Made by a program: the position numbers and the translations under genes
The notes under the pieces: generated by a model
What the model saw: only the letters and a program-made list of their open reading frames with translations
Told to the model about the DNA's origin: nothing
Databases searched by the model: none
Assembly: GCA_016187495.1 (NCBI GenBank)
Contig: JACPJP010000012.1
Coordinates: 81,150 to 145,149 of the forward strand
DNA length: 64,000 nt
DNA from: Candidatus Woesearchaeota archaeon
GTDB taxonomy: Archaea > Nanobdellota > Nanobdellia > Woesearchaeales > GW2011-AR4
Reading direction: 5' to 3'
Shown: in pieces, positions 1-64,000 of the stretch
How the letters are laid out: every line of letters begins with the position of its first letter
Numbering within the stretch: position 1 is the stretch's first letter

Positions 1-928
1 TCTTTATTATATATGGCTTCCTATTGTGCATTTTGTAATAAATCCTCATCATTATCTCTGCAAGAATTCCAAAGAAGATAAACTGGATGCCTAAGATGAG
101 AAGCAATACACTAAGTATAAGCATGGGCCTTTCTGACAGGCTTTCCCCGTAACTGAATTTCAATATTGTCAGGTACAAGCTAATGGCCATTCCCAGAAGG
201 AATGTTGCTATTCCCAAGCTGCCAAATAAGTGCAGGGGCCTTGTGGAGTATTTTGTCATGAAAGCCATAAACAGCAAATCCAAAGAGCCTTTAAGCAGCC
301 TTGCAGCCCCATATTTGGTTTTTCCATGTTTTCTTGGATTGTGCCGCACCTTAATCTCACCTATTCTTAGCCCCTCTAATGCTAATACTGCTGTTATGTA
401 TCTGTGCATTTCTCCGTACAAGTCAACATTGTCAAAGCATTCCTTTTTATAAATCTTTAGTGAGCATCCGGAATCGTGAATCTTTTCTTTTGTCATGGCT
501 TTCCTCAGGAAATTTGCGAATATTGAGAAGAATTTCTTTGAAAAGGAATCTTTGCGATTTGTGCGCCATCCTGAAATGGCATCGTAATTGCTGTTTTTTA
601 TGGCATTCAGCATTCTCGGAATATCAGAAGGGTCGTTTTGCAGGTCTGAGTCCATTGTAATTATATATTGCCCTTTCGCAGCTTTAATGCCAGCGTCCCA
701 TGCAGAAGTCTGACCAAAATTCCCTGCAAACTTTATGACCTTTACCCTTTTATCTTTTTGATGCAGCTTTGCAAGCAGATTATAGCTGTTGTCAGTGCTG
801 CCATCATCTATGAATATTATTTCATAGCTTATGTTCTCTTTTTTCAGGCTAGTGATGATTGATTTATGAAGTGTTTCTAAATTCTTCTCCTCATTCAGCA
901 CAGGTATTACTATTGATAATTCTGTCAT
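1..928 (-). CDS. Family-2 glycosyltransferase, polyprenol/dolichol-phosphate sugar synthase type (GtrB/DPM1/ArnC-like); C-terminus runs off the window
   Basis: Not in the ORF track (no stop inside the window). My reverse-strand translation from the ATG at 928-926 stays open to nt 1: MTELSIVIPVLNEEKNLETL..IFIDDGSTDNS..ITMDSDLQNDP. Two hydrophobic helices follow (LHLFGSLGIATFLLGMAISLYL, MLILSVLLLILGIQFIFFGIL). Track ORFs 183-452, 379-660 and 668-862 (+) are antisense shadows. Confidence 0.85.
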   Translation of the reverse strand, partial: MTELSIVIPVLNEEKNLETLHKSIITSLKKENISYEIIFIDDGSTDNSYNLLAKLHQKDKRVKVIKFAGNFGQTSAWDAGIKAAKGQYIITMDSDLQNDPSDIPRMLNAIKNSNYDAISGWRTNRKDSFSKKFFSIFANFLRKAMTKEKIHDSGCSLKIYKKECFDNVDLYGEMHRYITAVLALEGLRIGEIKVRHNPRKHGKTKYGAARLLKGSLDLLFMAFMTKYSTRPLHLFGSLGIATFLLGMAISLYLTILKFSYGESLSERPMLILSVLLLILGIQFIFFGILAEIMMRIYYKMHNRKPYIIK

Positions 929-980
929 TTTTATTATAATTGCAAATAATACTGCTTTATAAATCTTCAGGTAGACTCAG

Positions 981-2033
981 CTATATTTGAGCTTCTCTTG
1001 CCCATTCTACAAACCTTTTTATGCCGGTTTTAAGCTCTATTTTCGGCGCATAACCTAATTTTGCCTTTATCTTGTTTATATCTGGACACCTTCTTTTAGG
1101 GTCAGCGCTTGCATACGCATCTGTTGGCCCTGTTGTTTTTTCTATTTTTGTATCATCTCCAAACATTTCTGCCACGGTTTTTGCTAAATTTTCCGTTGAT
1201 ATTTCATTGCTGTCATTGCCAACGTTAAAAATTTCCCCGTTATATCCTGAGAGCAAAACCTTGAGGAAGCCGGTTATGCCATCAGTGACATAGCAGAATG
1301 TCCTTGTATGCTTTCCAGTGCCGTAGACTGGTATGGGCTTTTTCTGCAAGGCATGCGCCACAAAATTTGGTATTACGCGGTAGTCGTCCAATCTCATACC
1401 AGGACCGAATACATTGAAAGGCCTTACAATCTTTACGGGGATGTTATGCTCCTGGAAGTAGGCTATGCACATAGTTTCTCCTAATCTTTTTGATTCGTCA
1501 TAGTTCGATCTTGGACCAGTGCATGATACCCTGCCAACATACGTCTCTGGCGTTGGGACAAACCTTGGATCAGGATCTCCATAGACCTCACTTGAGCTGA
1601 AAAAAAGAACGCTTTCAGGCTTTTTTTCCTTTGCGAGCTCCAAGATATTTTTTGTGCCTAATGTAGCGACATCTATTGTCTCGATCTTGTATTTCCTGTA
1701 GAACTTCGGGGAGGCGATCCCTGCGGCGTGCATTATAAAATCTATTTTTTCGTTGACATCAAAGGAGTCTTTCACATTATGTTTAATGGCTTTGAAATTA
1801 GGCCCTTCTTTTGTCCGGTATTTTAACCCGGTTATAAAATTGTCAACAGAAATTATTCTGCAGGGCTTTTCCAAGACGTTTTTGTTTAAATAGTCTACAA
1901 CACTAATAAAATAATTTCCCAGGAAGCCTGCGCCGCCTGTTATGAGCAGGGTCTTTCCGCTTAGCCTTCTGCATTCTTTTTCTATATTTTTTGCAATGGC
2001 TTCAATGTCTTCCTCTATAATCTTATTGGTCAT
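981..2033 (-). CDS. Extended SDR NAD-dependent sugar epimerase/dehydratase (UDP-glucuronate decarboxylase / NDP-hexose 4,6-dehydratase family)
   Basis: 350 aa. Rossmann motif LITGGAGFLGNYF; catalytic Y-x-x-x-K as YDESKR; SSSEVYG block typical of this family. Confidence 0.85.
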   Translation of the reverse strand: MTNKIIEEDIEAIAKNIEKECRRLSGKTLLITGGAGFLGNYFISVVDYLNKNVLEKPCRIISVDNFITGLKYRTKEGPNFKAIKHNVKDSFDVNEKIDFIMHAAGIASPKFYRKYKIETIDVATLGTKNILELAKEKKPESVLFFSSSEVYGDPDPRFVPTPETYVGRVSCTGPRSNYDESKRLGETMCIAYFQEHNIPVKIVRPFNVFGPGMRLDDYRVIPNFVAHALQKKPIPVYGTGKHTRTFCYVTDGITGFLKVLLSGYNGEIFNVGNDSNEISTENLAKTVAEMFGDDTKIEKTTGPTDAYASADPKRRCPDINKIKAKLGYAPKIELKTGIKRFVEWAREAQI

Positions 2034-2036
2034 TTC

Positions 2037-2420
2037 TCAAATCAGTTCGTATTTTATTGTATGCTCTTTGTAGTTTTTGCTGTCGCGCCTTCCTGTTGTT
2101 AGATTAAGCATGACAGAATCTTCCAGGACGTTCCAGGCATGCGCAATCATAGGGGGAGTAATAACCAAATGCCCTGGCTTTATTATTTGCCTCTCAATCT
2201 TCGTGTTTTTATTTTTTAGGTCTTTTGACACGCTTTCATAGCTGCCGCTGATAAGATAAACATACTGAGATTGGTCAGGATGGTAATGGTTTGCCCTTAT
2301 TGCGCCCTTTTTTGAGGTTATTATAGCTACATGGGTTATAGGCTCTTCCAGTATGTTGCTTATTGCGCCGCGCTCGTCCTCAAAAGCAGGCTCAATTTTC
2401 TTAATTATTTCATTAGGCAA
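2037..2420 (-). CDS. Small cupin-fold sugar-nucleotide isomerase/epimerase-like protein
   Basis: 127 aa. Cupin signature ..GAIRANHYHPDQSQYVYLISGSYE.. and PPMIAHAW. Lies 3 nt downstream of the C-methyltransferase gene and 3 nt upstream of the SDR gene. Confidence 0.65.
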   Translation of the reverse strand: MPNEIIKKIEPAFEDERGAISNILEEPITHVAIITSKKGAIRANHYHPDQSQYVYLISGSYESVSKDLKNKNTKIERQIIKPGHLVITPPMIAHAWNVLEDSVMLNLTTGRRDSKNYKEHTIKYELI

Positions 2421-2478
2421 ATTTTACACCTCAATATCTGATGTTCGGGACAACAGGCACTATTATAAATCTTTCTTT

Positions 2479-3714
2479 TTATACTATTTTGGGCTCTGGC
2501 AATGGTATGATAAATTTTACGCCCTGATCAGCGTATTTTTTCGTCTTCTCCAGTATTTCCTTTGCAAAGTTCCATGCAAGTATTAATATGTAATCAGGCA
2601 TTTCCTCGTCAAGCATTTTAGAACTTACAACTGGAATGCGGGTTCCAGGGGTGTATAATCCTATTTTTAGCTCATTGTCCTCAACAACGTATTCTATGCA
2701 ATCCGCGCCTATGCTGCAGAAGTTAAGCAACGTGTTGCCTTTTGCAGGCGCTCCATAAGCTGCTATTGTTTTGCCCCGCTTTTTTATGTCCTTGATGTAT
2801 GACACAAGATTTTCTTTGACTGAATAAACATTGTCTGCGAATTTTTTGTAAAGATCTATGCTTTCCACACCCATTTTTTTTTCATAATCTAAAAGTTTAT
2901 TGATGCTGCCCTTTATTTTGCGCTTGTCTTCCGCCCTTTTTATGAATACCCTTAACGAGCCTCCATGGGAATCCACCCTTTTAACATCGAACACTTCCAT
3001 ACTATGCTTTTTAAAAAAATTAGCCAATGATGTTAATGTGTAATAATAAAGATGCTCGTGGTAGATGTTGTCAAAATTCATCTTTTCAATAGTGTCCATT
3101 AAGTATTGCACCTCTATCACGAAAATGCCGTCTTTTTTTAACAGCGCTTTTACATTTTCTACCATGCTGTTTATGTCGCTTATGTGGGCAAATACATTTG
3201 TTGCTGTTATGACATCGGCATTGCCTTTTTTCTCAATAATCTCCTTTACTACGCTCCCGCTAAAGAAATCATTTATAGTCTCAATTCCATTCTGCTCTGC
3301 TATTTTTGCTATATTTGCAGCTGGCTCGATACCTATTGTTTGCATGCCAATTTCTTTGAAAGGCTTCAATAGAATGCCATCATTAGAACCAATGTCAACT
3401 GCCAAGGAATTTTTATCCAATCCAAATTCTTTTGCTATTTCCTCTGCCATTTTTCTGAAATGCTGCTGGAAAGTTTTTGTAGTTGAGCTTACATAGACAT
3501 AATTCCTGAACATTATTTCAGGATCAACAACATAGCTTAATTGAACAAGCTTGCATTTATTGCAAAAGCATGCTTCTAATGGGAAGGTTTTTTCTTCCTT
3601 ATCCATACCTTCTTTTGAAAGAAAGCTGTTAGCCAATGGCATGCTGCCTAATGAAAGAAATTTTATTAAGCTGCTTCTGCAGATTCTGCATTCCATCATA
3701 ATTGGGATAAGCAC
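2479..3714 (-). CDS. NDP-hexose C-methyltransferase-type class I SAM methyltransferase (N-terminal Cys4 zinc ribbon + MTase + C-terminal C-methyltransferase domain)
   Basis: 411 aa. CRICRSS..CNKCKLVQL zinc-ribbon pattern; SAM motif AVDIGSNDG; C-terminal ..GAPAKGNTLLNF.. block typical of TylC3-like sugar C-methyltransferases. The start may be one of the internal Met at aa 5-7. Confidence 0.75.
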   Translation of the reverse strand: MLIPIMMECRICRSSLIKFLSLGSMPLANSFLSKEGMDKEEKTFPLEACFCNKCKLVQLSYVVDPEIMFRNYVYVSSTTKTFQQHFRKMAEEIAKEFGLDKNSLAVDIGSNDGILLKPFKEIGMQTIGIEPAANIAKIAEQNGIETINDFFSGSVVKEIIEKKGNADVITATNVFAHISDINSMVENVKALLKKDGIFVIEVQYLMDTIEKMNFDNIYHEHLYYYTLTSLANFFKKHSMEVFDVKRVDSHGGSLRVFIKRAEDKRKIKGSINKLLDYEKKMGVESIDLYKKFADNVYSVKENLVSYIKDIKKRGKTIAAYGAPAKGNTLLNFCSIGADCIEYVVEDNELKIGLYTPGTRIPVVSSKMLDEEMPDYILILAWNFAKEILEKTKKYADQGVKFIIPLPEPKIV

Positions 3715-3718
3715 ATAA

Positions 3719-3726
3719 TTTATAAA
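3719..3726 (+). promoter_or_regulatory. TATA-like box (TTTATAAA) upstream of the oxidoreductase gene
   Basis: TTTATAAA sits 45 nt upstream of the GTG start at 3771. A GAGGA Shine-Dalgarno-like motif lies in between. Confidence 0.3.
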
Positions 3727-3770
3727 TCATTCGAAGAAACTATCAATGACCTTGAAATGAGGATAAGAAT

Positions 3771-4769
3771 GTGGGGATAAATATTGGGATTATAGGCATT
3801 GGAAGGTTTGGGCTTAATTACCTTAATACCTTTAACCAGTTAGATAATCCTAAAGTTTCATGGATTTGTTCCAGAAGCAAAAACAATTTAGACAAGGCAA
3901 AAAATGAGCTAGATTCAAGCGTAAAGTCAACTGTGGATTATAAAGACATTTTTATGGATAAGGATGTTGATGCAGTAGCTATTACGACACCTGCTATAAC
4001 CCACTATAAGATTGCCAAAGAGGCATTGCTGGCAGGAAAGCATGTTATTATTGAAAAGCCTGTGACTACCTCTTCAAAAGAGTGTTATGATCTTATGAAT
4101 ATATCCAAAAGGAAGAATAAGGTTTTCATGGCAGCGCATATCCATAGATACAATCCAGGAATACAAAAGCTGAAAGAGGATATAGATTCCGGGAAATTTG
4201 GAAAGATAAACTTCATCCATTACACTCATCTTGGCAACGGCCCTGTAAGGACTGACATCAATGCATTATGGGACTTTTTCCCGCATACATTGACGATATG
4301 CAATTACATTTTTGACGAAATCCCAGCAAGCGTGAGCGCAAACGGCGCATGCTTTTTGCGGGATAAGCTTCATGACATTGTTTCTGTGAACTTAAAATAT
4401 AAGAATGGCGCTTACGTCACTGCAACTGGAAGCTGGTTGTACCCTTTCAAAAGAATGGACCTTGTTGTTTCAGGAGAAAAATTATTCGCGGCATTTGACG
4501 ATTATGCAAAGAAAGAAAAGCTGAAATATTATAATAATCTACTCATGATGAGGAATGGAAAACCAACAATTAAAGATAAAGGATATATATCTCCGAATAT
4601 TGATGAGACAAAACCATTAACTTTGGAACTGAAGCATTTTTTGGAGTGCATAACGAATAATCAAGAGCCATTAACAGGCGGAAAAGAAGCATTGAAGGTG
4701 ATTAAAATTCTGGAATATGCCCAAAAATCTTTGGACAAACATGGCAAGGAAGAAGAGGTAAGGCTATGA
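3771..4769 (+). CDS. Gfo/Idh/MocA-family NAD(P)-dependent sugar oxidoreductase
   Basis: 332 aa. N-terminal Rossmann [10 protein letters not shown]; HVIIEKPV (EKP motif) characteristic of the family. GTG start. Confidence 0.8.
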
Positions 4770-5464
4770 AACTCTCTATTATAATCCCGGTGTATAACGA
4801 ATCAAAGACCATAAAAGAGCTTTTGAGAAGGATAAATAAGGTTGATTTGGGAAAGATTAAGAAGGAAATAATCCTTGTGGATGATTTTTCAACTGACGGC
4901 TCAAGGAAGGCTATTGAAAAGCTGGATAAGAAGTACATTAAGGCATTCCAGCCCAAAAATATGGGCAAAGGGGCTGCTTTGAAAGCAGGAATCAAAATTT
5001 CTTCAGGAGACTTTATTATTTTCCAGGATGCTGATTTAGAATACGACCCTAATGATTACAATAATCTGCTGAAGCCAATTCTAGGAAAAAAGACAAATGT
5101 GGTATTTGGATCAAGATTTGTAGGGGAGAAACTGGTAATCTTTGGAAAGGGCAGGACAATGCACACCTCACATTGGTTTGGCAATAAGTTTTTGACCTTT
5201 GCATTCAACCTTCTTTACGGGACTAAATTAACAGATGTAGAGCCGTGCTATAAGCTGTTTAGGAGCCATATTCTCAAGAGCATAGATGTGAAAACAAACA
5301 GGTTCGAGTATGACATAGAGCTTATGTGCAAGCTGGTCAAGAAAGGGCATAAAATAGCGCAGCTTCCTATAAAATACAGCCCAAGGAGATTTGAGGAAGG
5401 CAAGAAGATAAACTGGAAAGATGGGGTTGTTGCGTTGCTTACCATGATAAGGAACAGGGTTTAG
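4766..5464 (+). CDS. Family-2 glycosyltransferase (dolichol/polyprenol-phosphate sugar synthase-like)
   Basis: 232 aa. [29 protein letters not shown] (DxD). 4-nt overlap with the upstream gene. Confidence 0.9.
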
Positions 5465-6969
5465 GAAATCCTGTAAACTTTTGTTCCTGTTTTTTGGTTT
5501 TCATAAACTATTCCTATCTTTTTATTGTTCAATTCATTTATTATGTCGTTATTTAATTTAGCCCTGTTGTCCAGCCTGAATTTTTGGTTTACAAAGATAT
5601 AATCCGCTTTTTCTATATTCTCCTTAATGGGGCTTACTGTCTGCCTTTCTATGTTGTACGAGATGCACTGGCTCCCTGTCATGAATATGGCATTTTTTGC
5701 TGTATTGGACTTTGCCCATTTAAAATCATCATTGTAGGAATTCCATGAGGCTGCAGCTATGCTTATTTTTGCGAATGATGTAGATATAAATCCGGCAATA
5801 ATTAATAGTATAAGCATAATGAGCAACTTCCTTATTTTCCCGTGCTTTATTCTTTCCAGCCCATGGGCCCATATTAATGCTACTGCCGGGACCGCAGGCA
5901 ACATGAACCTTGTTACGGACCAGCTGGAGTTTATTACATAGAGTAATACCAATATTATATATGAACCAATCCAGACGTACAGCAGATTTTTATGATTTAG
6001 TTTTTTTGATGCAACACCCGTAACTAAAGGAATGAAGAAAATAAAAGTGCTCAGAAGCCAAATTCCGAATAAAATATTTAAGTAAGGCAGCTGCAGGAAT
6101 GACAACGTGCTTATGTTTCCATCTGGAACTCCAAAAATTCCCAAATAAAATGCTGCCAGGCCGCTGAGGCTGAAAATGTTTGAGGGATTTATTGCCCCTA
6201 CCCCGGCTTCTGCAAAAGTTTTGGCCTCATAGCCGTTAAAGATTGTGTTCATAAAAGGCCATACGGGATTTCCCAAGTAAATCCAGTTCCTTATGAACCA
6301 AATGGAGCCTATCAATGTAGGCAAAATGGAAATGATTAATATATTTTTCAATAAATATTTCTTTCCATTATAGTTTTTGAATATTATGAACAATAAAACT
6401 GGCAATATGAAAAAGCCGTTGTATTTTGTCAGTATTGTCAATCCAGCTGCTATTGCCGAGAGAATTATCCTGTTTTTTAATGCAAGATACACGCTTAGTG
6501 CTGCAAGAAATGTTATTGTTCCGTCTACATAGCTGAATACGCTATAATCTATGCTTAATGGTATAAACGTGAAGAAGAGCAAGGCATAGAATGCTGTCTT
6601 TTTGTCAAACAATATCTTTGAGATAAGGAAAAATGTTATGAGGGTTAAAGAGCCAAGTAATGGGGTAATCATCTTGATTGCAAATCCCGCAATCTCTTTG
6701 CCAAAAGCTGAAAATATCTTGTATACTAATGCCGTAAGAATATGGAAGAAAGGAGGCGCCCAGAAAGGCTCGTCCCTCCCAAAGAACTCGAACAGAGGAA
6801 AGCGGTTGTTTTCTGCTAGGTATATAGCATTTGAGAACTGCCAGCACGCATCTCCCGAGGCATGGTGCACAGATGCCAAAGAAAATCTCAATAATATTCC
6901 AAGAATTATTACAATTAAAGCATACTTTTCATATTTTTCCATTCTTCTGAATTTATCCAATAAGCTCAT
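5461..6969 (-). CDS. Polytopic GT-C glycosyltransferase, ArnT/PMT (GT39/GT83)-like
   Basis: 502 aa with more than 10 predicted TM helices. First-loop acidic motif [16 protein letters not shown]-terminal soluble domain. Confidence 0.65.
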
Positions 6970-7973
6970 TTTTTAAGAATCTTAATTACAGCATCGGCAA
7001 ATTTATCTATACTGCCCTTTTCAACTAAAATCCCGTTTTTTACAATTTCAGGATGCGAGCCTATATTAAAAGCAACGACTTTTTTTCCGCAAGCCTGCGC
7101 TTCCGCTGCCGGCAGATTAAACCCTTCCCATAATGATGCTGTAACATAAACATTGCAGGCTGCGTAGTAGCTTGGAAGGTCTTTATCATCAACAAAACCT
7201 GTAAATATGATGCCTTTATCTGCTGATTTTTTTATTTTTTTAAAATAATCATTAAAAGTAGGCTTTCCTGCAATGATAAGAGCAGCATTTGGAATCTCTT
7301 TTTTTACATTACTGAACATTTTTAATAATAAATGAACGCCCTTATGGGGGGCAATCCTTCCTACATACAACAAGACATTTTTATTTTTCAGATTGTATTT
7401 TTTTATGATTTTGTAGCTTTTTATTTTTTTATTGAACCTCTTTAGGTCTATTTTGTTGTAAGCGACTCTGCTTTTTATCTTTGATTCTTTTTCCAAAGTT
7501 TCGCTTAAATACTTGCTTACAGAATAGGCTTCATCAATGTTCTTTAGTGATATATTATTGAAAAAAAGGAAGAGCTTCATATACAATTTTTGCATAAAGC
7601 TGTCTAAAAGCCCCGTTGTGTTAATGCCATGGTCCCAGTAAATGTATTTTATGCCAAATTTCTTTTTTGCCTTATAAGCGAGCCAGTTCATCGGGTAAAA
7701 ATGGCTTATCACAATATCATAATTTTTCAGATTTTTATAATAACCCATTTTTTTGTTATCCAAGAAAAAAAATAACCTGTACAGCCTTTGCAATGCCTGG
7801 TTTTTTGGCATTCCCATGGATGCGACTTTATAGTTTCTTGGCTTTATATCTGCTTCCAATGCAATAACCGCAACTTTATTTCCTTTTTTTGCATACTCTT
7901 CTGCCTGCTGTTCAACAACACGGTCTATGCCGCTGTAATAATTAAATGTTGGGGTTAAAATTGCTATTTTCAT
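6966..7973 (-). CDS. GT-B glycosyltransferase, family 4 (Glycos_transf_1)
   Basis: 335 aa. C-terminal signature SLWEGFNLPAAEAQACGKKVVAFNIGSHPEIV (E-x7-E type). Confidence 0.85.
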   Translation of the reverse strand: MKIAILTPTFNYYSGIDRVVEQQAEEYAKKGNKVAVIALEADIKPRNYKVASMGMPKNQALQRLYRLFFFLDNKKMGYYKNLKNYDIVISHFYPMNWLAYKAKKKFGIKYIYWDHGINTTGLLDSFMQKLYMKLFLFFNNISLKNIDEAYSVSKYLSETLEKESKIKSRVAYNKIDLKRFNKKIKSYKIIKKYNLKNKNVLLYVGRIAPHKGVHLLLKMFSNVKKEIPNAALIIAGKPTFNDYFKKIKKSADKGIIFTGFVDDKDLPSYYAACNVYVTASLWEGFNLPAAEAQACGKKVVAFNIGSHPEIVKNGILVEKGSIDKFADAVIKILKK

Positions 7974-7975
7974 TT

Positions 7976-8254
7976 TTACTCCATTTTCAAAAATTCTTCA
8001 ATATACCTCATTATTGTTTCTTTCATTTCAACATTAATTGAAACTTGCTCCCCATAACTTGTTCTTTTCAGGTGCAGAATGCCTTCTCTGATTAAGTCTT
8101 CTGGCATTTCCTTTGCTCTTCCCTTCATTTCGGGTGGAAAACTTTTTGCTAGATTTTCTATAGCGGTATGGCTATGCTCGAATTTCCCCTTGCGTGTCAA
8201 TTTATGCAATATTTTTCCTTTGATTTGTGAACCCGTCCACATAAATAAGTCCAC
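7976..8254 (-). CDS. Hypothetical 92-aa protein, possibly winged-helix-like
   Basis: First gene of the minus-strand operon, 2 nt from the GT4 gene. The pattern ..LIREGILHLKRTSYGEQVSINVEMKETIMRYI.. resembles a winged-helix wing. No family recognised. Confidence 0.4.
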   Translation of the reverse strand: MDLFMWTGSQIKGKILHKLTRKGKFEHSHTAIENLAKSFPPEMKGRAKEMPEDLIREGILHLKRTSYGEQVSINVEMKETIMRYIEEFLKME

Positions 8255-8278
8255 CGAAATAGACTTTGAGCAGTAACA

Positions 8279-8286
8279 TTTATATA
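8279..8286 (+). promoter_or_regulatory. TATA box (TTTATATA) for a probably leaderless wHTH regulator transcript
   Basis: TTTATATA ends 25 nt before the ATG at 8311, the classical archaeal TATA-to-TSS spacing. No Shine-Dalgarno motif. Confidence 0.4.
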
Positions 8287-8310
8287 CTTTTCCATCACTA
8301 AACGATTACA

Positions 8311-8628
8311 ATGGAGGAAAAATCATTATTAATAAACCTAACGGGCGATATGCCTATGTTCAAGATAATTGATTTTCTATTGGGCAATAAAGGAATGGAC
8401 TTCAGCAAGACAGAAATTGCAAGGGGAGCTAAAATTTCTAGAGCATCATTATTCAATTACTGGTCAGAATTGGAAAAGCATGGCATTGTGAGAGCAACCA
8501 GAAGTTTTGGCAAGACAAGATTGTACACATTAAACAGCAAGAATCCAGTAACACAGAAAATTATTGAATTAGAAAAAACATTGATTGCAGAAGCTTTGGA
8601 AAAAACAAATCCCTGCTTTTCTTACTAA
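8311..8628 (+). CDS. Winged helix-turn-helix DNA-binding protein (MarR/ArsR-like)
   Basis: 105 aa. ..FSKTEIARGAKISRASLFNYWSELEKHGIVRATRSFGKTRLYTLN.. gives the HTH plus wing pattern. Confidence 0.6.
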   Translation: MEEKSLLINLTGDMPMFKIIDFLLGNKGMDFSKTEIARGAKISRASLFNYWSELEKHGIVRATRSFGKTRLYTLNSKNPVTQKIIELEKTLIAEALEKTNPCFSY

Positions 8629-8635
8629 ACCTTAT

Positions 8636-9352
8636 TCAAACCTTACCAGCTGAATGCTGCATTTTCAGCTTCAAGACCATAAAATACCCGTTAGCAAGCT
8701 GCTTTAACCCTAATTTTGACTTTCCTTTGGTTCTGTTTACAAATGTTATTGGTATCTCTTTGATTTTAAATTTGTTCAGATGGGCCTTGAATAATATTTC
8801 CTGAACAATAGAAGGACCTTTTGACTCTAGTTTTTCTAGTTTTATTTTTTCAAGAACTTTTCTTTTGAAGCACCTGAAGCCGGAATTGCAGTCTTTTACC
8901 TTTATTCCGAGCATTAAGGTTATGTACCAATTTGCTCCCAAAGTTATAAATTGCCTTATTAGGCCGCGGCCAACTTCCTTGCTGCCCTTTAATCTCCTTG
9001 AGCCAAGGACTAAATCAGCATCTTTTAATCCTACAATTAGGGCAGGAATGTATTTTGGGTCATGGGACATGTCAGCATCCATCTCAACAACAACATCTGC
9101 GCCATGCTTTAGGCAGTAAATAAAGCCGTCTCTGCCAGCTGAGCCGCGGCCTTTGTCTTTTTTTCTTAACAATAAATGAATGTTTTTCTTCTTTTTAGCA
9201 ATATCTTTTACAATTTTCCATGTACCATCGGGGCTGTCGTCATCCACTACGACAATATGGATATTTTTTATCTTTAAGATTAGGATTTTGTTTATTAAAA
9301 TAGCAATGTTTTCTTTTTCATTGTAGGTTGGGATCATTACGAAGGGTTTCAT
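8636..9352 (-). CDS. Family-2 glycosyltransferase, dolichol-phosphate mannose/glucose synthase (DPM1)-like
   Basis: 238 aa. VMIPTYNEKENI..VVDDDSPDGT..EMDADMSHDP. Soluble DPM1-type architecture. Confidence 0.9.
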   Translation of the reverse strand: MKPFVMIPTYNEKENIAILINKILILKIKNIHIVVVDDDSPDGTWKIVKDIAKKKKNIHLLLRKKDKGRGSAGRDGFIYCLKHGADVVVEMDADMSHDPKYIPALIVGLKDADLVLGSRRLKGSKEVGRGLIRQFITLGANWYITLMLGIKVKDCNSGFRCFKRKVLEKIKLEKLESKGPSIVQEILFKAHLNKFKIKEIPITFVNRTKGKSKLGLKQLANGYFMVLKLKMQHSAGKV

Positions 9353-9618
9353 TTTACTAATAGTATCACCTAATTATTTAAAAATATGCTTTTATGGACA
9401 ATTTTAAGTTAAGTGTCAAAACTGCTAAATAGCTTTTTTCTCAAAAAATATTTGAACGGCAACAAAAGAAGCAAAGTAGCCAGATTGTCATCCAGAGGAA
9501 AAAATGTTAGTACAAACAGATAATAATCAGAAGAAGGCCAACTCAACAGAGTTGACTTAAAGCACCACGGTTCCTAAGAAAATTGCTGTTATGATTAAAA
9601 AGTAGCTAAAAGTAAAAA

Positions 9619-9626
9619 TTTATATA
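9619..9626 (+). promoter_or_regulatory. TATA box (TTTATATA) upstream of the giant surface-protein gene
   Basis: AAAATTTATATATC. The GGGGTGG Shine-Dalgarno-like motif at 9655-9661 precedes the ATG at 9673. Confidence 0.35.
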
Positions 9627-9672
9627 TCAAATAGAAATTTAAGTGTGAACCTTGGGGTGGAAATTAAATAAA

Positions 9673-12600
9673 ATGAGATCTTGGATAGTCTTGATTTCCT
9701 TATTGCCTATATTGATTTTTATATTTGGTACGGTTTATGTACAGGCAACCACTATCGAATTAAAAAAACCAGGTAATTTTTCAATTAATAATATCTTGAG
9801 CAGAAATATTAACTTTACATTTAATTCAACTTGGAGTTTTGGAGAGTCTGACCCTACACCACATGAAAATATATCAAACTGCAGTTTGTGGATAAACGGT
9901 ACGAATCCTGCTATTGAATGGGACATTGTAAAAAATGCTAGTATAGACTCAGTAGGGGAAGATAATAAAATACTAAATGGTTCAGCAGGGCTTAGTTATA
10001 TGAATTTTACATTTGCGTCAGACGGCAACTACACATATGCTGTTTCATGTTTAAATTTTACAAATGCAAGCGTAGATTCTAAACTCGCATTTTCTTCTAA
10101 CTTCTCTTTTTTTATTGATACAACCCCGCCGACGATTGACATATTCATACCTAATAATAGCAGAATAGCTCCTAATTCGACCGTTAATATCACTGCAGAC
10201 ATATCGGATGAAACTGGATTGTTAAGCGCAAACATAACTTATAATATAAGCGGCATCTTGACAAAAGTCAATTTTACCTTATCCGGAAAAAGCGCAATAA
10301 TTCATAATGTTACGAATTTTATCGGTTCACTTGGGGATGTAATCAATGTTACAGTCTATGCCGCAGATACACAAAACAATGTAGGGCAAGATTCAACGTT
10401 GGTTACGCTGGTTGACATTCACCCACCGTCAGTTGCCGTTTCAATAAACAACACATCACCAGGAGTTAATGATATCATCAACATTTCTGCAACCATTTCA
10501 GATGAAACAGGATTGATCAGTGCAAATATAACTTACAGCATAGAAGATGTGTTAACAAAAGTGAATTTTAGTTTTTCTGGAAATATTGCAGATATAGCTA
10601 ATATTTTGGCAGCCATCCATAATGTTACTGCAATTAACGGCAGGAAGGGAGAAAAGATAAAATTTTTTGTTTATGCTACAGATGTGTATAATAATATTGG
10701 GAACAGTTCTGCTTTTGTTGTATTGCCATCTATAACATCTTCAGAAGCTTTTGGAGACCCTCAATCATTCATTGTAGCAGACTCCCAGGTGAATAAAGGA
10801 AACCCTGACACTAATGATGGAAGCGATAATAGCATAATGGTAATGACATCAAATCCTAACGAAGTCAGAGGTTACTGGCTTTTAAATATTTCAAATGTCA
10901 CTGGAACGGTAACTGATGCTACTTTCCAATGCAAGATAAATAGGCAAGGAAGCGGTGTAACTATAGAAGTATACTGGTCAAATGGAACTTTTAGCGAATC
11001 TGGAATCACATGGAATAACCAGCCTTGCGGCACAACAGAAAACTCCACTGATCTACCATGCAACCAAACAGTCTTATCAGATCATGAAGTTGATTTTGAA
11101 GCTCAAGGCACTAGAAACTTAACTTTTGACATCTTAAAAGCGGTTAAAATAGCCCATGAGCAGGTTTTTTATGATAAGCATTTAATTCTTATGATACGGC
11201 ACCAATCAGAAGCTACAATAAGCCAAGATACGCAGTTTTATTCAAAAGAAAACTTAAATCCAGAAAATAAATGCGGATTGTATATGGTAACCCAGGATTT
11301 AACCTTCCCAATAGTTAATACTTCAATAAACAACACATTACCAAGTTTTAATGACATCATAAACATTTCTGCAAACATTTCAGATGAAACACGCTTGTTA
11401 GGTGCAAATATAACCAACAATCTTAGTGGAATCTTGGCAAAGGTTAACTTTACCTTAAATGGAACTACAGCACAAATTCATGATATAACCCAAATAACAA
11501 CAGGCGCTGGCTCTGTAATTAACTTTACGGTTTATGCCATAGATGCTAATAATAATGTCAAGCAGAATTCTACTTTGATTACTGTAATTGATATTATCCC
11601 TCCAATAGTAAACGCAACGTTCAATACCACAAGCCATTTAGTAGATGACATCATCAACATATCGGCAAACATAACAGATGAAACGGAATTATTGTCAGCA
11701 AACATAACCTATAATATATCCGGAGCCTTAACTAAGATCAACTTTTCGTTGTCTGGGACAAGTGCTCAGATAAGCAACAAAACTCAAATTATCTGCGCAG
11801 AAACTTGCGTCATCAACTTTACTGTTTATGCTACAGATGCAAGCAATAATGTAAAGCAGAACTCAACATTGTTAGCTGTTGCAGATGTAACCCCTCCAGT
11901 GATTAATACAGCGTTCAACGCAACATATCCAAGAAATATAGAGGCAATTAATTTCACCGGCAATGTAACGGATGGAAATGGCCTTTTATTAGCTAACTGG
12001 ACTATAAACTTTTCTACTGGAAAGCTATTTATGAATTATTCATTGAGCGGAAATTCAGCTCAGATAAGCAACACAACAACCTTGCTAGGATTAGCAGGCG
12101 GAACCGTATTAAATTTTACTTTTTATGCTACTGATATAAGCAATAATGTGAATCAGAACGACACATTATTGACAATTTCTGATGCAATTCCGCCTATTGT
12201 TAATGCAACATTTAATGTAAGCAGTCCAACGGTAAATAGTGTAATAAATTACACTGCGAATATAACAGATGAAACTGAATTGCTTTCTGCAAATTGGACA
12301 GTTAACCTTTCTACTGAAAAAGTGCTTGCTAACTATTCGATATTAGGAACTGCGGTTCAGGTAAGTAACACTACATCATTGTCCTATTGTACTGAGACCT
12401 GCGTACTTAATTTCACAATTTATGCAACGGACACAAGCAATAATGTAAATCAAAACAGCACTTTAATAACAGTTGCAGATATAACCCCGCCAGTTGTTAA
12501 TACTACATTTAATATCACAAGCCCTGTCATAAATGGCGTTATAAACTTCTCAGGAAATATAACTGATGGGGTTGGATTATTATCCGCAAATATAACCTAC

Positions 12601-14514
12601 AACCTATCTGGAATTTTAACAAAAATAAACTTTACACTATCTGGAACAAAAGCACAAATAGGCATTGTTACAGAATTAGAAGTAGATGGGGGCAATGTAA
12701 TAAACTTTACTTTGTTCGCCACTGACACAAGCAACAATATAAGGCAAAATTCAACATTAATAACAGTAGCAGATACAAATCCGCCAGTTATCTCATTAGT
12801 ATCCCCTTCAAACAACTCAGTACAAGAAGTCGGCACTATTATAAATTTGAGCATAACTGATTATACAGATATTTTTGCTTGGTATAAAAACGAAAGCATA
12901 AATGCAACAATAAACTCTCCTTATGATATCGACACAAGCAATTGGTCAAAAGCCGAATATGAAATAACCGTTTACGCTAATGACAGCTCTGGGAATATTA
13001 ATTCACAATTCTACAGATTCATATTTGATAGCAGGCCAGTTATAAATACAACCCCTATTAATTCGACTTTGGAAGATGAGATTTATAGTTATGATGTAAA
13101 TGCAACTGACTCTGATGAAGATAAATTAAATTATTCCTTAGTATTAAATCCAACTGATATGGTTATAAACTCCAGCAATGGGATAATTAATTGGACACCT
13201 ACCAATTCGCAGGTAGGCAATCATTCTATTGTAATAGAAGTGTCTGATGGCAACTTGTCTGCAAACCAGTCTTTCAATTTAACAGTAATAAATGTAAATG
13301 ATATTCCTATCCTTAGTTTTATACCTGATATCATAGTAAATGAAACTGATTTAGTAGACATCAATGCAACTGGAAACGTTTCAGCAACAGATGTAGATGG
13401 AGATAATTTGATATATTCATATTCCCCACCTTTAAACAGTTCAGGTCAATGGCAGACTAGCTTTACAGATGCAAGAAATTACATCATAACAGTAACTGTA
13501 AATGATAGCAATGGAGGAATAGATTCACAAGAAGTTAATATTACGGTACTTGATAAAACTAAGGGAGCTAATGATACGGTAGTGGGAAACCTAAGTGATA
13601 TTAAGACTACAATACCCAACCTTGGCTTAAGAATTAACAATACGGTCTTTAATTTGAGTAAAGTTATCCTAGGAGTCAATAGAATCAATTTCACAGATAG
13701 TAATGAGACAGTAATCGAATTTGACTTTGAGTTCTCAAACACTTCAAAGTTTAATTTTCTTGATATTGAGATAAATAATACATTTTTCAATGGGAGCCAA
13801 AGCATAATAATCAAAGGAATCAATTTGACCTCGCAGGGGAGGACAAAAACCGCTTACATAAATAGAACCAATACCACTTACAATTCTGTTTGTATTAGAG
13901 ATGTTGAATTAAGTTCTGTTACTGAAATTACGTCTGATTGCAGTGGCTCTGATGAAACAAAGCTTGCATGTGATGGAGTCCCAACGAATGGCTATACCTG
14001 CGCACTTCAAGGCACGCTTTATAGAATCACGGGTTTGAGCCATTCCGGAATAAAACAGTTATCTTACACAAGAACTTCTGATAGTTCAGGCGGCGGAGGT
14101 GGAGGGGGAGGCGGGGGTGGTGGTCGTGGTGATGTTGGAGGCTTAGTAGGCTCAGGAGAATCTTACGTCTGCAATATGGATTGGGATTGTTCAGGGTGGT
14201 CAGAATGCAAAAATGGATGGGAGACGAGAGAGTGCTCTTTTGTAGAAATTGCTCAGCATACCTCAAATGAGGCATGTGCCTCTATTAATAATGTCCCGCA
14301 AAGAGCCAGAAAATGTGAGACCCGTCAAGAACAAGAGATTAGTAAAGAAGAAGAAACTGAAAGAGAAACTGTGCCTAATGAGCCTAAAGTCCCTCGAATC
14401 ACTGGCCTGGCTGTTGGATATGTAGGGGAGCCAAATAAACTTGTTGGTACAATCATAACCACGGCTATAGTTATTATTGGCGGTTTTTTTTATTATAGAT
14501 TTTTTAATTTATAG
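9673..14514 (+). CDS. Giant (about 1613 aa) sequon-saturated cell-surface protein: signal peptide, 7 tandem ~98-102-aa Ig-like repeats, DNRLRE/CBM96-like insert, cadherin-like domain, poly-Gly, Cys/Trp knot, C-terminal TM anchor
   Basis: The track ORF starts at TTG 9652; the ATG at 9673 (MRSWIVLISLLPILIFIFGTVYVQA) has a better Shine-Dalgarno motif and signal peptide. Hand count: about 115 N-X-S/T sequons. Repeats are anchored on PP(I/V)VN..INISANI(T/S)DET.LLSANITYN.SG.LTK(V/I)NF.LSG..AQI. The TWNNQP motif falls near aa 460. A cadherin-like block (YSYDVNATDSDEDKLNYSL..INWTPT..) follows, then G12 and a C-terminal helix TIITTAIVIIGGFFYY. Confidence 0.9.
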   Translation: MRSWIVLISLLPILIFIFGTVYVQATTIELKKPGNFSINNILSRNINFTFNSTWSFGESDPTPHENISNCSLWINGTNPAIEWDIVKNASIDSVGEDNKILNGSAGLSYMNFTFASDGNYTYAVSCLNFTNASVDSKLAFSSNFSFFIDTTPPTIDIFIPNNSRIAPNSTVNITADISDETGLLSANITYNISGILTKVNFTLSGKSAIIHNVTNFIGSLGDVINVTVYAADTQNNVGQDSTLVTLVDIHPPSVAVSINNTSPGVNDIINISATISDETGLISANITYSIEDVLTKVNFSFSGNIADIANILAAIHNVTAINGRKGEKIKFFVYATDVYNNIGNSSAFVVLPSITSSEAFGDPQSFIVADSQVNKGNPDTNDGSDNSIMVMTSNPNEVRGYWLLNISNVTGTVTDATFQCKINRQGSGVTIEVYWSNGTFSESGITWNNQPCGTTENSTDLPCNQTVLSDHEVDFEAQGTRNLTFDILKAVKIAHEQVFYDKHLILMIRHQSEATISQDTQFYSKENLNPENKCGLYMVTQDLTFPIVNTSINNTLPSFNDIINISANISDETRLLGANITNNLSGILAKVNFTLNGTTAQIHDITQITTGAGSVINFTVYAIDANNNVKQNSTLITVIDIIPPIVNATFNTTSHLVDDIINISANITDETELLSANITYNISGALTKINFSLSGTSAQISNKTQIICAETCVINFTVYATDASNNVKQNSTLLAVADVTPPVINTAFNATYPRNIEAINFTGNVTDGNGLLLANWTINFSTGKLFMNYSLSGNSAQISNTTTLLGLAGGTVLNFTFYATDISNNVNQNDTLLTISDAIPPIVNATFNVSSPTVNSVINYTANITDETELLSANWTVNLSTEKVLANYSILGTAVQVSNTTSLSYCTETCVLNFTIYATDTSNNVNQNSTLITVADITPPVVNTTFNITSPVINGVINFSGNITDGVGLLSANITYNLSGILTKINFTLSGTKAQIGIVTELEVDGGNVINFTLFATDTSNNIRQNSTLITVADTNPPVISLVSPSNNSVQEVGTIINLSITDYTDIFAWYKNESINATINSPYDIDTSNWSKAEYEITVYANDSSGNINSQFYRFIFDSRPVINTTPINSTLEDEIYSYDVNATDSDEDKLNYSLVLNPTDMVINSSNGIINWTPTNSQVGNHSIVIEVSDGNLSANQSFNLTVINVNDIPILSFIPDIIVNETDLVDINATGNVSATDVDGDNLIYSYSPPLNSSGQWQTSFTDARNYIITVTVNDSNGGIDSQEVNITVLDKTKGANDTVVGNLSDIKTTIPNLGLRINNTVFNLSKVILGVNRINFTDSNETVIEFDFEFSNTSKFNFLDIEINNTFFNGSQSIIIKGINLTSQGRTKTAYINRTNTTYNSVCIRDVELSSVTEITSDCSGSDETKLACDGVPTNGYTCALQGTLYRITGLSHSGIKQLSYTRTSDSSGGGGGGGGGGGGRGDVGGLVGSGESYVCNMDWDCSGWSECKNGWETRECSFVEIAQHTSNEACASINNVPQRARKCETRQEQEISKEEETERETVPNEPKVPRITGLAVGYVGEPNKLVGTIITTAIVIIGGFFYYRFFNL
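10126..10725 (+). repeat. Coding tandem repeat array A (2 units, about 297-306 bp each) inside the giant surface-protein gene
   Basis: Units begin at the Pro-Pro codons 10126 and 10423 (TTPPTIDIF / IHPPSVAVS). Confidence 0.8.
11305..12780 (+). repeat. Coding tandem repeat array B (5 units, period 294-297 bp) inside the giant surface-protein gene
   Basis: Unit anchors are at 11305 (FP), then 11599, 11893, 12190 and 12487 (PP), closing at PP 12781. The units are diverged in sequence but keep exact phase. Confidence 0.85.
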
Positions 14515-15511
14515 TTTTAACAGCATTTGCAATCTTATCAATATCCCATTCTGCCGGGTAAGTGCATTTTGTCTTGTAAGAACAATAATCTTTCCCTTTC
14601 CCAACAATTTTTATTCCCCTGCCATAATTTTCGATTTCTGCTGCACTAGTTGGGTAGTAGAAAGATACAATATTCTTCTTCAATGCAGTCCCAATATGCA
14701 ATGCCAAGCTATCGGATGTTACCAAAATATTGCATAAATTAACCAAAGAAGCGAATTCCATCAATGAGTTATCACAACCAGCGTCAATAATCTTGCCTTT
14801 TGCTGTTTTTTTTATCTTTTCATTCCTTTCTTTTTCCTCTGGGCCACCAAACAATAATAATTTTGCATTATCTATACTTTCATTTAACTTGTCAATCAAT
14901 TCGGCAGTTTCTTCTATGCTTAATTTTTTGTCCTGCCATCTTCCTCCTGCGCCAGTGTTTATGCCAATGATTTCATCATTGCTTTTCATATTATTCTTTT
15001 TTGCAAAATTTTCGCCAAAATTTATTTCATCCTTTGTTAAACCTAATATCGGCTCTTGTTTTTTGTAATCCAAATCAAGAATTTCATACATTATTTGCTG
15101 ATATGTTTTTTTGTTTTTGGCTTTTAATTCATCTGCCTTTTTCTTGCCAAACTTTGAGATTAAGCCAATGTCAAACCATAATGAGGAATTTTGCGTATAA
15201 ACTCTTTTTCCATTGTCCAAATAAGCGCCAATAAGCTCTTTATGGCTGATTTTTGCGGCTAGAGTGCATGCCTCATTGTCATCGTCCAAACTAATTATTA
15301 AGTCATATTCGTTATTTTCTATTTTTACAATATCATTGTCGATTAAAAATAGTTTATTAATGAAATTATTATTTTTTAAGACATCAAAGGATTCTTTCTT
15401 TGTGAGCCAGTCTATTCTGCAATTTTTGTATTTTTCCTTTAGCCCCGAAAGAATGGAAGTAGTCCTGATTACATCCCCTATTGCGCCTAATTTTATTATT
15501 AGTATGTCCAT
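14504..15511 (-). CDS. GT9 family glycosyltransferase (heptosyltransferase-like)
   Basis: 335 aa. N-terminal MDILIIKLGAIGDVIRTTSIL; C-terminal ..LVTSDSLALHIGTAL.., the GT9 pattern. The 3' end overlaps the giant surface-protein gene by 11 nt (convergent). Confidence 0.75.
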   Translation of the reverse strand: MDILIIKLGAIGDVIRTTSILSGLKEKYKNCRIDWLTKKESFDVLKNNNFINKLFLIDNDIVKIENNEYDLIISLDDDNEACTLAAKISHKELIGAYLDNGKRVYTQNSSLWFDIGLISKFGKKKADELKAKNKKTYQQIMYEILDLDYKKQEPILGLTKDEINFGENFAKKNNMKSNDEIIGINTGAGGRWQDKKLSIEETAELIDKLNESIDNAKLLLFGGPEEKERNEKIKKTAKGKIIDAGCDNSLMEFASLVNLCNILVTSDSLALHIGTALKKNIVSFYYPTSAAEIENYGRGIKIVGKGKDYCSYKTKCTYPAEWDIDKIANAVKTIN

Positions 15512-15620
15512 GGTTTTGGATAAATATGCCTTATTTTAAAGGTTTTCTTATAATTGCCTGTAAACTTAGCAGCATATGCGCCAGTTCGCATTAGTAAAAC
15601 AGCATTTGAAATAGAAAATA

Positions 15621-15628
15621 TTTAAATA
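15621..15628 (+). promoter_or_regulatory. TATA box (TTTAAATA) upstream of the lipoprotein gene
   Basis: It ends 25 nt before the GTG at 15653, consistent with a leaderless transcript. Confidence 0.35.
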
Positions 15629-15652
15629 ACGTTCTAGGTTAGTTTCGTCGGG

Positions 15653-17311
15653 GTGGGTGTGATTAAGCAATTGTTTTTGGTATTATTGATAGGAATGATT
15701 TTTCTTTATGGCTGTATGGGCAAGGATATTGAAATATCCGAACCATTGGGAAAGATTACTGGCGAGGTTGTAAAGGATGCTGATGAACCTATTTTTGATA
15801 TCAGCATTGAAGAAGAATTGCAGGAAGAAACGCAGGAAGCTATAACTGAGAAAGATAAAATTGACACAATTAATGATGTAAACTATGATGATGCAAACCC
15901 TAAATCCCATGTTATTTATGTGCGGGATGGAGAAGGATTTGATCCTAAAGAGATAATAATCAATAGCGGAGATAAGGTAAGCTGGAAGAATGAAGGCCAT
16001 AGGGGCATGATAATATTGGTATTTAAGGATGGAAAACAATATTTGCAGCAGAATGCTGTCAATTCCGGAGATGAGTTTACACACCAGTTTAATGAAACCG
16101 GCTCGTACGATATTTATTGGAATATAATTGGCGGACCGATAACGGGAAAATTAATTGTGCGAGAAAGGTCGTTAGATGTTATTGGCGAACCTTTAGAAAA
16201 ACCAGCAAAAAAATATGATGCAAAAAAATCGGAATACTATACCGAAGAGCAACTCAAGGAAGACTTAACAAGCATCTTTGGCTCATCAAGGTATAATATC
16301 AGCAATTTTACAAGAGACCCTTCCTACCCCGGTTATATTAGGTCAAGTGAATTAAAATATCACGTTATCCACACAATTAAAGACAAGCAAATAAAATCTT
16401 TTAAAGATTTTTGTGAAATTTATTGTGGCAGCAATTGGGATGGCTGGCAGTACTATACAAATATGACCCTATACAGTTTATATGAACCCTTACTCGGACC
16501 AGGAGATTTTCCAGACGAGAAAGAGTATAATGACTATAGAAAAGAGAGGGTATTAGCGAACCATACCAAAAAGGAAAAAGTGCATGAAGTTGAAAATGGC
16601 AAAGTCTTAGAATATAAATTCTGGCTTTTACAGCAAGATTTTTTTGGAAATTTTCAATCTAATCTTTTGGGCTACCTATTAGTATACAAGGTTTACTGCA
16701 CCCCAAATATGACTGTGCTTATAAGGCCCCGATGGGAAGATTTCTCGGTAAGAAAAGGCGGCAAAATCCCTGAACTCATTGTTAATTGGGAACTCGAGGA
16801 TGATCGCGTTCGTGAAGAAGCATTGGAAAAAGCCAATGAAATTTTAAAGGCATGCCCGGTGGAAAAAGAATTTTTTGACAATTATGATGCTAAACCATAC
16901 TTTGAATCTGATTTGCGAGGCTATTATTGGAAATTATATTACTCTAATAAACTAAATTTGACAAGGAATATTGAAATAGGCGCGGAAAAATTATATAAGG
17001 ATCAAGATGTGTATGTATTAAAGAATATGACTCTATCCTTTACAAATAATTATTTTTCTCCTCTTTATGATGTTGGGCTGAAGGTTATAGTAAAAGCTGA
17101 TGACGAGAAGAACGAATATGATTATTATGATAATGAGAATTTTCGTTATGAATTTAAATCCGGTGAAAAAATAACTAAAACTTTGAAGCTAAATGAAATC
17201 AAATTTTTACATAATATTACAGTAATGGCAACCTTATATCTGCTTGATGAAGATGTTGGCATCAGACCTCTTGAGGTTACATTTACCAAGTCTGATTTGG
17301 GCTTTGAATAG
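15653..17311 (+). CDS. Secreted/lipid-anchored hypothetical protein with a copper-ligand-less cupredoxin-like domain
   Basis: 552 aa. Signal with lipobox-like LYGC. The block FDPKEIIINSGDKVSWKNEG..GDEFTHQFNETGSYDIYWNIIGGPITGKLIV follows plastocyanin-type topology but lacks the Cys/His/Met ligands. The rest is unassignable. Confidence 0.6.
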   Translation: MGVIKQLFLVLLIGMIFLYGCMGKDIEISEPLGKITGEVVKDADEPIFDISIEEELQEETQEAITEKDKIDTINDVNYDDANPKSHVIYVRDGEGFDPKEIIINSGDKVSWKNEGHRGMIILVFKDGKQYLQQNAVNSGDEFTHQFNETGSYDIYWNIIGGPITGKLIVRERSLDVIGEPLEKPAKKYDAKKSEYYTEEQLKEDLTSIFGSSRYNISNFTRDPSYPGYIRSSELKYHVIHTIKDKQIKSFKDFCEIYCGSNWDGWQYYTNMTLYSLYEPLLGPGDFPDEKEYNDYRKERVLANHTKKEKVHEVENGKVLEYKFWLLQQDFFGNFQSNLLGYLLVYKVYCTPNMTVLIRPRWEDFSVRKGGKIPELIVNWELEDDRVREEALEKANEILKACPVEKEFFDNYDAKPYFESDLRGYYWKLYYSNKLNLTRNIEIGAEKLYKDQDVYVLKNMTLSFTNNYFSPLYDVGLKVIVKADDEKNEYDYYDNENFRYEFKSGEKITKTLKLNEIKFLHNITVMATLYLLDEDVGIRPLEVTFTKSDLGFE

Positions 17312-17344
17312 AATTGAACACTATCTTTTGCAACCAGCTAAATA

Positions 17345-17352
17345 TTTATAAA
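17345..17352 (+). promoter_or_regulatory. TATA box (TTTATAAA) upstream of the 537-aa membrane-protein gene
   Basis: It ends 23 nt before the ATG at 17375. Confidence 0.35.
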
Positions 17353-17374
17353 AGCCAGCTATTTGCATTAGGAT

Positions 17375-18988
17375 ATGGAAGTCAATAAAAGGCACCTTGA
17401 GGCAGCAGCATTTATTGCAGTTTACCTGTTTATTCTTTATCTGTGGACGCTGCCTTTCCAGGACAATCAAGTGCCTTATGGGGAATTTGATGCTATATCC
17501 CATTGGGAGCTTGCAGACTTTATTGAGCAGCTTGACAGGACTTTTATTTATTTGCCTCCTTTTCTGGATTATTCTTACGGTGGCGATAACCAGTTCAAGC
17601 CGCATACCTTATGGTACCATCCACCTTTCCATACAGATTTAGCAATAATCTCAGCTTTCGCTCCAGGAAGGGTTGTCCCGATTTTTTTGACAAATGCAAT
17701 TTTTGCAACAGCAATCTTAATTTCAGTTTTCTTTGTCATCAGAAGATTGTATGGATTTCTTCCTGCTATCCTATCATCGTTGCTGCTTGGCTTTTCCATG
17801 AGAGACCTAATGCCTTACCTTTGGGGACAATGGCCGGAGAGGTTTGGCTACGCTTTTACCCCTTTGATCTTATACTGTTTTTATACCTATTATACTACTT
17901 ATACTAAAGAAAAAAGCAGTCCAATATACCTGCATATAACTGGGATTTTACTCGCTATTGAATTAATGGTACACCCGCTTTCATTTTTTCATTCCCTTGT
18001 GGGCATTTTTGTTTTGGGAATAGCTTTGCTGATAAAAACGAGAAAATTGCCTATGAATTGGAAGCATATAGGAATAACGATAGTTTTGTTCCTGATCCTT
18101 CTAGCTATATTCCCCTACCAAACTGGAAATGTAATAAAGTCTTTCAGCGAGGATTCAAAAAGAGAGCATGAATACCCTTCCTTGTCAAGACTGTTCAATT
18201 GGGCTCCTGACCCAAAGGATTTTATTGGTTCTGTTCCCGAATCTTATTTCTCTTTTAGGGAAATGAATGGAATCTGGACGCTGCCTTTTTTGCTTATGGG
18301 GATTCTCTTTTTGGTTGTCAGGAGAGAAAACCGCGATATACTCCTGTTAGCATGGCTGATTAGCCTGTATTTGATCCTGCATAGGGATTTCATAGGAAAA
18401 TTTTTCTTTTTGCATAGGTCTTTATCCGCTACTGCGCATATTTTTGCTCCCATAACGGTTATAGGGGCGTTGTCAATACACTCATTAATTAAGCTGCCCA
18501 ATAACTATAGCAGATTTTTGAAATATGGTGCTGCAGTTTTAGTTGTGGCTTTGGCTTTTATGTATAATTTTCCACAGGCGCAATCTACGCTCCAGAATGC
18601 TTATGATAGCCCATTGATAAGACTGAATCCTGCTCAAATAGAAGTAAGCCAGTGGCTTAAGAACAATTTAAATGAAAATCAGAATGTTTCAGTTATAGGA
18701 CCTCCTTCCGAAATAATGCAGAAGGTATGGTGGATGGCGTCCTTTTCCCATAGAACAAGTTTCTTTTTTGAGGGCTTCTTGACATGGAAGACATTTAAAG
18801 AAAACAGGGAAGAAACGATAAAATATCATCTGCTTAATGACTATATTGTTTTTGACTATTCAGATATTGCGTTATTGTCTGACGGGAGCTTGGTTGAGCA
18901 ATGGCTGGAATTTGAGAAGCAAAACATGGGAAATCACACATTGCTTTACAACAAGGACAATATAAGGGTGTATAAATATGAAGGATGA
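17375..18988 (+). CDS. Uncharacterised polytopic membrane protein, GT-C-like (paralogue of 20498-22159)
   Basis: 537 aa. Multi-TM N-terminal two thirds plus a soluble C-terminal domain. Blocks shared with the paralogue: YGEFDAISHW / YGASDAFQHQ, YHPPF..LAII / IYPPV..LAIM, LWGQWPERF / LWGHWPSVL, and VSQWLKNN / LSWIRDNT. Confidence 0.7.
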   Translation: MEVNKRHLEAAAFIAVYLFILYLWTLPFQDNQVPYGEFDAISHWELADFIEQLDRTFIYLPPFLDYSYGGDNQFKPHTLWYHPPFHTDLAIISAFAPGRVVPIFLTNAIFATAILISVFFVIRRLYGFLPAILSSLLLGFSMRDLMPYLWGQWPERFGYAFTPLILYCFYTYYTTYTKEKSSPIYLHITGILLAIELMVHPLSFFHSLVGIFVLGIALLIKTRKLPMNWKHIGITIVLFLILLAIFPYQTGNVIKSFSEDSKREHEYPSLSRLFNWAPDPKDFIGSVPESYFSFREMNGIWTLPFLLMGILFLVVRRENRDILLLAWLISLYLILHRDFIGKFFFLHRSLSATAHIFAPITVIGALSIHSLIKLPNNYSRFLKYGAAVLVVALAFMYNFPQAQSTLQNAYDSPLIRLNPAQIEVSQWLKNNLNENQNVSVIGPPSEIMQKVWWMASFSHRTSFFFEGFLTWKTFKENREETIKYHLLNDYIVFDYSDIALLSDGSLVEQWLEFEKQNMGNHTLLYNKDNIRVYKYEG

Positions 18989-19313
18989 GGTAGAGAAGTA
19001 TAGGGCTATAGGAATTATTTTAATTGTGGCAATGACATTTTTCTACTTCATACTAGGTTTAGACGGAATGATGTCTGTTTTAGGCATTTTCTTATTGTTT
19101 ATTGCGCCAATATATTTCATATTGGGCAACTTCAGCTTAGAGGAGGACGAGAAGCTAGCCTATTCTTTCTTCATCGGAGTGGGAATATTCCCGTCATTGG
19201 CGTACTGGATGGGCTTATTCATCTCTTTTAAGATAGCTATATCAATATCTTTTATCATTATGGTCGTAATGGGCTTTTTAATAAGAGGTTATATGGGTAA
19301 AAAACATGCTTGA
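18978..19313 (+). CDS. Small 4-TM membrane protein (DUF1616-N-terminal-like), partner of the 537-aa protein
   Basis: 111 aa. Overlaps the upstream gene by 11 nt. LFIAPIYFILG..AYSFFIGVGIF parallels LFVVPGYFLML..IERTVAGIGIS of ORF 20161-20535. Confidence 0.6.
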   Translation: MKDEVEKYRAIGIILIVAMTFFYFILGLDGMMSVLGIFLLFIAPIYFILGNFSLEEDEKLAYSFFIGVGIFPSLAYWMGLFISFKIAISISFIIMVVMGFLIRGYMGKKHA

Positions 19314-20034
19314 GAATTACTTTAAATATTTGTATAATGATGTGGTTTCCGCATCCAGGGAAAAATTTATGCAGATGTTGGATGGTCCTGTAGATTCACT
19401 GCTTGACCTTGGGTGCTGGGATGGAGCAAATACAATAAGGTATGGAAAAAAAGCCCATGCAAAGAAACTTTTTGGGATAGAAATTGAAGAAACTAAAGCC
19501 AAAATTGCCTCTAATAAATGGATTAAAGTAAAACTTTCAAATCTAAATGACAGGTTTCCATTTAAGGATAATTCAATGGATGTTGTTGCAGCAAACCACG
19601 TTATAGAGCATCTGACGCAAACAGAGCTTTTTATAAGTGAGATTTATAGGGTGCTGAAAAAAAACGGATATGCGGTAATTGCTACACCTAACCTCGCAAG
19701 CTGGCATAATGTGTTTGCTTTAACTTTTGGCATACAGCCTTTTTCAGGACCGCATGTAAGGACTTCAAATCATGATATAAAATCCATTAGTGAAATGGAC
19801 GATTATAAGGTAAAGAATCTGCTGAAAAGCACGGAGAAAGGAAAAGATTACCTAAGGCATCTGGTTGTAATGACCTACAAGGAGCTTATAAAAAATCTTA
19901 GAAAAGCAGGCTTTGTCATCGAAAAAAGCTACGGCTTTGGGTATTATCCGCTACCTTCCTTATTGGCAAATTTGTTCGCAAAAATTGATATAAGGCATTC
20001 GCATTATGTTGTGGTTAGGGTAAGAAAGAGATGA
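19306..20034 (+). CDS. Class I SAM-dependent methyltransferase (Methyltransf_11-like)
   Basis: 242 aa. Motif I LLDLGCWDGANT; post-I and motif II VVAANHVIEHL; LKKNGYAVIATPN. Confidence 0.85.
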   Translation: MLENYFKYLYNDVVSASREKFMQMLDGPVDSLLDLGCWDGANTIRYGKKAHAKKLFGIEIEETKAKIASNKWIKVKLSNLNDRFPFKDNSMDVVAANHVIEHLTQTELFISEIYRVLKKNGYAVIATPNLASWHNVFALTFGIQPFSGPHVRTSNHDIKSISEMDDYKVKNLLKSTEKGKDYLRHLVVMTYKELIKNLRKAGFVIEKSYGFGYYPLPSLLANLFAKIDIRHSHYVVVRVRKR

Positions 20035-20160
20035 AGTTATAGTTTCTTGTTGGTGGCTCATAGAGCAACGAAATAGTATCTTCTTTGTGTTGGTGTTACA
20101 AATATTTAAATAAGATTCTGGCAGCGCGGGCATATCAAATCCCTGCCTCTCGTATCTTTC

Positions 20161-20535
20161 CTAATCCAATTTTTTTAAATTTATAATAACCCCCGCAAAT
20201 ATCATTATCAAAGGCAATACTATAGCATGAAATCTAAGATTTAATCCAGCCAAGCTGATGTAATAACTAAATATACCAATTATTGCAGCCGATATGCCAA
20301 TCCCGGCAACTGTCCTCTCAATAAAATCAAGGTTATTTTTCCAATAAAGCATTAGGAAATAGCCTGGGACTACAAACAACCAAAATATGGCAACTACGCT
20401 TCTAAGCAATACAATTGAATTTTCCCTGAAAAATGCGATTTTAAAAGCTGTTAAAGCCAATAAAAATAAAATCCCAAGATATTTGAGCTCTTTTATGTCA
20501 AAAATTTCCTTCTTCAATACAATCTCCTCCAACAT
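20161..20535 (-). CDS. Small 4-TM membrane protein (DUF1616-N-terminal-like), partner of the 553-aa protein
   Basis: 124 aa. Overlaps the upstream gene by 38 nt. The VVPGYFLMLYW..FIERTVAGIGISAAIIG pattern is present. Confidence 0.55.
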   Translation of the reverse strand: MLEEIVLKKEIFDIKELKYLGILFLLALTAFKIAFFRENSIVLLRSVVAIFWLFVVPGYFLMLYWKNNLDFIERTVAGIGISAAIIGIFSYYISLAGLNLRFHAIVLPLIMIFAGVIINLKKLD

Positions 20536-22159
20536 TATTGCTTTTCAATACCACGACTGCCTCATTTTCAAAAACAACTTCAGCGCCTTTTTTTAACATT
20601 TCATTTGCTATCAGCAGATTATACTGGGCCAGCACATTCTGTCTGGAAACTTTGTCAAATACATAATAATCAAAATTGCATATACTCTTTAACCCAAAAT
20701 TAAAGCCAGAAGGCAAATCCGGGCTTGTAAAATGGAAGAATGACGGCCTTTGATAAAATGAGCCTGCTGTATCCCCGGGGAACTCAGTTATATACTCTTT
20801 CTTTATCTTTCTTTCCTGCAAAGCTTTTACGAAATCTTCCGGATCAACCTGCTGGTGTATTCTTTTGGTGTTTCTTAAGACGGCATCCTGACTGTATATA
20901 TCGCCATAAAAAAAATACACAGTTGCATCCTTTGGAGTATTATCCCTGATCCAGGAAAGCGATTCCCAATGAAATGGGCTCATTAATCCAGGGCTTGTTT
21001 CCCTATTAAGATAAGGGATATAGGGTATTGTTTGTATGTCTGTTTGCATTAATGCCGGAAATTTTACTATTCCTGAAAACAGCACAAGCAAAATTATAAA
21101 TGAAGCTGAAGCATACATCAAATTCCATTTTTTTATGGCAAATTTGGACGTAGCATAAATGCCGAATCCCAGAAAAAATGACAAATATATCGGCCAGAAA
21201 AATCTCAGTTGGAATGACCTGACTTCAAAACCGATATAATTCATATAGCTTCCGATGAGCATTACAATGGGCGCAATAATAGCAACATGCAGTGCCTTTA
21301 TTTCAGATATGGAAAAAATAAGTCCAATTGCAATAGGAATAAGCAACAACCCGAAGCCCGCTATATAGAATCCGGGATTTCCATCCCATAACGGCTGCAC
21401 TGCAAAAACAAAGGGCTGCTTTACCGCCCATGTATTTATAAATATGACAAGGTAATAGAATGATATTATCAGGAATATCATCCCGGCTAAAGCCATGTTT
21501 ATAAATTCTCGCTTTGTTAATTTTTTGAATGCCAGCCTCAGGCCAAAGAATATTGCCATGAAAATTATTGCAAAAATTGTTTCTGAGGTGTGGGTGAGCG
21601 CTGTTGCAGATATGGCTATAGCTATTAATATAAATGAATGCTTTATTTCCCTTCTAAGTATGGACCAAAAGACCAGAACTACGAATGACTGGGATAGGAC
21701 GGAAGGCCAGTGCCCCCACAAGAATCCTGTTGATGCAGGGAATGAGAAGATAAGGATTGAGAGGGGCAGCGACAAGATAGCAACAGTTTTGTTAAATTCC
21801 TTGATAACAAAATACATGATAAGCGCTGCAATTACAGCAAAAAATACAACAACGAAATAGATGGCATCATAAATTTCGAGGCCTGAAGAGTAGGAGAGCA
21901 TGATTGCCAACTGGTACATCACTGGAGGATAGATTATGACAAAATCCTTAAATCCTTTCACAATGTAAGGGGCCTCAAACCTGTTTCCGATGTCCTTAAT
22001 GGCTTCTGTCCTTACCTGGTGCTGGAATGCATCTGAAGCCCCATAAGCAAAAGGAAAATCGTGCTTTATCTTGTGGTCAAACAGTATTCCAGGACCTAAA
22101 TAAAGCATCACTATAAAGAAAGTAAGCAGCAGTATTTTTTCTATTCCTATTTTTGCCAT
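20498..22159 (-). CDS. Uncharacterised polytopic membrane protein, GT-C-like (paralogue of 17375-18988)
   Basis: 553 aa. Same architecture and conserved blocks as 17375-18988 (see that entry). Confidence 0.7.
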   Translation of the reverse strand: MAKIGIEKILLLTFFIVMLYLGPGILFDHKIKHDFPFAYGASDAFQHQVRTEAIKDIGNRFEAPYIVKGFKDFVIIYPPVMYQLAIMLSYSSGLEIYDAIYFVVVFFAVIAALIMYFVIKEFNKTVAILSLPLSILIFSFPASTGFLWGHWPSVLSQSFVVLVFWSILRREIKHSFILIAIAISATALTHTSETIFAIIFMAIFFGLRLAFKKLTKREFINMALAGMIFLIISFYYLVIFINTWAVKQPFVFAVQPLWDGNPGFYIAGFGLLLIPIAIGLIFSISEIKALHVAIIAPIVMLIGSYMNYIGFEVRSFQLRFFWPIYLSFFLGFGIYATSKFAIKKWNLMYASASFIILLVLFSGIVKFPALMQTDIQTIPYIPYLNRETSPGLMSPFHWESLSWIRDNTPKDATVYFFYGDIYSQDAVLRNTKRIHQQVDPEDFVKALQERKIKKEYITEFPGDTAGSFYQRPSFFHFTSPDLPSGFNFGLKSICNFDYYVFDKVSRQNVLAQYNLLIANEMLKKGAEVVFENEAVVVLKSNNVGGDCIEEGNF

Positions 22160-22482
22160 TTTTTAAAGTGTTATCGTGGATTATTTATAAATATGTTTTT
22201 CTGGCTTCTTGGATTTCTTTCTGTTTAAAGCCCAATTCAGAAAAAAATAGCGTTGCCCATATAAATACTATCTCTCCTATTGCTTCTGCTGTTACCATTT
22301 TCCTTCACTCCTGTTTTTATATATCCCGCCCTTTCTCATTCTTCAACTCTATAGATCTTTTTTCCATTGCTTCCCCGTCTTCCTGGGCAATTTCCTTCTG
22401 CTCAGAAATTTTTTCTGATTTAGACTCTTCTGATACAAGCTTTGCTGTAATAGCTTCCAGTCGCTTGGTTTTGTTTTCATTA

Positions 22483-24750
22483 TTATCGCCTTTTTATTTT
22501 TGAATAAACAATATAAGCTAAGTATGCAATCAGTATTAAGATAGTTATTGATGTAATCATTTTTCCCGTTCTGAAGGATGAAGGATTATACTCAAATGCC
22601 AATTCCCCCCTTTCGCCCTCCAGGTAAACCGCACTTACAACAATGTTTGCTTTATAAATCTTTAATTCTTTTCCGTTTAATGTGGCTTTCCATCCTGGAA
22701 AATGTGAGAATTTCTCACTCAACACTAACCACCCTCTTTCTCCATTGAGATTAATGTAAAATTCATTTACAGATTTTTGCCTTAATTCCAGCTCTTTTTT
22801 GGAAGTTTTAGGCCCAGCCAGATTATCAAATAGATTGTTAATATCCTCTTGAGCAATAGTGTTTTTGCCTTCGAGAATGTTAGGAAGTAAGTTTCCACCA
22901 TTATTCGCATATTGCTGCAAAGATGAAATATCATTTTGCGCAACAGAATTGCTGAGCAGTATCAGGGCATTGAATTTTTTCAGCTCCTCGATTTTATAAT
23001 CAGCTACAGAGCTTTTGTCCCGTATTAATACAGATGATAACGGGTTTAGGTTGTTTATTATCATGCTGTAGGATAATTCCATTGCATTCTTGCCGTTCCC
23101 TAAAAGCAGGATAGCATTATCAACAACTAAAGCCCTTGGAACCACATTCCTATTTTCATAGAGATAAGGCCCGTATGCTTCCACTATTTTGCATTCATCA
23201 CATTTCTCAAAAGTGCCTTTTAGCGTTAAGCCGGAATCGTCCAGCTTCCTGTCAGAGATTATGTACTTGCCATTTAAGATTCCATACATTTTTGATGGCG
23301 ATGCCTGCTGTGCAACTGCAAGGTATTGCACATAATCATTTACCCAAATACCGCCTCCGCCTTTTATTTCGGGAATGCCGAGCTGACTATAATAATTATA
23401 GCCAGATGCTCCTATTGGGGTTGAGAGCGCATAGGTCGCTACCCTAAAATCGCTTTTGTCCTTGCTCACTTCGTTGAGTATTGGTATGCTAAGCGGTCTT
23501 GTAACTTCTGCAGAAACGGGAAATTCCTGCAGCAATACCAGTTCAACAGTCAAAACCAATACAATAGCTGAAAAAACGAGCCATTCCCTAAAATTTTTAT
23601 TGTACTTTCTTAGGATGTTTACTAAATTATTGAAGCCATAAGCAACAATTATCGGAGCTATAAAAACAAACATTACCAAAGCCCGCTCAATATGCCTCAT
23701 CTGCCCAAATCCAGGAAGATGGTAGAGTAAGTTAGCGGCAAAAGTTCCTGCCGCTAATAGTATAGACAAAATAATTATTGATAAACAGAATATAACCATT
23801 CTTTTTCTGAGGCTTAACAACCCAAATAATAAAAGTATGAAAGGAGCTATTCCTATGGCTCCTGAGAAACTAATATCACTTGAGGCGTTAATCAATGAGC
23901 TCCATAAGTTAGCCAGGAGTATTGGCTCACCAAGAAATTCCTGATAATTAACACCAGCGGCCCTACTAGACATTTGTGTAAACTCAAGGACAGGCAATAG
24001 CTTTAGCGCGGACAATCCAAATAATAGGAATATTATAACCGCAGAGACAATTATTGCCCTCAAAAGCCTTTTCTTGAAATTTTTTCCGATTAAACTCCAT
24101 GCTATGTAAAGCCCGGTTATAAGCCAAGTATAGAGGAAGAAAACTACTCCTCCGGCATAAACCATCATCGAAAAGAAAAATGCAGCAATAGTAGAATTCA
24201 GTAACCATTTCCCGCTGTTCAGAGCTTTATAAGCGAACAAAAAAACAAAAGGCATCAAAGCATAGCTCTCCAATATGTTAAGATGCCCGTTTAATATAAA
24301 TGTGTGCATTAATCCGTTGAACATGAATATTATAGAGGCAATAAAAGAGGCATTCTTTTTCTTGACAATCTCGTACGCGAGAAAATACATTCCCAATCCA
24401 GCGAGAAAAAAATAGCTTATCACAGCCAGATTCATTGAAAGGAAAATGTTTCTAAACAAAAGTATGTAAAGAAAATTTAGATCAAACAGATAATGCTCAG
24501 GTATAGCAATAAATGGCTGTCCTGCATAGAAATAGGGGGTCCATAATGGAAATCCGTTAGATTCAAAAAGGAATTTCCTTATGTTCTCAGACTGGAAAGT
24601 CATGTCATTTACGTAATGTATATTGCCTAGGGTCTTTGAAGAGCTTAAGATTGAGGAAAAAAATGCCAAACTCAGCAGAAGCAGTATAAAAATATAAAAA
24701 TGAGATTTTGCAAAACTTTTTAGCTTATAGGTAATCAATTCCTTTTTCAT
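22483..24750 (-). CDS. YfhO-like polytopic GT-C glycosyltransferase
   Basis: 755 aa. N-terminal D..Q...-PLW-P..Y.G.P pattern (VNDMTFQSENIRKFLFESNGFPLWTPYFYAGQPF). About 13 TM helices, a large extracytoplasmic domain and one final C-terminal TM, as in YfhO-family proteins. Confidence 0.6.
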   Translation of the reverse strand: MKKELITYKLKSFAKSHFYIFILLLLSLAFFSSILSSSKTLGNIHYVNDMTFQSENIRKFLFESNGFPLWTPYFYAGQPFIAIPEHYLFDLNFLYILLFRNIFLSMNLAVISYFFLAGLGMYFLAYEIVKKKNASFIASIIFMFNGLMHTFILNGHLNILESYALMPFVFLFAYKALNSGKWLLNSTIAAFFFSMMVYAGGVVFFLYTWLITGLYIAWSLIGKNFKKRLLRAIIVSAVIIFLLFGLSALKLLPVLEFTQMSSRAAGVNYQEFLGEPILLANLWSSLINASSDISFSGAIGIAPFILLLFGLLSLRKRMVIFCLSIIILSILLAAGTFAANLLYHLPGFGQMRHIERALVMFVFIAPIIVAYGFNNLVNILRKYNKNFREWLVFSAIVLVLTVELVLLQEFPVSAEVTRPLSIPILNEVSKDKSDFRVATYALSTPIGASGYNYYSQLGIPEIKGGGGIWVNDYVQYLAVAQQASPSKMYGILNGKYIISDRKLDDSGLTLKGTFEKCDECKIVEAYGPYLYENRNVVPRALVVDNAILLLGNGKNAMELSYSMIINNLNPLSSVLIRDKSSVADYKIEELKKFNALILLSNSVAQNDISSLQQYANNGGNLLPNILEGKNTIAQEDINNLFDNLAGPKTSKKELELRQKSVNEFYINLNGERGWLVLSEKFSHFPGWKATLNGKELKIYKANIVVSAVYLEGERGELAFEYNPSSFRTGKMITSITILILIAYLAYIVYSKIKRR

Positions 24751-26179
24751 CGTCTCTCCATAATTTTAGCGTGTCATGGGCCCACTTGAAAGGCTTGTCA
24801 TTGCTTTCCATTAGCCCAGCAACTATGGAAATAAACTTTTTCCCTACATTGCTTCCATACAGCTTTTTTGAGGACTCCATGCGTTTCCTCAAGCTTTCAT
24901 TATCGGAAATGTGGTTTATCATCTTTACGAGCATGTCCTTGCTTGCAGGAGGGACAAGAATATTGCTTTTTGCGTCAAAAACCGTTTCAGGCCTGTCTGT
25001 TGTCAAGCGGCATGTCATGCATGCTTTTCCTATAAGATTAAGCTCTTCCTGCACGCCGCCAGAGTCTGTTAATGCAGCAATGCATTTGTCAGATTCGAAG
25101 AATTCCATTACATGTCCATATTCCGGCCAAACTGTTGTGTATAAAAAATTCTTTTCGCTTTTTAGCTTTTCAACTTCTTTTCTTAAACCATAAAAATCAA
25201 GGGCCATCCTAGTAGCGCTCATCTCAATAAAATTTATGTTGCGGCCATTCCTTACAAGATCCTTTATGGCGCCTATTATTGATCTGAACCTTCTTGGCGT
25301 TAAGTTCTCTCTCCTGTGAATATCAACCCTTATCCAATCTCCATTTTCAAGATTAGGGTACATATCAAATATGCTGGTTTCAGGTTTTGTTTTCCTCTTG
25401 AGTTCAAGCGCATCTACAACAACGCCTCCAATGACCCATATGTTTTCGTCTGGGTAGCCTTCCCTTAGAAGATGCTCCTTGTTAAGCTCTACAGGGGCAA
25501 AATGGTATTGGGAACCGGCTGCAGATGTGTAAGTGTCCCATTGCTCCGGAAACGGCTCATTGCGCATAAGCATCCATTTGCCATTAAACTGCTGCTCGAT
25601 AAACTCCTCAACACTTACTTTATCGTACCTTTTCATTACTTCGGGAGTCATGCTCCTTAATCCAGCTTCATTTTGGATGGCTTTTTCGTTCCTTGAAAAC
25701 ATCCATGCTGCCGGAACAATGCTTGTCATTATCGTGTCCCCTAAAACAACAGGAATGACTGTAACGCTAGGCCATGTTTTCTTGAGGTACCTTGCAATCC
25801 ACGACATCTTTATCATCAGCTCAGCGGATTTCTGGGCTAAGTCCCCCCTGATAGACAAGTTAGAGGCAATTTTGCCCTGGAAATCAAATTCCCTTATCCC
25901 ATGTGTAAGGATGTCATCATAATGCTGGTTTGAATTAATTACAATGTAAGGTATTTTAGCTTTGTCAGCAGCCACTATGCTTCCGTAGAATTTATAGAAG
26001 CAGGGTTTTGTCCCTATAACGAAGGCCAAAACCCATTTATGCTCTTTTTTTGCATGATCCATCACCCCCTTTATTAGGGGCTTATTTAGCGTTAACGGAA
26101 GAATATCCGGCATGAATTGCCCTGATTCTGTAACTGTTTCTGCGCCAAACATCGACTCGTAAGCGTCTTTCATTGCCAT
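24725..26179 (-). CDS. UDP-N-acetylglucosamine 2-epimerase (WecB/Epimerase_2)-family protein, long form
   Basis: 484 aa. Hallmarks VDIHRRENL and TDSGGVQEE. N-terminal extension relative to the usual ~370-aa enzymes. Confidence 0.7.
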   Translation of the reverse strand: MAMKDAYESMFGAETVTESGQFMPDILPLTLNKPLIKGVMDHAKKEHKWVLAFVIGTKPCFYKFYGSIVAADKAKIPYIVINSNQHYDDILTHGIREFDFQGKIASNLSIRGDLAQKSAELMIKMSWIARYLKKTWPSVTVIPVVLGDTIMTSIVPAAWMFSRNEKAIQNEAGLRSMTPEVMKRYDKVSVEEFIEQQFNGKWMLMRNEPFPEQWDTYTSAAGSQYHFAPVELNKEHLLREGYPDENIWVIGGVVVDALELKRKTKPETSIFDMYPNLENGDWIRVDIHRRENLTPRRFRSIIGAIKDLVRNGRNINFIEMSATRMALDFYGLRKEVEKLKSEKNFLYTTVWPEYGHVMEFFESDKCIAALTDSGGVQEELNLIGKACMTCRLTTDRPETVFDAKSNILVPPASKDMLVKMINHISDNESLRKRMESSKKLYGSNVGKKFISIVAGLMESNDKPFKWAHDTLKLWRDDEKGIDYL

Positions 26180-26185
26180 TTTGCC

Positions 26186-26743
26186 TTATACCTTATCCAC
26201 AACAAACATAATGTGCTCTACACCAGGGTAAAACCATTGTTTTTCCACCCCTCTTTTAATCTTTATTATTTTTAGATTCAATTTTTTGAATTCTTTGATC
26301 CACTGGCTTATACTTCTGAAGTTTAACGGTGTATCAACACCATGTAGTCTGTTAAACAGAATATCCAGCGGTTTTGTCAATAAGCTGTCTGCATTGTCCT
26401 CGAATATTATACCCCTTTTTTTTGATACCCTTATGCATTCTTTTAATAACCCTGTGGGATCGTCTGCATGGTGCAACACATAGCATACAAGCACTGTATC
26501 AAATGAGCCTGCTTTGAATGGTATCCTTTTGCCGTCATATATTTTTAGAGGCAGGTCTGTAAGGTTATGGTCCTTAACATCAAGGCATTGTACATTTTTT
26601 CCGTATTTCGAAATTTCCTTTGCTATGTAGCCTCTTCCGGAACCGACATCCAAAACACCGCCAATAATGTATTTACCGCATTCTTCATAGATTTTTTTGG
26701 CTTTGTTTGTGCATAATTCCTTGTAGATTTTGCTTATCATCAT
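26186..26743 (-). CDS. Class I SAM-dependent methyltransferase
   Basis: 185 aa. Motif I VLDVGSGRGYIA; VLVCYVLHH. Confidence 0.8.
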   Translation of the reverse strand: MMISKIYKELCTNKAKKIYEECGKYIIGGVLDVGSGRGYIAKEISKYGKNVQCLDVKDHNLTDLPLKIYDGKRIPFKAGSFDTVLVCYVLHHADDPTGLLKECIRVSKKRGIIFEDNADSLLTKPLDILFNRLHGVDTPLNFRSISQWIKEFKKLNLKIIKIKRGVEKQWFYPGVEHIMFVVDKV

Positions 26744-27471
26744 AACCCGTATTTTCCCAACAATTGGTTTAACTTTATCTCAAAAAGCTCCTTTAGCGTT
26801 GCAAAATGGCTTTGCCACGTGACTTTAGTTCCTTCGCAATAGGTCCAGTTTACAGGCATCTCCTTTATCTTATAGCCGTTTTTTTGCGCCAGGAATAATA
26901 CTTCAAAATCAAACCCAAAGCCTCTTATCCTTGATAATGAAAAAAGCTTCCTTGCAATATATCCATTGAATAGCTTAAAGCCGCATTGCGTATCCTTTAT
27001 CTTTCTGATTAATAGCAATCTCAGCAGGACATTTCCCAAGTTTCCTAGTATAACTCTGGACACTAGCTTTTTCTTGACAACAGAATCCTTATGTTCCCTG
27101 GAACCTATAATTATATCATAGCCATTAATTTGCGGCATAAAATTGTCAAGCTCGGTTATTGGAGTTGAGGTATCTGCATCTGCAAACAAAACAAGACTTC
27201 CTTTTGAAGCCAAAACCCCTTTCTTGATTGCATATCCTTTGCCCTGTTTTTTAGGGTTATATACATATCTAATATTTTTGTATCTTTTTGAATAATCTTT
27301 GACCACTTCTAATGTCCTGTCTCTGCTTTTGTCAGCCACGATAATTATTTCATTCTTTAATTTTCTTTTTTTAAGATAGATTAGCATCCTATTTAGCGCT
27401 TCCGGCAGCCTTTTTTCCTCATTATAAGCGGGGATAATTATAGATATCATCTTAAATTTATAGTGAAGCAA
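26740..27471 (-). CDS. Family-2 glycosyltransferase (dolichyl-phosphate glucosyl/hexosyl synthase, ALG5/GtrB-like)
   Basis: 243 aa. ISIIIPAYNEEKRL..FADADTSTP. 4-nt overlap with the downstream MTase gene. Confidence 0.85.
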   Translation of the reverse strand: MLHYKFKMISIIIPAYNEEKRLPEALNRMLIYLKKRKLKNEIIIVADKSRDRTLEVVKDYSKRYKNIRYVYNPKKQGKGYAIKKGVLASKGSLVLFADADTSTPITELDNFMPQINGYDIIIGSREHKDSVVKKKLVSRVILGNLGNVLLRLLLIRKIKDTQCGFKLFNGYIARKLFSLSRIRGFGFDFEVLFLAQKNGYKIKEMPVNWTYCEGTKVTWQSHFATLKELFEIKLNQLLGKYGL

Positions 27472-27541
27472 TTAGTCGGGGCTTTTAATTCTTTCCCTAA
27501 TACTATTAATGTTATGAAACAAAAAATCTTTAAAATATGCC

Positions 27542-28159
27542 ATGTTGCTTGTGCTTATGAGCAGCAAATTAAGGATTGAGTACAATAAGAATGCATGCAT
27601 AGGAAATGGCAGATGCGCAGCAATAGCTCCGGACCATTTTGAGCTGAAAGGCAAGAAAGCAAAATTACTAGACTCAGGAATAAATGACGGGCTCTATAGC
27701 AAGGAAGTAAAATGCGGAGAGACTGCTGCAAAAGGCATTATCGATGCTGGAATAGCATGCCCTGTCAACGCAATCAGAATTTTTGATTTGGATAAAAATG
27801 AAGACATTGCAGGCTTTAAGGTTGAAGGCAAGGGGGCTAAGGAGATAATCGCCCTTTATGATGACAAAAAGGAATTTGTAATTGATGGCAAGAACTATTT
27901 TTTAATAAGGTTGGACAGGGAAAACAAAAATATAGAAGTTGGATTCTGCAAAGATAAAAATAAGATTGCATTAAAGGTCGTAGGGAAAAAGCCAGTGGAC
28001 ATATACCAGACAATGATAAATAAGGAAAAGCTTCCGATACGGAAAGATCATGCAGCATATCTTGGCAGGGAGCTGCAGAAAGCTTATATTGCCTTAAAAA
28101 ACAATCTTGAGTACGTGCAGGACGATGAATTGGATTTGAATAAGAAACCTAATCAGTAA
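27542..28159 (+). CDS. Ferredoxin-like domain fused to a DUF4346-like domain
   Basis: 205 aa. EYNKNACIGNGRCAAIAPDHFEL matches the single-cluster ferredoxin pattern. C-terminal ..HAAYLGRELQKAYIALKNNLEYVQDDELD resembles DUF4346. The likely start is the Met at 27557. Confidence 0.55.
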   Translation: MLLVLMSSKLRIEYNKNACIGNGRCAAIAPDHFELKGKKAKLLDSGINDGLYSKEVKCGETAAKGIIDAGIACPVNAIRIFDLDKNEDIAGFKVEGKGAKEIIALYDDKKEFVIDGKNYFLIRLDRENKNIEVGFCKDKNKIALKVVGKKPVDIYQTMINKEKLPIRKDHAAYLGRELQKAYIALKNNLEYVQDDELDLNKKPNQ

Positions 28160-28856
28160 ATCTGTACTTTATCAGGTAAAGCAGGGCCTTTACTCCATCC
28201 TTCCACGTGATTTTTTTGCCTTCGCTAAATCTTCTTCCCATAAAATCTATGGGGACTTCAGTAATCTTGTAGCCCTTTTTCAGAATTTTAGCGGTTATTT
28301 CCGGCTCAAAATCAAATCTTTTCGCTTTTAGATTAATATTTTTGATAACCTCCTTTTTGAATACCTTGTAGCCAGTCTCCATGTCAGTTATTTTAGTCCC
28401 ATACAATATGCTGGTTATAGCAGTAAGAAATAAATTTCCGAAGTAATGCAGCTTATACATCTTTCTCAGGTTTTTCCTTATTGATGCCAGTCTTGAGCCG
28501 TAAACTACCTTTGCCTTGCTTTCTATTATAGGCTTAAGCAATTTTTTGTACTCCTTGGGATCATACTCCAGGTCAGCATCCTGTATAAGCATTATATCTC
28601 CAGTAGCATGATTTAAGGCCGTCCTTATTGCAGCACCCTTGCCTTTGTTTTTCTCATGGAAGAATATTTTTAATTTGCGGTCCTGCAGCCTTTCAAGCAG
28701 ATTTCTTGTGCCGTCTCTTGAGAAATCATCAACAACAATTATCTCTCTTTTCATATTTCCGAGCTTTACATTTTTCACTTTATTTATAACTTTTAAAATT
28801 GTTTTTTCTTCGTTGTAGGCAGGAACTATTATAGATAATTTTGTTGTCATAATCAT
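28149..28856 (-). CDS. Family-2 glycosyltransferase
   Basis: 235 aa. [33 protein letters not shown]. Close paralogue of 4766-5464. Confidence 0.9.
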   Translation of the reverse strand: MIMTTKLSIIVPAYNEEKTILKVINKVKNVKLGNMKREIIVVDDFSRDGTRNLLERLQDRKLKIFFHEKNKGKGAAIRTALNHATGDIMLIQDADLEYDPKEYKKLLKPIIESKAKVVYGSRLASIRKNLRKMYKLHYFGNLFLTAITSILYGTKITDMETGYKVFKKEVIKNINLKAKRFDFEPEITAKILKKGYKITEVPIDFMGRRFSEGKKITWKDGVKALLYLIKYRFTD

Positions 28857-29046
28857 CCCAATAAAAAGCGGAGTTTTAAAAAGGTATCGAAGCCGTGGGC
28901 TTCGGTGAATGGTAGAATTCCAGCAGAATTAGCTGGAATAAGTATCAGCTTAGGGAGAAATAAGACTTTCTATGCGGTACTTTCCCATAAGGTATACTTG
29001 AAAATGTGCCATTTTCGGTGTCACGCTCGCTACATTAGGCAACCCA

Positions 29047-29193
29047 TTACCACAATGTATCATAAACAAACGGTAAATTGTTGCCCTGCCCTAAGATGAT
29101 TAGTATGCCCATAAAGACAATAATCATTAATGGAATAAGCCACCATCTCTTCCGTACCTTCAAAAAACCCCAAATTTTATCAAATGAAGCCAT
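29047..29193 (-). CDS. DUF5989-like 48-aa single-TM protein
   Basis: Below the track cutoff. Own translation: MASFDKIWGFLKVRKRWWLIPLMIIVFMGILIILGQGNNLPFVYDTLW. AGGTG lies 5-9 nt upstream. The pattern matches my memory of DUF5989 (..W.FL+.RKK.WL.P......L.G.L......APF.Y..F). Confidence 0.55.
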   Translation of the reverse strand: MASFDKIWGFLKVRKRWWLIPLMIIVFMGILIILGQGNNLPFVYDTLW

Positions 29194-29357
29194 CTTACAC
29201 CTGCTCTTTCCAATCATTAAAACTGCGAACTACATCGCTATTTTGAGACGCTAATTTAAGAACATATATTTAAAACCTCCTTTTCAAACAACAAAGTTCC
29301 ACTTATGTTTCATAAGTGGTTTACATGTAGCTATACGTTGCATGGAATTTTGTGTAC

Positions 29358-29374
29358 TCAAAAACTACCCATCA
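29358..29374. repeat. Terminal inverted repeat of the IS (downstream end relative to the transposase)
   Basis: TCAAAAACTACCCATCA. Confidence 0.8.
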
Positions 29375-29451
29375 TAAGTGGAATTTTGAGTGGCAAAAAC
29401 CATGCTATTGTTTAGCTTAATAAAATATGCCACCCATCTCTGATCTCATCC

Positions 29452-30807
29452 TTACCCACATCTTACGAGCCTCGCACCTTCACATAACTTTTGGACTTCA
29501 TCCCAACCTCGCCATATCGTAATCCATCCTGGATCTCCATCATTTTTTCTTCCTAGGAATCCCCCAATTTTTGCAACCTCTATCCAAAAATCTTTTAATG
29601 TCATTGAATCCGTATCTTTCAAGGTTTTTCTTTCAAGAACTTCCAGCGTTACACCATCAATATAATCCTTGGAAAACAGATGCTGTCCGCTTTTAACTTG
29701 TTCTTTAATCTGAAGCAGCCTCAATGCAACGACACTTAAAAAATCCATCAGTCTTTCTATTCTTTTATTGTCTTTTAATTGTCTTTCTTCAAGCCGACAT
29801 CCAGTCTTTAAACATTTGTGATATTCTTCAACAATCCATCTTATCGCATACAGGTCAAGAACCTTGCAATTTTCTCTAAATGAGTTTGCTTTGAGGGAGG
29901 TAAGTATAACCCACTCAACAGGCCCTTCTTTTTTTTGGGGTTTAACCTCTCTAGCATAAATTACTCTGCATTTTAAAGGTCGTTTATTTTGAAATGGATA
30001 GGATGGTTGTATAACTATTTCTTTACTAGCCACCTTTAATTTAGCGATCCTTTTTTTGTGTTGGGAAGATTTTCTTATTAGCAATCTAACAGTGCCTAGA
30101 GGTTTAGTATCCTTAATTAGTTCAAACAGTTTTTTCTTTTCAGAAACGATTTTTCTGTTATAAGCTGCTCTTATTATGAAATCATGGCTTAAAGAAAGTG
30201 AATCTTCCATTACTCTATAAATATCTGCACCACGATCCATAATATCAACATATTTTGTTGAAGTAGTGGATGAGCCAATAGCATTTAAAGCATTATTCCA
30301 CAAATCAGATTCTCTTTCTCTACTATATCTCAACTTCTTGGTTTCTTTGTTCGGTTTTGGCTTTCGATAGTGTATCTCCTGGTGCAGTAAACCAAGAACT
30401 TTTGGAAAAGGTGAAGGTACGATTGCTAGCGAGGTGTGTAATAGAAAGCCTTTGCTTAGGCCTTTGCCAACTTGAGATAAGCCATCTATTTCTGAAGAGA
30501 CACCATAATTTATCTCGCTAGTGTCATGAATGCACAAAACAGTATCATAACCCATTACGACTTTTTTAGTTTCACTAAAATAAGGGGATATGAGCGAACT
30601 ATATTTCACGGAAGGGTTGTCCAAAAAGCGATAACAGGCTTTTGTAGAAGCCCAGTCCCCCATTTGATGCGGTATCAGACTATTTGGTTTCTCAAACATT
30701 TTACTACCTATCTCACTTGCACGATTGCTTAAACGCAAATCTCTAAGATTACAAGCTTCCCAGTGATTTCCTATATTGCTAATTGAGTGATTTGTTCCAA
30801 AATACAT
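29452..30807 (-). CDS. IS4-family DDE transposase (Tn5-like)
   Basis: The track ORF starts at GTG 30816; the ATG at 30807 follows GAGGTGA. Tn5-like N-terminus ..ACYRFLDNPSVKYSSL..LCIHDTSEINY (D1), IMDRGAD (D2), and an exact Y-2-R-3-E-6-K signature YAIRWIVEEYHKCLK. Confidence 0.9.
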   Translation of the reverse strand: MYFGTNHSISNIGNHWEACNLRDLRLSNRASEIGSKMFEKPNSLIPHQMGDWASTKACYRFLDNPSVKYSSLISPYFSETKKVVMGYDTVLCIHDTSEINYGVSSEIDGLSQVGKGLSKGFLLHTSLAIVPSPFPKVLGLLHQEIHYRKPKPNKETKKLRYSRERESDLWNNALNAIGSSTTSTKYVDIMDRGADIYRVMEDSLSLSHDFIIRAAYNRKIVSEKKKLFELIKDTKPLGTVRLLIRKSSQHKKRIAKLKVASKEIVIQPSYPFQNKRPLKCRVIYAREVKPQKKEGPVEWVILTSLKANSFRENCKVLDLYAIRWIVEEYHKCLKTGCRLEERQLKDNKRIERLMDFLSVVALRLLQIKEQVKSGQHLFSKDYIDGVTLEVLERKTLKDTDSMTLKDFWIEVAKIGGFLGRKNDGDPGWITIWRGWDEVQKLCEGARLVRCG

Positions 30808-30868
30808 AAATATCACCTCTTATAATATAAACATATTAGCATATATTTATGGGTAATGGTAAGATCTC

Positions 30869-30885
30869 TGATGGGTAGTTTTTGA
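30869..30885. repeat. Terminal inverted repeat of the IS (upstream end relative to the transposase)
   Basis: TGATGGGTAGTTTTTGA, the exact reverse complement of 29358-29374. Confidence 0.8.
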
Positions 30886-30951
30886 CATATCCCATTTCGG
30901 GGGTGTGATCAAGTAAAAGCTTTAGCGTCACTAAATACCTTTCACTTACAG

Positions 30952-32370
30952 CTAAAATTGGAAGTAAATAAAAGCTTTACTCGCACTAGGGGTAAATAAG
31001 AACAGAAGCAACGTGATAACCATTACATATGCAAACCAATAACTCAATCTTGACGAATTAATTCTTTCAAGAATATTGGGCATTTTATAAGATAAAGCAT
31101 GCAAATAAAAGAATGCCATAATAAGAAGAATTGAAAATTTATTTTCCAGAAAAAAAGGCATAATCTTGGATATACCTCCAGAAAAGAAGTCTAAAAATAA
31201 GAATTTCTTTACAGCAAATAATAAGTGCTCAGAGTTCCCAACCCTAAAAATCAGCCAACCCAAAAATATAAAATATTGCGTAATAAGAACAGAAGTAATT
31301 CTGCTCTTAATTAGGCTGAATCTATCTGTAACCCACTTATACGCCACTAACAATGTTCCATGATATATGCCCCAAATTACGAAATTCCACGCAGCACCAT
31401 GCCACAATCCACCAAGAAACATAGTCGTCATTAAGTTAATGAAAGTCCTAGATCTTCCTTTTCTATTCCCCCCCAAGGGAATATACAGGTAGTCTCTAAG
31501 CCATGTCGAAAGGGTTATGTTCCACCTGCTCCAGAAATCAGAAGGGTTGCGCGCAAAATAAGGCTTATTAAAGTTCTTTGGGAGTTTAAAACCGAATATC
31601 CTTGCAGTACCAATAGCAATATCGGCGTATCCTGAAAAATCGCAATAAATTTGCACTCCAAATGCCAAAGTTCCAATTATTATGTGAAACGAGCTCAGAC
31701 CAATGGGGTTAGAGAAGATAGAGTCAACAAGAGAAGCAATGTTATCTGCAAAAACGACTTTCTTAACTAAGCCCCAGCCAATGTAAGTTAAACCATGTTT
31801 TAGATTCTCGCCTATTATTAAAACCTTTTTTTCAAGCTGAGGCAAGAATTCTGAGGCTCTGACAATAGGTCCTGCTACGAGTTGTGGGAAAAAGGAAATG
31901 AAAAGAGCGTATTTTAAAAATGAATTAGTAGGCTTTAATTTTTCCCTATAGATATCGAAGGTATAACCCATTGTTTGGAATGTGAAAAAAGACAGGCCTA
32001 CAGGCAGAACTATATTTAACGTGCTTAATGAAGGGCTTGCTCCAAACAGCTTTCCTATATCGTTGGCTACGCCTATTGCGAAATTTGTGTACTTGAAGAA
32101 AGCAAGCACCCCCAAATTACCAACTATGCTGAGGATAAGAAAAAATTTTCTTTTTCCTAATGCAACGTTTTCATATACCTTCTTCCCGGTATAAAAACTG
32201 AGTAATGAAGAAAACAAAAGCAGAACAAACATGGGGCCGCTGTCAGTATAATAAAACACGTAGCTTGACACAAGTAGTAACGATAATCTCAGAGCATTTC
32301 TCCTAAATAATTCGACAGCTAGGAGTACAACGATCATCAAGATTGCAAATTGCAGCGAATTAAACAGCAT
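30952..32370 (-). CDS. MBOAT-family membrane-bound O-acyltransferase (AlgI/DltB-like)
   Basis: 472 aa, polytopic. ..FWSRWNITLSTWLRDYLYIPLGGNR..GGLWHGAAWNFVIWG.. includes the conserved His. Confidence 0.9.
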   Translation of the reverse strand: MLFNSLQFAILMIVVLLAVELFRRNALRLSLLLVSSYVFYYTDSGPMFVLLLFSSLLSFYTGKKVYENVALGKRKFFLILSIVGNLGVLAFFKYTNFAIGVANDIGKLFGASPSLSTLNIVLPVGLSFFTFQTMGYTFDIYREKLKPTNSFLKYALFISFFPQLVAGPIVRASEFLPQLEKKVLIIGENLKHGLTYIGWGLVKKVVFADNIASLVDSIFSNPIGLSSFHIIIGTLAFGVQIYCDFSGYADIAIGTARIFGFKLPKNFNKPYFARNPSDFWSRWNITLSTWLRDYLYIPLGGNRKGRSRTFINLMTTMFLGGLWHGAAWNFVIWGIYHGTLLVAYKWVTDRFSLIKSRITSVLITQYFIFLGWLIFRVGNSEHLLFAVKKFLFLDFFSGGISKIMPFFLENKFSILLIMAFFYLHALSYKMPNILERINSSRLSYWFAYVMVITLLLFLFTPSASKAFIYFQF

Positions 32371-32376
32371 TTTAGG

Positions 32377-33393
32377 TTAACTTACCATTTTTATTACTTT
32401 TAATCCCAGATCTTTTGAAAAAATTTCTTTTCCATTTCTGTTAAGATGGTGCGCATCATAAAAATACGATTCATTATAACGAAGAGTATAGTCTAACACG
32501 GTAAAGTTGTATTGTTGAGCGGTCTCGTCTAGAAAGGCGTCGAAATTCTTTTTATATTCGTTAGGTATTTTTTTCACTAAACTAGGATTTAGCGGTATCT
32601 TCACTACAATGACCTTTATTTTATTTTTTGACAGTTTCTGAACCATAAGTTTAAAAGCCAATTTTTCTGCATTTATTCCATCAGGAACATTGTACTCTTT
32701 AAAGTCTGTTTTAGCCTCCAGCTTTGTTATAAATTCAGGATCATGCAATTCATTATACTGCAATAAAATGCCCTCGGATTTAAAATCTGAGTTATATTTT
32801 TTGTAGAAATCGGGCTTTTTACCCCCCAATACACTATGCTTTAGTAATTCAATATTTTTATCTGTCGCAGCATTGATAAATTTTCTCTTGTATAGCAACA
32901 ATTTCAATCTATTCATATTTAACAGTTCCTTATAAGTTTTGTTATACACGAGGTTCAAATTAGACCCCCTTAAATTAACATACTCTGAAATAAGCGCATA
33001 TTGGTCATATGGAAACAACCATTGTTCGCTGAAACTCATGTAACCAACCCCCATCACTACCGACTTGGGTTTTGAATTAATTGCAGACTCTAATTCTGCA
33101 CTTCTTATTAAAGGAGTTGATGCAGGATTACCGAGGTTATAATGCCTGAATGAGCTATTTAGTTCATCTATTAAGCTTGCATCCACATCTTCTTTTATAT
33201 CAGAAGCCCCCCAATAGTACACTTTATCGGAATCAATTTTCGTGTTATAGAATTCAAATAGCATTCTAGCCCTGTTTAACGCAGAATAATTCTCCAGATA
33301 CGGGTCAACATAAAACTTAATTACCAGAGAATAGATAGAGAATGAAGCAAGTACTGCAAGCACCAGTGATATTAATATTATTGCCTTTCCCAT
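32377..33393 (-). CDS. DltD/AlgJ-like SGNH-fold partner of the MBOAT (signal-anchored)
   Basis: The track ORF extends to 33576. I place the start at the ATG 33393 (MGKAIILISLVLAVLASFSIY signal anchor), 23 nt downstream of a TTTATAAT box (33416-33423, minus strand). C-terminal ..YFYDAHHLNRNGKEIFSKDL.. Confidence 0.65.
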   Translation of the reverse strand: MGKAIILISLVLAVLASFSIYSLVIKFYVDPYLENYSALNRARMLFEFYNTKIDSDKVYYWGASDIKEDVDASLIDELNSSFRHYNLGNPASTPLIRSAELESAINSKPKSVVMGVGYMSFSEQWLFPYDQYALISEYVNLRGSNLNLVYNKTYKELLNMNRLKLLLYKRKFINAATDKNIELLKHSVLGGKKPDFYKKYNSDFKSEGILLQYNELHDPEFITKLEAKTDFKEYNVPDGINAEKLAFKLMVQKLSKNKIKVIVVKIPLNPSLVKKIPNEYKKNFDAFLDETAQQYNFTVLDYTLRYNESYFYDAHHLNRNGKEIFSKDLGLKVIKMVS

Positions 33394-33675
33394 TATAATT
33401 CGGCAAAATAAGATAATTATAAACGTTTTGGTAGTGTTATGCAAAGTTTCCAACTGCGCAAGGGCTTTTGGCGAAGGGAAGGGTAGCGTCAAGATGTGAG
33501 CATTTGTTAAATAACAAGCGCATTGACAGAGGGGTTGCTCACGGACGTCCACCTCCTCTTTTGATATGCTTTGCAAAGGGGCTCGACTTCAAGGCTGCTA
33601 AACACATACCCCGTTTAGATAGATTTTAATATAAAGATACGAAAACTCTCAAGATATAATGGGGTAGCAAGAAAT

Positions 33676-34827
33676 ATGCTAAGTCTTAAAAGGCTAATAG
33701 AGTTTTATAAATCTATATCTATAATATTATTAAATACATTACTGCTGCTCATTTTTTTGAATTTATTCTTGCAGCTGCTCATTGTTCTCTTTGAAGACAA
33801 GGTTCCTAAGGGCTCAATGCGCTTCGGCATGGAAACACTAAAGGAAGTTTACCCAAATCTTAGCGAGGAAGATATTTTAGCTTTGGGGCATGAATCATGG
33901 TACAACCAAGAATTCAAATATGAGCCTTATATACAATTCACGAGGAAGGCTAAAGAGGGCAAATTTTTAAATATTCACGAGGAAGGCTTTCGATATATTC
34001 AGGATCAATGCAGCTACCCCCTTAATAGGAGCAATTATAACATCTTTCTTTTCGGAGGCTCTACTGCGTTCGGGTATGGTATTGGAGATAATGATACAAT
34101 TGCATCAAGAATTCAGTACAGATTGAGGAATAATTATAATTTTACCAGCGTATGCGTTTATAATTTTGGAATTGGCGCTTATTTTAGCATTCAGGAAGGA
34201 ATCTTACTACAAAACCTTATTAGAAAAAATCAAATACCCGATATGAGCATATACCTTGATTTGCTGAATGATTATAATGCTCCGGATTCCCAGCCAAAAT
34301 TTACACCCCAGCTTAGCGGCTACATGGCTGGAAAAAATAAAGTGGCAAATGCATTGTCTGAGCTGCCGATGGCGAGAATTGCAGCATACCTTTTATCTAG
34401 CGGGGATAATCGCTTAATCAAGGGAGAGAAGGAATTAATAGACATTACCAATAGGTATTTCATCAATAAGAAAATAATTGAATCGGTTAGCAATAACTTT
34501 GGGATTAAAACTTACTTTGTCGTTCAGCCAATTCCCCTATATAAGTATAATTTGTCAAATCATATAGTATACAATAAATATCCGCATATCCTAAACATAT
34601 CTATGAATGGTAAGTTAGGCTATGAGATTTTAAGGGGACGGTATGATAATCTAAGTTTTAATGACCGGAAAAACATTATCTGGCTTGCAGATATGCAGGA
34701 GAATAGAAGTGAGAACTTGTATGTTGATTCCGACCATTACAACCCCTATTTCTCAGATGAAATTGCCAAGGAAATAGTAAAAAGTATAAAGAATTCCATT
34801 CATCCCAGACAAATTGCCGGAAAATAA
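33676..34827 (+). CDS. Signal-anchored SGNH/GDSL-like hydrolase or acyltransferase
   Basis: 383 aa. Block I-like IFLFGGSTAFGYG; block V-like VDSDHYNP (D-x-x-H). N-terminal TM helix. Confidence 0.6.
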   Translation: MLSLKRLIEFYKSISIILLNTLLLLIFLNLFLQLLIVLFEDKVPKGSMRFGMETLKEVYPNLSEEDILALGHESWYNQEFKYEPYIQFTRKAKEGKFLNIHEEGFRYIQDQCSYPLNRSNYNIFLFGGSTAFGYGIGDNDTIASRIQYRLRNNYNFTSVCVYNFGIGAYFSIQEGILLQNLIRKNQIPDMSIYLDLLNDYNAPDSQPKFTPQLSGYMAGKNKVANALSELPMARIAAYLLSSGDNRLIKGEKELIDITNRYFINKKIIESVSNNFGIKTYFVVQPIPLYKYNLSNHIVYNKYPHILNISMNGKLGYEILRGRYDNLSFNDRKNIIWLADMQENRSENLYVDSDHYNPYFSDEIAKEIVKSIKNSIHPRQIAGK

Positions 34828-34983
34828 CTGTTATTAATGGAACTCTGTAATTTTTTGAGAGCGAGAAAAGCATAGTGGCTTGCCTCAATAATTATTATGC
34901 TTATTTTAGCGGGTATATTAATTATTTTTAGCTAAAGCATCGCCTTGTCGCCTTTTATTTATGCGCTATTTTAATTCCTTATC

Positions 34984-35466
34984 TTAATTGTTATAAACTT
35001 TTATTGTCCTATTTATGAAGTCCGTAGTTGAGTAACCCTTAACTTTCCGAATCAAAACAATTTTCCCATTATTTTTTTCCACAGCATCCTTTTCAATTAC
35101 CTGGCTAATATCATAATCGCCACCTTTTACATGAAAATCTGGCTTTATAATACCAAGAATCTTTATAGGATTTTCCTCGTTAAATACTGCAACATAATCA
35201 ACGCATTCCAATGCTGCAAGGGCTTCTGCCCTGTCATTTTCATTGTTTAACGGCCTTTTAGGGCCCTTTATTTTTTTTGTAGAGGAATCCGAGTTTATAG
35301 CCACTATGAGTGTATCTCCTAATTTTTTTGCTTCATGTAGGTATCTTATATGACCAATATGCAGAATATCAAAAACACCGTTTGTAGTAACTATTTTTTT
35401 GTTTTGGGCTTTTAGTTCTGCTACGATCCTTTTCAATTCATTAACATTTTTTATTTTTTGTGGCAT
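34984..35466 (-). CDS. hldC: D-beta-D-heptose 1-phosphate adenylyltransferase (RfaE domain II-type cytidylyltransferase-fold NTase)
   Basis: 160 aa. TTNGVFDILHIGHIRYLHEAKKLGDTLIVAINSDSS..KGPKRP..VKGGDY is near-collinear with the C-terminal half of E. coli HldE. Confidence 0.85.
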   Translation of the reverse strand: MPQKIKNVNELKRIVAELKAQNKKIVTTNGVFDILHIGHIRYLHEAKKLGDTLIVAINSDSSTKKIKGPKRPLNNENDRAEALAALECVDYVAVFNEENPIKILGIIKPDFHVKGGDYDISQVIEKDAVEKNNGKIVLIRKVKGYSTTDFINRTIKVYNN

Positions 35467-35468
35467 TT

Positions 35469-36026
35469 TTACTTTGTTTTACTACTTTTAATAATGAAAT
35501 CTGCTGCCTCTAAAAAATTATTGGCTATGAAATTAGGATTTATTTCGCTGTTTTTTAAGTCTTCCAAATGATTGCTGCCATGGCCTGTGAGCAGGTAAAC
35601 AGATTTGCAGCCGTTTTTTATGCCCATCTCAACATCATGCGGATGATCCCCCATAACCCATGAATTTTTTATGTCAATGCCAAATTCCTTTTCAGCCTCC
35701 CTTACATATTTTGTGTGAGGCTTTCGGCATTTGCACAATTCTTCAGGAGCATGCGGGCAGTAGTATATTTTTTTAATCTCTATACTTCCTTTTTTTAATT
35801 CATTGAGTAACTTTTCATTGAATTTGTGCATATCTTCTTCTTGGAAAATGCCCCTGCCTATTCCGGACTGGTTTGTTATTATAATAAAAATGTAATCTTT
35901 CTTTAATTTTTTTAATCCTTCTATAACCCCTGGAAGCAATTTAAAATGCTCTACTTTATGTGGGTACATTGTGTCGTCGTTCAAACAACCATCTCTATCG
36001 AGGAATAAAGCTTTATGCATTTTCAA
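35469..36026 (-). CDS. gmhB: D,D-heptose 1,7-bisphosphate phosphatase (HAD family)
   Basis: 185 aa. FLDRDGCLN (DxD nucleophile), ITNQSGIGRG, and the zinc-site pattern CPH..CKCRKP. Confidence 0.85.
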   Translation of the reverse strand: MKMHKALFLDRDGCLNDDTMYPHKVEHFKLLPGVIEGLKKLKKDYIFIIITNQSGIGRGIFQEEDMHKFNEKLLNELKKGSIEIKKIYYCPHAPEELCKCRKPHTKYVREAEKEFGIDIKNSWVMGDHPHDVEMGIKNGCKSVYLLTGHGSNHLEDLKNSEINPNFIANNFLEAADFIIKSSKTK

Positions 36027-36996
36027 TACTCTCCTTTAATTCTTCTATGCTTACAGTTGAGGTCCCTACTTTTCCTACAGTTATGCCTGCAGCATGGTTT
36101 GCAATTATTGCAGATTCTTCTAAATTTGCGCCTGAGACCAAAGCGAGCGTCAAGGCTGCAACAGAAGTGTCTCCTGCGCCGATTATATTATAGACCTGCT
36201 TGGCGTATGTTGGTATGTTCAATATTTTTCCATTTTTTTCAAACAGCGACATGCCCTTTTCGCCTCTTGTTACCAGGACATTACTATTTAATTCTGCAAG
36301 AAGGCTTTTTCCTACGCTTTCAACATTTTCTTTATCGTCTTCGCTTAATCCAGCCATTTTTTTTGCCTCAGAGACGTTTGGAGTTATTAATGTGACATTT
36401 TTATAATATTCCTTATGCTCAGGCTTTGGATCAACAATTAAAAGTATACTATTCTTTTTGCATAATTCCTTCAAGGCTTCCATTAACTCTCTGGTTATAG
36501 TGCCTTTTGCATAATCAGAAACAATTACAGCATCAATGTCTTTTATTATTTCCTTGACTGCATTAAGTATTTTTTCTTCTGTGTCTGTGTGTATATCTCC
36601 TTTTTTTTCGTAGTCAAACCTCAAAAGCTGCTGCTTGCCTCCAAAAATCCTGACTTTTAATATAGTTCTTTTTTCCGGGTCCGATATGAGGTAATTCGAA
36701 TTAATCCTTTTCTTTGCCATGCCCTTAATCAGCTTGTCTCTTGTTTCATCGTTTCCAACTACCCCTGCCATCCAGACTTTTGCTCCAAGCTCAGCGATAT
36801 TCGCTGCAACATTTGAAGCTCCCCCTGGCACATACTCTTCTTTAACCACATTCACTATCTGGACAGGCGCTTCCGGGCTTATCCTGCTTACATTGCCCCA
36901 GATATACTTATCCAGCATTACATCCCCTAAAACAAGAATTTTTTTGTCTTTGAACTTTTCTATAATTTTTATGAGGCTATTCATTATCCCACCCAT
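36013..36996 (-). CDS. hldA: D-beta-D-heptose 7-phosphate kinase (RfaE domain I, PfkB family)
   Basis: 327 aa. LVLGDVMLDKYIWGNVSRISPEAPVQIV matches the HldE N-terminus. PfkB C-terminal motif IGAGDTSVAAL. Confidence 0.85.
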   Translation of the reverse strand: MGGIMNSLIKIIEKFKDKKILVLGDVMLDKYIWGNVSRISPEAPVQIVNVVKEEYVPGGASNVAANIAELGAKVWMAGVVGNDETRDKLIKGMAKKRINSNYLISDPEKRTILKVRIFGGKQQLLRFDYEKKGDIHTDTEEKILNAVKEIIKDIDAVIVSDYAKGTITRELMEALKELCKKNSILLIVDPKPEHKEYYKNVTLITPNVSEAKKMAGLSEDDKENVESVGKSLLAELNSNVLVTRGEKGMSLFEKNGKILNIPTYAKQVYNIIGAGDTSVAALTLALVSGANLEESAIIANHAAGITVGKVGTSTVSIEELKESIENA

Positions 36997-44691: not shown

Positions 44692-47600
44692 CTAGGCTGT
44701 ATCATTGCCTTCCCAATCCACTTTCCAGACTATAATCCTGCCTCCAAACAGGGTTGTTTCGTCACTAAATTTTTTAAAGTGCCTTAAGCCTACGCCTTCT
44801 TGGTAAAAAAGCCTTGTGAATATTGATGATGTAAGGTCAGAATCCATTACAACAGCATTATAGCTTTCGCCGTCTTTTACTAATGCAACTCCAAGGCTCC
44901 TGCCATTCTGCAAAGTTATGATAGATTCATTATATTCCTTTAAAGTTATGCCTTGGTCTGTAGGGAATGATGCTAATTTTGGGTGCACTCTTCCCGTTGT
45001 GCTTTCCGCATAAATCTCATTAGTGCTTAAGTTAGCTATTAATGGAATGCCTGATATGGCGCAGCTTAATGTCAGGTTGCCTATTTTTTCGCATCCTGCA
45101 GATCCTGCATAGCCGGGCCAAGGCGCAATCCAGCTGTTTGCCTGGTCACTTGTTATTATTGATTGTACTTCATAAAACAGCTTTTCTGCATCATTTTTGC
45201 TATAGTTAAACCTTTCCTGCAGGAATTTAATGCTTTTATCCAGATCGTTGCTGTATTCCTTCTTCTTTAATATGTTATATACCAATGCTTTGTCAAAACT
45301 CCAACTGCCGAAATGCGCCCATACACCGCTTTTTCCCACCATATCCTCAGAGGTTATGAAATAGTTTTCAGGAGGCTCACAATGGGTTTTGTTTAGTATT
45401 TCTTCAGCCCATTTTTCATTGAATTTTTCAACTAGGATTTTTTTTGCATATTCTCTCTCTAGAGGCATGATCTCATATAGTACATCAATGGCTTCTGTCC
45501 CGTCTTTGGTATATTTTGAAATTGTAATAAAGCCTTCCCTGCTGCCGCAATCAAGCATTCTTAATATTCCTATTGCGAGCTTTTCATCGCCTGTTAGAAG
45601 GACCTTCCCTATCCAATGAGCGGGGGGTGTATTCTGGCTTGTGCCGTCAAAGGTAACTGGACGGTCTGCCCAGTATTTAAACCAATGCCCAAAGTCCCAC
45701 CAGGAATTTATTATAGCGTTAGGCTTTGAATCTTCCTTTATCCTTTCCAAGGAAATTGCCCATGCATCATTAAAGTCTGGTGCAAAATTTGTTGCAGTAT
45801 CATAGGATGATATATAAGGCGGAATTAGCAGCAAACCAAGAACAATCATTGCTATAGTCTTTGATGTCAGCTTATTGATTTGTAGCGCTTTCGCAGCCCA
45901 ATCACTTGAGTACTTATAGGCATGGTAGAGAGCGATGCCAAATCCTATCGCGAATGGAGGCACAGCGAGCAGAGTAAATCTTATGCCCTTTGTGCTAGCA
46001 TATATCGTGGATATAAACCATAATATAAGCAAAATTGCATACTTTATCTCAATTTCAGTATCCGATTCCCAAATCGCTATAAACCCCCTAATGGCAATCG
46101 GAATGCTTATCAGTATCAAAAATGTATTCAGGTTCTGCACATTAAGCATAACTATCACTAAGTACCATGCGAGTATTCCAGCGAAAAAAAATAAATTCTT
46201 GCGGCCTTTTGTCTTTAATGTTAGGTTGATTCCAATCAATGCAATTAGAAAAAAGAATATTTTCCCTAGGCCAACTTGATTAACTACATGGCTGAGGGAG
46301 GCAGGATTTTGCTCTGCAACAGTTGTAAAGACATTAGGCCATATTGTTGTAATGCCGACTTCTTTCAGCTTTGCAAAACCCGTTGGATTTGTATAAAATT
46401 TTTTGAAGTGCTCATAGCTTACAAAGAAGCTTACGCTTAATGCAGACACTATGAAAAATACCCCAAGAAAGGTTATTGAATTTCTTATAGCCTCTTGTTT
46501 TGTGAAGCTAGTAAAACTTCGCATTAATTCCTGTCTATGCACGAATGAGTAATACATCATATACAGAACCGTAGAAACCAAGATAAAATCAAAAATATAC
46601 CACCAGCCACCCCATGTGAAGCTGTATATGCCAATTAACAAACCAGCGAGAATGCTTAATATAGCTACATTCCTTACGTTTTTAGCTTCCAGTGCCTCAA
46701 TGAAAATCCACGCTATGGAAAGAGGGAATAAAATATTAAAACCATCTGTATCAAAAATGCCACCCATGGTTCTGCTCAAGAATGATGGGTGTATTGCAAG
46801 AATTGTGGCTGCTATAAAACCGCCAAAGTTTCCAGCAATTTTTTTTGTAATGAAAAATATAGGTATTATCGTCAAGGCTGAAATAAGGACAGGAACATAA
46901 AAAGCGACTGTAGCTAAGCTAAGATTCGGGTTAAAAAAACTTAGGAACTTAAATAAATATGCAGTAAAGTAAGCAAGAAATATATCGAATGGCATACCCC
47001 TGCCCGTAGGAGCAAGCATATGGTTATCATACGGCTTACCATTTTTTATTTCATCACCTGGATGACCATTTTTAATGATATTCTTTGTAAATCTCAGCCA
47101 GTAATATGGGTCTATTGTAGGCAAATATGATTGTCCAAATTCATCCTGCAATCTTGATTTAATGGCTTGCGAACCAGCATAAATCTGTTGGTCAATTACC
47201 AATTTCTGCTCACCCAATACCTTTTGAAGCTCATTATTGATTAATGCATCCTTGTTTTGCTGCGGAAGATTTGGATACTGCTGGCTTATTTGAGATGATA
47301 TTTGTGATCTTATGCTGTTAATAACGGAGTTCGCAGCCCACTGGTCTGTCATAGGAAGGTATGCAGTCTGCATCCTAAGGAATATTGAAAGGAAGATTGG
47401 TATCAACAATAGAAATAATGCCCTGTAGCGAATTACAAAATCTGAAATTTTTTTGAAATCGACAGATACGTCCTCTTCAGACTCATGTTCAGTCTTTGAC
47501 TGCCTGCCCTTAAATATACCTTTAATGTTTTTAATTTTTGAAAAGTCAATAGAAATCTCATCTTCCTCCTTTCCTCCTTTTTCTGAAGCAGCACCTGATT

Positions 47601-47835
47601 TTTCTGCTGCAGATTTTTCTTTTTTCTTGAATATGTTCTTTATTTTGCTAAGGTCGATAGCAATTTCGTCATCATCTTTTTTTATTTCTGTAGCATCATT
47701 ACTAACAGCAACTTGGCTATCTTTTGCTTCTTCCTTTGACTCAGGCTTTGCATCTTCTCTTTTCCTTTTGAAGAAGCCTTTTATCTTGCTGAAGTCAATA
47801 GAAATCTCATCTTCTTTTTCGTACATAAAAACCAC
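44692..47835 (-). CDS. aglB: Archaeal oligosaccharyltransferase AglB (STT3 family), copy 1
   Basis: 1047 aa. 13-TM-type N-terminal region with TIDPYYWLRF in loop 1. WWDFGHWFKYWADRPVTFDG (WWDYG motif). Large C-terminal soluble domain. Confidence 0.9.
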   Translation of the reverse strand: MVFMYEKEDEISIDFSKIKGFFKRKREDAKPESKEEAKDSQVAVSNDATEIKKDDDEIAIDLSKIKNIFKKKEKSAAEKSGAASEKGGKEEDEISIDFSKIKNIKGIFKGRQSKTEHESEEDVSVDFKKISDFVIRYRALFLLLIPIFLSIFLRMQTAYLPMTDQWAANSVINSIRSQISSQISQQYPNLPQQNKDALINNELQKVLGEQKLVIDQQIYAGSQAIKSRLQDEFGQSYLPTIDPYYWLRFTKNIIKNGHPGDEIKNGKPYDNHMLAPTGRGMPFDIFLAYFTAYLFKFLSFFNPNLSLATVAFYVPVLISALTIIPIFFITKKIAGNFGGFIAATILAIHPSFLSRTMGGIFDTDGFNILFPLSIAWIFIEALEAKNVRNVAILSILAGLLIGIYSFTWGGWWYIFDFILVSTVLYMMYYSFVHRQELMRSFTSFTKQEAIRNSITFLGVFFIVSALSVSFFVSYEHFKKFYTNPTGFAKLKEVGITTIWPNVFTTVAEQNPASLSHVVNQVGLGKIFFFLIALIGINLTLKTKGRKNLFFFAGILAWYLVIVMLNVQNLNTFLILISIPIAIRGFIAIWESDTEIEIKYAILLILWFISTIYASTKGIRFTLLAVPPFAIGFGIALYHAYKYSSDWAAKALQINKLTSKTIAMIVLGLLLIPPYISSYDTATNFAPDFNDAWAISLERIKEDSKPNAIINSWWDFGHWFKYWADRPVTFDGTSQNTPPAHWIGKVLLTGDEKLAIGILRMLDCGSREGFITISKYTKDGTEAIDVLYEIMPLEREYAKKILVEKFNEKWAEEILNKTHCEPPENYFITSEDMVGKSGVWAHFGSWSFDKALVYNILKKKEYSNDLDKSIKFLQERFNYSKNDAEKLFYEVQSIITSDQANSWIAPWPGYAGSAGCEKIGNLTLSCAISGIPLIANLSTNEIYAESTTGRVHPKLASFPTDQGITLKEYNESIITLQNGRSLGVALVKDGESYNAVVMDSDLTSSIFTRLFYQEGVGLRHFKKFSDETTLFGGRIIVWKVDWEGNDTA
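47425..47814 (-). repeat. Four copies of an ~18-aa motif ((E/D)DEI(S/A)ID(F/L)SKIKxxFK) in the cytoplasmic N-terminal tail of AglB copy 1
   Basis: aa 8-25, 55-72, 91-111 and 120-137. Copies 1 and 3 share the identical 20-nt string GATGAGATTTCTATTGACTT. Confidence 0.75.
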
Positions 47836-47889
47836 GCTTTAATCAAGAAGGAGGACATTACATTTTTTTAAAAACCTTTTGTTTTGGTT

Positions 47890-48054
47890 TAGGTTGGTGA
47901 GAAATTGAAGGTTGTCATCAATATGCGAGCATCCGAATGTGAAACATCAAGCGGACAGGGGGACTTGCCCCCTACGGGGATGTCCACTTTCAAAAATAAA
48001 AGTAAATGCGAGCGATGGCAACCCGAGTGAAAACGATAATTTTTCACCAACCTA
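47890..48054 (+). ncRNA. Candidate structured RNA of unknown class (alternative: MITE-like inverted-repeat element)
   Basis: Closing helix of 17 bp (47890-47906 / 48038-48054) and a second 10-bp helix (47910-47919 / 48014-48023). Each contains one G-U that would be an A-C mismatch on the minus strand. GC-rich core GGACAGGGGGACTTGCCCCCTACGGGGATGTCC. A-T-rich TATA-like run at 47864-47875 and a TTTT run at 48056-48059. Confidence 0.35.
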
Positions 48055-48061
48055 GTTTTCG

Positions 48062-49150
48062 TCAAAGAACAAACTTAGAAAACAACAAAAACCTAGGCTC
48101 CCTTAGTAATAGATTCAAGACTAATGGAATTGGAGTGTCCCGGTCGTATTTTTTCAGAATATTTTTTACTTTCTCCTGATTCATTAATTTGAGCAATCTG
48201 TCATAATCCTTGTCAGAAAATTTATCCAATATGTTCCTGATTTTTAGGTGTAATAACAATTCCCTTCCAGACTGTTTTTTGAATTCTTTATTGTAGTCCT
48301 TATTGTTAATAATGCAGTCGCATAATGTAGTTGCGGCTTTTAATGAGGGTATTATTCCCCCACCAGTTGTAGCTTTTACCTGCGTTGCAGCATCCCCAAT
48401 CAAAAATACATTGTCTTTTTGTATTATTTTTTTTGGATCGTAAAGAGGAATAATCCCGGATTCCCAGCATAAGATTTCCTTGCTGCCAGTTTTTGATTCC
48501 AGGAATTTGTAGAAATGCTCTTTTGCATTATTAAATGCCCCTAATCCCAATCTAGCAACGTCCTCTGATTCAGGGACAACCCAGCCGAAGAAATCCGGAA
48601 AGCTTTCTCCAAAATGGGTTTCAAACGCATCCAAATCAGATTTAAGCTTTACTTTTGCCTGCATCCCAATATAAAACTTGGAGTTTAAATTCAAATTAGC
48701 GGCTTTTGCGACAGCAGAAGAAGGGCCATCAGCTCCAACAACTATTTCGGAATCAATATTCTTAGTTTCATTATTATTCTTATTTTTTGTTTTAATTGAA
48801 TTTGTATTATTGAAGCCAATGAATTGATGATTTGTCAGAATTTTAGCTCCTGCATCAGCAGCCATGTTAGCAATAAACTCATCAAACTTATTTCTCCACA
48901 TCACTATTTCACCAGTTTCTGCAACAATTCTTTTGTTTTTGCTCACAACAACAACTTTATTGCATCTGTTTGCTATTATATTACTCGGCAGCTTTACAAA
49001 TTTTTCAATAGAGCCTGTAACAATTCCTGTGCATTGCACTGGGCTGCCTATCTTATCGTGCTCTTCTATTAAAGTGATGTCTTTTCCCTGCTTTGCAAGA
49101 AGATACGCAAGGTAGCTGCCCGCAGGGCCTGCGCCTACAATTGTTATCAT
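48062..49150 (-). CDS. Geranylgeranyl reductase-family FAD-dependent oxidoreductase
   Basis: 362 aa. MITIVGAGPAGSYLAYLLA (dinucleotide fold), ..VQCTGIV.., LIGDAA motif. Confidence 0.8.
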   Translation of the reverse strand: MITIVGAGPAGSYLAYLLAKQGKDITLIEEHDKIGSPVQCTGIVTGSIEKFVKLPSNIIANRCNKVVVVSKNKRIVAETGEIVMWRNKFDEFIANMAADAGAKILTNHQFIGFNNTNSIKTKNKNNNETKNIDSEIVVGADGPSSAVAKAANLNLNSKFYIGMQAKVKLKSDLDAFETHFGESFPDFFGWVVPESEDVARLGLGAFNNAKEHFYKFLESKTGSKEILCWESGIIPLYDPKKIIQKDNVFLIGDAATQVKATTGGGIIPSLKAATTLCDCIINNKDYNKEFKKQSGRELLLHLKIRNILDKFSDKDYDRLLKLMNQEKVKNILKKYDRDTPIPLVLNLLLREPRFLLFSKFVL

Positions 49151-49225
49151 GTATTAGGAAAATTGATTTTTGTTTATTAATCCTTCCCTAATTCATAATA
49201 TTTTAAAAGGGTTGAATGGTTCTAT

Positions 49226-49819
49226 TTGGTATTTAAGAAGTTTGTTATAAAAGCTACACAAGATGATATTAACTGTTGTGATATTTTATCCAGTTGGAGC
49301 AAAATGCTAAAAATTAACAACCCAAAGCTTTATGAATCTGACAAGGTAATATCCTATGAGGAAGCAATAGCCCTGATTGCAGGATTTAAGTCAAAAAACA
49401 AGAAGGTGGGCTTATGCCACGGCGGTTTTGATCTGCTGCATCCGGGCCATGTTAAGCATCTTGAATCGGCAAAGAAATTATGCGATGTTTTGTTTGTTTC
49501 TATTACTTCGGACAGATTTGTGAGCGTAAGAAAGGGTGCTAACAGGCCTGTTTATGCCGATAAAATAAGGGCGTATATGGTAGTAAATTTAAAGCCTGTG
49601 GACTATGTTGTTATCAGCGATTTTGAAACTGCCATTGAAATCCTAAAGAGGCTAAGACCAGATTACTACATTAAAGGGTCTGACTATGTTAACAGCAAAA
49701 TAGAGGCAATAACTGCTGAAAGGGAGGCTATTGCCTCTGCTGGAGGGGAGATAAAATATACTAAAGACCCAAAACTGGCAACTACCGGAATCATAGATTA
49801 CCTAAAAAGTAAGGTATAG
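49226..49819 (+). CDS. Second cytidylyltransferase-fold NTase (RfaE domain II / HldC-like)
   Basis: 197 aa (TTG in the track; ATG at 49304 is possible). GLCHGGFDLLHPGHVKHLESAKKLCDVLFVSITSD..RP..IKGSDY. Confidence 0.7.
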   Translation: MVFKKFVIKATQDDINCCDILSSWSKMLKINNPKLYESDKVISYEEAIALIAGFKSKNKKVGLCHGGFDLLHPGHVKHLESAKKLCDVLFVSITSDRFVSVRKGANRPVYADKIRAYMVVNLKPVDYVVISDFETAIEILKRLRPDYYIKGSDYVNSKIEAITAEREAIASAGGEIKYTKDPKLATTGIIDYLKSKV

Positions 49820-49826
49820 AGGAACA

Positions 49827-50924
49827 ATGGAAGTGAGTAGAAAGGAACGGATTTTGGTAGTAGCAGAAAAAAAAAGAGAAGTGTATGGCGGTTTAATAAA
49901 AGCGTTGAGTAAAGAATATAGCGTTAAAGAATGGTATGCAGTATCAGACCCAGATAATCCCCCTTCCATCCTGGCTAGGTGGCTTTCAGTAATTAAAGCC
50001 TGGGGAGCGGTGTTTAAAAAATTTAAGCCTGCTAAGGTGGTGATATGCGGTGGATCATTAATATCTCTATGGATAGTTGTCTTTTTAATAAGGTCGTTCA
50101 GATTAAAAGTGGAGATAATCCTGTTCAGGTACGATATCGAGTATTTTTATGTCTGGCCATCTAAAAAAGGATTTAATGAAAATCTCAACCATTTTATTGC
50201 ATTGATGATGGAAAAATTCTGCATGTTGAGGGCAGACAAGATACTGCATAAGGGTTTGAAAAATGAACTGGAGTTCCTGCCTTTTTACAGAAAAATAAAA
50301 GACAAGCCGCATTATTTGTTTAGGGAATTCCTTGATAAAAAGCTGATTCAAAAATCCAGGCAGAATGCCAAGCTGTCCAGGAAAGATGCTCAGCCGCATC
50401 TTGTGTACATTGGCGGGTTATACTTTAATAATTTCCCAACTATTGAATCATTCTGGACATTTTATCCAAAGATAACGTCCCAAAAGATTCATCTGCACAT
50501 ATATTCTAAACAGCCAGAAGGCATAGTTAGAAAACTTAGGGAGACAGAAAAAAGGGACAAGTATTTTCATTACGAGGGCTATAGGAAGCATGAAGATCTT
50601 GTCAAAGAACTGACAAAATATGATTACGGGGTACACATTTTTGGCACTGGAATGCCAAAGAAAGCAGAATTAGTCTACAAAACAGCATTTTCAAATAAAA
50701 ACTACGATTATTTATCTGCTGGATTGCCAATCATAGCATCTAATAATCTGGGAGCTACCAATGAATTTGTTATAAATAATAAGATTGGGTTTTGCATTGA
50801 ATACAAAGATATGTCAAAACTTAAGGATAAAATAGCTAGCGATATGGTTTACTATTCTAAAAACATAAAAAGGTTTATTAAGAAATATGATGCCTCCAAT
50901 TTGCTTAAATTTATAGGGAGCTAA
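49827..50924 (+). CDS. Putative GT-B glycosyltransferase (weak GT4-like C-terminal half)
   Basis: 365 aa. ..FSNKNYDYLSAGLPIIASNNLGATNEFVINNKIGFCIE.. The N-terminal half is unassignable. Confidence 0.45.
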   Translation: MEVSRKERILVVAEKKREVYGGLIKALSKEYSVKEWYAVSDPDNPPSILARWLSVIKAWGAVFKKFKPAKVVICGGSLISLWIVVFLIRSFRLKVEIILFRYDIEYFYVWPSKKGFNENLNHFIALMMEKFCMLRADKILHKGLKNELEFLPFYRKIKDKPHYLFREFLDKKLIQKSRQNAKLSRKDAQPHLVYIGGLYFNNFPTIESFWTFYPKITSQKIHLHIYSKQPEGIVRKLRETEKRDKYFHYEGYRKHEDLVKELTKYDYGVHIFGTGMPKKAELVYKTAFSNKNYDYLSAGLPIIASNNLGATNEFVINNKIGFCIEYKDMSKLKDKIASDMVYYSKNIKRFIKKYDASNLLKFIGS

Positions 50925-50940
50925 TAAATTCTGTGCCATA

Positions 50941-52095
50941 TTATTCAACTTTTACCTCCGCTATTTTTTCCTTCGTGTCAAGATCAATAAAAATATAGGC
51001 ACCCTTTGTTAAGTGAAAAATGCTGCTTTTTTTCCTCCCCCCAGGAGGAACTGAGAGCATTGACTTCTGCTTGAAAAATGCAGGTGGGTTTTCCCGATAG
51101 AATCCTGCGTTAATGCACCTTTGAGTGCTATTTTTTAGTTCGAATCGATATTTCTGCCAAGGAGCTAATTTAATAGCTCTTTTGTTTGCATTAGCAAACC
51201 TAGAAGCACCTTGTCGCTTCTGCTGTTGAGGGTATACTAATCTGATTGGTTTTATATCCTCCCTTTGCATTAGCAGACCTGAAAGAATTTTATGCCTTCT
51301 GTTATCTTGGCTTATGAAATCGTCTGCTTTTCTGATGTCTGGCAGCTCCGCTTCATTCTGCTCGTGGCTCTCCTTCCGAAGTTTGCTTAAAGCAAACCTA
51401 GAAGCCTTAGCTTGTGATGTGTTCTCTATCTCTAGGAAGTAGTAAGAGTTCACGGCTTTCTCATCTTGGACTTTATACATAAAGGACCTTTTCAATGATA
51501 AGCGGCCTAATTCAATAAACTTGATAAAGTCTTTCTCCTCACTCCCAAGATAATTCTCTTGCATGAGGATTTTCCCATGCGGTTTGAGGAATTTCTGGAC
51601 TTTAAGGTAGAAATCCTTATGGATTTTCCAATCATGATCCTCGATTAACCAAAATTCCGGGGTTTTTTTCGCACTGCTTGCACCAGCAAGCCTAGAACCG
51701 CTTCGTGGCTTTCGCTGCTTAGCATTGAAATGAGGCGGATTTGCTACAACTAAATCCCATCTCTCAGTTTTAGGAATGTCGTTTAACCCATTTGATAAGT
51801 AAATACTGACCCTATCAGCCAGCCTATTCCTTCTTATTGTCTCTTTAAGTGCTTTTACTGCTGAGGGGTTTGCATCGGCGACGCATAATGAGTTGCATAA
51901 ACCCTCGGCTAATAGAGAAAAGCCGATGAAACCTGGTCCGGCGCAAAATTCGAAGATGCGGTCAACTTTCCCGTATACCTTCCTTACTATAGGAATAAAC
52001 TGTTGGCCATGAGTCATTCCGCCGCCATTTAATTCTGGCAACCACGCAACTTCAATATCCTTATATTTTTTAATTAGGTAGTCCATCCTTTTCAA
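50941..52095 (-). CDS. NPPH-motif (MTS/PrmC-RsmC-like) SAM methyltransferase with a long unassigned C-terminal extension carrying three in-frame hairpin repeats
   Basis: 384 aa. FEFCAGPGFIGFSL (motif I), LVVANPPHF (motif IV). Repeated peptides ..GSRLAGA.., ..ASRFALS.., ..ASRFANA.. Confidence 0.7.
   Translation of the reverse strand: MKRMDYLIKKYKDIEVAWLPELNGGGMTHGQQFIPIVRKVYGKVDRIFEFCAGPGFIGFSLLAEGLCNSLCVADANPSAVKALKETIRRNRLADRVSIYLSNGLNDIPKTERWDLVVANPPHFNAKQRKPRSGSRLAGASSAKKTPEFWLIEDHDWKIHKDFYLKVQKFLKPHGKILMQENYLGSEEKDFIKFIELGRLSLKRSFMYKVQDEKAVNSYYFLEIENTSQAKASRFALSKLRKESHEQNEAELPDIRKADDFISQDNRRHKILSGLLMQREDIKPIRLVYPQQQKRQGASRFANANKRAIKLAPWQKYRFELKNSTQRCINAGFYRENPPAFFKQKSMLSVPPGGRKKSSIFHLTKGAYIFIDLDTKEKIAEVKVE
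51184..51207. repeat. Hairpin-plus-CTAGAA repeat, copy 1 (inside the MTase CDS)
   Basis: GTTTGC-ATTA-GCAAAC followed by CTAGAAGC. Confidence 0.7.
51381..51405. repeat. Hairpin-plus-CTAGAA repeat, copy 2 (inside the MTase CDS)
   Basis: GTTTGCT-TAA-AGCAAAC followed by CTAGAAGC. Confidence 0.7.
51676..51699. repeat. Hairpin-plus-CTAGAA repeat, copy 3 (inside the MTase CDS)
   Basis: GCTTGC-ACCA-GCAAGC followed by CTAGAACC. Confidence 0.65.
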
Positions 52096-52238
52096 TCAAA
52101 ATCTTGTAATATTTAAATGTTCTATTCTTGCGTATCCGCTAAGAGGCACACTGCTGGACGGGCAACCAAAACATTTTTAAAAGAAATATCATTGCAAAAT
52201 AGCTAAAACTCGCATGTGAAATTATTTGAGGTATTGGT

Positions 52239-53966
52239 ATGAACATCATTGGCATCAATCAAGTAGGGTATATAAGCTCCGTTGCATTATTAAAGAATGG
52301 CGAATTAATTGCTGCAGCAGCGGAAGAGAGGTTTACCAGGAAAAAGCTGACAAGGATGTTTCCGCATAACGCGCTTGATTTTTGCCTTAAAAAGGGGGGT
52401 ATCTCCATTGAAGATGTTGAGTGCATAGCATTAGGCTGGAACCCTGCAATAAACATCACAAAGCTCCAAAAAGCATTTTCAAATGTGGAGAAACAGAGGT
52501 ATATGGGTGAATATTTTTATTCGTCACCTAGTCATCTCCTTCAGCATATTAAGGACCGGGATTTTGCCTATACTGAACAGCACCTCCACTTCAAAAATAA
52601 GGAATATAGGATATACCATATTAATCACCATGATTCTCATTTAGCTAGCAGTTATTTTGCATCTCCCTTTAAGGAATCTGCAATCTTAAGCGCGGATGGT
52701 TTTGGCGAAAAGGAAACTGTCGTTTTCGCAGTTGGCAAGAAAAATAAGATAGAAAGAATTCAAACTATGGAGTTTCCCCAGTCCTTGGGAATGTTCTATA
52801 GCAGCTTTACCCAATTTCTTGGATTTGAATACGACTCTGACGAGTGGAAAGTCATGGCTATGGCAAGTTTTAAGGAGCCTAAAAATAAGTATTACCCGCA
52901 GGTTAAAAAATTAGTCAGACTTCTTCCAAATGGAACCTTTGAGCTCGATTTGAATTGCTTTGAGTTCTATAATTTTGAGACTACTCCTCTGTATAATCAG
53001 AAATTTATTGATGCTTTTGGGCAGCCAAGGAAACCCGAGGATGAATTAGAAGACAGGCATTTTGAGATTGCAGCAGCAATGCAAAAAGTTGCGGAAGAAA
53101 CTATCTTTCATTGCCTAAACTGGTTATATGAAAAAACAAGGATGAGAAATATTTGCGTAAGCGGCGGCTTTTTTATGAATTCCGTTATTAACGGGAAAAT
53201 ATTGGGCAATACAAAGTTCTCTGATGTATATGTTTCATCAGCGCCCGACGACTCCGGAAATTGTTTTGGCGCTGCATTGTACCTCTATAACCATATCCTT
53301 AGCCAAGAGAAAAGATATGTGCAGAAGAGCAATTATCTTGGCCCTTCTTTTTCGGATAAAGAGATAAAAAATGAGCTGGACAAGTTTAAATTGAAGTACA
53401 AATATATCGAAGATATTGAATCTGTAGCTGCAAAATTGCTTGTGGAAAATAAGATTGTAGCATGGTTCCAGGGTTGTATGGAATTCGGGCAACGGGCTTT
53501 GGGAAACAGGTCTATATTGGCTGACCCGCGCGATCCGTCTATGAAAGATAGGATTAATGAGGCAGTTAAGTATAGGGAAAGCTTCAGGCCATTTGCCCCC
53601 TCCATCCTTAAGGAAAATGTAAGGGAATACTTTGATATTGAAGAGGGTGTTGAGGTTCCATTCATGGAAAAGGTGTATTATATCAAAAAACACAAGAGGT
53701 CAGTAATTCCGGCAGTTTGCCATGTTGATGGAACAGGCAGACTTCAAACAGTCTCTAAAGAAACTAATCCGCGATACTATACGTTAATACAAGAATTTGA
53801 GAAACTAACAGGAGTGCCAGTTATACTAAATACATCATTTAATTTGAAGGGAGAACCAATAGTATTATCAGTGAAAGATGCAATAAGGACATTCTATACC
53901 AGCGGGCTTGATGCTTTGGCCATTGGTAATTATCTAATCGAAAAAGAAATTAAAAATAAAAATTAA
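52239..53966 (+). CDS. NodU/CmcH-family carbamoyltransferase
   Basis: 575 aa. MNIIGINQ....ALLKNGELIAAAAEERFTRKK.. N-terminus, HHDSHLASSY, and C-terminal ..FRPFAPS..VCHVDGTGRLQTV..PVILNTSFN.. Confidence 0.9.
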   Translation: MNIIGINQVGYISSVALLKNGELIAAAAEERFTRKKLTRMFPHNALDFCLKKGGISIEDVECIALGWNPAINITKLQKAFSNVEKQRYMGEYFYSSPSHLLQHIKDRDFAYTEQHLHFKNKEYRIYHINHHDSHLASSYFASPFKESAILSADGFGEKETVVFAVGKKNKIERIQTMEFPQSLGMFYSSFTQFLGFEYDSDEWKVMAMASFKEPKNKYYPQVKKLVRLLPNGTFELDLNCFEFYNFETTPLYNQKFIDAFGQPRKPEDELEDRHFEIAAAMQKVAEETIFHCLNWLYEKTRMRNICVSGGFFMNSVINGKILGNTKFSDVYVSSAPDDSGNCFGAALYLYNHILSQEKRYVQKSNYLGPSFSDKEIKNELDKFKLKYKYIEDIESVAAKLLVENKIVAWFQGCMEFGQRALGNRSILADPRDPSMKDRINEAVKYRESFRPFAPSILKENVREYFDIEEGVEVPFMEKVYYIKKHKRSVIPAVCHVDGTGRLQTVSKETNPRYYTLIQEFEKLTGVPVILNTSFNLKGEPIVLSVKDAIRTFYTSGLDALAIGNYLIEKEIKNKN

Positions 53967-53967
53967 T

Positions 53968-54975
53968 GTGGCAAGGATATTAGTTTCTGGCGGTGCAGGA
54001 TATGTTGGCTCGGCATTAGTCCCTAAACTTTTAGAGATGGGGCATGATGTAATTGTGTTTGACACATTCTGGTATTGGAAATCACCAGAGGAATATCTTG
54101 AAAAGACCGGCTTGCAGGGCAACAAAAATGTAAAGGTCTTAAAAGGGGATTTGCGAAATCGTGATGAGGTAAGGGAGGCCGTTAGAGGTGCTGATACGGT
54201 AATTCAATTAGCTTCTATATCAAATGACCCCAGCTCTGATTTGGATGAGAATTTTACCCATAGCGTTAATTATGATGGCAACATTAATATCATTGACGAA
54301 TCGAAAAAAGCAGGAGTAAAAAGGTTCATTTATGCGTCTTCAGCCAGCGTTTATGGCATAAAAGAGGAGCCTAATGTTACCGAGCATATGAAATTAGAGC
54401 CATTAACTCAATATTCGAAACTAAAGGTTAAAATTGAGAAATATTTGTTGGGACAATTTGACGATAAGTTCAAGGGCGTAATAATCCGACCTTCAACTAT
54501 TTGCGGGTATTCCCCTAGGCAAAGACTGGATGTTGTCGTCAATATTTTAACTAATCTTGCGGTAAACAAGGGCAAAATTAAAGTCTTCGGAGGGGAGCAG
54601 CTAAGGCCCAACATACATATAATGGATATGGTGGATATATATCTGCTATTATGCGAAATCGATATAGGTAAGATAAACAAAAAAATATTCAATGCTGGGT
54701 GGGAAAATCTAAAAGTTGCGGAGATTGCCAAGATTGTCCAGAAAATCGTTAAAAATGTTGATGTAGAATATGCCCCGACAGATGACACGAGATCGTACCA
54801 TGTGTCTTCGAAAAAAATAACTGAGGAATTGGGATTCAAACCTAAATATACTGTCGAAGATGCAATAAAGGAGCTAAAGAAAGCCTTTGAGGAGGGAAAA
54901 ATAAAAAATCCAGATGACGATAGGCATCATAATGTAAAATTAATGAAAAAATTGCTTGGGCATGGTGTATTATGA
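53968..54975 (+). CDS. Extended SDR NAD-dependent sugar epimerase/dehydratase
   Basis: 335 aa. ILVSGGAGYVGSAL; YSKLKVKIE (Y-x-x-x-K). Confidence 0.8.
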   Translation: MARILVSGGAGYVGSALVPKLLEMGHDVIVFDTFWYWKSPEEYLEKTGLQGNKNVKVLKGDLRNRDEVREAVRGADTVIQLASISNDPSSDLDENFTHSVNYDGNINIIDESKKAGVKRFIYASSASVYGIKEEPNVTEHMKLEPLTQYSKLKVKIEKYLLGQFDDKFKGVIIRPSTICGYSPRQRLDVVVNILTNLAVNKGKIKVFGGEQLRPNIHIMDMVDIYLLLCEIDIGKINKKIFNAGWENLKVAEIAKIVQKIVKNVDVEYAPTDDTRSYHVSSKKITEELGFKPKYTVEDAIKELKKAFEEGKIKNPDDDRHHNVKLMKKLLGHGVL

Positions 54976-55961
54976 TCAAGCTTGCAGTTATTGGAAGCAA
55001 TTCTTTTGCTGCCTCGCATTTCATAGATTACGCACTGTCCAATACAAACAATGAAATTTTGGGCGTCAGCAGGCGTCCAGAGAAAAATGATATTTTTCTT
55101 CCTTATAAAAAAAATGGCAATAGTTCACGATTCTCTTTCCACCAATTTGATTTAAATAGAGATATGGCTGAATTATTGGATTTTTTGGACAAGGAACAAC
55201 CAGAAAACATTATCAATTATGCTGCTCAGAGCGAGGTTGGACCGAGTTGGGAAAATCCTATCCATTGGTATAACACAAATGTCATTGGAGTTGTGAACCT
55301 CACTAACCATTTAAGAAAACAGCCTTACGTAAAAAAGTATATCCATATCTCTTCTCCGGAGGTATACGGCTCTTGCGAGGGTAAGGTTAATGAAGATTGT
55401 CCATTTAATCCCAGTACCCCTTACGCGGCTTCCAAAGCCTCAGGGGATATGTTTATTCAAATCCTCATTAAACAATTCACTTTTCCAGCTATCCTTGTAA
55501 GATCGACAAATTACTATGGTCCTGGACAGCAGCTTTTCAAAATAATACCTCGATCCATAATTTACATAAAATCTGGAAAGAAAATCCAACTGCATGGAGG
55601 GGGAAGGGCAATAAAATCTTTCATTCACATTCGAGATGTCTGTGCAGGAATGCTTAAGATAATGGAAAAAGGAAGATTAGGGGAAATTTATCATTTGTCT
55701 CCCCCCTCCTTTTATTCGGTGAGGGATATCGTTCAGCGCATATGCCTTATACTGGGGTGTAATTTTAGTGAAGTGACGCAGGCAGTTGAGGAGCGCCCTG
55801 GACAAGATGCTGCTTACATCATTAGCTCAGAAAAGGCAAAACAGATCGGATGGGAGCCGAAAATTACTATCGATAGTGGTTTGCGCGAATGTGTTGATTG
55901 GGTTAATAAGAACTGGGATGTTATCAAAAAACAGTCTTTACTATATAACCACATTCCTTGA
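54972..55961 (+). CDS. Extended SDR NDP-sugar dehydratase/epimerase/reductase
   Basis: 329 aa. YAASKASGDMF (Y-x-x-x-K); SSPEVYG. 4-nt overlap with the upstream SDR gene. Confidence 0.8.
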   Translation: MIKLAVIGSNSFAASHFIDYALSNTNNEILGVSRRPEKNDIFLPYKKNGNSSRFSFHQFDLNRDMAELLDFLDKEQPENIINYAAQSEVGPSWENPIHWYNTNVIGVVNLTNHLRKQPYVKKYIHISSPEVYGSCEGKVNEDCPFNPSTPYAASKASGDMFIQILIKQFTFPAILVRSTNYYGPGQQLFKIIPRSIIYIKSGKKIQLHGGGRAIKSFIHIRDVCAGMLKIMEKGRLGEIYHLSPPSFYSVRDIVQRICLILGCNFSEVTQAVEERPGQDAAYIISSEKAKQIGWEPKITIDSGLRECVDWVNKNWDVIKKQSLLYNHIP

Positions 55962-56025
55962 TAGAAAGTAGGGTAGATTATAGGATTGACAAAATTGTGA
56001 AAAAATTGATTGAGTATGATGCATT

Positions 56026-57132
56026 ATGGGTATTATTAATTATGTGGAGATAGGGAAAGATAATGACGGTATTAAGGGAGAGCTATTGGAAGCCATTGAA
56101 AAGATTTTAGTTTCAGGAAAGTTTATATTGGGGGAAGAAACAAAAAAATTTGAAGAGAATATAGCCAGGCTCATTAAAACAAAATATGCTGTTGGCGTTA
56201 ATTCTGGCACAGACGCCTTGTTCCTATCCATGAAAGCCTTGGGAATAGGAAAAGGGGATGAAGTGATTGTGCCGGCAAATTCTTTTATATCTTCTGCCAC
56301 GACAGTTGCATTAACTGGCGCTACTCCTGTATTTATAGATGTAAGGGAGAATTACCTCATAGATGAAGGCAAAATTGGCAGCCTTATAACGGAAAAAACC
56401 AAAGCTATTATGCCCGTGGATTTTACAGGTAAGCCCTGCAATATGTCTAAAATTTTAGAGATGGCCAAGAAAAAGGGCTTGTTTTTAATTGAAGATTGCG
56501 CACAGGCAGTTCTAGCTAAATGGGGTAATAAGCCGGTTGGAAGCTTCGGAGTAGGATGTTTCAGCCTCCATCCTATAAAGAACCTTGGAGCTTGCGGTGA
56601 TGGCGGGATCATAACAACAAATGACGGGGAACTGTATGATCAATTAATTCAATTAAGGAATATAGGGCTAAAAAATAGAAATGAAGCAGACATTTTGGGA
56701 TATAACTCGAGATTAGACACGCTTCAGGCTGCAATTTTGAATGTTAAATTGAAGTATTTGGCGGGTGCTACAGAAAAACGAAGAAGGAATGCATTAACGT
56801 ATTATAATCTGCTTAAGGAAAAAAAGATTAGGGAAGTAAAATATGTTCCTCATGACGAGAAAAATGAGTTTTCTGTTTACAGTCTTTTTACAATACAGGC
56901 TGAAAAAAGAGACAAGTTGATGGTATATTTAAAGGATAAGGGAATAGAAACTGCAATTTATTACCCTATTCCAATCCATAAGCAAAAATGTTTTGAATAC
57001 TTAAAAGCCCAAAGCTTGCCTAATGCCGAACTGCAGGCAAAAATGATTTTATCCCTCCCTATTCATGCGCATGTTAGTGAAAAAAACATACAGTTTATAT
57101 GTGATGAGATAAGCAATTTTTATAAAAATTGA
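56026..57132 (+). CDS. DegT/DnrJ/EryC1/StrS-family PLP-dependent sugar aminotransferase
   Basis: 368 aa. ..AVGVNSGTDALFLSMKALGIGKGDEVIVPANSFISSA..; the FSLHPIKNLGACGDGG block contains the PLP lysine. Confidence 0.9.
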   Translation: MGIINYVEIGKDNDGIKGELLEAIEKILVSGKFILGEETKKFEENIARLIKTKYAVGVNSGTDALFLSMKALGIGKGDEVIVPANSFISSATTVALTGATPVFIDVRENYLIDEGKIGSLITEKTKAIMPVDFTGKPCNMSKILEMAKKKGLFLIEDCAQAVLAKWGNKPVGSFGVGCFSLHPIKNLGACGDGGIITTNDGELYDQLIQLRNIGLKNRNEADILGYNSRLDTLQAAILNVKLKYLAGATEKRRRNALTYYNLLKEKKIREVKYVPHDEKNEFSVYSLFTIQAEKRDKLMVYLKDKGIETAIYYPIPIHKQKCFEYLKAQSLPNAELQAKMILSLPIHAHVSEKNIQFICDEISNFYKN

Positions 57133-57154
57133 TTTACCCGATAATAAAATAGGG

Positions 57155-58210
57155 TCATCTAGAATTTGAATTTTTTGAAAATCTACCTAAGTCGTAGTTG
57201 ACCATAATTTTAACGAGCTCGTCAAAACTAGTTTTTGATTTCCAGCCGAGTTTTTTTCTTGCATAAGACGAGTCTCCTACTAATTCATCAACTTCTGCGG
57301 GTCTGAAGTATCTTGGATCTACTCTTACAAGAGGTTTTCCTGTTTTTGAATCAATTCCTTTCTCATTAACTCCCTTGCCTTCCCATCTTATTTCTATACC
57401 TGCAATCCCAAAAGATTTCTCTACAAATTCTCTTACACTATGGGCCTCGCCGGTAGCTATGACAAAATCTTCTGGTTTATCCTGCTGCATCATAAGCCAC
57501 ATAGCCTCAACATATTCAGGGGCATATCCCCAGTCTCTTTTTGCATCGAGGTTTCCAAGTATAAGGTCTTTTTCTATTCCTAATTTTATTTTTGCGACCT
57601 GCTGAGTAATTTTCTTGGAAACAAAGTTTTCCCCCCTCCTTTCAGACTCGTGGTTAAATAGTATTCCATTGCAGCAGAACATGCCGTATGCCTCTCTGAA
57701 GTTAACAGCTATCCAATGAGAGTACAATTTTGCTATCCCATAAGGGCTCCTGGGATAAAAAGGCGTCTTTTCTGTTTGTGGCGTTTCTTGCACTTTGCCA
57801 TATAACTCGCTTGTAGAGGCATTATAAAATCTGACATCCTTTATCATGTTTAAATTCTTTATCGCCTCGAGTATTCTTAGAGTTCCCAAAGCGTCCCCAT
57901 TGGCAGTATATTCAGGAATTTCAAAAGATATTTTTACATGGCTTTGTGCAGCAAGATGGTAGACCTCATGCGGCTTTACTTTTTGCAATATCCTCAAAAT
58001 TGAACTGGAGTCTGTCATATCCCCATAATCCAGCACTAATTTTCCGGTTTTTTCGTGGGCATAGTCATATATGCTTCGCAGCCTTTCCCTGTTGAAAGAG
58101 CTGGATCTTCGTGCAATGCCATATACCTCATAGCCCTTCTTAATCAGAAGCTCCGCTAGGTATGAGCCGTCCTGCCCGGTTACTCCGGTAATTAAAGCGC
58201 GTTTTATCAT
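57155..58210 (-). CDS. gmd: GDP-mannose 4,6-dehydratase
   Basis: 351 aa. Near-collinear with E. coli Gmd: [70 protein letters not shown]. Confidence 0.95.
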
Positions 58211-58235
58211 GGCAAGTCTGGAATGCTGTCTCTAT

Positions 58236-61166
58236 TTAAATATTTTCTATAAATTTTTCAACAATTCTTGGCTTCTCAGAGCCTTCCCAATTGACTTTCC
58301 AGACTTTTATGTCTGTGCTAGACCCACCACTTTCATGGAAAAGGTCGAAATAGCTTGTTCCGTGGCCGTCAAGGTAAAACAGCTTTGTGAATGTGCTGTT
58401 TGTAAGCTGAGGCGCCATATAAATACTACTGTAAGAGCCGTCTTTATTTATTAGCAGGACCATACCTAAACCTATTGTATCTTTATTGTATTCCCGCACA
58501 TTTATGCCCGATGAGGATGTATAGCTAAACATCTCTGGCCTTTTAATGCCTTCAGCAGTCGGTATGGAAGCATCCATGGAATCAATGTTTATTTCTATAA
58601 AGCCCTGCTGCAAGGGGCATCTTACAATATTATTTGTTATTTGGCATGATTCTTGGCCGATATAGCTTGGCCAAGGAGCTATCCATGCATTAATGTCTGA
58701 TTCACTTTTCAGTTCCTCGATTTCAGAATAATAGCTGGCTGCAGTTTCCCTTGAATAGTTAAACTGGTCCATGAACATCTGTATTACTTTTGCCTCGTTG
58801 TTGTTCTTTCTAAAAGCCTGATGCATCCAGGCTCTGTCGAAATTCCAGCTACCGAAATGCGCCCATACACCCCCCTTTCCGATCATATCTTCGCTGGCAA
58901 TAAGAAAATTCTCAGGAGGCTCGCAATGTGTATATTTTATGACTTTTTCTGATTCCTCTTTGGATAAGCCTTCATTAATCAGCATACCTTTTGCTTCATT
59001 CCTATCCTTAACTAAGACCAATCTGTTGAGAAGCTTTATGGAGTTTGGAGTATTGTTCTTTATTTTGTTTATAGTGTCGAAAGCCTGATTGCCGCCGCAA
59101 TCGAGCATCCTTAGTATACCGACTGTTTCCTTCTCGTCAGAGCTTAAAAGCAGCTTGCCAAGCCAATGCAGCTGAGGATGGTTTTGGGATGCGCCGTCAA
59201 GAGTTACTCTTCTGTCTGCAATATACTTGAACCAATGCCCGAAATCCCACCAGGAATTAATAATTGCATCCGGCTTTGAATTTTCCTTTATTTTAGTCAA
59301 AGCGTTCCACCACCGGTCATTTACATTCGGCAGATAGTTTTTTGCATTATCAATGCCGGCTTTGACAGGCTCTACCAGATAATAAGAAAAGACAAGGAAA
59401 AGCATTACTGCAACAACAGCCTTGTTGAGCTTAGTAAGCTTTGCAATGGTGGATGAAAAAGTTTTATGCAAAAATCCGAAGGTTACGCCTATTCCTATAG
59501 CAACAGGCGGTACAAGCAGCAACACAAAACGCGCGCCTTTTGTAGATGCGTATATTGACGCTGCTATCCATAGGAAGAATAAAACTGCCAGCTTTATATC
59601 AACTTCCTCTTCTGACCTAAAGACCGAGTACAGTGCAAGGGAAAAAGCAATGCCTAAAAGGCCTAAATAATAAATCAGTTCCAAGCCAGTTCCCTTTGGA
59701 GTTACTAAGTAATAAAGGATGGCTATAGACAGCGATGAGATTATGAAGTTCTTAGCCATATTTCTAAAATTTTTGTAAACCAATATTACAATTCCAATAA
59801 GGGCCAAGGAAAAAAACAAGCTGCCCCACATCTGCTCTATAACGTGATTTGTTGAAGCCTCGTTAAACTCGGCAACTGTAGTAAGCACATTGGGCCAAAG
59901 GTTTGCATTTGCCGCAATCTTCACTTTTGTAAATTTAAGCGGGCTTGCATAAGCAGCTTTTATTACATTAAATCCGGAAATTATGCTTAAAGAAATAAAA
60001 GAAGAAATGACAAAGGCAAGAAATGTCGCTGCTGCGTTCTTGGTTCTATGGCTTTTGAAAATGGCTTTAATGCCAAGATTTTGAGGCGTGCGCAAGCCTT
60101 TAATTACGCCGAAAAAATAATCAGCAAATATGGCCATAATTATAAAATCAAAGAGGTACCACCACCCGACCCATGCAAAGCTGTATACTCCTATTGCAAG
60201 GCCCGCTATTGCGGAAAAAACAGCTTTCTTTTTCCATCCTACAGAGGCAAAGGACAAATATGCAAAGAAGACTATCATAACGGGGAAAAATATATTGTAA
60301 ATGTCGCTGTCAGAGCCTATGCTTCTAGCTAAAAATATTGGGTTTACAGAAAGCAAGACGGAGCTTACCACTGCTGCCAAAAGCCCATACACCATTAAGG
60401 CGAGGATATATACTACTATCGCAGTTATTACTGCATAGATAGTTGGCACAATCAGCTGGGCCTGCATAAGGGTAAAATCATCATTAAACGGCTTAACAGC
60501 CTTGTATACGAAGGCTATGGAATACGGATGCAGGCTTTTTGACAATCTTATTTTTTCAGGAGCAAGCGTATACGTATCATAGCATACGCCCTCTTCAATT
60601 ACATCGCAGTTATACTCCCTTTCAACGATATTTTTTGCCTGCCTCAGCCAATAGTATGAGTCTATGTCTCCCATGTAGGTGTATGAGCGGCTCCCTGATT
60701 CATATTGGAAAAAGTCTTTATACTGTTCTGCGTTTAGCACTATCTGCTCGTCAATTACCTTTTTGTTTTCTTTCACAAATTTTATGAATTGCTCGTCAGT
60801 AATTTTTTCCAAGTTTGCTTCTGGCAGCTCAGGATACTGTTGGCTTATCTGGCTCTTTATCTGCTCTCTGAAAAAATTGCGGACATTACCTTCTGACCAA
60901 TCATCGGCTATGGTTAGTCCTATTGCCTGGTACCTTACAAATATTGTAATTATTATAGGGATTATTATCAGGAAGTAAGGCCAATACTTAACAAAAAAAT
61001 GCTTTACATTTTTTGCAGTTCCTTTGATTGTTTTTGTCTGTTCTATTTTTGTCTGCTCGGAACTTTCTTTTTGCTGAATATCGGTTTGCTGAATATTAGC
61101 ATTATAGGCTTTTTCTTTTTTGCTTTTGAGGGCATTCCTAATTTTTGGGAGAAGGTTAATCGGCAT
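58236..61166 (-). CDS. aglB: Archaeal oligosaccharyltransferase AglB (STT3 family), copy 2
   Basis: 976 aa. DIDSYYWLRQ loop-1 motif. WWDFGHWFKYIADRRVTLDG. Long stretches are near-identical in pattern to copy 1 (..GILRMLDCG.., ..THCEPPENF.., ..GVWAHFGSW..). Confidence 0.9.
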   Translation of the reverse strand: MPINLLPKIRNALKSKKEKAYNANIQQTDIQQKESSEQTKIEQTKTIKGTAKNVKHFFVKYWPYFLIIIPIIITIFVRYQAIGLTIADDWSEGNVRNFFREQIKSQISQQYPELPEANLEKITDEQFIKFVKENKKVIDEQIVLNAEQYKDFFQYESGSRSYTYMGDIDSYYWLRQAKNIVEREYNCDVIEEGVCYDTYTLAPEKIRLSKSLHPYSIAFVYKAVKPFNDDFTLMQAQLIVPTIYAVITAIVVYILALMVYGLLAAVVSSVLLSVNPIFLARSIGSDSDIYNIFFPVMIVFFAYLSFASVGWKKKAVFSAIAGLAIGVYSFAWVGWWYLFDFIIMAIFADYFFGVIKGLRTPQNLGIKAIFKSHRTKNAAATFLAFVISSFISLSIISGFNVIKAAYASPLKFTKVKIAANANLWPNVLTTVAEFNEASTNHVIEQMWGSLFFSLALIGIVILVYKNFRNMAKNFIISSLSIAILYYLVTPKGTGLELIYYLGLLGIAFSLALYSVFRSEEEVDIKLAVLFFLWIAASIYASTKGARFVLLLVPPVAIGIGVTFGFLHKTFSSTIAKLTKLNKAVVAVMLFLVFSYYLVEPVKAGIDNAKNYLPNVNDRWWNALTKIKENSKPDAIINSWWDFGHWFKYIADRRVTLDGASQNHPQLHWLGKLLLSSDEKETVGILRMLDCGGNQAFDTINKIKNNTPNSIKLLNRLVLVKDRNEAKGMLINEGLSKEESEKVIKYTHCEPPENFLIASEDMIGKGGVWAHFGSWNFDRAWMHQAFRKNNNEAKVIQMFMDQFNYSRETAASYYSEIEELKSESDINAWIAPWPSYIGQESCQITNNIVRCPLQQGFIEINIDSMDASIPTAEGIKRPEMFSYTSSSGINVREYNKDTIGLGMVLLINKDGSYSSIYMAPQLTNSTFTKLFYLDGHGTSYFDLFHESGGSSTDIKVWKVNWEGSEKPRIVEKFIENI

Positions 61167-61381
61167 TTTTATAATTCGCTTTTTGCTTTATTGAATTTCG
61201 TTTTGCGATTCTAACTTATTTATTCTTACTTTTTGCAAGATTGGCTTAGTGCAGCCACTTCTAATTTAAATGTTTGCTTAGATCTGGTCGTATAAAAAAT
61301 CAAAATGTTTAAATATAAGCTTTCATAACTTTAAAATAGTTATTTAATATATCTACTGTAGTGTACTAAATTAACGAAACA

Positions 61382-61389
61382 TTTAAATA
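61382..61389 (+). promoter_or_regulatory. TATA box (TTTAAATA), one of four TTTAAAT motifs in the aglB2 / surface-protein divergent region
   Basis: TTTAAAT motifs lie near 61266, 61310, 61382 and 61409. GGGGG at 61439-61443 precedes the ATG at 61453. Confidence 0.35.
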
Positions 61390-61452
61390 TAAGATGGCGA
61401 TAATTAGTTTAAATATTACATTAAAATAAAAAAACTTTGGGGGTTTGGTAAA

Positions 61453-62721
61453 ATGATGAAAAAGCTTTTTAGTTTGCTGTCAGTTTTTATAGTCGGTGTT
61501 TTAATGAGTTCTATGGCGTTTGCTGCCATTACTGTTGATTTTGTTAAAGTTAATGGAGATGAGGTAACGGAAAGCGCTACCAATTTTATTCTCGATGTTG
61601 ACAGGGGAGATGAGCTTGATGTGAAGGTAAGATTTAAGTCTGATGCCGATCTTAATGATATGCAGATAGAAGCTGTTTTAAGGGGAGTAGACAGCAGGGA
61701 AACTGTTGATGATATTACCGATACATTTGATGTGAAGGCAAATGTTTCTTATACCAAAACATTATCTTTGCCACTGATTGACAAAATTGATCAGGATAAA
61801 TATAAGCTAAGGATAAGAATTTCCGATAGGGACAGTCCAACAGTTGAGAAGACGTACGAGCTAGATATAGGGACACAAAGGCATGATGTAGCAGTAAAGG
61901 ATGTTGTTTTAAGCCCTAGCACAGAAGTCAAGGCAGGAAGGGCATTGCTCGCTACGGTAAGGGTAAATAACAGGGGAGAAAAAGATGAGGATGGAGTAAA
62001 GGTTGTTGTGAGCATACCTGATCTTGGAGTTTCAGCTGCTGATTTCATTGACGAGCTTGAGGCAGAAGACAAGGACGATGACCAGGCAACAACAGAAGAA
62101 ATGTTTTTGAGAATACCTGATGATGCAGAAACTGGAGAATACGAAGTTGTTGTTGATGTATTCTTTGATGACCTAGACAAGAAAAATACATACATTACTT
62201 CAATATTTGTTTTGGGAGAAGAAGAAGTTGAAGAAGCTCCTAAGGCAGGAGATAAGACAATTATAACAGTTGCTACTGACAAGCAAAGCGCTGCAAAGGG
62301 CCAAGAAGCTGCTTATCCGGTAGCATTGACAAATGTAGGGACAAGCGATAAAACTTATACTATAAGGGCTGACGGAGCTGCATGGGCAAGCTTCCGTGTA
62401 GCACCATCAAATGTGCTGGTAATAGGCGCAGGAGAGAGCAAAGCATTTACAGTTTATGCTTCTGCAGGCAAAGATGCTCCGGTTGGAGAGCAGACATTTA
62501 CAGTGACAATAAGCAGCGGAGACAAAGTGCTTAAGCAGCTTCCTTTGAGCATTAATGTGCAGGAATCGGCAACAGCAGCTGGCTCAACACTCAAGAGAGG
62601 CCTTGAAGTAGGGCTTGTGGTTTTGGTGATCTTGCTTGTAATAATAGGCCTAATAATAGGCTTCAGCAAGCTAAGGGGAGATGAAGAGGAAGAAGGCAAG
62701 GAAGGCAAGGAATATTATTAA
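61453..62721 (+). CDS. Secreted, C-terminally anchored surface protein with CARDB/S-layer-domain-like beta-sandwich repeats
   Basis: 422 aa. Signal peptide MMKKLFSLLSVFIVGVLMSSMAFA. ..AGRALLATVRVNNRGEKDEDGVKVVVSIPDLG.. is CARDB-like. C-terminal TM VGLVVLVILLVIIGLIIGF plus an acidic tail. Confidence 0.75.
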   Translation: MMKKLFSLLSVFIVGVLMSSMAFAAITVDFVKVNGDEVTESATNFILDVDRGDELDVKVRFKSDADLNDMQIEAVLRGVDSRETVDDITDTFDVKANVSYTKTLSLPLIDKIDQDKYKLRIRISDRDSPTVEKTYELDIGTQRHDVAVKDVVLSPSTEVKAGRALLATVRVNNRGEKDEDGVKVVVSIPDLGVSAADFIDELEAEDKDDDQATTEEMFLRIPDDAETGEYEVVVDVFFDDLDKKNTYITSIFVLGEEEVEEAPKAGDKTIITVATDKQSAAKGQEAAYPVALTNVGTSDKTYTIRADGAAWASFRVAPSNVLVIGAGESKAFTVYASAGKDAPVGEQTFTVTISSGDKVLKQLPLSINVQESATAAGSTLKRGLEVGLVVLVILLVIIGLIIGFSKLRGDEEEEGKEGKEYY

Positions 62722-62793
62722 TCCTCTTTTTCTTTTTTAATTTTTATCTTATTTTTATTTTCTTCCTAGGGTAATTATTCGCTTTTGCCTAAA

Positions 62794-64000
62794 ATGATAA
62801 TAAAAAAATTGTTATTCACAATTATAACATTCTCATTTTTTCTACTCTTATTGTCTAGCATGGGGGTTGCGCAGGAGGATTTCAAAGCGACTACTATCCC
62901 TTCAGTTGAGTTGTGCCCGTGCTCGAACCAAGCTTATATGATAGCGGTTGAGAATACTGGGAATGTTGCAAGTTCTTACCTGGTTTTGGCCGATAAGGAT
63001 CTTTCAGAGTGGGTTGCATTTAGCCCTAATAGATTTACTTTGCAGCCAGGACAAAAAGGAAGCTTTTCCGTTATTGTCAATTCTGATTGCAACATAGAAG
63101 GCAGTTTTGACCTTGAGGTATTTATTGCAACAAATGCAGGATTGGCAAAGTCCCTTAAGCAGGAGCTTAATTTTCTGGAATGCTATGATTATTCTCTTCA
63201 GGAAGGGGAAATTACAGATGCCGATGATAAAATAAAGTTTATTGCCCATAACGGCTCTTATGAGCTATGCGAAAATGAGCAGAAAGCAATCCCTATTTTA
63301 GTCACAAATAATGAGAATTTTGCCAACATTTACAAATTAAAAATGGATGCGCCTAAATGGGCTTCACTAAATGCAAATGAGGTTCAGCTTAATGCAAAAA
63401 GCTCAGGAGTTTTGCTGATAAATTATGGTGCAATTAATGTCGAGGGAGAATTTAAATTTAAAATTGATGCAATAAGCAGGCTTGGAGAGGTTCAGAAGAA
63501 AAAAAGCATAGATGCTGATGTTGGAGAATGCTATGCGCTGGATATTGAAATTGAAAAGGATAAGGACGTTGTTTGCGGAGGAGAAGAAAATGCTTATGAT
63601 ATTTCTGTCAAAAATAGCGGAGATATCGACCGTAATATTGTGGTTGGGGTAGAAGGGCATGATTGGGCAAGCATTGAAAATGGCTCTCTTTATCTGGAGT
63701 CAGAGCAAGAAAAAACACTTAAGCTGAAAATAAATCCAGAAAATGATGTTTCCGGGAATTTCTTGGTCGAGGTTTTTTCAGTTGCGAACAATAAAACTGG
63801 GTTAAGGTTTTCTGATACAATTTCCCTTGATGTTGTTCCAAGTGCGGCTTGCTATCAGGCAAAAATAGATGCAAAAGATAGTGTAAAAAATTCTTACAGC
63901 AGGGATTTTATTTCTGCCAGGATAAAGAATAATGGAATAAGAAACGCGAATTATTCTGTAAGCGTGGACGGGCCGTCATGGGTAAATGCAGCTCCGAAAA
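62794..64000 (+). CDS. Secreted multi-domain surface protein (COG1470/CARDB-like repeats); 3' end runs off the window
   Basis: Not in the track (no stop). Own translation from the ATG at 62794 is open to nt 64000: MIIKKLLFTIITFSFFLLLLSSMGVAQ..AYMIAVENTGNVASSYLVLADKDLSEWVAF..; repeated ..V.N.G.....Y.........W... modules. Confidence 0.75.
   Translation, partial: MIIKKLLFTIITFSFFLLLLSSMGVAQEDFKATTIPSVELCPCSNQAYMIAVENTGNVASSYLVLADKDLSEWVAFSPNRFTLQPGQKGSFSVIVNSDCNIEGSFDLEVFIATNAGLAKSLKQELNFLECYDYSLQEGEITDADDKIKFIAHNGSYELCENEQKAIPILVTNNENFANIYKLKMDAPKWASLNANEVQLNAKSSGVLLINYGAINVEGEFKFKIDAISRLGEVQKKKSIDADVGECYALDIEIEKDKDVVCGGEENAYDISVKNSGDIDRNIVVGVEGHDWASIENGSLYLESEQEKTLKLKINPENDVSGNFLVEVFSVANNKTGLRFSDTISLDVVPSAACYQAKIDAKDSVKNSYSRDFISARIKNNGIRNANYSVSVDGPSWVNAAPK

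What the first reader, a model, noticed from the sequence alone, without database searches (positions are those of the whole stretch)
14504..15511. GT9 heptosyltransferase-like gene overlapping the 3' end of the giant surface-protein gene: possible protein heptosylation
Seen: a GT9-type gene converges on the 1.6-kaa repeat protein and overlaps it by 11 nt. Established: GT9 enzymes normally heptosylate the lipid A-Kdo core, which archaea lack. A GT9 subgroup (the Aah/TibC BAHT enzymes) instead heptosylates Ser residues of repetitive autotransporter adhesins encoded next door. Inference: the pairing of a repeat adhesin-like protein with an adjacent GT9 and an ADP-heptose operon 20 kb away mirrors the AIDA-I/Aah logic. 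It may be an archaeal protein or glycan heptosylation system.
Basis: partly seen in the sequence, partly recalled or inferred. Interest (0 to 1): 0.65.

Follow-up and report, generated by a model that had tools for sequence, protein, structure and literature searches.

The report
Archaeal GT9 heptosyltransferase in glycan island
The gene is a real, highly conserved family-9 glycosyltransferase of a Woesearchaeota archaeon, but it looks like one step in a conserved lipid-linked surface-glycan pathway that includes ADP-heptose synthesis and the N-glycosylation enzyme AglB, not a TibC/Aah-type enzyme that puts heptose directly on the neighbouring giant protein.

Summary
A 335-aa GT9 gene (14504-15511, minus) converges on a 1620-aa repeat surface-protein gene with an 11-nt overlap, and ADP-heptose genes lie 19.5 kb away.

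The BAHT (Aah/TibC) analogy fails every test I could run:
- NCBI's BAHT model scores TibC at 613 bits and gives no hit to this protein.
- BLASTP, hhalign, PDB sequence searches and Foldseek all miss TibC. The fold is canonical WaaC/WaaF-like and lacks the BAHT N-terminal barrel.
- The genes are convergent, not an operon.
- The giant's repeats are Ig-like beta-sandwiches, not beta-helix.
- In 18 of 25 orthologous loci, GT9a is followed directly by a DPM-synthase-like GT2, then GT4 and a PMT_2 GT-C. The surface-protein gene is a patchy insertion at that junction.

The whole region is one conserved Woesearchaeal island: AglB-GT2-DUF2304-GT9b-cupin-HldD-HldA-GmhB-HldC ... GT9a-GT2-GT4-GT-C. GT9a keeps WaaC's catalytic base and heptose/ADP contacts but not its lipid A/Kdo-binding residues. 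The giant has 116 N-X-S/T sequons against about 40 expected.

Most likely GT9a is a cytoplasmic heptosyltransferase acting on a lipid-linked glycan, which AglB later transfers to surface proteins. It is a new variant of a known kind and moderately interesting.

The parts
14504..15511 (-). GT9a: 335-aa cytoplasmic GT-B glycosyltransferase of family 9, a putative ADP-heptose-dependent heptosyltransferase
   Evidence: Pfam PF01075 E=6e-17. AF2 model pLDDT 88.9. Foldseek: 3TOV TMq 0.75, WaaF 0.68, WaaC ~0.63. D13, K195, E226, D267, S268 and H272 correspond to the WaaC catalytic and donor residues and are invariant (H272 in 22 of 23) in the aligned orthologs. No TM segment or signal peptide. More than 120 clusters at 65-81% identity in Woesearchaeota/Nanoarchaeota.
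9652..14514 (+). Giant surface protein (1620 aa): signal/TM, seven ~100-aa Ig-like repeats, He_PIG/Big_9 domain, Gly-rich linker, Cys-rich module, C-terminal TM anchor. Probable heavily N-glycosylated AglB substrate
   Evidence: 116 N-X-S/T sequons against 39.7+-5.3 in 2000 shuffles, maximum 59. Repeat model pLDDT 86, a seven-strand beta-sandwich matching the D. radiodurans S-layer HPI protein, PKD, CARDB and GbpA domains. Ortholog in L116: 52% identity over 725 aa.
14504..14514 (.). 11-nt overlap of the two convergent 3' ends
   Evidence: Other carriers have 6-10 bp gaps at the same junction, so this is tight packing and not a coupling signal.
8636..9352 (-). DPM-synthase-like GT2 (238 aa), the conserved immediate downstream partner of GT9a in relatives
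   Evidence: P. furiosus dolichol-P-mannose synthase 5MLZ E=1.2e-32. 57-87% identical and 0-130 bp after GT9a in 17 of the 18 non-carrier lineages, 667 bp in the other.
6966..7973 (-). GT4 (335 aa), third gene of the conserved GT9a-GT2-GT4-GT-C module
   Evidence: Pfam Glycos_transf_1/Glyco_transf_4. Synteny. Generic GT4 by PDB search.
5461..6969 (-). PMT_2-type GT-C membrane glycosyltransferase (502 aa), fourth gene of the module
   Evidence: Pfam PMT_2 E=9e-8. About 10 TM-like segments. Synteny.
17375..18988 (+). DUF6541 polytopic membrane protein (GT-C-like), the conserved divergent upstream neighbour of GT9a
   Evidence: Pfam DUF6541. 35-73% identical, and 82-360 bp upstream of GT9a in most of the relatives where it is seen.
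15653..17311 (+). 552-aa secreted or lipoprotein-like ORF lying between GT9a and DUF6541, absent at this spot in most relatives
34984..37894 (-). ADP-heptose biosynthesis genes hldD-hldA-gmhB-hldC
   Evidence: NCBIfam: TIGR02198 377>345, TIGR02199 189.8>181.5, heptose_epim 265.5 (cutoff 274.6), GmhB 155 (cutoff 178). The same cluster is syntenic with GT9a and GT9b in L114/L115, L116/L117, L118 and L119.
38485..38838 (-). Cupin-type sugar(-phosphate) isomerase-like gene, conserved immediately upstream of hldD. Candidate substitute for the missing GmhA
   Evidence: Pfam Cupin_2 with weak MannoseP_isomer/Lyx_isomer. Same position in L117, L118 and L119. 72% identity to the L117 copy. No GmhA in the window.
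42493..43641 (-). GT9b: second GT9 (382 aa, WaaF-like), in the conserved block AglB-GT2-DUF2304-GT9b
   Evidence: Pfam E=1e-31. TIGR02195 107 bits against a cutoff of 134.6. Same block in L118 and L119. GT9a-GT2-GT9b-like genes are contiguous in L010 and L011.
43641..47835 (-). DUF2304, GT2 and AglB/STT3 oligosaccharyltransferase (1047 aa, WWDFG motif)
58236..61166 (-). Second AglB/STT3 paralogue (976 aa, WWDFG motif)

Best explanation
GT9a is a cytoplasmic, inverting GT-B glycosyltransferase that most likely transfers heptose from ADP-heptose onto a membrane-anchored, lipid-linked saccharide (dolichyl-phosphate-type carrier). It is one step of a surface-glycan pathway encoded by a ~45-kb island that is conserved across Woesearchaeota: AglB-GT2-DUF2304-GT9b-cupin-HldD-HldA-GmhB-HldC ... 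GT-C proteins ... GT9a-DPMS-like GT2-GT4-PMT_2 GT-C. The finished glycan is flipped and, most plausibly, transferred by AglB to N-X-S/T sequons of exported surface proteins such as the neighbouring 1620-aa protein. That protein's gene is a facultative insertion between GT9a and its conserved operon partner, so it is a probable end-user of the pathway and not a dedicated direct substrate of GT9a. Shown: family, fold, residue conservation, synteny, sequon excess. Inferred: heptose as donor, a lipid-linked acceptor, and N-glycan as the destination.
For: GT9 family and canonical WaaC/WaaF-like fold. WaaC catalytic base D13 and the ADP/heptose contacts K192, E222, D261, T262 and H266 are conserved as D13, K195, E226, D267, S268 and H272 in the 23 aligned orthologs (H272 in 22 of 23) (residue roles from bioRxiv 10.1101/2021.06.16.448588). 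WaaC's lipid A/Kdo-binding residues R60, R63, K98 and R120 are not conserved. ADP-heptose genes pass or nearly pass equivalog cutoffs. They lie on the same contig and in the same syntenic island as GT9a or GT9b in at least five other assemblies. More distant GT9a homologs sit directly beside gmhA/gmhB/hldC or hldA (L048, L052, L085, L017). HldA, like GT9a, is widespread at 63-87% identity in Woesearchaeota. GT9a is followed directly by a DPMS-like GT2, then GT4 and a PMT_2 GT-C, in 18 of 25 orthologous loci, and the GT9a-GT2 pair persists down to 47% identity. GT9a has no TM segment or signal peptide. Clade-specific residues (N133, Y137, R191, W192 near-invariant; W112, F113, K130 in most) are shared with bacterial relatives that sit in polysaccharide clusters containing GT2, GT4 and UbiA genes. 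That argues for a chemically generic acceptor rather than one protein. Two AglB genes with WWDFG motifs are in the island. The giant has 116 sequons against 39.7+-5.3 expected, and other carriers' proteins also show a ~2-fold excess. A heptose in an archaeal N-glycan has a precedent in Thermoplasma acidophilum (PMC11407970).
Against: There is no biochemical evidence: donor and acceptor are both inferred. GT9 is not exclusively a heptosyltransferase family. SIS-type GmhA is absent from the window, so the first step of the heptose pathway is unaccounted for unless the conserved cupin replaces it. GT9a's own sub-operon (DPMS-like GT2 and PMT_2 GT-C) could serve a pathway other than AglB N-glycosylation. 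The gene nearest AglB is GT9b, not GT9a. A surface-protein gene recurs next to GT9a in about 28% of lineages, more than expected for a random insertion site, so some functional link to surface proteins exists. The NJ tree has no support values.
Confidence: 0.55

Rival explanations
1. One reading: GT9a is a BAHT-like enzyme that O-heptosylates Ser/Thr of the adjacent giant repeat protein in the cytoplasm before export.
For: GT9a abuts a repeat-rich surface-protein gene. A convergent surface-protein gene recurs at this junction in 6 of 24 other orthologous loci, and one of them (L116) is a true ortholog of the giant. An ADP-heptose pathway is present. The giant is 21% Ser+Thr.
Against: TIGR04414 gives no hit, against 613 bits for TibC. 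There is no similarity to TibC by BLASTP, hhalign, phmmer, profile search or Foldseek. There is no N-terminal beta-barrel, and the N-lobe is a normal six-stranded Rossmann lobe. The genes are convergent, whereas tibC-tibA is a same-strand operon. 18 of 25 lineages keep a 64-74% identical GT9a with no adjacent surface-protein gene, and carriers are scattered in the tree. Most adjacent proteins share only a C-terminal module, not the repeats; only the L116 ortholog shares the repeat region. The repeats are Ig-like beta-sandwiches, not beta-helix. The sequon excess points to N-linked glycosylation.
Confidence: 0.05
2. GT9a heptosylates a membrane glycolipid or lipoglycan rather than an N-glycan precursor. 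This would be an LPS-inner-core-like or LM/LAM-like glycoconjugate anchored on archaeal lipid. GT9a and GT4 would act at the cytoplasmic face, and the DPMS-like GT2 would feed the many GT-C enzymes that extend the glycan outside.
For: Characterised LPS-type GT9 enzymes act on glycolipids (established knowledge). GT9a's own operon is GT9-DPMS-GT4-PMT_2 and is flanked by further GT-C-like proteins (DUF6541, YfhO-like, 553-aa polytopic proteins). This resembles the mycobacterial logic of PimA/PimB, Ppm1 and GT-C enzymes (from my own knowledge). GT9a conservation of 65-81% across the lineage is higher than usual for variable surface-glycan GTs. The gene directly beside AglB is GT9b, not GT9a.
Against: No lipid-anchor-specific gene was identified. 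GT9a and GT9b are contiguous with one GT2 between them in L010 and L011, which suggests a single pathway. AglB and sequon-rich proteins are in the same island. Lipoglycans are not documented in DPANN, and no literature hits were found.
Confidence: 0.2
3. GT9a uses a nucleotide sugar other than ADP-heptose, and the heptose pathway serves only GT9b or another enzyme.
For: CAZy GT9 also lists non-heptosyl activities (from my own knowledge). GT9a is below all heptosyltransferase equivalog cutoffs. G263 of WaaC is Leu in GT9a, and M242 is Asn. The heptose genes are closer to GT9b than to GT9a.
Against: The heptose-hydroxyl contacts K192, D261 and H266 and the ribose contact E222 are all conserved. 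Distant GT9a-clade members lie directly next to gmhA/gmhB/hldC or hldA. GT9a and hldA co-occur on the same contigs.
Confidence: 0.12

Closest known systems
LPS inner-core heptosyltransferases WaaC (HepI) and WaaF (HepII), and the uncharacterised Veillonella GT9 (PDB 3TOV)
   Same: Same Pfam/CAZy family and the same two-Rossmann GT-B fold: TMq 0.75 to 3TOV, 0.68 to WaaF, about 0.63 to WaaC. Same catalytic Asp13 and the same ADP/heptose-contacting residues. The protein is cytoplasmic and the acceptor is probably lipid-anchored.
   Different: It scores below all WaaC/WaaF/WaaQ equivalog cutoffs and forms a separate clade in the tree. The lipid A/Kdo-binding basic residues are missing, and the clade has its own signature residues, of which N133, Y137, R191 and W192 are near-invariant. 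The host is an archaeon, which has no lipid A or Kdo. The operon partners are a DPMS-like GT2, a GT4 and a GT-C rather than waa genes, and no WaaA adjacency was found in any locus.
BAHT family: Aah and TibC autotransporter O-heptosyltransferases (TIGR04414; PDB structures from Yao et al. 2014)
   Same: ADP-heptose-dependent GT-B enzymes with a G-D catalytic motif (TibC D110 aligns with D13). In this genome, the gene lies next to a large repeat-containing surface-protein gene.
   Different: There is no detectable sequence or profile similarity, and TibC is absent from the top 50 structural matches. The 97-residue N-terminal beta-barrel is missing and no hairpin thumb or 4-Cys iron finger could be recognised. 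The genes are convergent, not an operon. The adjacency is patchy. The neighbouring protein is built of Ig-like beta-sandwiches rather than a beta-helix.
Archaeal AglB-dependent N-glycosylation (agl) gene clusters, and the heptose-containing N-glycan of Thermoplasma acidophilum
   Same: AglB with a WWDxG motif, Dol-P-sugar synthase-type GT2s, soluble GTs and sugar-nucleotide biosynthesis genes are clustered together, with sequon-rich surface proteins as acceptors. Heptose occurs in one archaeal N-glycan (PMC11407970).
   Different: No characterised agl pathway uses a GT9 enzyme or an ADP-heptose (HldA/HldC) route, as far as I could find. The organism is an uncultured DPANN archaeon with no glycan data.

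Membership tests
Glycosyltransferase family 9 (Pfam PF01075 / CAZy GT9) | Significant match to the family HMM above the gathering threshold | tested here: met
   62.2 bits against a cutoff of 22, E=6e-17.
Glycosyltransferase family 9 (Pfam PF01075 / CAZy GT9) | GT-B fold superimposable on WaaC/WaaF | tested here: met
   AF2 pLDDT 88.9. Foldseek: 3TOV E=4e-16 TMq 0.75, WaaF TMq 0.68, WaaC TMq ~0.63.
Glycosyltransferase family 9 (Pfam PF01075 / CAZy GT9) | Catalytic base (WaaC Asp13) and ADP-heptose contacts (K192, E222, D261, T262, H266) | tested here: met
   D13, K195, E226, D267, S268 and H272 are conserved in the 23 aligned orthologs (H272 in 22 of 23).
Glycosyltransferase family 9 (Pfam PF01075 / CAZy GT9) | Heptosyl transfer from ADP-heptose demonstrated | not testable with these tools
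   Requires an enzyme assay.
LPS heptosyltransferases WaaC / WaaF / WaaQ (NCBIfam equivalogs) | Score above the curated equivalog cutoff | tested here: not met
   63.7 against 185.3 (HepI), 55.9 against 134.6 (HepII), 57.2 against 170.2 (HepIII).
LPS heptosyltransferases WaaC / WaaF / WaaQ (NCBIfam equivalogs) | Basic residues binding lipid A phosphates and Kdo (WaaC R60, R63, K98, R120) | tested here: not met
   They align to gap, gap, E80 and G101 in GT9a.
LPS heptosyltransferases WaaC / WaaF / WaaQ (NCBIfam equivalogs) | Genomic association with the Kdo/lipid A pathway (e.g. WaaA) | tested here: not met
   No WaaA homolog in any of the loci held at that point (tblastn), and none among the window's Pfam-annotated ORFs.
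BAHT (Aah/TibC autotransporter O-heptosyltransferases) | Match to TIGR04414 hepto_Aah_TibC, or sequence similarity to TibC | tested here: not met
   TibC scores 613 bits. GT9a and GT9b have no hit at E<=10. BLASTP E=1.6. hhalign probability 0.1%. The PDB profile search finds no TibC at E<=10.
BAHT (Aah/TibC autotransporter O-heptosyltransferases) | N-terminal ~97-residue beta-barrel and an atypical four-stranded N-lobe | tested here: not met
   GT9a starts at beta-1 (residues 2-6) with D13. The model has six N-lobe strands with flanking helices. Feature definition from PMC4358343.
BAHT (Aah/TibC autotransporter O-heptosyltransferases) | Beta-hairpin thumb and 4-Cys iron-finger insertion; dodecamer | tested here: inconclusive
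   No CxxC...C...C insertion and no alignable region. GT9a does have five invariant Cys residues (C82, C246, C260, C310, C316). Their spatial arrangement could not be inspected because model coordinates are not exposed. Oligomeric state is not testable.
BAHT (Aah/TibC autotransporter O-heptosyltransferases) | Co-transcribed with, and conserved next to, a beta-helical autotransporter substrate | tested here: not met
   The genes are convergent, whereas tibC-tibA are on the same strand. Adjacency is present in only 7 of 25 orthologous loci. The repeat fold is an Ig-like beta-sandwich.
Archaeal AglB-dependent N-glycosylation pathway | AglB/STT3 with a WWDxG motif in the same conserved gene neighbourhood | tested here: met
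   Two AglB genes, both with WWDFG. The AglB-GT2-DUF2304-GT9b-heptose block is conserved in L118 and L119.
Archaeal AglB-dependent N-glycosylation pathway | Sequon-enriched exported acceptor proteins | tested here: met
   116 sequons against 39.7+-5.3 expected in the giant. Cytoplasmic proteins of the window have 0-1 per 100 aa.
Archaeal AglB-dependent N-glycosylation pathway | The GT9a product is part of the lipid-linked oligosaccharide transferred by AglB | not testable with these tools
   Needs glycan structure analysis or genetics.

The most novel reading that the evidence does not exclude
Woesearchaeota (DPANN archaea) use a bacterial-type ADP-heptose pathway and two GT9 heptosyltransferases to build a heptose-containing, lipid-anchored envelope glycoconjugate. 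This would be an archaeal analogue of the LPS inner core, or a lipoglycan, extended outside the cell by the many GT-C enzymes of the island. GT9a would be the first GT9 with a non-lipid-A lipid acceptor, and a cupin isomerase would replace GmhA.
Probability: 0.15. Interest if true: 0.75.

Novelty: new variant of a known kind. Interest (0 to 1): 0.4.

Why it matters
If the inference is right, a whole order of uncultured DPANN archaea makes ADP-heptose, a metabolite regarded as a hallmark of Gram-negative bacteria. It would incorporate heptose into its surface glycans through a distinct, highly conserved GT9 clade whose acceptor is not lipid A-Kdo.

This gives archaeal glycobiology concrete candidate genes for a heptose-containing N-glycan or lipoglycan, and it extends the acceptor range of GT9. 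It also documents that an entire ~45-kb AglB-centred glycosylation island is conserved in Woesearchaeota. That island is useful for predicting the cell-surface chemistry involved in host attachment.

It does not reveal a new protein-modification mechanism. The attractive BAHT analogy is not supported.

Tried and rejected
1. BAHT homology. I tried phmmer and a family profile against PDB, NCBIfam TIGR04414 with TibC as positive control, BLASTP and hhalign against TibC, and Foldseek against PDB. All were negative.

2. LPS context. tblastn with E. coli WaaA, WaaL, WaaG, WaaP and CoaD against all loci found no WaaA anywhere, and waaG matches only to generic GT4 genes.

3. GmhA in the window. tblastn with E. 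coli GmhA found nothing at E<=1.

4. PDB sequence searches for the PMT_2 protein and the DUF6541 protein found nothing usable. The GT4 gave only generic hits.

5. Literature searches for DPANN/Woesearchaeota plus heptose/heptosyltransferase, and for archaea plus heptosyltransferase plus HGT, returned nothing relevant.

6. Metal site.

7. Monophyly of giant-gene carriers. The NJ tree shows carriers scattered among non-carriers. The tree has no bootstrap support, so repeated gain and repeated loss cannot be distinguished.

8. L007. The 876 bp downstream of GT9a encode surface-protein-like sequence in two possible frames or orientations. I counted it as an ambiguous carrier.

9. Archaeal promoters and terminators were not scanned, because the available tool covers only sigma-70 and intrinsic-terminator consensus.

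Full report
**1. Observation**

The window contains ORF 14504..15511 on the minus strand (335 aa, ATG start). It also contains ORF 9652..14514 on the plus strand (1620 aa). Their 3' ends converge and share 11 nt.

The 335-aa protein ("GT9a") matches Pfam Glyco_transf_9 at E=6e-17, above the gathering cutoff. It hits the WaaC/WaaF/WaaQ NCBIfam models at 1e-15 to 1e-17 but far below their equivalog cutoffs.

An identical protein in the public collection is named "Candidatus Woesearchaeota archaeon" and lies on a 150-kb contig. The window is AT-rich, at 30-41% GC.

- HldA (36013-36996) and HldC (34984-35466) pass their equivalog cutoffs.
- GmhB-like (35469-36026) and HldD-like (36977-37894) score just below theirs.
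- A SIS-type GmhA is not in the window.

**2. The wider window**

Pfam scans of all large ORFs show that the whole 64 kb is a glycosylation island. It holds:
- two AglB/STT3 genes, both with the WWDFG catalytic motif;
- a second GT9 ("GT9b", 42493-43641);
- many GT2 and GT4 genes, and several polytopic GT-C-like proteins (PMT_2, DUF6541, YfhO-like);
- sugar-nucleotide modifying enzymes and methyltransferases;
- a few obvious insertions, namely a Tn5-like transposase, a LAGLIDADG ORF and DUF1643.

**3. Is GT9a a BAHT (Aah/TibC-type) enzyme?**

I retrieved TibC from ETEC H10407 (L112:3641-4861, 406 aa) as a positive control. The results were:
- NCBI's curated BAHT model TIGR04414 scores TibC at 613 bits and gives no hit at E<=10 for GT9a or GT9b.
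- BLASTP of GT9a against TibC gives E=1.6. Its only noteworthy alignment puts the G-D catalytic motif of TibC residues 100-112 on GT9a residues 3-15, which shows that TibC has about 97 extra N-terminal residues.
- hhalign of the GT9a family alignment against the single TibC sequence gives probability 0.1%.
- A single-sequence search at E<=1 and a family-profile search at E<=10 against PDB chains find 3TOV, WaaF and WaaC but never TibC.
- The AlphaFold model (pLDDT 88.9) is closest to 3TOV (TMq 0.75), WaaF (0.68) and WaaC (about 0.63). No TibC chain is in the top 50.

Yao et al. [quoted passage not shown] - a four-stranded atypical N-lobe;
- a beta-hairpin thumb;
- a 4-Cys iron finger;
- a dodecameric assembly.

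GT9a starts directly at beta-1 and has a six-stranded Rossmann N-lobe with flanking helices.

tibC and tibA are on the same strand and overlap by 8 nt, as an operon. Here the two genes are convergent and cannot be co-transcribed.

A rough NJ tree of 105 GT9 sequences puts GT9a in a large clade of its own, made of archaeal orthologs plus bacterial relatives at 32-58% identity. That clade is separate from WaaC, WaaF, WaaQ and WaaU, and very far from TibC (no support values).

**4. Is the pairing with the giant protein conserved?**

GT9a is unusually conserved. More than 120 database clusters are 65-81% identical to it, and all those that carry a source name are labelled Woesearchaeota, Nanoarchaeota/Nanoarchaeia or simply 'archaeon'.

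I collected 119 loci and probed them with the window's proteins. Among orthologs at 64% identity or more with enough downstream sequence:
- 18 distinct lineages have GT9a followed directly by a 238-aa GT2 that is 68-87% identical to window 8636-9352. The gap is 0-130 bp, or 667 bp in one case. Where the contig extends far enough, a GT4 and then a PMT_2-type GT-C follow.
- 6 lineages (L012, L033, L036, L041, L116, and ambiguously L007) plus the window have a convergent ORF of very variable size (at least 104, 501, 875, 1671, 1928 and 1620 aa) wedged into that junction. Where sequence allows, the GT2 resumes behind it.

Carriers are interleaved with non-carriers in the tree. The window's sister L030 and L033's sister L032 both lack the insertion.

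The inserted proteins share only C-terminal parts with the window's giant: about 420 aa at 35% identity in L041, and a ~77-aa Cys-rich module in L036 and L012. The exception is L116, which is a true ortholog with 52% identity over 725 aa.

So the adjacency is a recurrent but facultative insertion of a surface-protein gene into the conserved GT9a-GT2 junction. It is not a conserved enzyme-substrate pair.

**5. What the giant protein is**

It has an N-terminal signal/TM segment and a C-terminal TM anchor. It also has seven ~100-aa repeats and a He_PIG/Big_9 domain.

The repeat, modelled from its seven internal copies (pLDDT 86), is a seven-stranded beta-sandwich. It matches the D. radiodurans S-layer HPI protein and PKD, CARDB, GbpA and RbmA domains. 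It is not the 19-residue-repeat beta-helix that BAHTs recognise.

The protein has 116 N-X-S/T sequons. Composition-preserving shuffles give 39.7+-5.3, with a maximum of 59 in 2000. Cytoplasmic proteins of the window have 0-1 per 100 aa. The orthologous or analogous proteins in L116, L041 and L036 also have about twice the expected number.

This is the signature of an AglB substrate.

**6. What GT9a belongs to**

The GT2 partner is a dolichol-phosphate-mannose-synthase-type enzyme (P. furiosus DPMS 5MLZ, E=1.2e-32, catalytic domain only).

Look-ups of HldA homologs, which are also widespread in Woesearchaeota at 63-87% identity, show one conserved order in L118 and L119:
FAD-reductase, AglB, GT2, DUF2304, GT9b, (NTP-transferase), cupin, HldD, HldA, GmhB, HldC, GT2; L118 then continues with a second GT2, a methyltransferase, an epimerase, a YfhO-like protein, a ~550-aa membrane protein and DUF6541, whereas L119 diverges after that GT2.

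In L114/L115 and L116/L117 this continues into GT9a; L114 goes on into GT2-GT4-PMT_2, while L116 has the giant ORF after GT9a. The window has the same order, read from 49150 down to 5461, interrupted by a few insertions.

GT9a, GT9b, the ADP-heptose genes and AglB are therefore parts of one conserved Woesearchaeal island. Two further observations fit this:
- More distant GT9a-clade members lie directly beside gmhA/gmhB/hldC (L048), hldA (L052, L017) or hldC (L085).
- In L010 and L011, GT9a, the DPMS-like GT2 and a GT9b-like gene are contiguous.

**7. Residue-level evidence**

In a MAFFT alignment with E. coli WaaC, WaaF and WaaQ, GT9a keeps:
- the catalytic base D13;
- the residues that contact ADP-heptose in WaaC: K192 as K195, E222 as E226, D261 as D267, T262 as S268 and H266 as H272.

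The residue roles come from bioRxiv 10.1101/2021.06.16.448588. All are invariant, or in the case of H272 nearly invariant (22 of 23), in the 23 aligned orthologs.

The WaaC residues that bind lipid A phosphates and Kdo (R60, R63, K98, R120) correspond to a gap, a gap, E80 and G101.

The clade instead has its own conserved residues. N133, Y137, R191 and W192 are near-invariant, and W112, F113 and K130 are conserved in most members. These are shared with its bacterial members from Ignavibacteriaceae, Bacteroidota and Verrucomicrobiota.

Those bacterial genes lie in polysaccharide-type clusters containing UDP-sugar dehydrogenase, oxidoreductase and acetyltransferase genes, GT2, GT4, a UbiA prenyltransferase and a deacetylase. 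They are not beside autotransporters or Kdo/lipid A genes.

GT9a has no TM segment or signal peptide, so it acts in the cytoplasm, where ADP-heptose is made.

**8. Best explanation (confidence 0.55)**

GT9a is a cytoplasmic heptosyltransferase that adds heptose from ADP-heptose to a lipid-linked (dolichyl-phosphate-type) saccharide. It works within the island's surface-glycan pathway. The glycan is flipped and, most plausibly, transferred by AglB onto sequons of exported proteins such as the giant.

- Shown: family, fold, conserved donor-side residues, divergent acceptor side, island synteny, sequon excess.
- Inferred: the donor identity, the lipid-linked acceptor and the N-glycan destination.

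A heptose in an archaeal N-glycan has a precedent in Thermoplasma acidophilum (PMC11407970).

**9. Rivals**

- (a) A glycolipid or lipoglycan acceptor, giving an LPS-core-like or LM/LAM-like product: 0.2. This is supported by GT9a's own DPMS/GT4/GT-C operon and its unusually high conservation.
- (b) A donor other than ADP-heptose: 0.12.
- (c) BAHT-like direct O-heptosylation of the giant: 0.05.

**10. Novelty and interest**

NCBI already annotates these proteins as "glycosyltransferase family 9 protein", so the gene is not new. I found no paper linking Woesearchaeota or DPANN archaea to heptosyltransferases or ADP-heptose.

The GT9a clade, with a conserved donor site, a new acceptor-side signature and archaeal dolichol-type operon partners, is best described as a new variant of a known kind. 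Interest is moderate (0.4). The striking BAHT hypothesis is not supported. What remains is a testable prediction of heptose-containing surface glycans in a major uncultured archaeal lineage.

**Caveats**

- Taxon labels of some MAG contigs ("Methanosarcinales", "uncultured bacterium") are as given in the records and may reflect mis-binning.
- The tree is distance-based and has no support values.
- Counts of carriers depend on contig ends.
- All functional statements are inferences from sequence.

Noticed in passing
window 38485-38838 (-); L117:2195-2560; L118:8741-9106; L119:8732-9091: A ~120-aa cupin with weak mannose-6-P/lyxose isomerase similarity sits immediately upstream of hldD in four Woesearchaeota genomes (72% identity between the window and L117). 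A SIS-type GmhA is absent from the window. It may be a non-orthologous sedoheptulose-7-phosphate isomerase that completes the ADP-heptose pathway.
   Followed up: partly
window 42493-43641 (-): A second GT9 (GT9b, WaaF-like, 107 bits on TIGR02195) lies in a conserved AglB-GT2-DUF2304-GT9b block. It has Glu49 instead of Asp at the catalytic-base position.
   Followed up: partly
window 29452-34827: A Tn5/IS4-like transposase (29452-30816), an MBOAT O-acyltransferase (30952-32370), a DltD-like protein (32377-33576) and a 383-aa ORF lie between hldC and the GT2 that directly follows hldC in L115, L118 and L119. This looks like a mobile or horizontally acquired glycan O-acylation module inserted into the island.
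   Followed up: partly
window 38825-39655 (-) and 37901-38488 (-): A free-standing LAGLIDADG homing-endonuclease-like ORF lies between the cupin and the NTP-transferase gene, and a DUF1643 gene lies between the cupin and hldD. Both are absent at these positions in L117-L119.
   Followed up: no
window 44692-47835 (-) and 58236-61166 (-): There are two AglB/STT3 paralogues in one window, both with an intact WWDFG motif. This suggests two oligosaccharyltransferases, possibly with different glycan or acceptor specificity.
   Followed up: partly
window 49226-49819 (+): A second HldC-like adenylyltransferase (TIGR02199 118.6 bits, below cutoff) lies next to a GT4 and an FAD-dependent (geranylgeranyl-reductase-like) oxidoreductase. 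It may activate a different sugar-1-phosphate.
   Followed up: no
window 27542-28159 (+); L117:7400-8002: A ferredoxin (4Fe-4S) fused to a PterinBD-DUF4346 domain is conserved inside the glycosylation island in two genomes. Its role there is unexplained.
   Followed up: no
window 14504-15511 (protein residues C82, C246, C260, C310, C316): Five cysteines are invariant across 40 GT9a family members, and C260, C310 and C316 are largely conserved in bacterial clade members. C310-x5-C316 lies in a low-confidence C-terminal loop. A structural metal site is possible but could not be checked.
   Followed up: partly
GT9a model vs PDB: The GT9a model matches subunits of plant chloroplast NDH-PSI supercomplexes (9grx_1, 7wff_a, 7f9o_6) at TMq ~0.63. 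These are GT9-fold proteins serving as structural subunits.
   Followed up: no
window 15653-17311 (+): A 552-aa ORF with a lipobox-like N-terminus (…LYGC) is inserted between GT9a and the DUF6541 gene, which directly flanks GT9a in most relatives. Both flanks of GT9a in this genome have therefore acquired exported-protein genes.
   Followed up: no

What the first reader, a model, noticed from the sequence alone, without database searches (positions are those of the whole stretch)
17375..22159. Duplicated two-gene module: ~540-aa GT-C-like polytopic protein plus overlapping ~115-aa 4-TM partner, convergent around a methyltransferase
Seen: 17375-18988 (537 aa) with 18978-19313 (111 aa) on the + strand. 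Its mirror, 20498-22159 (553 aa) with 20161-20535 (124 aa), is on the - strand. Each small gene overlaps the end of its large partner, by 11 and 38 nt. The large proteins share collinear blocks (YG..DA..H in loop 1, (Y/I)(H/Y)PP, LWG(Q/H)WP, and a soluble domain starting ..(V/L)S(Q/-)W(L/I)(K/R)(N/D)N..). The small proteins share LF.(A/V)P.YF and a G(V/I)GI helix. I cannot place the large proteins in a named family. Their layout (acidic first loop, multi-TM, extracytoplasmic C-domain) is GT-C-like and loosely echoes AglB. Inference: an undescribed heteromeric extracytoplasmic glycosyl- (or other group-) transferase, duplicated for two substrates.
Basis: partly seen in the sequence, partly recalled or inferred. 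Interest (0 to 1): 0.66.

Follow-up and report, generated by a model that had tools for sequence, protein, structure and literature searches.

The report
Paired archaeal glycosyltransferases with small partners
Two related membrane sugar-transferring enzymes in an uncultured Woesearchaeota archaeon each carry their own tiny four-helix membrane partner gene, and this four-gene block is conserved across the lineage, pointing to an undescribed two-subunit form of a known enzyme class.

Summary
All four ORFs exist at the stated coordinates. The two large proteins are paralogues (hhalign 96%, E 4e-9), and so are the two small ones (93%, E 5e-7). An AlphaFold model of large protein A matches only GT-C glycosyltransferases in the PDB (AglB/STT3/PglB, ALG12, ArnT, DPY19; E to 2e-7). 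It has 11 TM helices, an invariant E-x-D after TM1 and an invariant R-x10-P motif. It is not family-less: it passes Pfam DUF6541, and NCBI names some orthologues "GT39 family". In 47 species-level Woesearchaeota/Nanoarchaeota genomes the large-small adjacency is kept in 44/45 (A) and 37/37 (B) cases with overlapping reading frames. LA and sA co-diverge specifically (r=0.81). The central methyltransferase is not conserved: it is variable cargo. The small proteins form a new, unannotated 4-TM family with no GtrA, SMR or DUF2304 match and no PDB fold match. There are weak but consistent hits to the DUF1616 membrane region and to the N-terminal part of DUF6541 that the large proteins lack. Best reading: two Dol-P-sugar-dependent GT-C enzymes, each with a dedicated small membrane subunit, inside a large surface-glycosylation island. 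A flippase role for the small proteins is the main rival. This is a new variant of a known kind and of moderate interest.

The parts
17375..18988 (+). LA: 537-aa GT-C-fold glycosyltransferase of Pfam DUF6541 type. 11 TM helices, N-in/C-out, first external loop with invariant P34-Y-G-E37-x-D39-A-x-S-H43, invariant R348...P359, and an extracytoplasmic alpha/beta C-terminal domain (about 419-537).
   Evidence: ORF. Pfam DUF6541 34.3 bits, above the cut-off of 29. AF2 model pLDDT 71, pTM 0.71. Foldseek PDB top 27 hits all GT-C, E to 2e-7. Invariant columns.
18978..19313 (+). sA: 111-aa 4-TM partner of LA. Its start overlaps the LA stop by 11 nt. Invariant P44 and E58, conserved LPxY...ExEK motif.
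   Evidence: ORF. Adjacent to LA in 44/45 loci with 4-29 nt overlaps. Alignment of 43 orthologues. Co-divergence with LA r=0.81, partial r=0.80, Mantel p=0.0005.
19306..20034 (+). Class I SAM-dependent methyltransferase, overlapping the sA stop by 8 nt. It is variable cargo in the gap between the two small genes, not a conserved part of the module.
   Evidence: Methyltransf_11 E 3.9e-16. Absent from this position in most related loci: in 27/38 the sA and sB ends are within 50 nt; in 11 there are inserts of 0.3-5.6 kb with other genes.
20161..20535 (-). sB: 4-TM partner of LB and paralogue of sA. 124 aa from ATG 20535, more likely 118 aa from TTG 20517. Invariant W52, P57-G58, W65, E73-R74, H103, P108.
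   Evidence: ORF. Adjacent to LB in 37/37 loci. AF2 model pLDDT 87.7, pTM 0.79: an amphipathic N-terminal helix plus four TM helices. 453 unannotated homologue clusters of about 120 aa. hhalign vs sA 92.6%.
20524..20530 (-). Shine-Dalgarno-like GGAGGAG inside the last codons of LB, 7-13 nt upstream of the probable TTG start of sB (20517). Implies translational coupling of LB and sB.
   Evidence: Read directly from the sequence. The alignment shows most orthologues start at the residue aligned with this TTG. The modal overlap is 20 nt.
20498..22159 (-). LB: 553-aa paralogue of LA (GT-C fold by homology). No Pfam hit of its own. Invariant Y39, S42-D43, H47, G149-H-W151, R314/R319...P323. The C-terminal domain has two invariant cysteines (C494, C547).
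   Evidence: ORF. hhalign vs the LA family 96%, E 3.6e-9, 389 columns. 100% identical to NCBI HYW19_01965, 'hypothetical protein', Ca. Woesearchaeota. Invariant columns.
22483..24750 (-). Context: 755-aa YfhO/PTPS_related-type GT-C, conserved directly upstream of LB on the same strand. It co-diverges with LB.
   Evidence: Pfam PTPS_related 27.8 bits and YfhO C-terminus. Present next to LB in most loci. LB~YfhO r=0.72.
14504..15511 (-). Context: GT9-family glycosyltransferase, conserved upstream of LA and divergent from it.
   Evidence: Glyco_transf_9 E 6e-17. Conserved position in most loci.
26740..27471 (-). Context: short (242-aa) GT2 whose closest solved relatives are polyprenyl-phosphate sugar synthases. 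A likely source of lipid-linked donor. A second one lies at 28149-28856(-).
   Evidence: Best PDB relatives are P. furiosus Dol-P-Man synthase 5mlz (E 4e-15 and 4e-19), GtrB and ArnC, and both window proteins lack the C-terminal TM helices. Homologues abut LB or sA in 6-8 other genomes.

Best explanation
The region encodes two paralogous extracytoplasmic GT-C glycosyltransferases of the uncharacterised DUF6541 type (LA and LB). Each is co-translated with its own small four-helix membrane protein (sA, sB), and the two-gene unit was duplicated as a unit. I propose that each small protein is a dedicated subunit that packs against its 11-TM GT-C partner. I also propose that each pair transfers a single sugar from a dolichyl-phosphate-sugar donor, made by the short DPM1/GtrB-like GT2 enzymes of the same island, onto a cell-surface glycan or glycoprotein on the outer face of the membrane. 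In other words, this would be an archaeal multi-component transmembrane glycosylation system. What is shown: the paralogy, the GT-C fold and catalytic-type motifs, the conserved module, the overlapping frames, the LA-sA co-divergence and the glycosylation context. What is inferred: physical complex formation, the donor lipid and the acceptor.
For: Fold: the LA model hits only GT-C enzymes in its top 27 PDB matches. It has 11 TM helices, N-in/C-out. E37-x-D39 just after TM1 and R348-x10-P359 are invariant, matching the GT-C hallmarks in PMC6801728. LB is homologous over 389 columns. Module: LA-sA are adjacent in 44/45 and LB-sB in 37/37 species-level loci, with 4-44 nt frame overlaps in nearly all, and also in the more divergent L052. 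There is an SD motif inside LB upstream of the sB start. Pairing is paralogue-specific: both gene types duplicated together. LA-sA co-diverge specifically (r=0.81, partial 0.80, p=0.0005), whereas LA-LB give only 0.20. The small-protein requirement seems tied to this GT-C type: the island's two other GT-Cs (PMT_2 and YfhO-like) have no small hydrophobic neighbour. Weak fusion evidence: sB residues about 49-114 match DUF6541 profile positions 3-65, while LA covers positions 96-409 of the same profile; reversed-sequence controls gave 0/10 such hits. Donor supply: the GT2s are closest to Dol-P-Man synthase, GtrB and ArnC and recur next to either pair. Context: the 64-kb window is a glycosylation island with a 1620-aa sequon-rich surface protein and two true AglBs.
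Against: No direct evidence of a complex: AlphaFold-multimer was not available, and no natural fusion was found among the top 150 of 762 family representatives or among the 120 listed (best-scoring) of 453 sB clusters. The DUF6541 N-terminal and DUF1616 matches are all below the curated cut-offs (best E 0.005 and 8e-4), and sA members show neither. LB-sB co-divergence is not specific (r=0.41, partial 0.20-0.37); LB tracks the YfhO-like neighbour instead (r=0.72). One divergent genome has a solo LA-like gene with no sA (L046). LB keeps only the single Asp of the E-x-D motif. The LA model is only moderately confident (pLDDT 71), with a poorly modelled first external loop. Donor and acceptor are entirely inferred.
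Confidence: 0.5

Rival explanations
1. The small proteins are dedicated flippases (scramblases) for the dolichyl-phosphate-sugar donors. They would be functional analogues of GtrA/GtcA or ArnE/ArnF in bacterial three-component systems, rather than structural subunits. The GT2 makes Dol-P-sugar in the cytoplasm, sA/sB flips it, and LA/LB transfers the sugar outside.
For: The composition matches the canonical trio of GT-A, small 3-4 TM protein and GT-C (PMC8035078). Co-directional GT2->LB->sB units with 4-8 nt overlaps occur in L002 and L013 (also L044 and L052), and LA->sA->GT2 occurs in L006 and L007. Size and helix count (about 115 aa, 4 TM) resemble GtrA-type proteins. No Wzx/MOP- or GtrA-type flippase was found in any scanned ORF of the 64-kb island. 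Charged residues are conserved at the membrane boundary (E58-K59 in sA, E73-R74 in sB).
Against: No sequence similarity to GtrA, SMR/EamA or any transporter family in 80 members scanned at E<=1. No fold match in the PDB (best E=4). Known GtrA-type flippases are shared among several GT-Cs rather than paired one-to-one, whereas here two paralogues are each locked to one GT-C. The PMT_2 and YfhO-like GT-Cs in the same island have no such neighbour, so donor flipping evidently does not require one. The strong LA-sA co-divergence suggests physical contact.
Confidence: 0.27
2. The small proteins are membrane anchors or activators for the TM-less DPM1-like GT2 synthases, analogous to GacJ (DUF2304) with GacI or to DPM2/DPM3 with human DPM1. 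They would be linked to the GT-C genes only for co-regulation.
For: At least two of the short GT2s in the window (234 and 242 aa) lack the C-terminal membrane helices of their closest solved relatives (PfDPMS, GtrB, ArnC). Such GT2s recur beside the pairs in several genomes. The TM2-TM3 loop with its conserved charges is predicted to be cytoplasmic if both termini are inside.
Against: GT2 linkage is loose: only 8/46 loci have one within 300 nt, against about 100% for the GT-C partner. The island has a bona fide GT2+DUF2304 pair (43641-44638, E 1e-21), and sA/sB show no DUF2304 similarity. The Foldseek match of sB to the PfDPMS TM domain is insignificant (rank 13, E 8.6). sA co-diverges with LA.
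Confidence: 0.08
3. All four proteins form one complex built around an LA-LB heterodimer, comparable to the obligate Pmt1-Pmt2 heterodimer. They would not be two independent enzymes with different substrates.
For: LA and LB are almost always encoded together in convergent orientation: 37 loci carry both, and only about 3 loci with more than 4 kb of downstream sequence lack LB. PMT-type GT-Cs are among the structural matches.
Against: LA and LB barely co-diverge (r=0.12-0.20), whereas LB tracks the YfhO-like gene (0.72). Their C-terminal domains are not alignable beyond about residue 441. Variable cargo is inserted between the two halves. Some genomes have LA-sA without a nearby LB (L025, L042).
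Confidence: 0.08

Closest known systems
Bacterial multi-component (three-component) transmembrane glycosylation systems: GtrA/GtrB/GtrC, CsbB/GtcA/YfhO, ArnC/ArnE-ArnF/ArnT
   Same: A polyprenyl-phosphate sugar synthase of GT2 type, a small 3-4 TM membrane protein of about 110-130 aa, and a multi-pass GT-C enzyme that works on the outer face of the membrane (PMC8035078). Gene overlap between the GT-C and the small gene also occurs in arnT-arnE (own knowledge).
   Different: The small proteins are not GtrA- or SMR-family members. They are paired one-to-one with a specific GT-C paralogue and co-diverge with it, whereas GtrA-type flippases are shared. The GT2 is only loosely linked. The host is archaeal, so the lipid would be dolichol rather than undecaprenol (inference).
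Pfam DUF6541 (PF20176), an uncharacterised family of predicted GT-C membrane proteins
   Same: LA scores above the curated cut-off (34.3 vs 29 bits), and most LA orthologues carry the precomputed hit. NCBI names one orthologue 'DUF6541 family protein'.
   Different: LA covers only profile positions 96-409 of 646. LB does not reach the threshold. The N-terminal approximately 95 profile positions are absent from LA/LB and are weakly matched by the separate small protein sB instead, which suggests a split architecture. The C-terminal domains differ.
Oligosaccharyltransferase catalytic subunits AglB / PglB / STT3 (GT66)
   Same: They are the best structural matches of the LA model (3wak E 2e-7, TM-score about 0.47-0.53). 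They share the GT-C core, an acidic residue after TM1, and an extracytoplasmic C-terminal domain.
   Different: There is no STT3 Pfam match and no WWDYG motif in LA/LB. LA has 11 rather than 13 TM helices. Its soluble domain is much smaller. Two genuine AglB genes are present in the same window. Eukaryotic OST has small TM subunits, but sB matches none of them significantly.
AglS of Haloferax volcanii, a Dol-P-mannose mannosyltransferase that adds the last sugar to the N-glycan outside the cell (own knowledge; the papers were listed but not read)
   Same: An archaeal membrane enzyme that uses a Dol-P-monosaccharide to decorate an already exported glycan, which is the kind of reaction proposed here.
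   Different: AglS is not known to have a small partner protein. No sequence comparison could be made here because no AglS sequence was available.
GacI/GacJ (GT2 + DUF2304 small membrane protein)
   Same: A small 3-TM protein encoded next to, and acting with, a glycosyltransferase of a transmembrane glycosylation pathway. A bona fide example is present in this window at 43641-44638.
   Different: GacJ partners the cytoplasmic GT-A, not the GT-C. sA/sB have no DUF2304 similarity.
Pfam DUF1616 (archaeal membrane proteins, e.g. HVO_2173)
   Same: 23/37 sB members give weak hits in consistent register (profile positions about 4-107) to the N-terminal membrane region of DUF1616 (best E 8e-4). None of 10 reversed controls did.
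   Different: All hits are below the curated cut-off (19 vs 31.6 bits). sA/sB lack the approximately 200-residue soluble part of DUF1616. sA shows no hit. DUF1616 itself has no known function: HVO_2173 is only known to be an AglB-dependent N-glycoprotein (PMC8241124).

Membership tests
GT-C glycosyltransferase superfamily (fold level) | Polytopic membrane protein with 7-13 TM helices, N-terminus cytoplasmic, C-terminus extracytoplasmic (most families have 11 TM) | tested here: met
   The AF2 model of LA has 11 long TM helices plus a soluble alpha/beta C-terminal domain. Hydropathy and charge distribution are compatible. Definition from PMC6801728. For LB this is inferred through homology, not modelled.
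GT-C glycosyltransferase superfamily (fold level) | DxD/ExD-like acidic motif shortly after TM1 in the first extracytoplasmic loop | tested here: met
   In LA, E37-F-D39 is invariant in 20 orthologues, 7 residues after TM1. D39 is invariant across both families. LB keeps only this Asp (S42-D43), so for LB the motif is reduced to one acidic residue.
GT-C glycosyltransferase superfamily (fold level) | Conserved Arg in a short late external loop, followed by a Pro in the next TM (Rx4-14P, predicted donor phosphate binding) | tested here: met
   R348 and P359 (LA numbering, R-x10-P) are invariant in the joint 41-sequence LA+LB alignment. R348 lies in the loop 336-349 between TM9 and TM10 of the model.
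GT-C glycosyltransferase superfamily (fold level) | Structural similarity to solved GT-C enzymes | tested here: met
   Foldseek vs PDB: ranks 1-27 are all GT-C enzymes, 20 of them with E<=1e-3, best 2e-7, TM-score (query) 0.42-0.53. Caveat: model pLDDT is 71 and rmsd values are high.
GT-C glycosyltransferase superfamily (fold level) | Uses polyprenyl-phosphate-linked sugar donors with inversion of configuration | not testable with these tools
   Only contextual support: DPM1/GtrB/ArnC-like GT2 genes in the island and next to the module in other genomes.
Pfam DUF6541 (PF20176) | Score at or above the curated gathering threshold (29 bits) | tested here: met
   LA scores 34.3 bits, E 1.1e-8, but covers only profile positions 96-409 of 646. 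LB of this window has no hit (not met for LB); a few LB orthologues carry a precomputed hit.
Oligosaccharyltransferase STT3/AglB/PglB (GT66) | STT3 Pfam domain, WWDYG motif, 13 TM helices | tested here: not met
   No PF02516 hit at E<=1 for LA or LB. No WWDYG in either sequence. 11 TM helices. Two genuine STT3 proteins in the window score E 2e-47 and 1e-23.
GT39 protein O-mannosyltransferase / PMT_2 (the NCBI name for some orthologues) | PMT or PMT_2 domain above threshold; MIR domain in the large loop of true PMTs | tested here: inconclusive
   The window's LA has no PMT_2 hit at E<=1, although about 25 of the listed orthologues carry a precomputed PF13231 hit. There is no MIR domain. Pmt4 is only rank 22 in the fold search. 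The GT39 label appears to be a generic GT-C transfer.
GtrA-like flippase family (PF04138), tested for sA/sB | Sequence membership in the GtrA family | tested here: not met
   0 of 37 sB and 0 of 43 sA members hit PF04138 at E<=1. This lowers 'is a GtrA', not 'works like a GtrA'.
SMR/EamA (ArnE/ArnF-type) small transporters, tested for sA/sB | Sequence or fold similarity to SMR/DMT 4-TM proteins | tested here: not met
   No Multi_Drug_Res or EamA Pfam hit in 80 members. No significant fold match of any kind in the PDB search (best E=4).
DUF2304 (GacJ-type GT2 partner), tested for sA/sB | Pfam PF10066 membership | tested here: not met
   0 of 80 members hit it, whereas the window's true DUF2304 protein (43641-43973) scores E 1.3e-21.
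DUF1616 (PF07760), tested for sB | Score at or above the gathering threshold (31.6 bits) over the approximately 307-position domain | tested here: inconclusive
   Best score is 19.1 bits, E 8e-4. 23/37 members give weak hits in a consistent register (profile positions 4-107 only). 0/10 reversed controls did. sA gives 0/43. Possible distant homology to the membrane part only.
Multi-component transmembrane glycosylation system (system level) | Co-occurrence of a polyprenyl-P-sugar-forming GT-A, a small membrane protein and a GT-C | tested here: met
   All three kinds are in the island. They are in the same operon in L002, L013, L044, L052 (GT2-LB-sB) and in L006, L007 (LA-sA-GT2). Flippase activity of the small component is not testable here.

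The most novel reading that the evidence does not exclude
sA/sB define a new family of obligate, paralogue-specific small subunits of prokaryotic GT-C glycosyltransferases. This would be the first heteromeric GT-C outside eukaryotic OST/PMT-type complexes and mycobacterial Emb-AcpM. It would have arisen by splitting off the N-terminal helices that are fused in full-length DUF6541 proteins. Alternatively, sA/sB could be a new family of dolichyl-phosphate-sugar flippases, an activity whose protein identity remains unresolved in archaea and eukaryotes (own knowledge).
Probability: 0.3. Interest if true: 0.7.

Novelty: new variant of a known kind. Interest (0 to 1): 0.45.

Why it matters
GT-C enzymes in bacteria and archaea are generally treated as single-subunit catalysts, with any small membrane protein in the pathway assigned a flippase role. 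Here there is a lineage-wide, strictly one-to-one pairing of a GT-C with a co-diverging 4-TM protein from an unannotated family (453 clusters, no Pfam). That offers a tractable case for asking whether small membrane proteins can be integral parts of prokaryotic GT-C enzymes, or whether they represent a new class of lipid-linked-sugar flippase. It also gives a functional hypothesis for two uncharacterised Pfam families, DUF6541 and possibly the membrane part of DUF1616. Finally, it maps the core of the surface-glycan machinery in Woesearchaeota, which are uncultured DPANN archaea whose cell surface presumably mediates contact with hosts (inference). The practical payoff is modest until a biochemical test is done.

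Tried and rejected
(1) Sequence profiles of LA, LB, sA and sB against all PDB chains: no hit even at E<=10.

(2) Foldseek of the high-confidence sB model against the PDB: nothing significant. I therefore rejected fold-level kinship to GtrA/SMR-type transporters, OST small subunits or the PfDPMS TM domain.

(3) Search for natural large+small fusions. Profile search of 1.84 billion representatives: 762 relatives, and the top 150 are all 246-609 aa with no N-terminal extension of about 100 aa. The sB search returned only proteins of about 120 aa. No fusion was found, and the lists were saturated by close relatives, so bacterial full-length DUF6541 proteins could not be retrieved.

(4) tblastn of LA and sB against 72,556 annotated plasmids, aimed at fetching annotated DUF6541/DUF1616 genes: no match.

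(6) Literature searches for DUF6541, DUF1616, PF20176 and PF07760: only one glycoproteomics paper, which lists a DUF1616 protein as an N-glycoprotein.

(7) Rfam scan and promoter/terminator scans: uninformative.

(8) Considered and rejected: LA/LB as the N-oligosaccharyltransferase (true AglBs are elsewhere); the methyltransferase as a core component (not conserved); the small ORFs as spurious overlaps (conserved in 44 and 37 species with invariant residues).

Full report
**1. Observation**

- LA 17375-18988(+), 537 aa
- sA 18978-19313(+), 111 aa
- sB 20161-20535(-), 124 aa
- LB 20498-22159(-), 553 aa

A class I methyltransferase lies between them at 19306-20034(+) (Methyltransf_11, E 4e-16).

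LA and LB align by BLASTP over their N-terminal 175 residues (25% identity, E 5e-6). As family profiles they align over 389 columns (hhalign 96%, E 3.6e-9). The columns invariant across both families are Y35, D39, H43, P83, G151, W153, H200, R348, P359 and W427 (LA numbering).

sA and sB align at E 1e-4 pairwise and at 92.6% probability, E 4.7e-7, as profiles. Each profile retrieves members of the other family and nothing else among all ORFs of the window and 52 related loci.

One refinement concerns the sB start. On the minus strand a GGAGGAG motif (20530-20524) lies 7-13 nt upstream of a TTG at 20517, and this TTG aligns with the 'MKKE' start of most orthologues. sB is therefore probably 118 aa, overlapping LB by 20 nt. 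That is the modal overlap in related genomes (21 of 37).

**2. Organism and context**

LB is 100% identical to a 'hypothetical protein' of a Candidatus Woesearchaeota MAG (HYW19_01965). All relatives come from Woesearchaeota/Nanoarchaeota (DPANN) assemblies.

The whole 64-kb window is a surface-glycosylation island. It encodes:
- nucleotide-sugar epimerases/dehydratases, an aminotransferase and methyltransferases;
- GT2, GT4 and GT9 enzymes;
- a 1620-aa sequon-rich secreted protein;
- four GT-C-type proteins: a PMT_2 protein at 5461-6969, LA, LB, and a YfhO/PTPS_related protein at 22483-24750;
- an MBOAT + DltD-like pair;
- two genuine STT3/AglB genes (44692-47835 and 58236-61166).

LA and LB are therefore not the N-oligosaccharyltransferase.

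**3. What the large proteins are**

LA passes Pfam DUF6541 (34.3 bits against a cut-off of 29), covering profile positions 96-409 of 646. Orthologues also carry PMT_2 hits, and NCBI names some 'glycosyltransferase family 39 protein' or 'DUF6541 family protein'. The family is therefore catalogued, although uncharacterised: full-text searches for DUF6541 and PF20176 returned no paper.

No PDB chain is detectable by sequence profile.

An AlphaFold2 model of LA (pLDDT 71, pTM 0.71) has these features:
- 11 long TM helices;
- a long first external loop with short helices;
- a soluble alpha/beta domain at the C-terminus.

Foldseek against the PDB returns only GT-C enzymes in ranks 1-27: AglB 3wak at E 2e-7, then STT3, PglB, ALG12, ArnT, DPY19, AftA, ALG9 and Pmt4.

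The GT-C hallmarks listed in PMC6801728 are present. An acidic E37-x-D39 motif follows TM1 by seven residues. An R348-x10-P359 motif spans the short loop before TM10. Both are invariant.

LB has no Pfam hit in this genome but is clearly homologous. It keeps the Asp, the His, the GxW motif and the R...P pair. Its distinct C-terminal domain has two invariant cysteines, consistent with an extracytoplasmic disulfide (the disulfide is an inference).

**4. What the small proteins are**

Both are real, conserved genes:
- 43 sA and 37 sB orthologues from distinct species align with invariant residues: sA P44 and E58; sB W52, P57-G58, W65, E73-R74, H103 and P108.
- A database search finds 453 sB clusters of about 118-138 aa. 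All are 'hypothetical' or 'uncharacterized membrane protein', and none has a Pfam domain.
- The sB model is confident (pLDDT 87.7, pTM 0.79). It shows an amphipathic N-terminal helix followed by four TM helices.
- The model has no significant structural neighbour in the PDB (best E=4).

No member hits GtrA, SMR/EamA or DUF2304 at E<=1.

The only recurrent signals are weak:
- 23/37 sB members match the N-terminal membrane part of DUF1616 (profile positions about 4-107 of 307, best E 8e-4).
- 7/37 match DUF6541 positions 3-65 (best E 0.005). This is exactly the N-terminal segment of that GT-C family profile that LA does not cover.
- Ten reversed sB sequences gave neither hit.

This suggests, but does not establish, that small plus large protein correspond to a split version of a longer DUF6541 protein. 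I could not retrieve full-length DUF6541 proteins to test it.

**5. Conservation of the module**

A scan of one genome per GTDB species gave 47 loci. The results were:
- sA follows LA in 44 of 45 loci with enough downstream sequence, overlapping by 4-29 nt in all but one.
- sB follows LB in 37 of 37 loci, with an overlap that is typically 20 nt.
- The common order is GT9(-), LA(+), sA(+), sB(-), LB(-), YfhO-like(-), UDP-GlcNAc 2-epimerase(-).
- The methyltransferase is not conserved. In 27/38 loci the two small genes end within 50 nt of each other. In the other 11 the gap holds 0.3-5.6 kb of variable genes.
- A more divergent contig (L052) also has the full set, including an sA ORF that the gene caller missed.
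- One divergent genome (L046) has a solo LA-like gene.

Pairwise-identity matrices show specific co-divergence of LA and sA: r=0.81, partial r=0.80 after controlling for LB or the YfhO-like gene, Mantel p=0.0005. LA-LB gives only 0.20.

LB-sB co-divergence is not specific (r=0.41). LB instead tracks the upstream YfhO-like gene (r=0.72). I cannot explain this difference.

**6. Mechanism**

What is shown:
- two paralogous GT-C enzymes with catalytic-type motifs;
- each translationally linked to a paralogue-specific 4-TM protein;
- a location inside a glycosylation island.

Donor supply is plausible. The two short GT2s tested (26740-27471 and 28149-28856) are most similar to P. furiosus Dol-P-Man synthase (E 4e-15 and 4e-19), GtrB and ArnC. 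Homologues abut either pair in other genomes: GT2->LB->sB with 4-8 nt overlaps in L002 and L013, and LA->sA->GT2 in L006 and L007. This is the composition of bacterial multi-component transmembrane glycosylation systems (PMC8035078).

I favour the small proteins being bound subunits of their GT-C (about 0.5) over their being dedicated Dol-P-sugar flippases (about 0.27). The reasons are:
- The pairing is strictly one-to-one and was kept through the duplication.
- LA and sA co-diverge.
- Known GtrA-type flippases are shared among several GT-Cs.
- The two other GT-Cs of this island have no small hydrophobic neighbour.
- The weak DUF6541 N-terminal match hints at a fused ancestor.

In favour of the flippase rival, no Wzx/MOP- or GtrA-type flippase was found anywhere in the window.

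A role as anchor of the TM-less GT2s (about 0.08) is disfavoured. GT2 linkage is loose (8/46 loci), and the island already has a classical GT2+DUF2304 (GacI/GacJ-type) pair at 43641-44638.

A single LA-LB heterodimeric complex (about 0.08) is disfavoured by the lack of LA-LB co-divergence.

**7. Comparison and novelty**

At fold level the large proteins are members of the GT-C superfamily, and all testable defining features are met for LA. LA is also a member of Pfam DUF6541. They are not OSTs. The 'GT39' label is a generic transfer.

The small proteins belong to no described family. The system works like a three-component glycosylation system, but it differs in having a non-GtrA small component locked to each GT-C.

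I rate it a new variant of a known kind. The GT-C assignment is unsurprising and already implicit in the annotation. The conserved partner family and the possible split-DUF6541 architecture are new but biochemically untested. Interest 0.45.

Noticed in passing
window 43641-44638 (-): A textbook GacI/GacJ-type pair. A short GT2 (219 aa, 43976-44638) is immediately followed by a DUF2304 small membrane protein (109 aa, 43641-43973, E 1.3e-21). The pair sits between a GT9 gene and an AglB gene. It suggests that the 'soluble GT2 + small membrane activator' solution for making lipid-linked sugars, known from streptococci, is also used in DPANN archaea.
   Followed up: partly
window 44692-47835 (-) and 58236-61166 (-): Two STT3/AglB oligosaccharyltransferase paralogues (1047 and 976 aa; STT3 E 2e-47 and 1e-23) lie within 14 kb of each other in a small DPANN genome.
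   Followed up: no
window 30952-33576 (-): An MBOAT acyltransferase (E 1e-32) is followed by a DltD-like protein (E 4e-7). This resembles the bacterial systems that O-acylate or D-alanylate surface polymers, and is unexpected in an archaeon.
   Followed up: no
window 29452-30816 (-) and 38825-39655 (-): There are mobile-element-like genes inside the island: a Tn5-type DDE transposase, and a free-standing LAGLIDADG endonuclease ORF in the lowest-GC stretch of the window (GC 0.30 at 38-40 kb).
   Followed up: no
window 9652-14514 (+): A 1620-aa secreted protein made of repeated approximately 90-residue modules. It is extremely rich in N-x-S/T sequons and has a poly-Gly stretch and a C-terminal TM anchor. 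It is a likely major glycoprotein substrate of the island.
   Followed up: no
loci L002-L047 (24 loci with all genes): LB co-diverges with the upstream YfhO-like GT-C (r=0.72) far more than with LA (0.20) or with its own partner sB (0.41). This suggests that LB and the YfhO-like gene evolve or are exchanged as a block, possibly as a variable 'serotype' cassette.
   Followed up: partly
loci L007, L009, L010, L014, L021, L025, L027, L031, L033, L034, L036, L039, L047: Thirteen 'binchicken' TPA assemblies titled 'uncultured Methanosarcinales archaeon' carry this Woesearchaeota-type module with up to 72% identity. The organism name in these records is probably a placeholder or a mislabel.
   Followed up: no
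gap between sA and sB: window 19314-20160; L003, L005, L007, L012, L045: The short gap between the two convergent small genes acts as an insertion hotspot for variable glycan-modifying genes (methyltransferases, GT2s and others; 0.3-5.6 kb in 11 of 38 genomes). In this window the inserted methyltransferase overlaps the sA stop by 8 nt.
   Followed up: partly
window 15653-17311 (+): A 552-aa protein with an N-terminal lipoprotein-like signal and a weak cupredoxin-like segment lies directly upstream of LA. Homologues occupy the same position in only 3 of 47 loci (L020, L027, L029).
   Followed up: no
window 20498-20517 (-): The last seven codons of LB (…C-I-E-E-G-N-F) are nearly invariant across orthologues. 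They coincide with the SD motif and the first codons of sB in another frame, so this is a conserved dual-coding stretch.
   Followed up: partly

What the first reader, a model, noticed from the sequence alone, without database searches (positions are those of the whole stretch)
47890..48054. 165-nt strongly paired element between the reductase gene and aglB: orphan structured RNA or MITE
Seen: a 17-bp closing helix and a nested 10-bp helix enclose a locally GC-rich core. The core has mutually exclusive hairpins: GGGGG(47958-62)/CCCCC(47968-72) versus CCCC(47969-72)/GGGG(47976-79), inside a GGACA/TGTCC stem. There is also an 8-nt direct repeat ATGCGAGC (47923-30 and 48006-13). Both imperfect pairs in the long helices are G-U on the + strand and A-C on the - strand, which weakly favours a + strand RNA (only two informative positions, so about a 1 in 4 chance of occurring by accident). 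An A/T-rich TATA-like run (47864-47875) lies ~20 nt upstream, and TTTT follows immediately. Both flanking genes are on the opposite strand. Established: in AT-rich archaea, GC-rich islands in intergenic DNA are good predictors of structural RNAs. I could not match it to tRNA, 5S, SRP, RNase P, C/D or H/ACA patterns.
Basis: partly seen in the sequence, partly recalled or inferred. Interest (0 to 1): 0.6.

Follow-up and report, generated by a model that had tools for sequence, protein, structure and literature searches.

The report
Hairpin-shaped MITE upstream of aglB
The 165-base "structured RNA candidate" is a small non-coding jumping-DNA element (a MITE) that inserted between two genes of a tiny groundwater archaeon; it belongs to a large, uncatalogued family, but it is an ordinary kind of element.

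Summary
Window 47890-48054 folds into a long nested hairpin (RNA MFE -60.8 kcal/mol, z -5.9).

It is not an orphan RNA gene. It is a miniature inverted-repeat transposable element (MITE):
- It has 17-bp terminal inverted repeats and a 9-bp target-site duplication (GTTTTGGTT / GTTTTCGTC).
- An orthologous reductase-aglB locus (L156) lacks exactly the element plus one duplication copy. Its aglB promoter block is otherwise identical.
- The 22-nt apical core GGGGGACTTGCCCCCTACGGGG recurs in 29 loci of 17 Woesearchaeota-type genomes and in 27 metagenome contigs, several copies per genome.
- About half of the testable copies have exact 8-9-bp duplications abutting their inverted repeats. Permuted controls give 0-1.

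The stems covary strongly. However, G-U (35) equals A-C (37), so pairing is kept at the DNA level, symmetrically on both strands, not in an RNA. The "TATA box" is the aglB promoter. There is no Rfam or tRNA match.

The element ends (GG..TTGTTG) and the 9-bp duplication resemble the IS903 group of IS5. No transposase was found.

The unusual residue is a strongly conserved, asymmetric hairpin core.

Verdict: a new member of a known kind, of low to moderate interest.

The parts
47881..47889 (.). Left copy of the 9-bp target-site duplication (GTTTTGGTT)
   Evidence: It matches the right copy at 7 of 9 positions and directly abuts the element. The empty site in L156 holds a single GTTTTGTCT-type 9-mer.
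47890..47906 (.). Left terminal inverted repeat (TAGGTTGGTGAGAAATT), the 5' strand of outer helix P1
   Evidence: The same type of end occurs in L176 (TAGGTTGTTGCGAAA) and L182 (GGGGTTGTTGCGAAAT, with an exact 9-bp duplication).
47910..47919 (.). P2 5' strand (GGTTGTCATC). It pairs with 48014-48023.
   Evidence: The P2 helix has changes on both sides in 11 of its 12 pairs across the family.
47925..47932 (.). P3 5' strand (GCGAGCAU) with central tandem G.A/A.G. It pairs with 48006-48013 and explains the 'direct repeat' ATGCGAGC.
   Evidence: Read directly from the sequence. The homologous helix is Watson-Crick paired in other copies.
47953..47957 (.). P4 5' strand (GGACA). It pairs with 47981-47985.
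   Evidence: All 7 P4 pairs show changes on both sides across the family.
47958..47979 (+). Asymmetric apical core GGGGGACTTGCCCCCTACGGGG: the P5 hairpin plus a purine tail
   Evidence: An exact 22-mer is present in 29 genome loci and 27 metagenome contigs. The 29-mer 47955-47983 is where the Logan contigs break, and it has at least 4 other contexts in the same runs.
48024..48037 (.). Bulge on the right arm only (CGAGTGAAAACGAT). It is conserved as CGAGYGAARYGAG in related copies.
   Evidence: L136, L138, L146, L148, L175, L176, L182.
48038..48054 (.). Right terminal inverted repeat (AATTTTTCACCAACCTA)
   Evidence: Position 48043 is C in all four runs, which gives a perfect 17-bp repeat.
48055..48063 (.). 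Right copy of the target-site duplication (GTTTTCGTC). It overlaps the last two bases of the reductase stop codon.
47863..47880 (-). aglB core promoter: the TATA-like run TTTTTAAAAAAA plus the BRE-like AAAAGG, read on the - strand. It is not part of the element.
   Evidence: The block CAAAACAAAAGGTTTTTAAAAAAATGTAATGT is invariant in L155, L156 and L157, which lack this element.
44692..47835 (-). aglB (STT3-type oligosaccharyltransferase), the flanking gene whose promoter lies beside the insertion
   Evidence: Pfam PF02516, E 2e-47.
48062..49150 (-). Geranylgeranyl-reductase-like FAD oxidoreductase, the flanking gene whose stop codon abuts the insertion
   Evidence: Pfam PF01494.

Best explanation
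Window 47890-48054 is one copy of a non-autonomous DNA transposon (a MITE). It belongs to a family that is widespread in Woesearchaeota-type DPANN archaea.

Shown here:
- The element has 17-bp terminal inverted repeats.
- It is flanked by a 9-bp duplication of the target.
- It is absent, together with one duplication copy, from the orthologous site of a close relative.
- It has many dispersed relatives that carry their own 8-9-bp duplications.

Inferred:
- A transposase supplied in trans bound the inverted repeats, made a 9-bp staggered cut between the reductase stop codon and the aglB BRE/TATA, and joined the element in. Gap repair then made the duplication.
- That transposase was probably a DDE enzyme of the IS5/IS903 type, judged from the GG..TTGTTG ends and the 9-bp duplication.
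- The nested helices are a DNA-level palindrome, because pairing is kept equally on both strands. They are not the fold of a selected RNA.
- The asymmetric apical core and the right-arm bulge are most likely sites needed for mobilisation, such as transposase or host-factor binding or a hairpin/cruciform signal.
- At this locus the copy is probably a neutral passenger. It left both the stop codon and the promoter intact. If transcribed, it would be as read-through from the reductase gene on the - strand.
For: 1. Empty site. L156 (reductase 87% identical) reads stop-TAG ACAAAAC AAAAGGTTTTTAAAAAAATGTAATGTC, with a 59-nt gap. The window has 165 + 9 extra bases at exactly that point.
2. Target-site duplications.
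   - The window's duplication matches at 7 of 9 positions and directly abuts the repeats.
   - 12 of 29 genome copies gave a hit (one, L144, is spurious) and 11 of 22 metagenome copies have exact 8-mers abutting inverted repeats.
   - Controls that pair the left flank of one copy with the right flank of another give 0-1.
3. Dispersed copies.
   - The core 22-mer is in 29 loci of 17 genomes, with up to 5 loci per genome, and in 27 metagenome contigs.
   - The covariance model finds further copies with diverged cores.
   - Logan contigs break at the core 29-mer, and both the core and the left arm occur with other flanks in the same runs.
4. Strand symmetry. G-U 35 vs A-C 37. When flanked by Watson-Crick pairs, 11 vs 8, with 96% Watson-Crick pairs.
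5. Not a known RNA. No Rfam family scores below E 0.75, and the only hit on the element itself (mir-548, the Made1 inverted-repeat family) has E 4.6. No tRNA is found.
6. The IS903 inverted repeat GGCTTTGTTGAATAAATC was verified in an annotated plasmid copy. It resembles the family ends GGTTTTGTTGAAAAG (L146) and GGGGTTGTTGCGAAAT (L182).
Against: - No autonomous element with matching ends was found in about 444 kb of held sequence.
- The one IS in the window has unrelated ends, TCAAAAACTACCCATCA.
- The window's own duplication is imperfect (7 of 9).
Only one full copy plus one chimeric remnant lie in the 64-kb window.
- Ordinary MITE decay does not predict stems that differ completely between copies yet stay 96% Watson-Crick paired. 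It also does not predict a core conserved across elements of 35-72% G+C.
- The + strand folds better than the - strand in 20 of 27 copies, so some RNA-level role is not excluded.
Confidence: 0.92

Rival explanations
1. It is a stand-alone structured small RNA gene, transcribed from the + strand from the upstream TATA-like run and ended by the TTTT.
For: The fold is strong and covariation in the family is strong. The + strand is more stable than the - strand in 20 of 27 copies.
Against: - The TATA run is the aglB promoter, conserved in loci without the element.
- The element is absent from an orthologous site.
- Target-site duplications and dispersed copies are present.
- G-U equals A-C.
- One of the two G-U pairs is G-C in the population.
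- Orientation relative to neighbouring genes is mixed, roughly 13 sense to 5 antisense by my crude hand tally of ORF orientations. The window copy is antisense.
- There is no Rfam match.
Confidence: 0.03
2. It is a MITE whose internal module (P2-P5 plus the core) is itself a selected functional unit. That unit would be either a structure-specific DNA signal required for transposition (hairpin or cruciform) or a cargo used by the host, such as an insulator or terminator between a gene end and the next promoter.
For: - The core 22-mer is exact in 56 loci whose remaining sequence is only about 58% identical to the family consensus.
- In copies with a diverged core, the P5 5' strand, the P5 3' strand and the purine tail change together (GGGGG/CCCCC/GGGG to GGGGA/UCCCU/GGGA, or AGAGG/UCUCU/GAGA).
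- The same interior is carried between different end types, GTATTTGTTTAGC versus GGCTCTGTCCCGAAT and GGGGTTGTTGCG.
- Extra hairpins are inserted in L143 and L154 without loss of the frame.
Against: - The exact-core set was ascertained by the core itself. Nine copies found without that criterion have core identity of only 0.32-0.95, against 0.34-0.68 for the rest of the element.
- There is no transposase, no transcript and no biochemical data.
- The three-way change could equally reflect three binding sites for one co-evolving protein.
Confidence: 0.3
3. It is a locally evolved regulatory hairpin: a terminator for the reductase gene or an operator for aglB.
For: It sits between a stop codon and a promoter. 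A T5 run lies inside it on the - strand.
Against: The orthologous locus functions with a 59-nt spacer and no element. The same element family sits between unrelated genes, including convergent gene ends. Target-site duplications are present.
Confidence: 0.02

Closest known systems
Prokaryotic MITEs, including archaeal ones (Sulfolobus SM1-SM4 from my own knowledge; the automated census in PMC11602168, which lists a Woesearchaeal genome among the MITE-densest archaea at 105 per Mb)
   Same: Short, non-coding and multi-copy, with terminal inverted repeats, target-site duplications, intergenic positions and an empty site in a relative.
   Different: This family has not been described at family level in the papers I searched. 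Its stems differ completely between copies yet stay paired, and it has an asymmetric conserved apical core.
IS903 group of the IS5 family and MITEs derived from it
   Same: The target duplication is 9 bp (from my own knowledge of ISfinder). The terminal GG and the TTGTTG at positions 5-10 match: IS903 GGCTTTGTTGAATAAATC (verified) against GGTTTTGTTGAAAAG and GGGGTTGTTGCGAAAT.
   Different: No IS903-type transposase was found with these ends. The window copy's end (TAGGTTGGTGAG) is a weaker match. Duplications can be read as 8 or 9 bp. A second end type (GTATTTGTTTAGC) is less similar.
Long-hairpin bacterial MITEs (Correia/NEMIS, ERIC, RUP, REPINs; from my own knowledge)
   Same: The whole element folds into one long imperfect hairpin. 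Head-to-head doublets occur (L129, L134, L152), as in REPINs. Copies can lie inside transcripts.
   Different: REP/REPIN elements make no target duplication and use a Y1 (RAYT) enzyme. No RNase or promoter function is shown here.
Promoter-targeting ISLre2/TnGBS-type (Mutator-like) elements
   Same: The window copy ends 15 nt upstream of the aglB TATA run. The duplications are 8-9 bp.
   Different: In my set, 3 of 12 well-bounded copies lie between convergent gene ends. The 59-nt ancestral spacer leaves almost no other tolerated site, so survivorship explains the position equally well.

Membership tests
MITE | Short and non-coding | tested here: met
   The element is 165 bp. Only mechanical ORFs of 41-58 aa overlap it. 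There is no conserved reading frame, because the stems differ between copies.
MITE | Terminal inverted repeats | tested here: met
   17 bp, matching at 16 of 17 positions in the window and 17 of 17 in the public runs.
MITE | Target-site duplication | tested here: met
   The window copy matches at 7 of 9. Exact 8-9-bp duplications occur in 11-12 of 29 and 11 of 22 other copies, against 0-1 in permuted controls.
MITE | Multiple dispersed copies | tested here: met
   - 56 exact-core loci, up to 5 loci per genome, plus further model hits.
- Other contexts for the core and the left arm occur in the same sequencing runs.
MITE | Empty (unoccupied) orthologous site | tested here: met
   L156 lacks the element plus one duplication copy, and its flanks are otherwise collinear.
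MITE | A cognate autonomous IS with the same ends | tested here: not met
   No IS-sized pair of matching ends was found in about 444 kb. The IS in the window has unrelated ends. This does not disqualify a MITE, but it leaves the transposase unknown.
IS5/IS903-derived element | 9-bp duplication and IS903-like terminal sequence | tested here: inconclusive
   Duplications can be read as 8 or 9 bp. The ends share GG..TTGTTG with the verified IS903 repeat, but the identity is partial.
IS5/IS903-derived element | A DDE_Tnp_1-type transposase in the host lineage that binds these ends | not tested
Structured non-coding RNA gene | Covariation that preserves pairing | tested here: met
   84% of cells are paired, against 41-48% with slid partners. 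168 cells have changes on both sides. 0 of 500 shuffles reach the observed values.
Structured non-coding RNA gene | Strand-specific signature (G-U tolerated, A-C not) | tested here: not met
   G-U 35 vs A-C 37 (p 0.91). When flanked by Watson-Crick pairs, 11 vs 8.
Structured non-coding RNA gene | Conserved at orthologous loci, with its own promoter and terminator | tested here: not met
   It is absent from L156. The adjacent TATA belongs to aglB.
Structured non-coding RNA gene | Membership of a described RNA family | tested here: not met
   Rfam 15 at E up to 10 gives only chance-level hits. ARAGORN finds nothing.
Structured non-coding RNA gene | A discrete transcript | not testable with these tools
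   No RNA run holds the stretch.

The most novel reading that the evidence does not exclude
A long-lived MITE superfamily of Woesearchaeota-type archaea carries an internal hairpin module that is itself under selection as a DNA structure. The module is a set of nested stems that are free to change as long as both strands stay complementary, capped by an asymmetric purine-pyrimidine-purine core able to form two alternative hairpins. This would point to a structure-dependent step in mobilisation, such as cruciform or single-strand hairpin recognition by an unidentified transposase or host factor, combined with 8-9-bp staggered integration next to promoters.
Probability: 0.25. Interest if true: 0.6.

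Novelty: new member of a known kind. Interest (0 to 1): 0.3.

Why it matters
- It removes a false candidate for a new archaeal RNA. It also shows a trap for RNA discovery in DPANN genomes: MITEs here give excellent folds and strong 'covariation', and only the G-U/A-C symmetry test, target-site duplications and empty sites reveal them.
- It documents an uncatalogued MITE family spread over at least 17 species-level genomes. These small genomes are known only from an automated census to be MITE-rich.
- If the conserved core proves necessary for mobility, it would be a handle for finding the still-unknown transposase.
- The insertion also marks the aglB promoter precisely, by comparison of the filled and empty sites.

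Tried and rejected
- A 17-mer of the inverted repeat scanned in genome contigs gave only single chance matches.
- A paired-end pattern found one unrelated gammaproteobacterial simple repeat, L120. It did not find the window's own genome, which is evidently not in that collection.
- Rfam and tRNA searches were negative. The mir-548 hit at E 4.6 only reflects a resemblance of the inverted repeat to the Made1 mariner MITE, and the TA-duplication (IS630/mariner) idea was dropped once 8-9-bp duplications were seen.
- A k-turn reading of the GCGAGC motifs was considered. The bulge is not adjacent to the tandem G.A pairs, so it was not adopted.
- L173 looked like an orthologous insertion because its flanks are similar (GTTTTGG/GTTTTCG). 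BLAST shows that only the element matches, not the flanks.
- The IS4-like element in the window (29358-30885) was checked as a possible partner. Its ends are unrelated.
- A search for IS-sized pairs of family ends in all held loci found nothing convincing.
- The core is absent from viral contigs.
- No RNA runs are available.
- Promoter targeting was looked at by eye in 12 well-bounded copies. It is suggestive for 7-8 of them but cannot be separated from survivorship in very short spacers.

Full report
**Observation**

The stretch 47890-48054 is as described.
- An outer helix of 17-18 bp pairs 47890-47907 with 48037-48054.
- A 10-bp helix pairs 47910-47919 with 48014-48023.
- A GGACA/TGTCC stem encloses GGGGGACTTGCCCCCTACGGGG (47958-47979).

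Folding energies are far beyond shuffled controls:
- RNA, + strand: -60.8 kcal/mol, z -5.9.
- RNA, - strand: -53.8, z -4.8.
- DNA parameters: -30.2, z -5.0.

The flanking genes are aglB (44692-47835, -) and a geranylgeranyl-reductase-like flavoprotein (48062-49150, -). Earlier notes of this scan place the genome in Woesearchaeota (DPANN), from groundwater. The public runs that hold the locus are groundwater metagenomes.

**Not a known RNA**

Rfam 15 at E up to 10 gave only chance-level hits. The one hit on the element itself was mir-548 at E 4.6, a family derived from the inverted repeats of a mariner MITE. ARAGORN found no tRNA in the window.

**First sign of repetition**

All Logan contigs that carry the reductase gene stop about 107 nt after its stop codon, inside the element.

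Laying contigs of four runs on the locus gave the following:
- The aglB-side contig ends at 47983 and the reductase-side contig begins at 47955.
- The 29-mer core is therefore a graph branch point, with at least four other left and right contexts per run.
- The left arm (47891-47931) also occurs in other contigs with other flanks.
- Position 48043 is C in all runs, which makes the inverted repeat perfect.

**The family**

The core 22-mer occurs exactly in 29 loci of 17 genomes. Almost all are labelled Woesearchaeota, Nanoarchaeota or 'archaeon'. Four assemblies are labelled Methanosarcinales, which I did not verify. Some genomes have up to five loci. The core also occurs in 27 metagenome contigs and in no viral contig.

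Around the core, every copy has nested helices. Their sequences differ between copies but stay complementary.

On a plain MAFFT alignment of 23 copies, the named structure P2-P5 gave these counts:
- 84% of cells paired, against 41-48% with slid partners.
- 168 cells with changes on both sides.
- 0 of 500 shuffles reaching the observed values.

A covariance model found 45 matches in 30 sources. These include copies with diverged cores and head-to-head doublets in L129, L134 and L152.

**Mobile DNA, not an RNA gene: four results**

1. *Target-site duplications.*
   - 12 of 29 genome copies gave a hit (one of them, L144, is spurious), and 11 of 22 metagenome copies have an exact 8-mer direct repeat abutting the inverted repeats. 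Many of these repeats extend to 9 bases.
   - Controls that pair the left flank of one copy with the right flank of another give 0-1.
   - The window copy has GTTTTGGTT (47881-89) and GTTTTCGTC (48055-63), a 7-of-9 match that directly abuts the element.
2. *Empty site.*
   - Close orthologues of the reductase were found and their contigs were fetched.
   - L156 (87% identity) reads '...TTTTTAG ACAAAAC AAAAGGTTTTTAAAAAAATGTAATGTC...', with a 59-nt spacer between the reductase and aglB.
   - The window has the same flanks plus the 165-bp element and a second copy of the 9-mer.
   - L157/L158 carry a different insert of about 125 nt at the same point. L155 carries an extra gene there.
- The block CAAAACAAAAGGTTTTTAAAAAAATGTAATGT is invariant in all four sequences aligned (the window, L155, L156, L157).
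3. *Strand symmetry.*
   - In the model-based alignment of 34 full copies, G-U and A-C mismatches are equal (35 vs 37, p 0.91).
   - Counting only mismatches flanked by Watson-Crick pairs gives 11 vs 8, with 605 Watson-Crick pairs.
   - A selected RNA fold should tolerate G-U far more than A-C. Here pairing is kept at the DNA level.
4. *Orientation.* Orientation relative to neighbouring genes is mixed. The window copy is antisense to both neighbours.

**Ends and the likely enzyme (inferred)**

The ends fall into related types:
- GGGGTTGTTGCGAAAT (L182, with an exact 9-bp duplication)
- TAGGTTGTTGCGAAA (L176)
- TAGGTTGGTGAGAAATT (the window)
- GGTTTTGTTGAAAAG (L146)
- GGCGTTATTGAAAAG
- GGCTCTGTCCCGAAT
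- GCTGCGTTCAAAAT
- a shorter type, GTATTTGTTTAGC / GTATGTGCATAGC

The IS903 inverted repeat GGCTTTGTTGAATAAATC was checked in an annotated plasmid copy. It shares the terminal GG and the TTGTTG. From established knowledge, IS903-group elements make 9-bp duplications.

I therefore infer a DDE transposase of that kind acting in trans. None was found:
- The IS in the window has unrelated ends.
- No IS-sized pair of family ends exists in about 444 kb of held sequence.

**What remains unusual**

- The interior is shared by elements with different ends. It accepts extra hairpins (L143, L154) and keeps an asymmetric core.
- In copies found without requiring the core, the core is still on average better conserved than the rest of the element (0.32-0.95 vs 0.34-0.68 identity to consensus).
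- When the core changes, the P5 5' strand, the P5 3' strand and the purine tail change together: GGGGG/CCCCC/GGGG becomes GGGGA/UCCCU/GGGA, or AGAGG/UCUCU/GAGA. It could equally mean three sites for one co-evolving protein.
- I regard a structure-dependent step in mobilisation as possible (about 0.25) but unproven.

**Position**

The element ends 15 nt upstream of the aglB TATA run, and its right duplication overlaps the reductase stop codon. Earlier notes of this scan report promoter-docked MITEs in other Woesearchaeota.

In my 12 well-bounded copies, 7-8 lie just upstream of a promoter and 3 lie between convergent gene ends. With a 59-nt ancestral spacer, survivorship explains the window copy equally well.

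**Literature**

- No paper in the library treats Woesearchaeota MITEs at family level.
- An automated census lists a Woesearchaeal genome among the MITE-densest archaea, at 105 per Mb (PMC11602168).

**Verdict**

This is a real feature, correctly seen. It is a MITE of an uncatalogued family, which makes it a new member of a known kind.

Noticed in passing
window 33462-33609: A chimeric remnant of the same superfamily. Positions 33478-33533 match the left half of an L182-type element (89%). Positions 33547-33609 match the reverse complement of the left half of an L180/L161-type element (92%), ending in GCTGCTAAACACATAC. The two halves are joined at a degenerate core (AGAGGGGTTGCTCACGGACGTC). 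The covariance model does not score the region as a member (best on-target hit E 0.71).
   Followed up: partly
L157/L158 5090-5222: A different non-coding insert of about 125 nt, containing the hairpin CACCCCTCAAAGAGGGGTG, sits at the same point between the reductase stop and the aglB promoter where the window has its MITE. This suggests either a preferred insertion spot or the only tolerated one.
   Followed up: no
L155 3972-4817: In another close relative, a 281-aa gene on the opposite strand, with no Pfam hit on record, lies between the reductase and aglB. This intergenic point is a recurrent site of change.
   Followed up: no
L129 138-409, L134 2769-3036, L152 651-918: Two family units lie head-to-head and overlap by a few bases. 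Together they are bounded by GTAATTGTTTAGC-type ends. These are doublets reminiscent of REPINs.
   Followed up: partly
L143 and L154 (3' of the core): Two extra short hairpins are inserted between the core and the 3' strand of P4, and the rest of the element is kept.
   Followed up: no
L130, L131, L133, L134, L149, L151 (record titles): Four assemblies that carry this Woesearchaeota-type element are labelled 'uncultured Methanosarcinales archaeon'. Either the labels are wrong or the family reaches beyond DPANN. Not checked.
   Followed up: no
window 48043: The window has T where all four public runs have C. In the runs the inverted repeat is perfect.
   Followed up: yes
window 29358-30885: An IS with perfect 17-bp inverted repeats (TCAAAAACTACCCATCA) and a 454-aa ORF. 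Its ends are unrelated to the MITE.
   Followed up: partly
window 47826-47835: The aglB start is more likely the ATG of ATGTACGAAAAAGAAGATGAG than the upstream GTG at 47835 listed mechanically. The orthologues begin ATGGA(A/C/T)GA at the aligned position.
   Followed up: no
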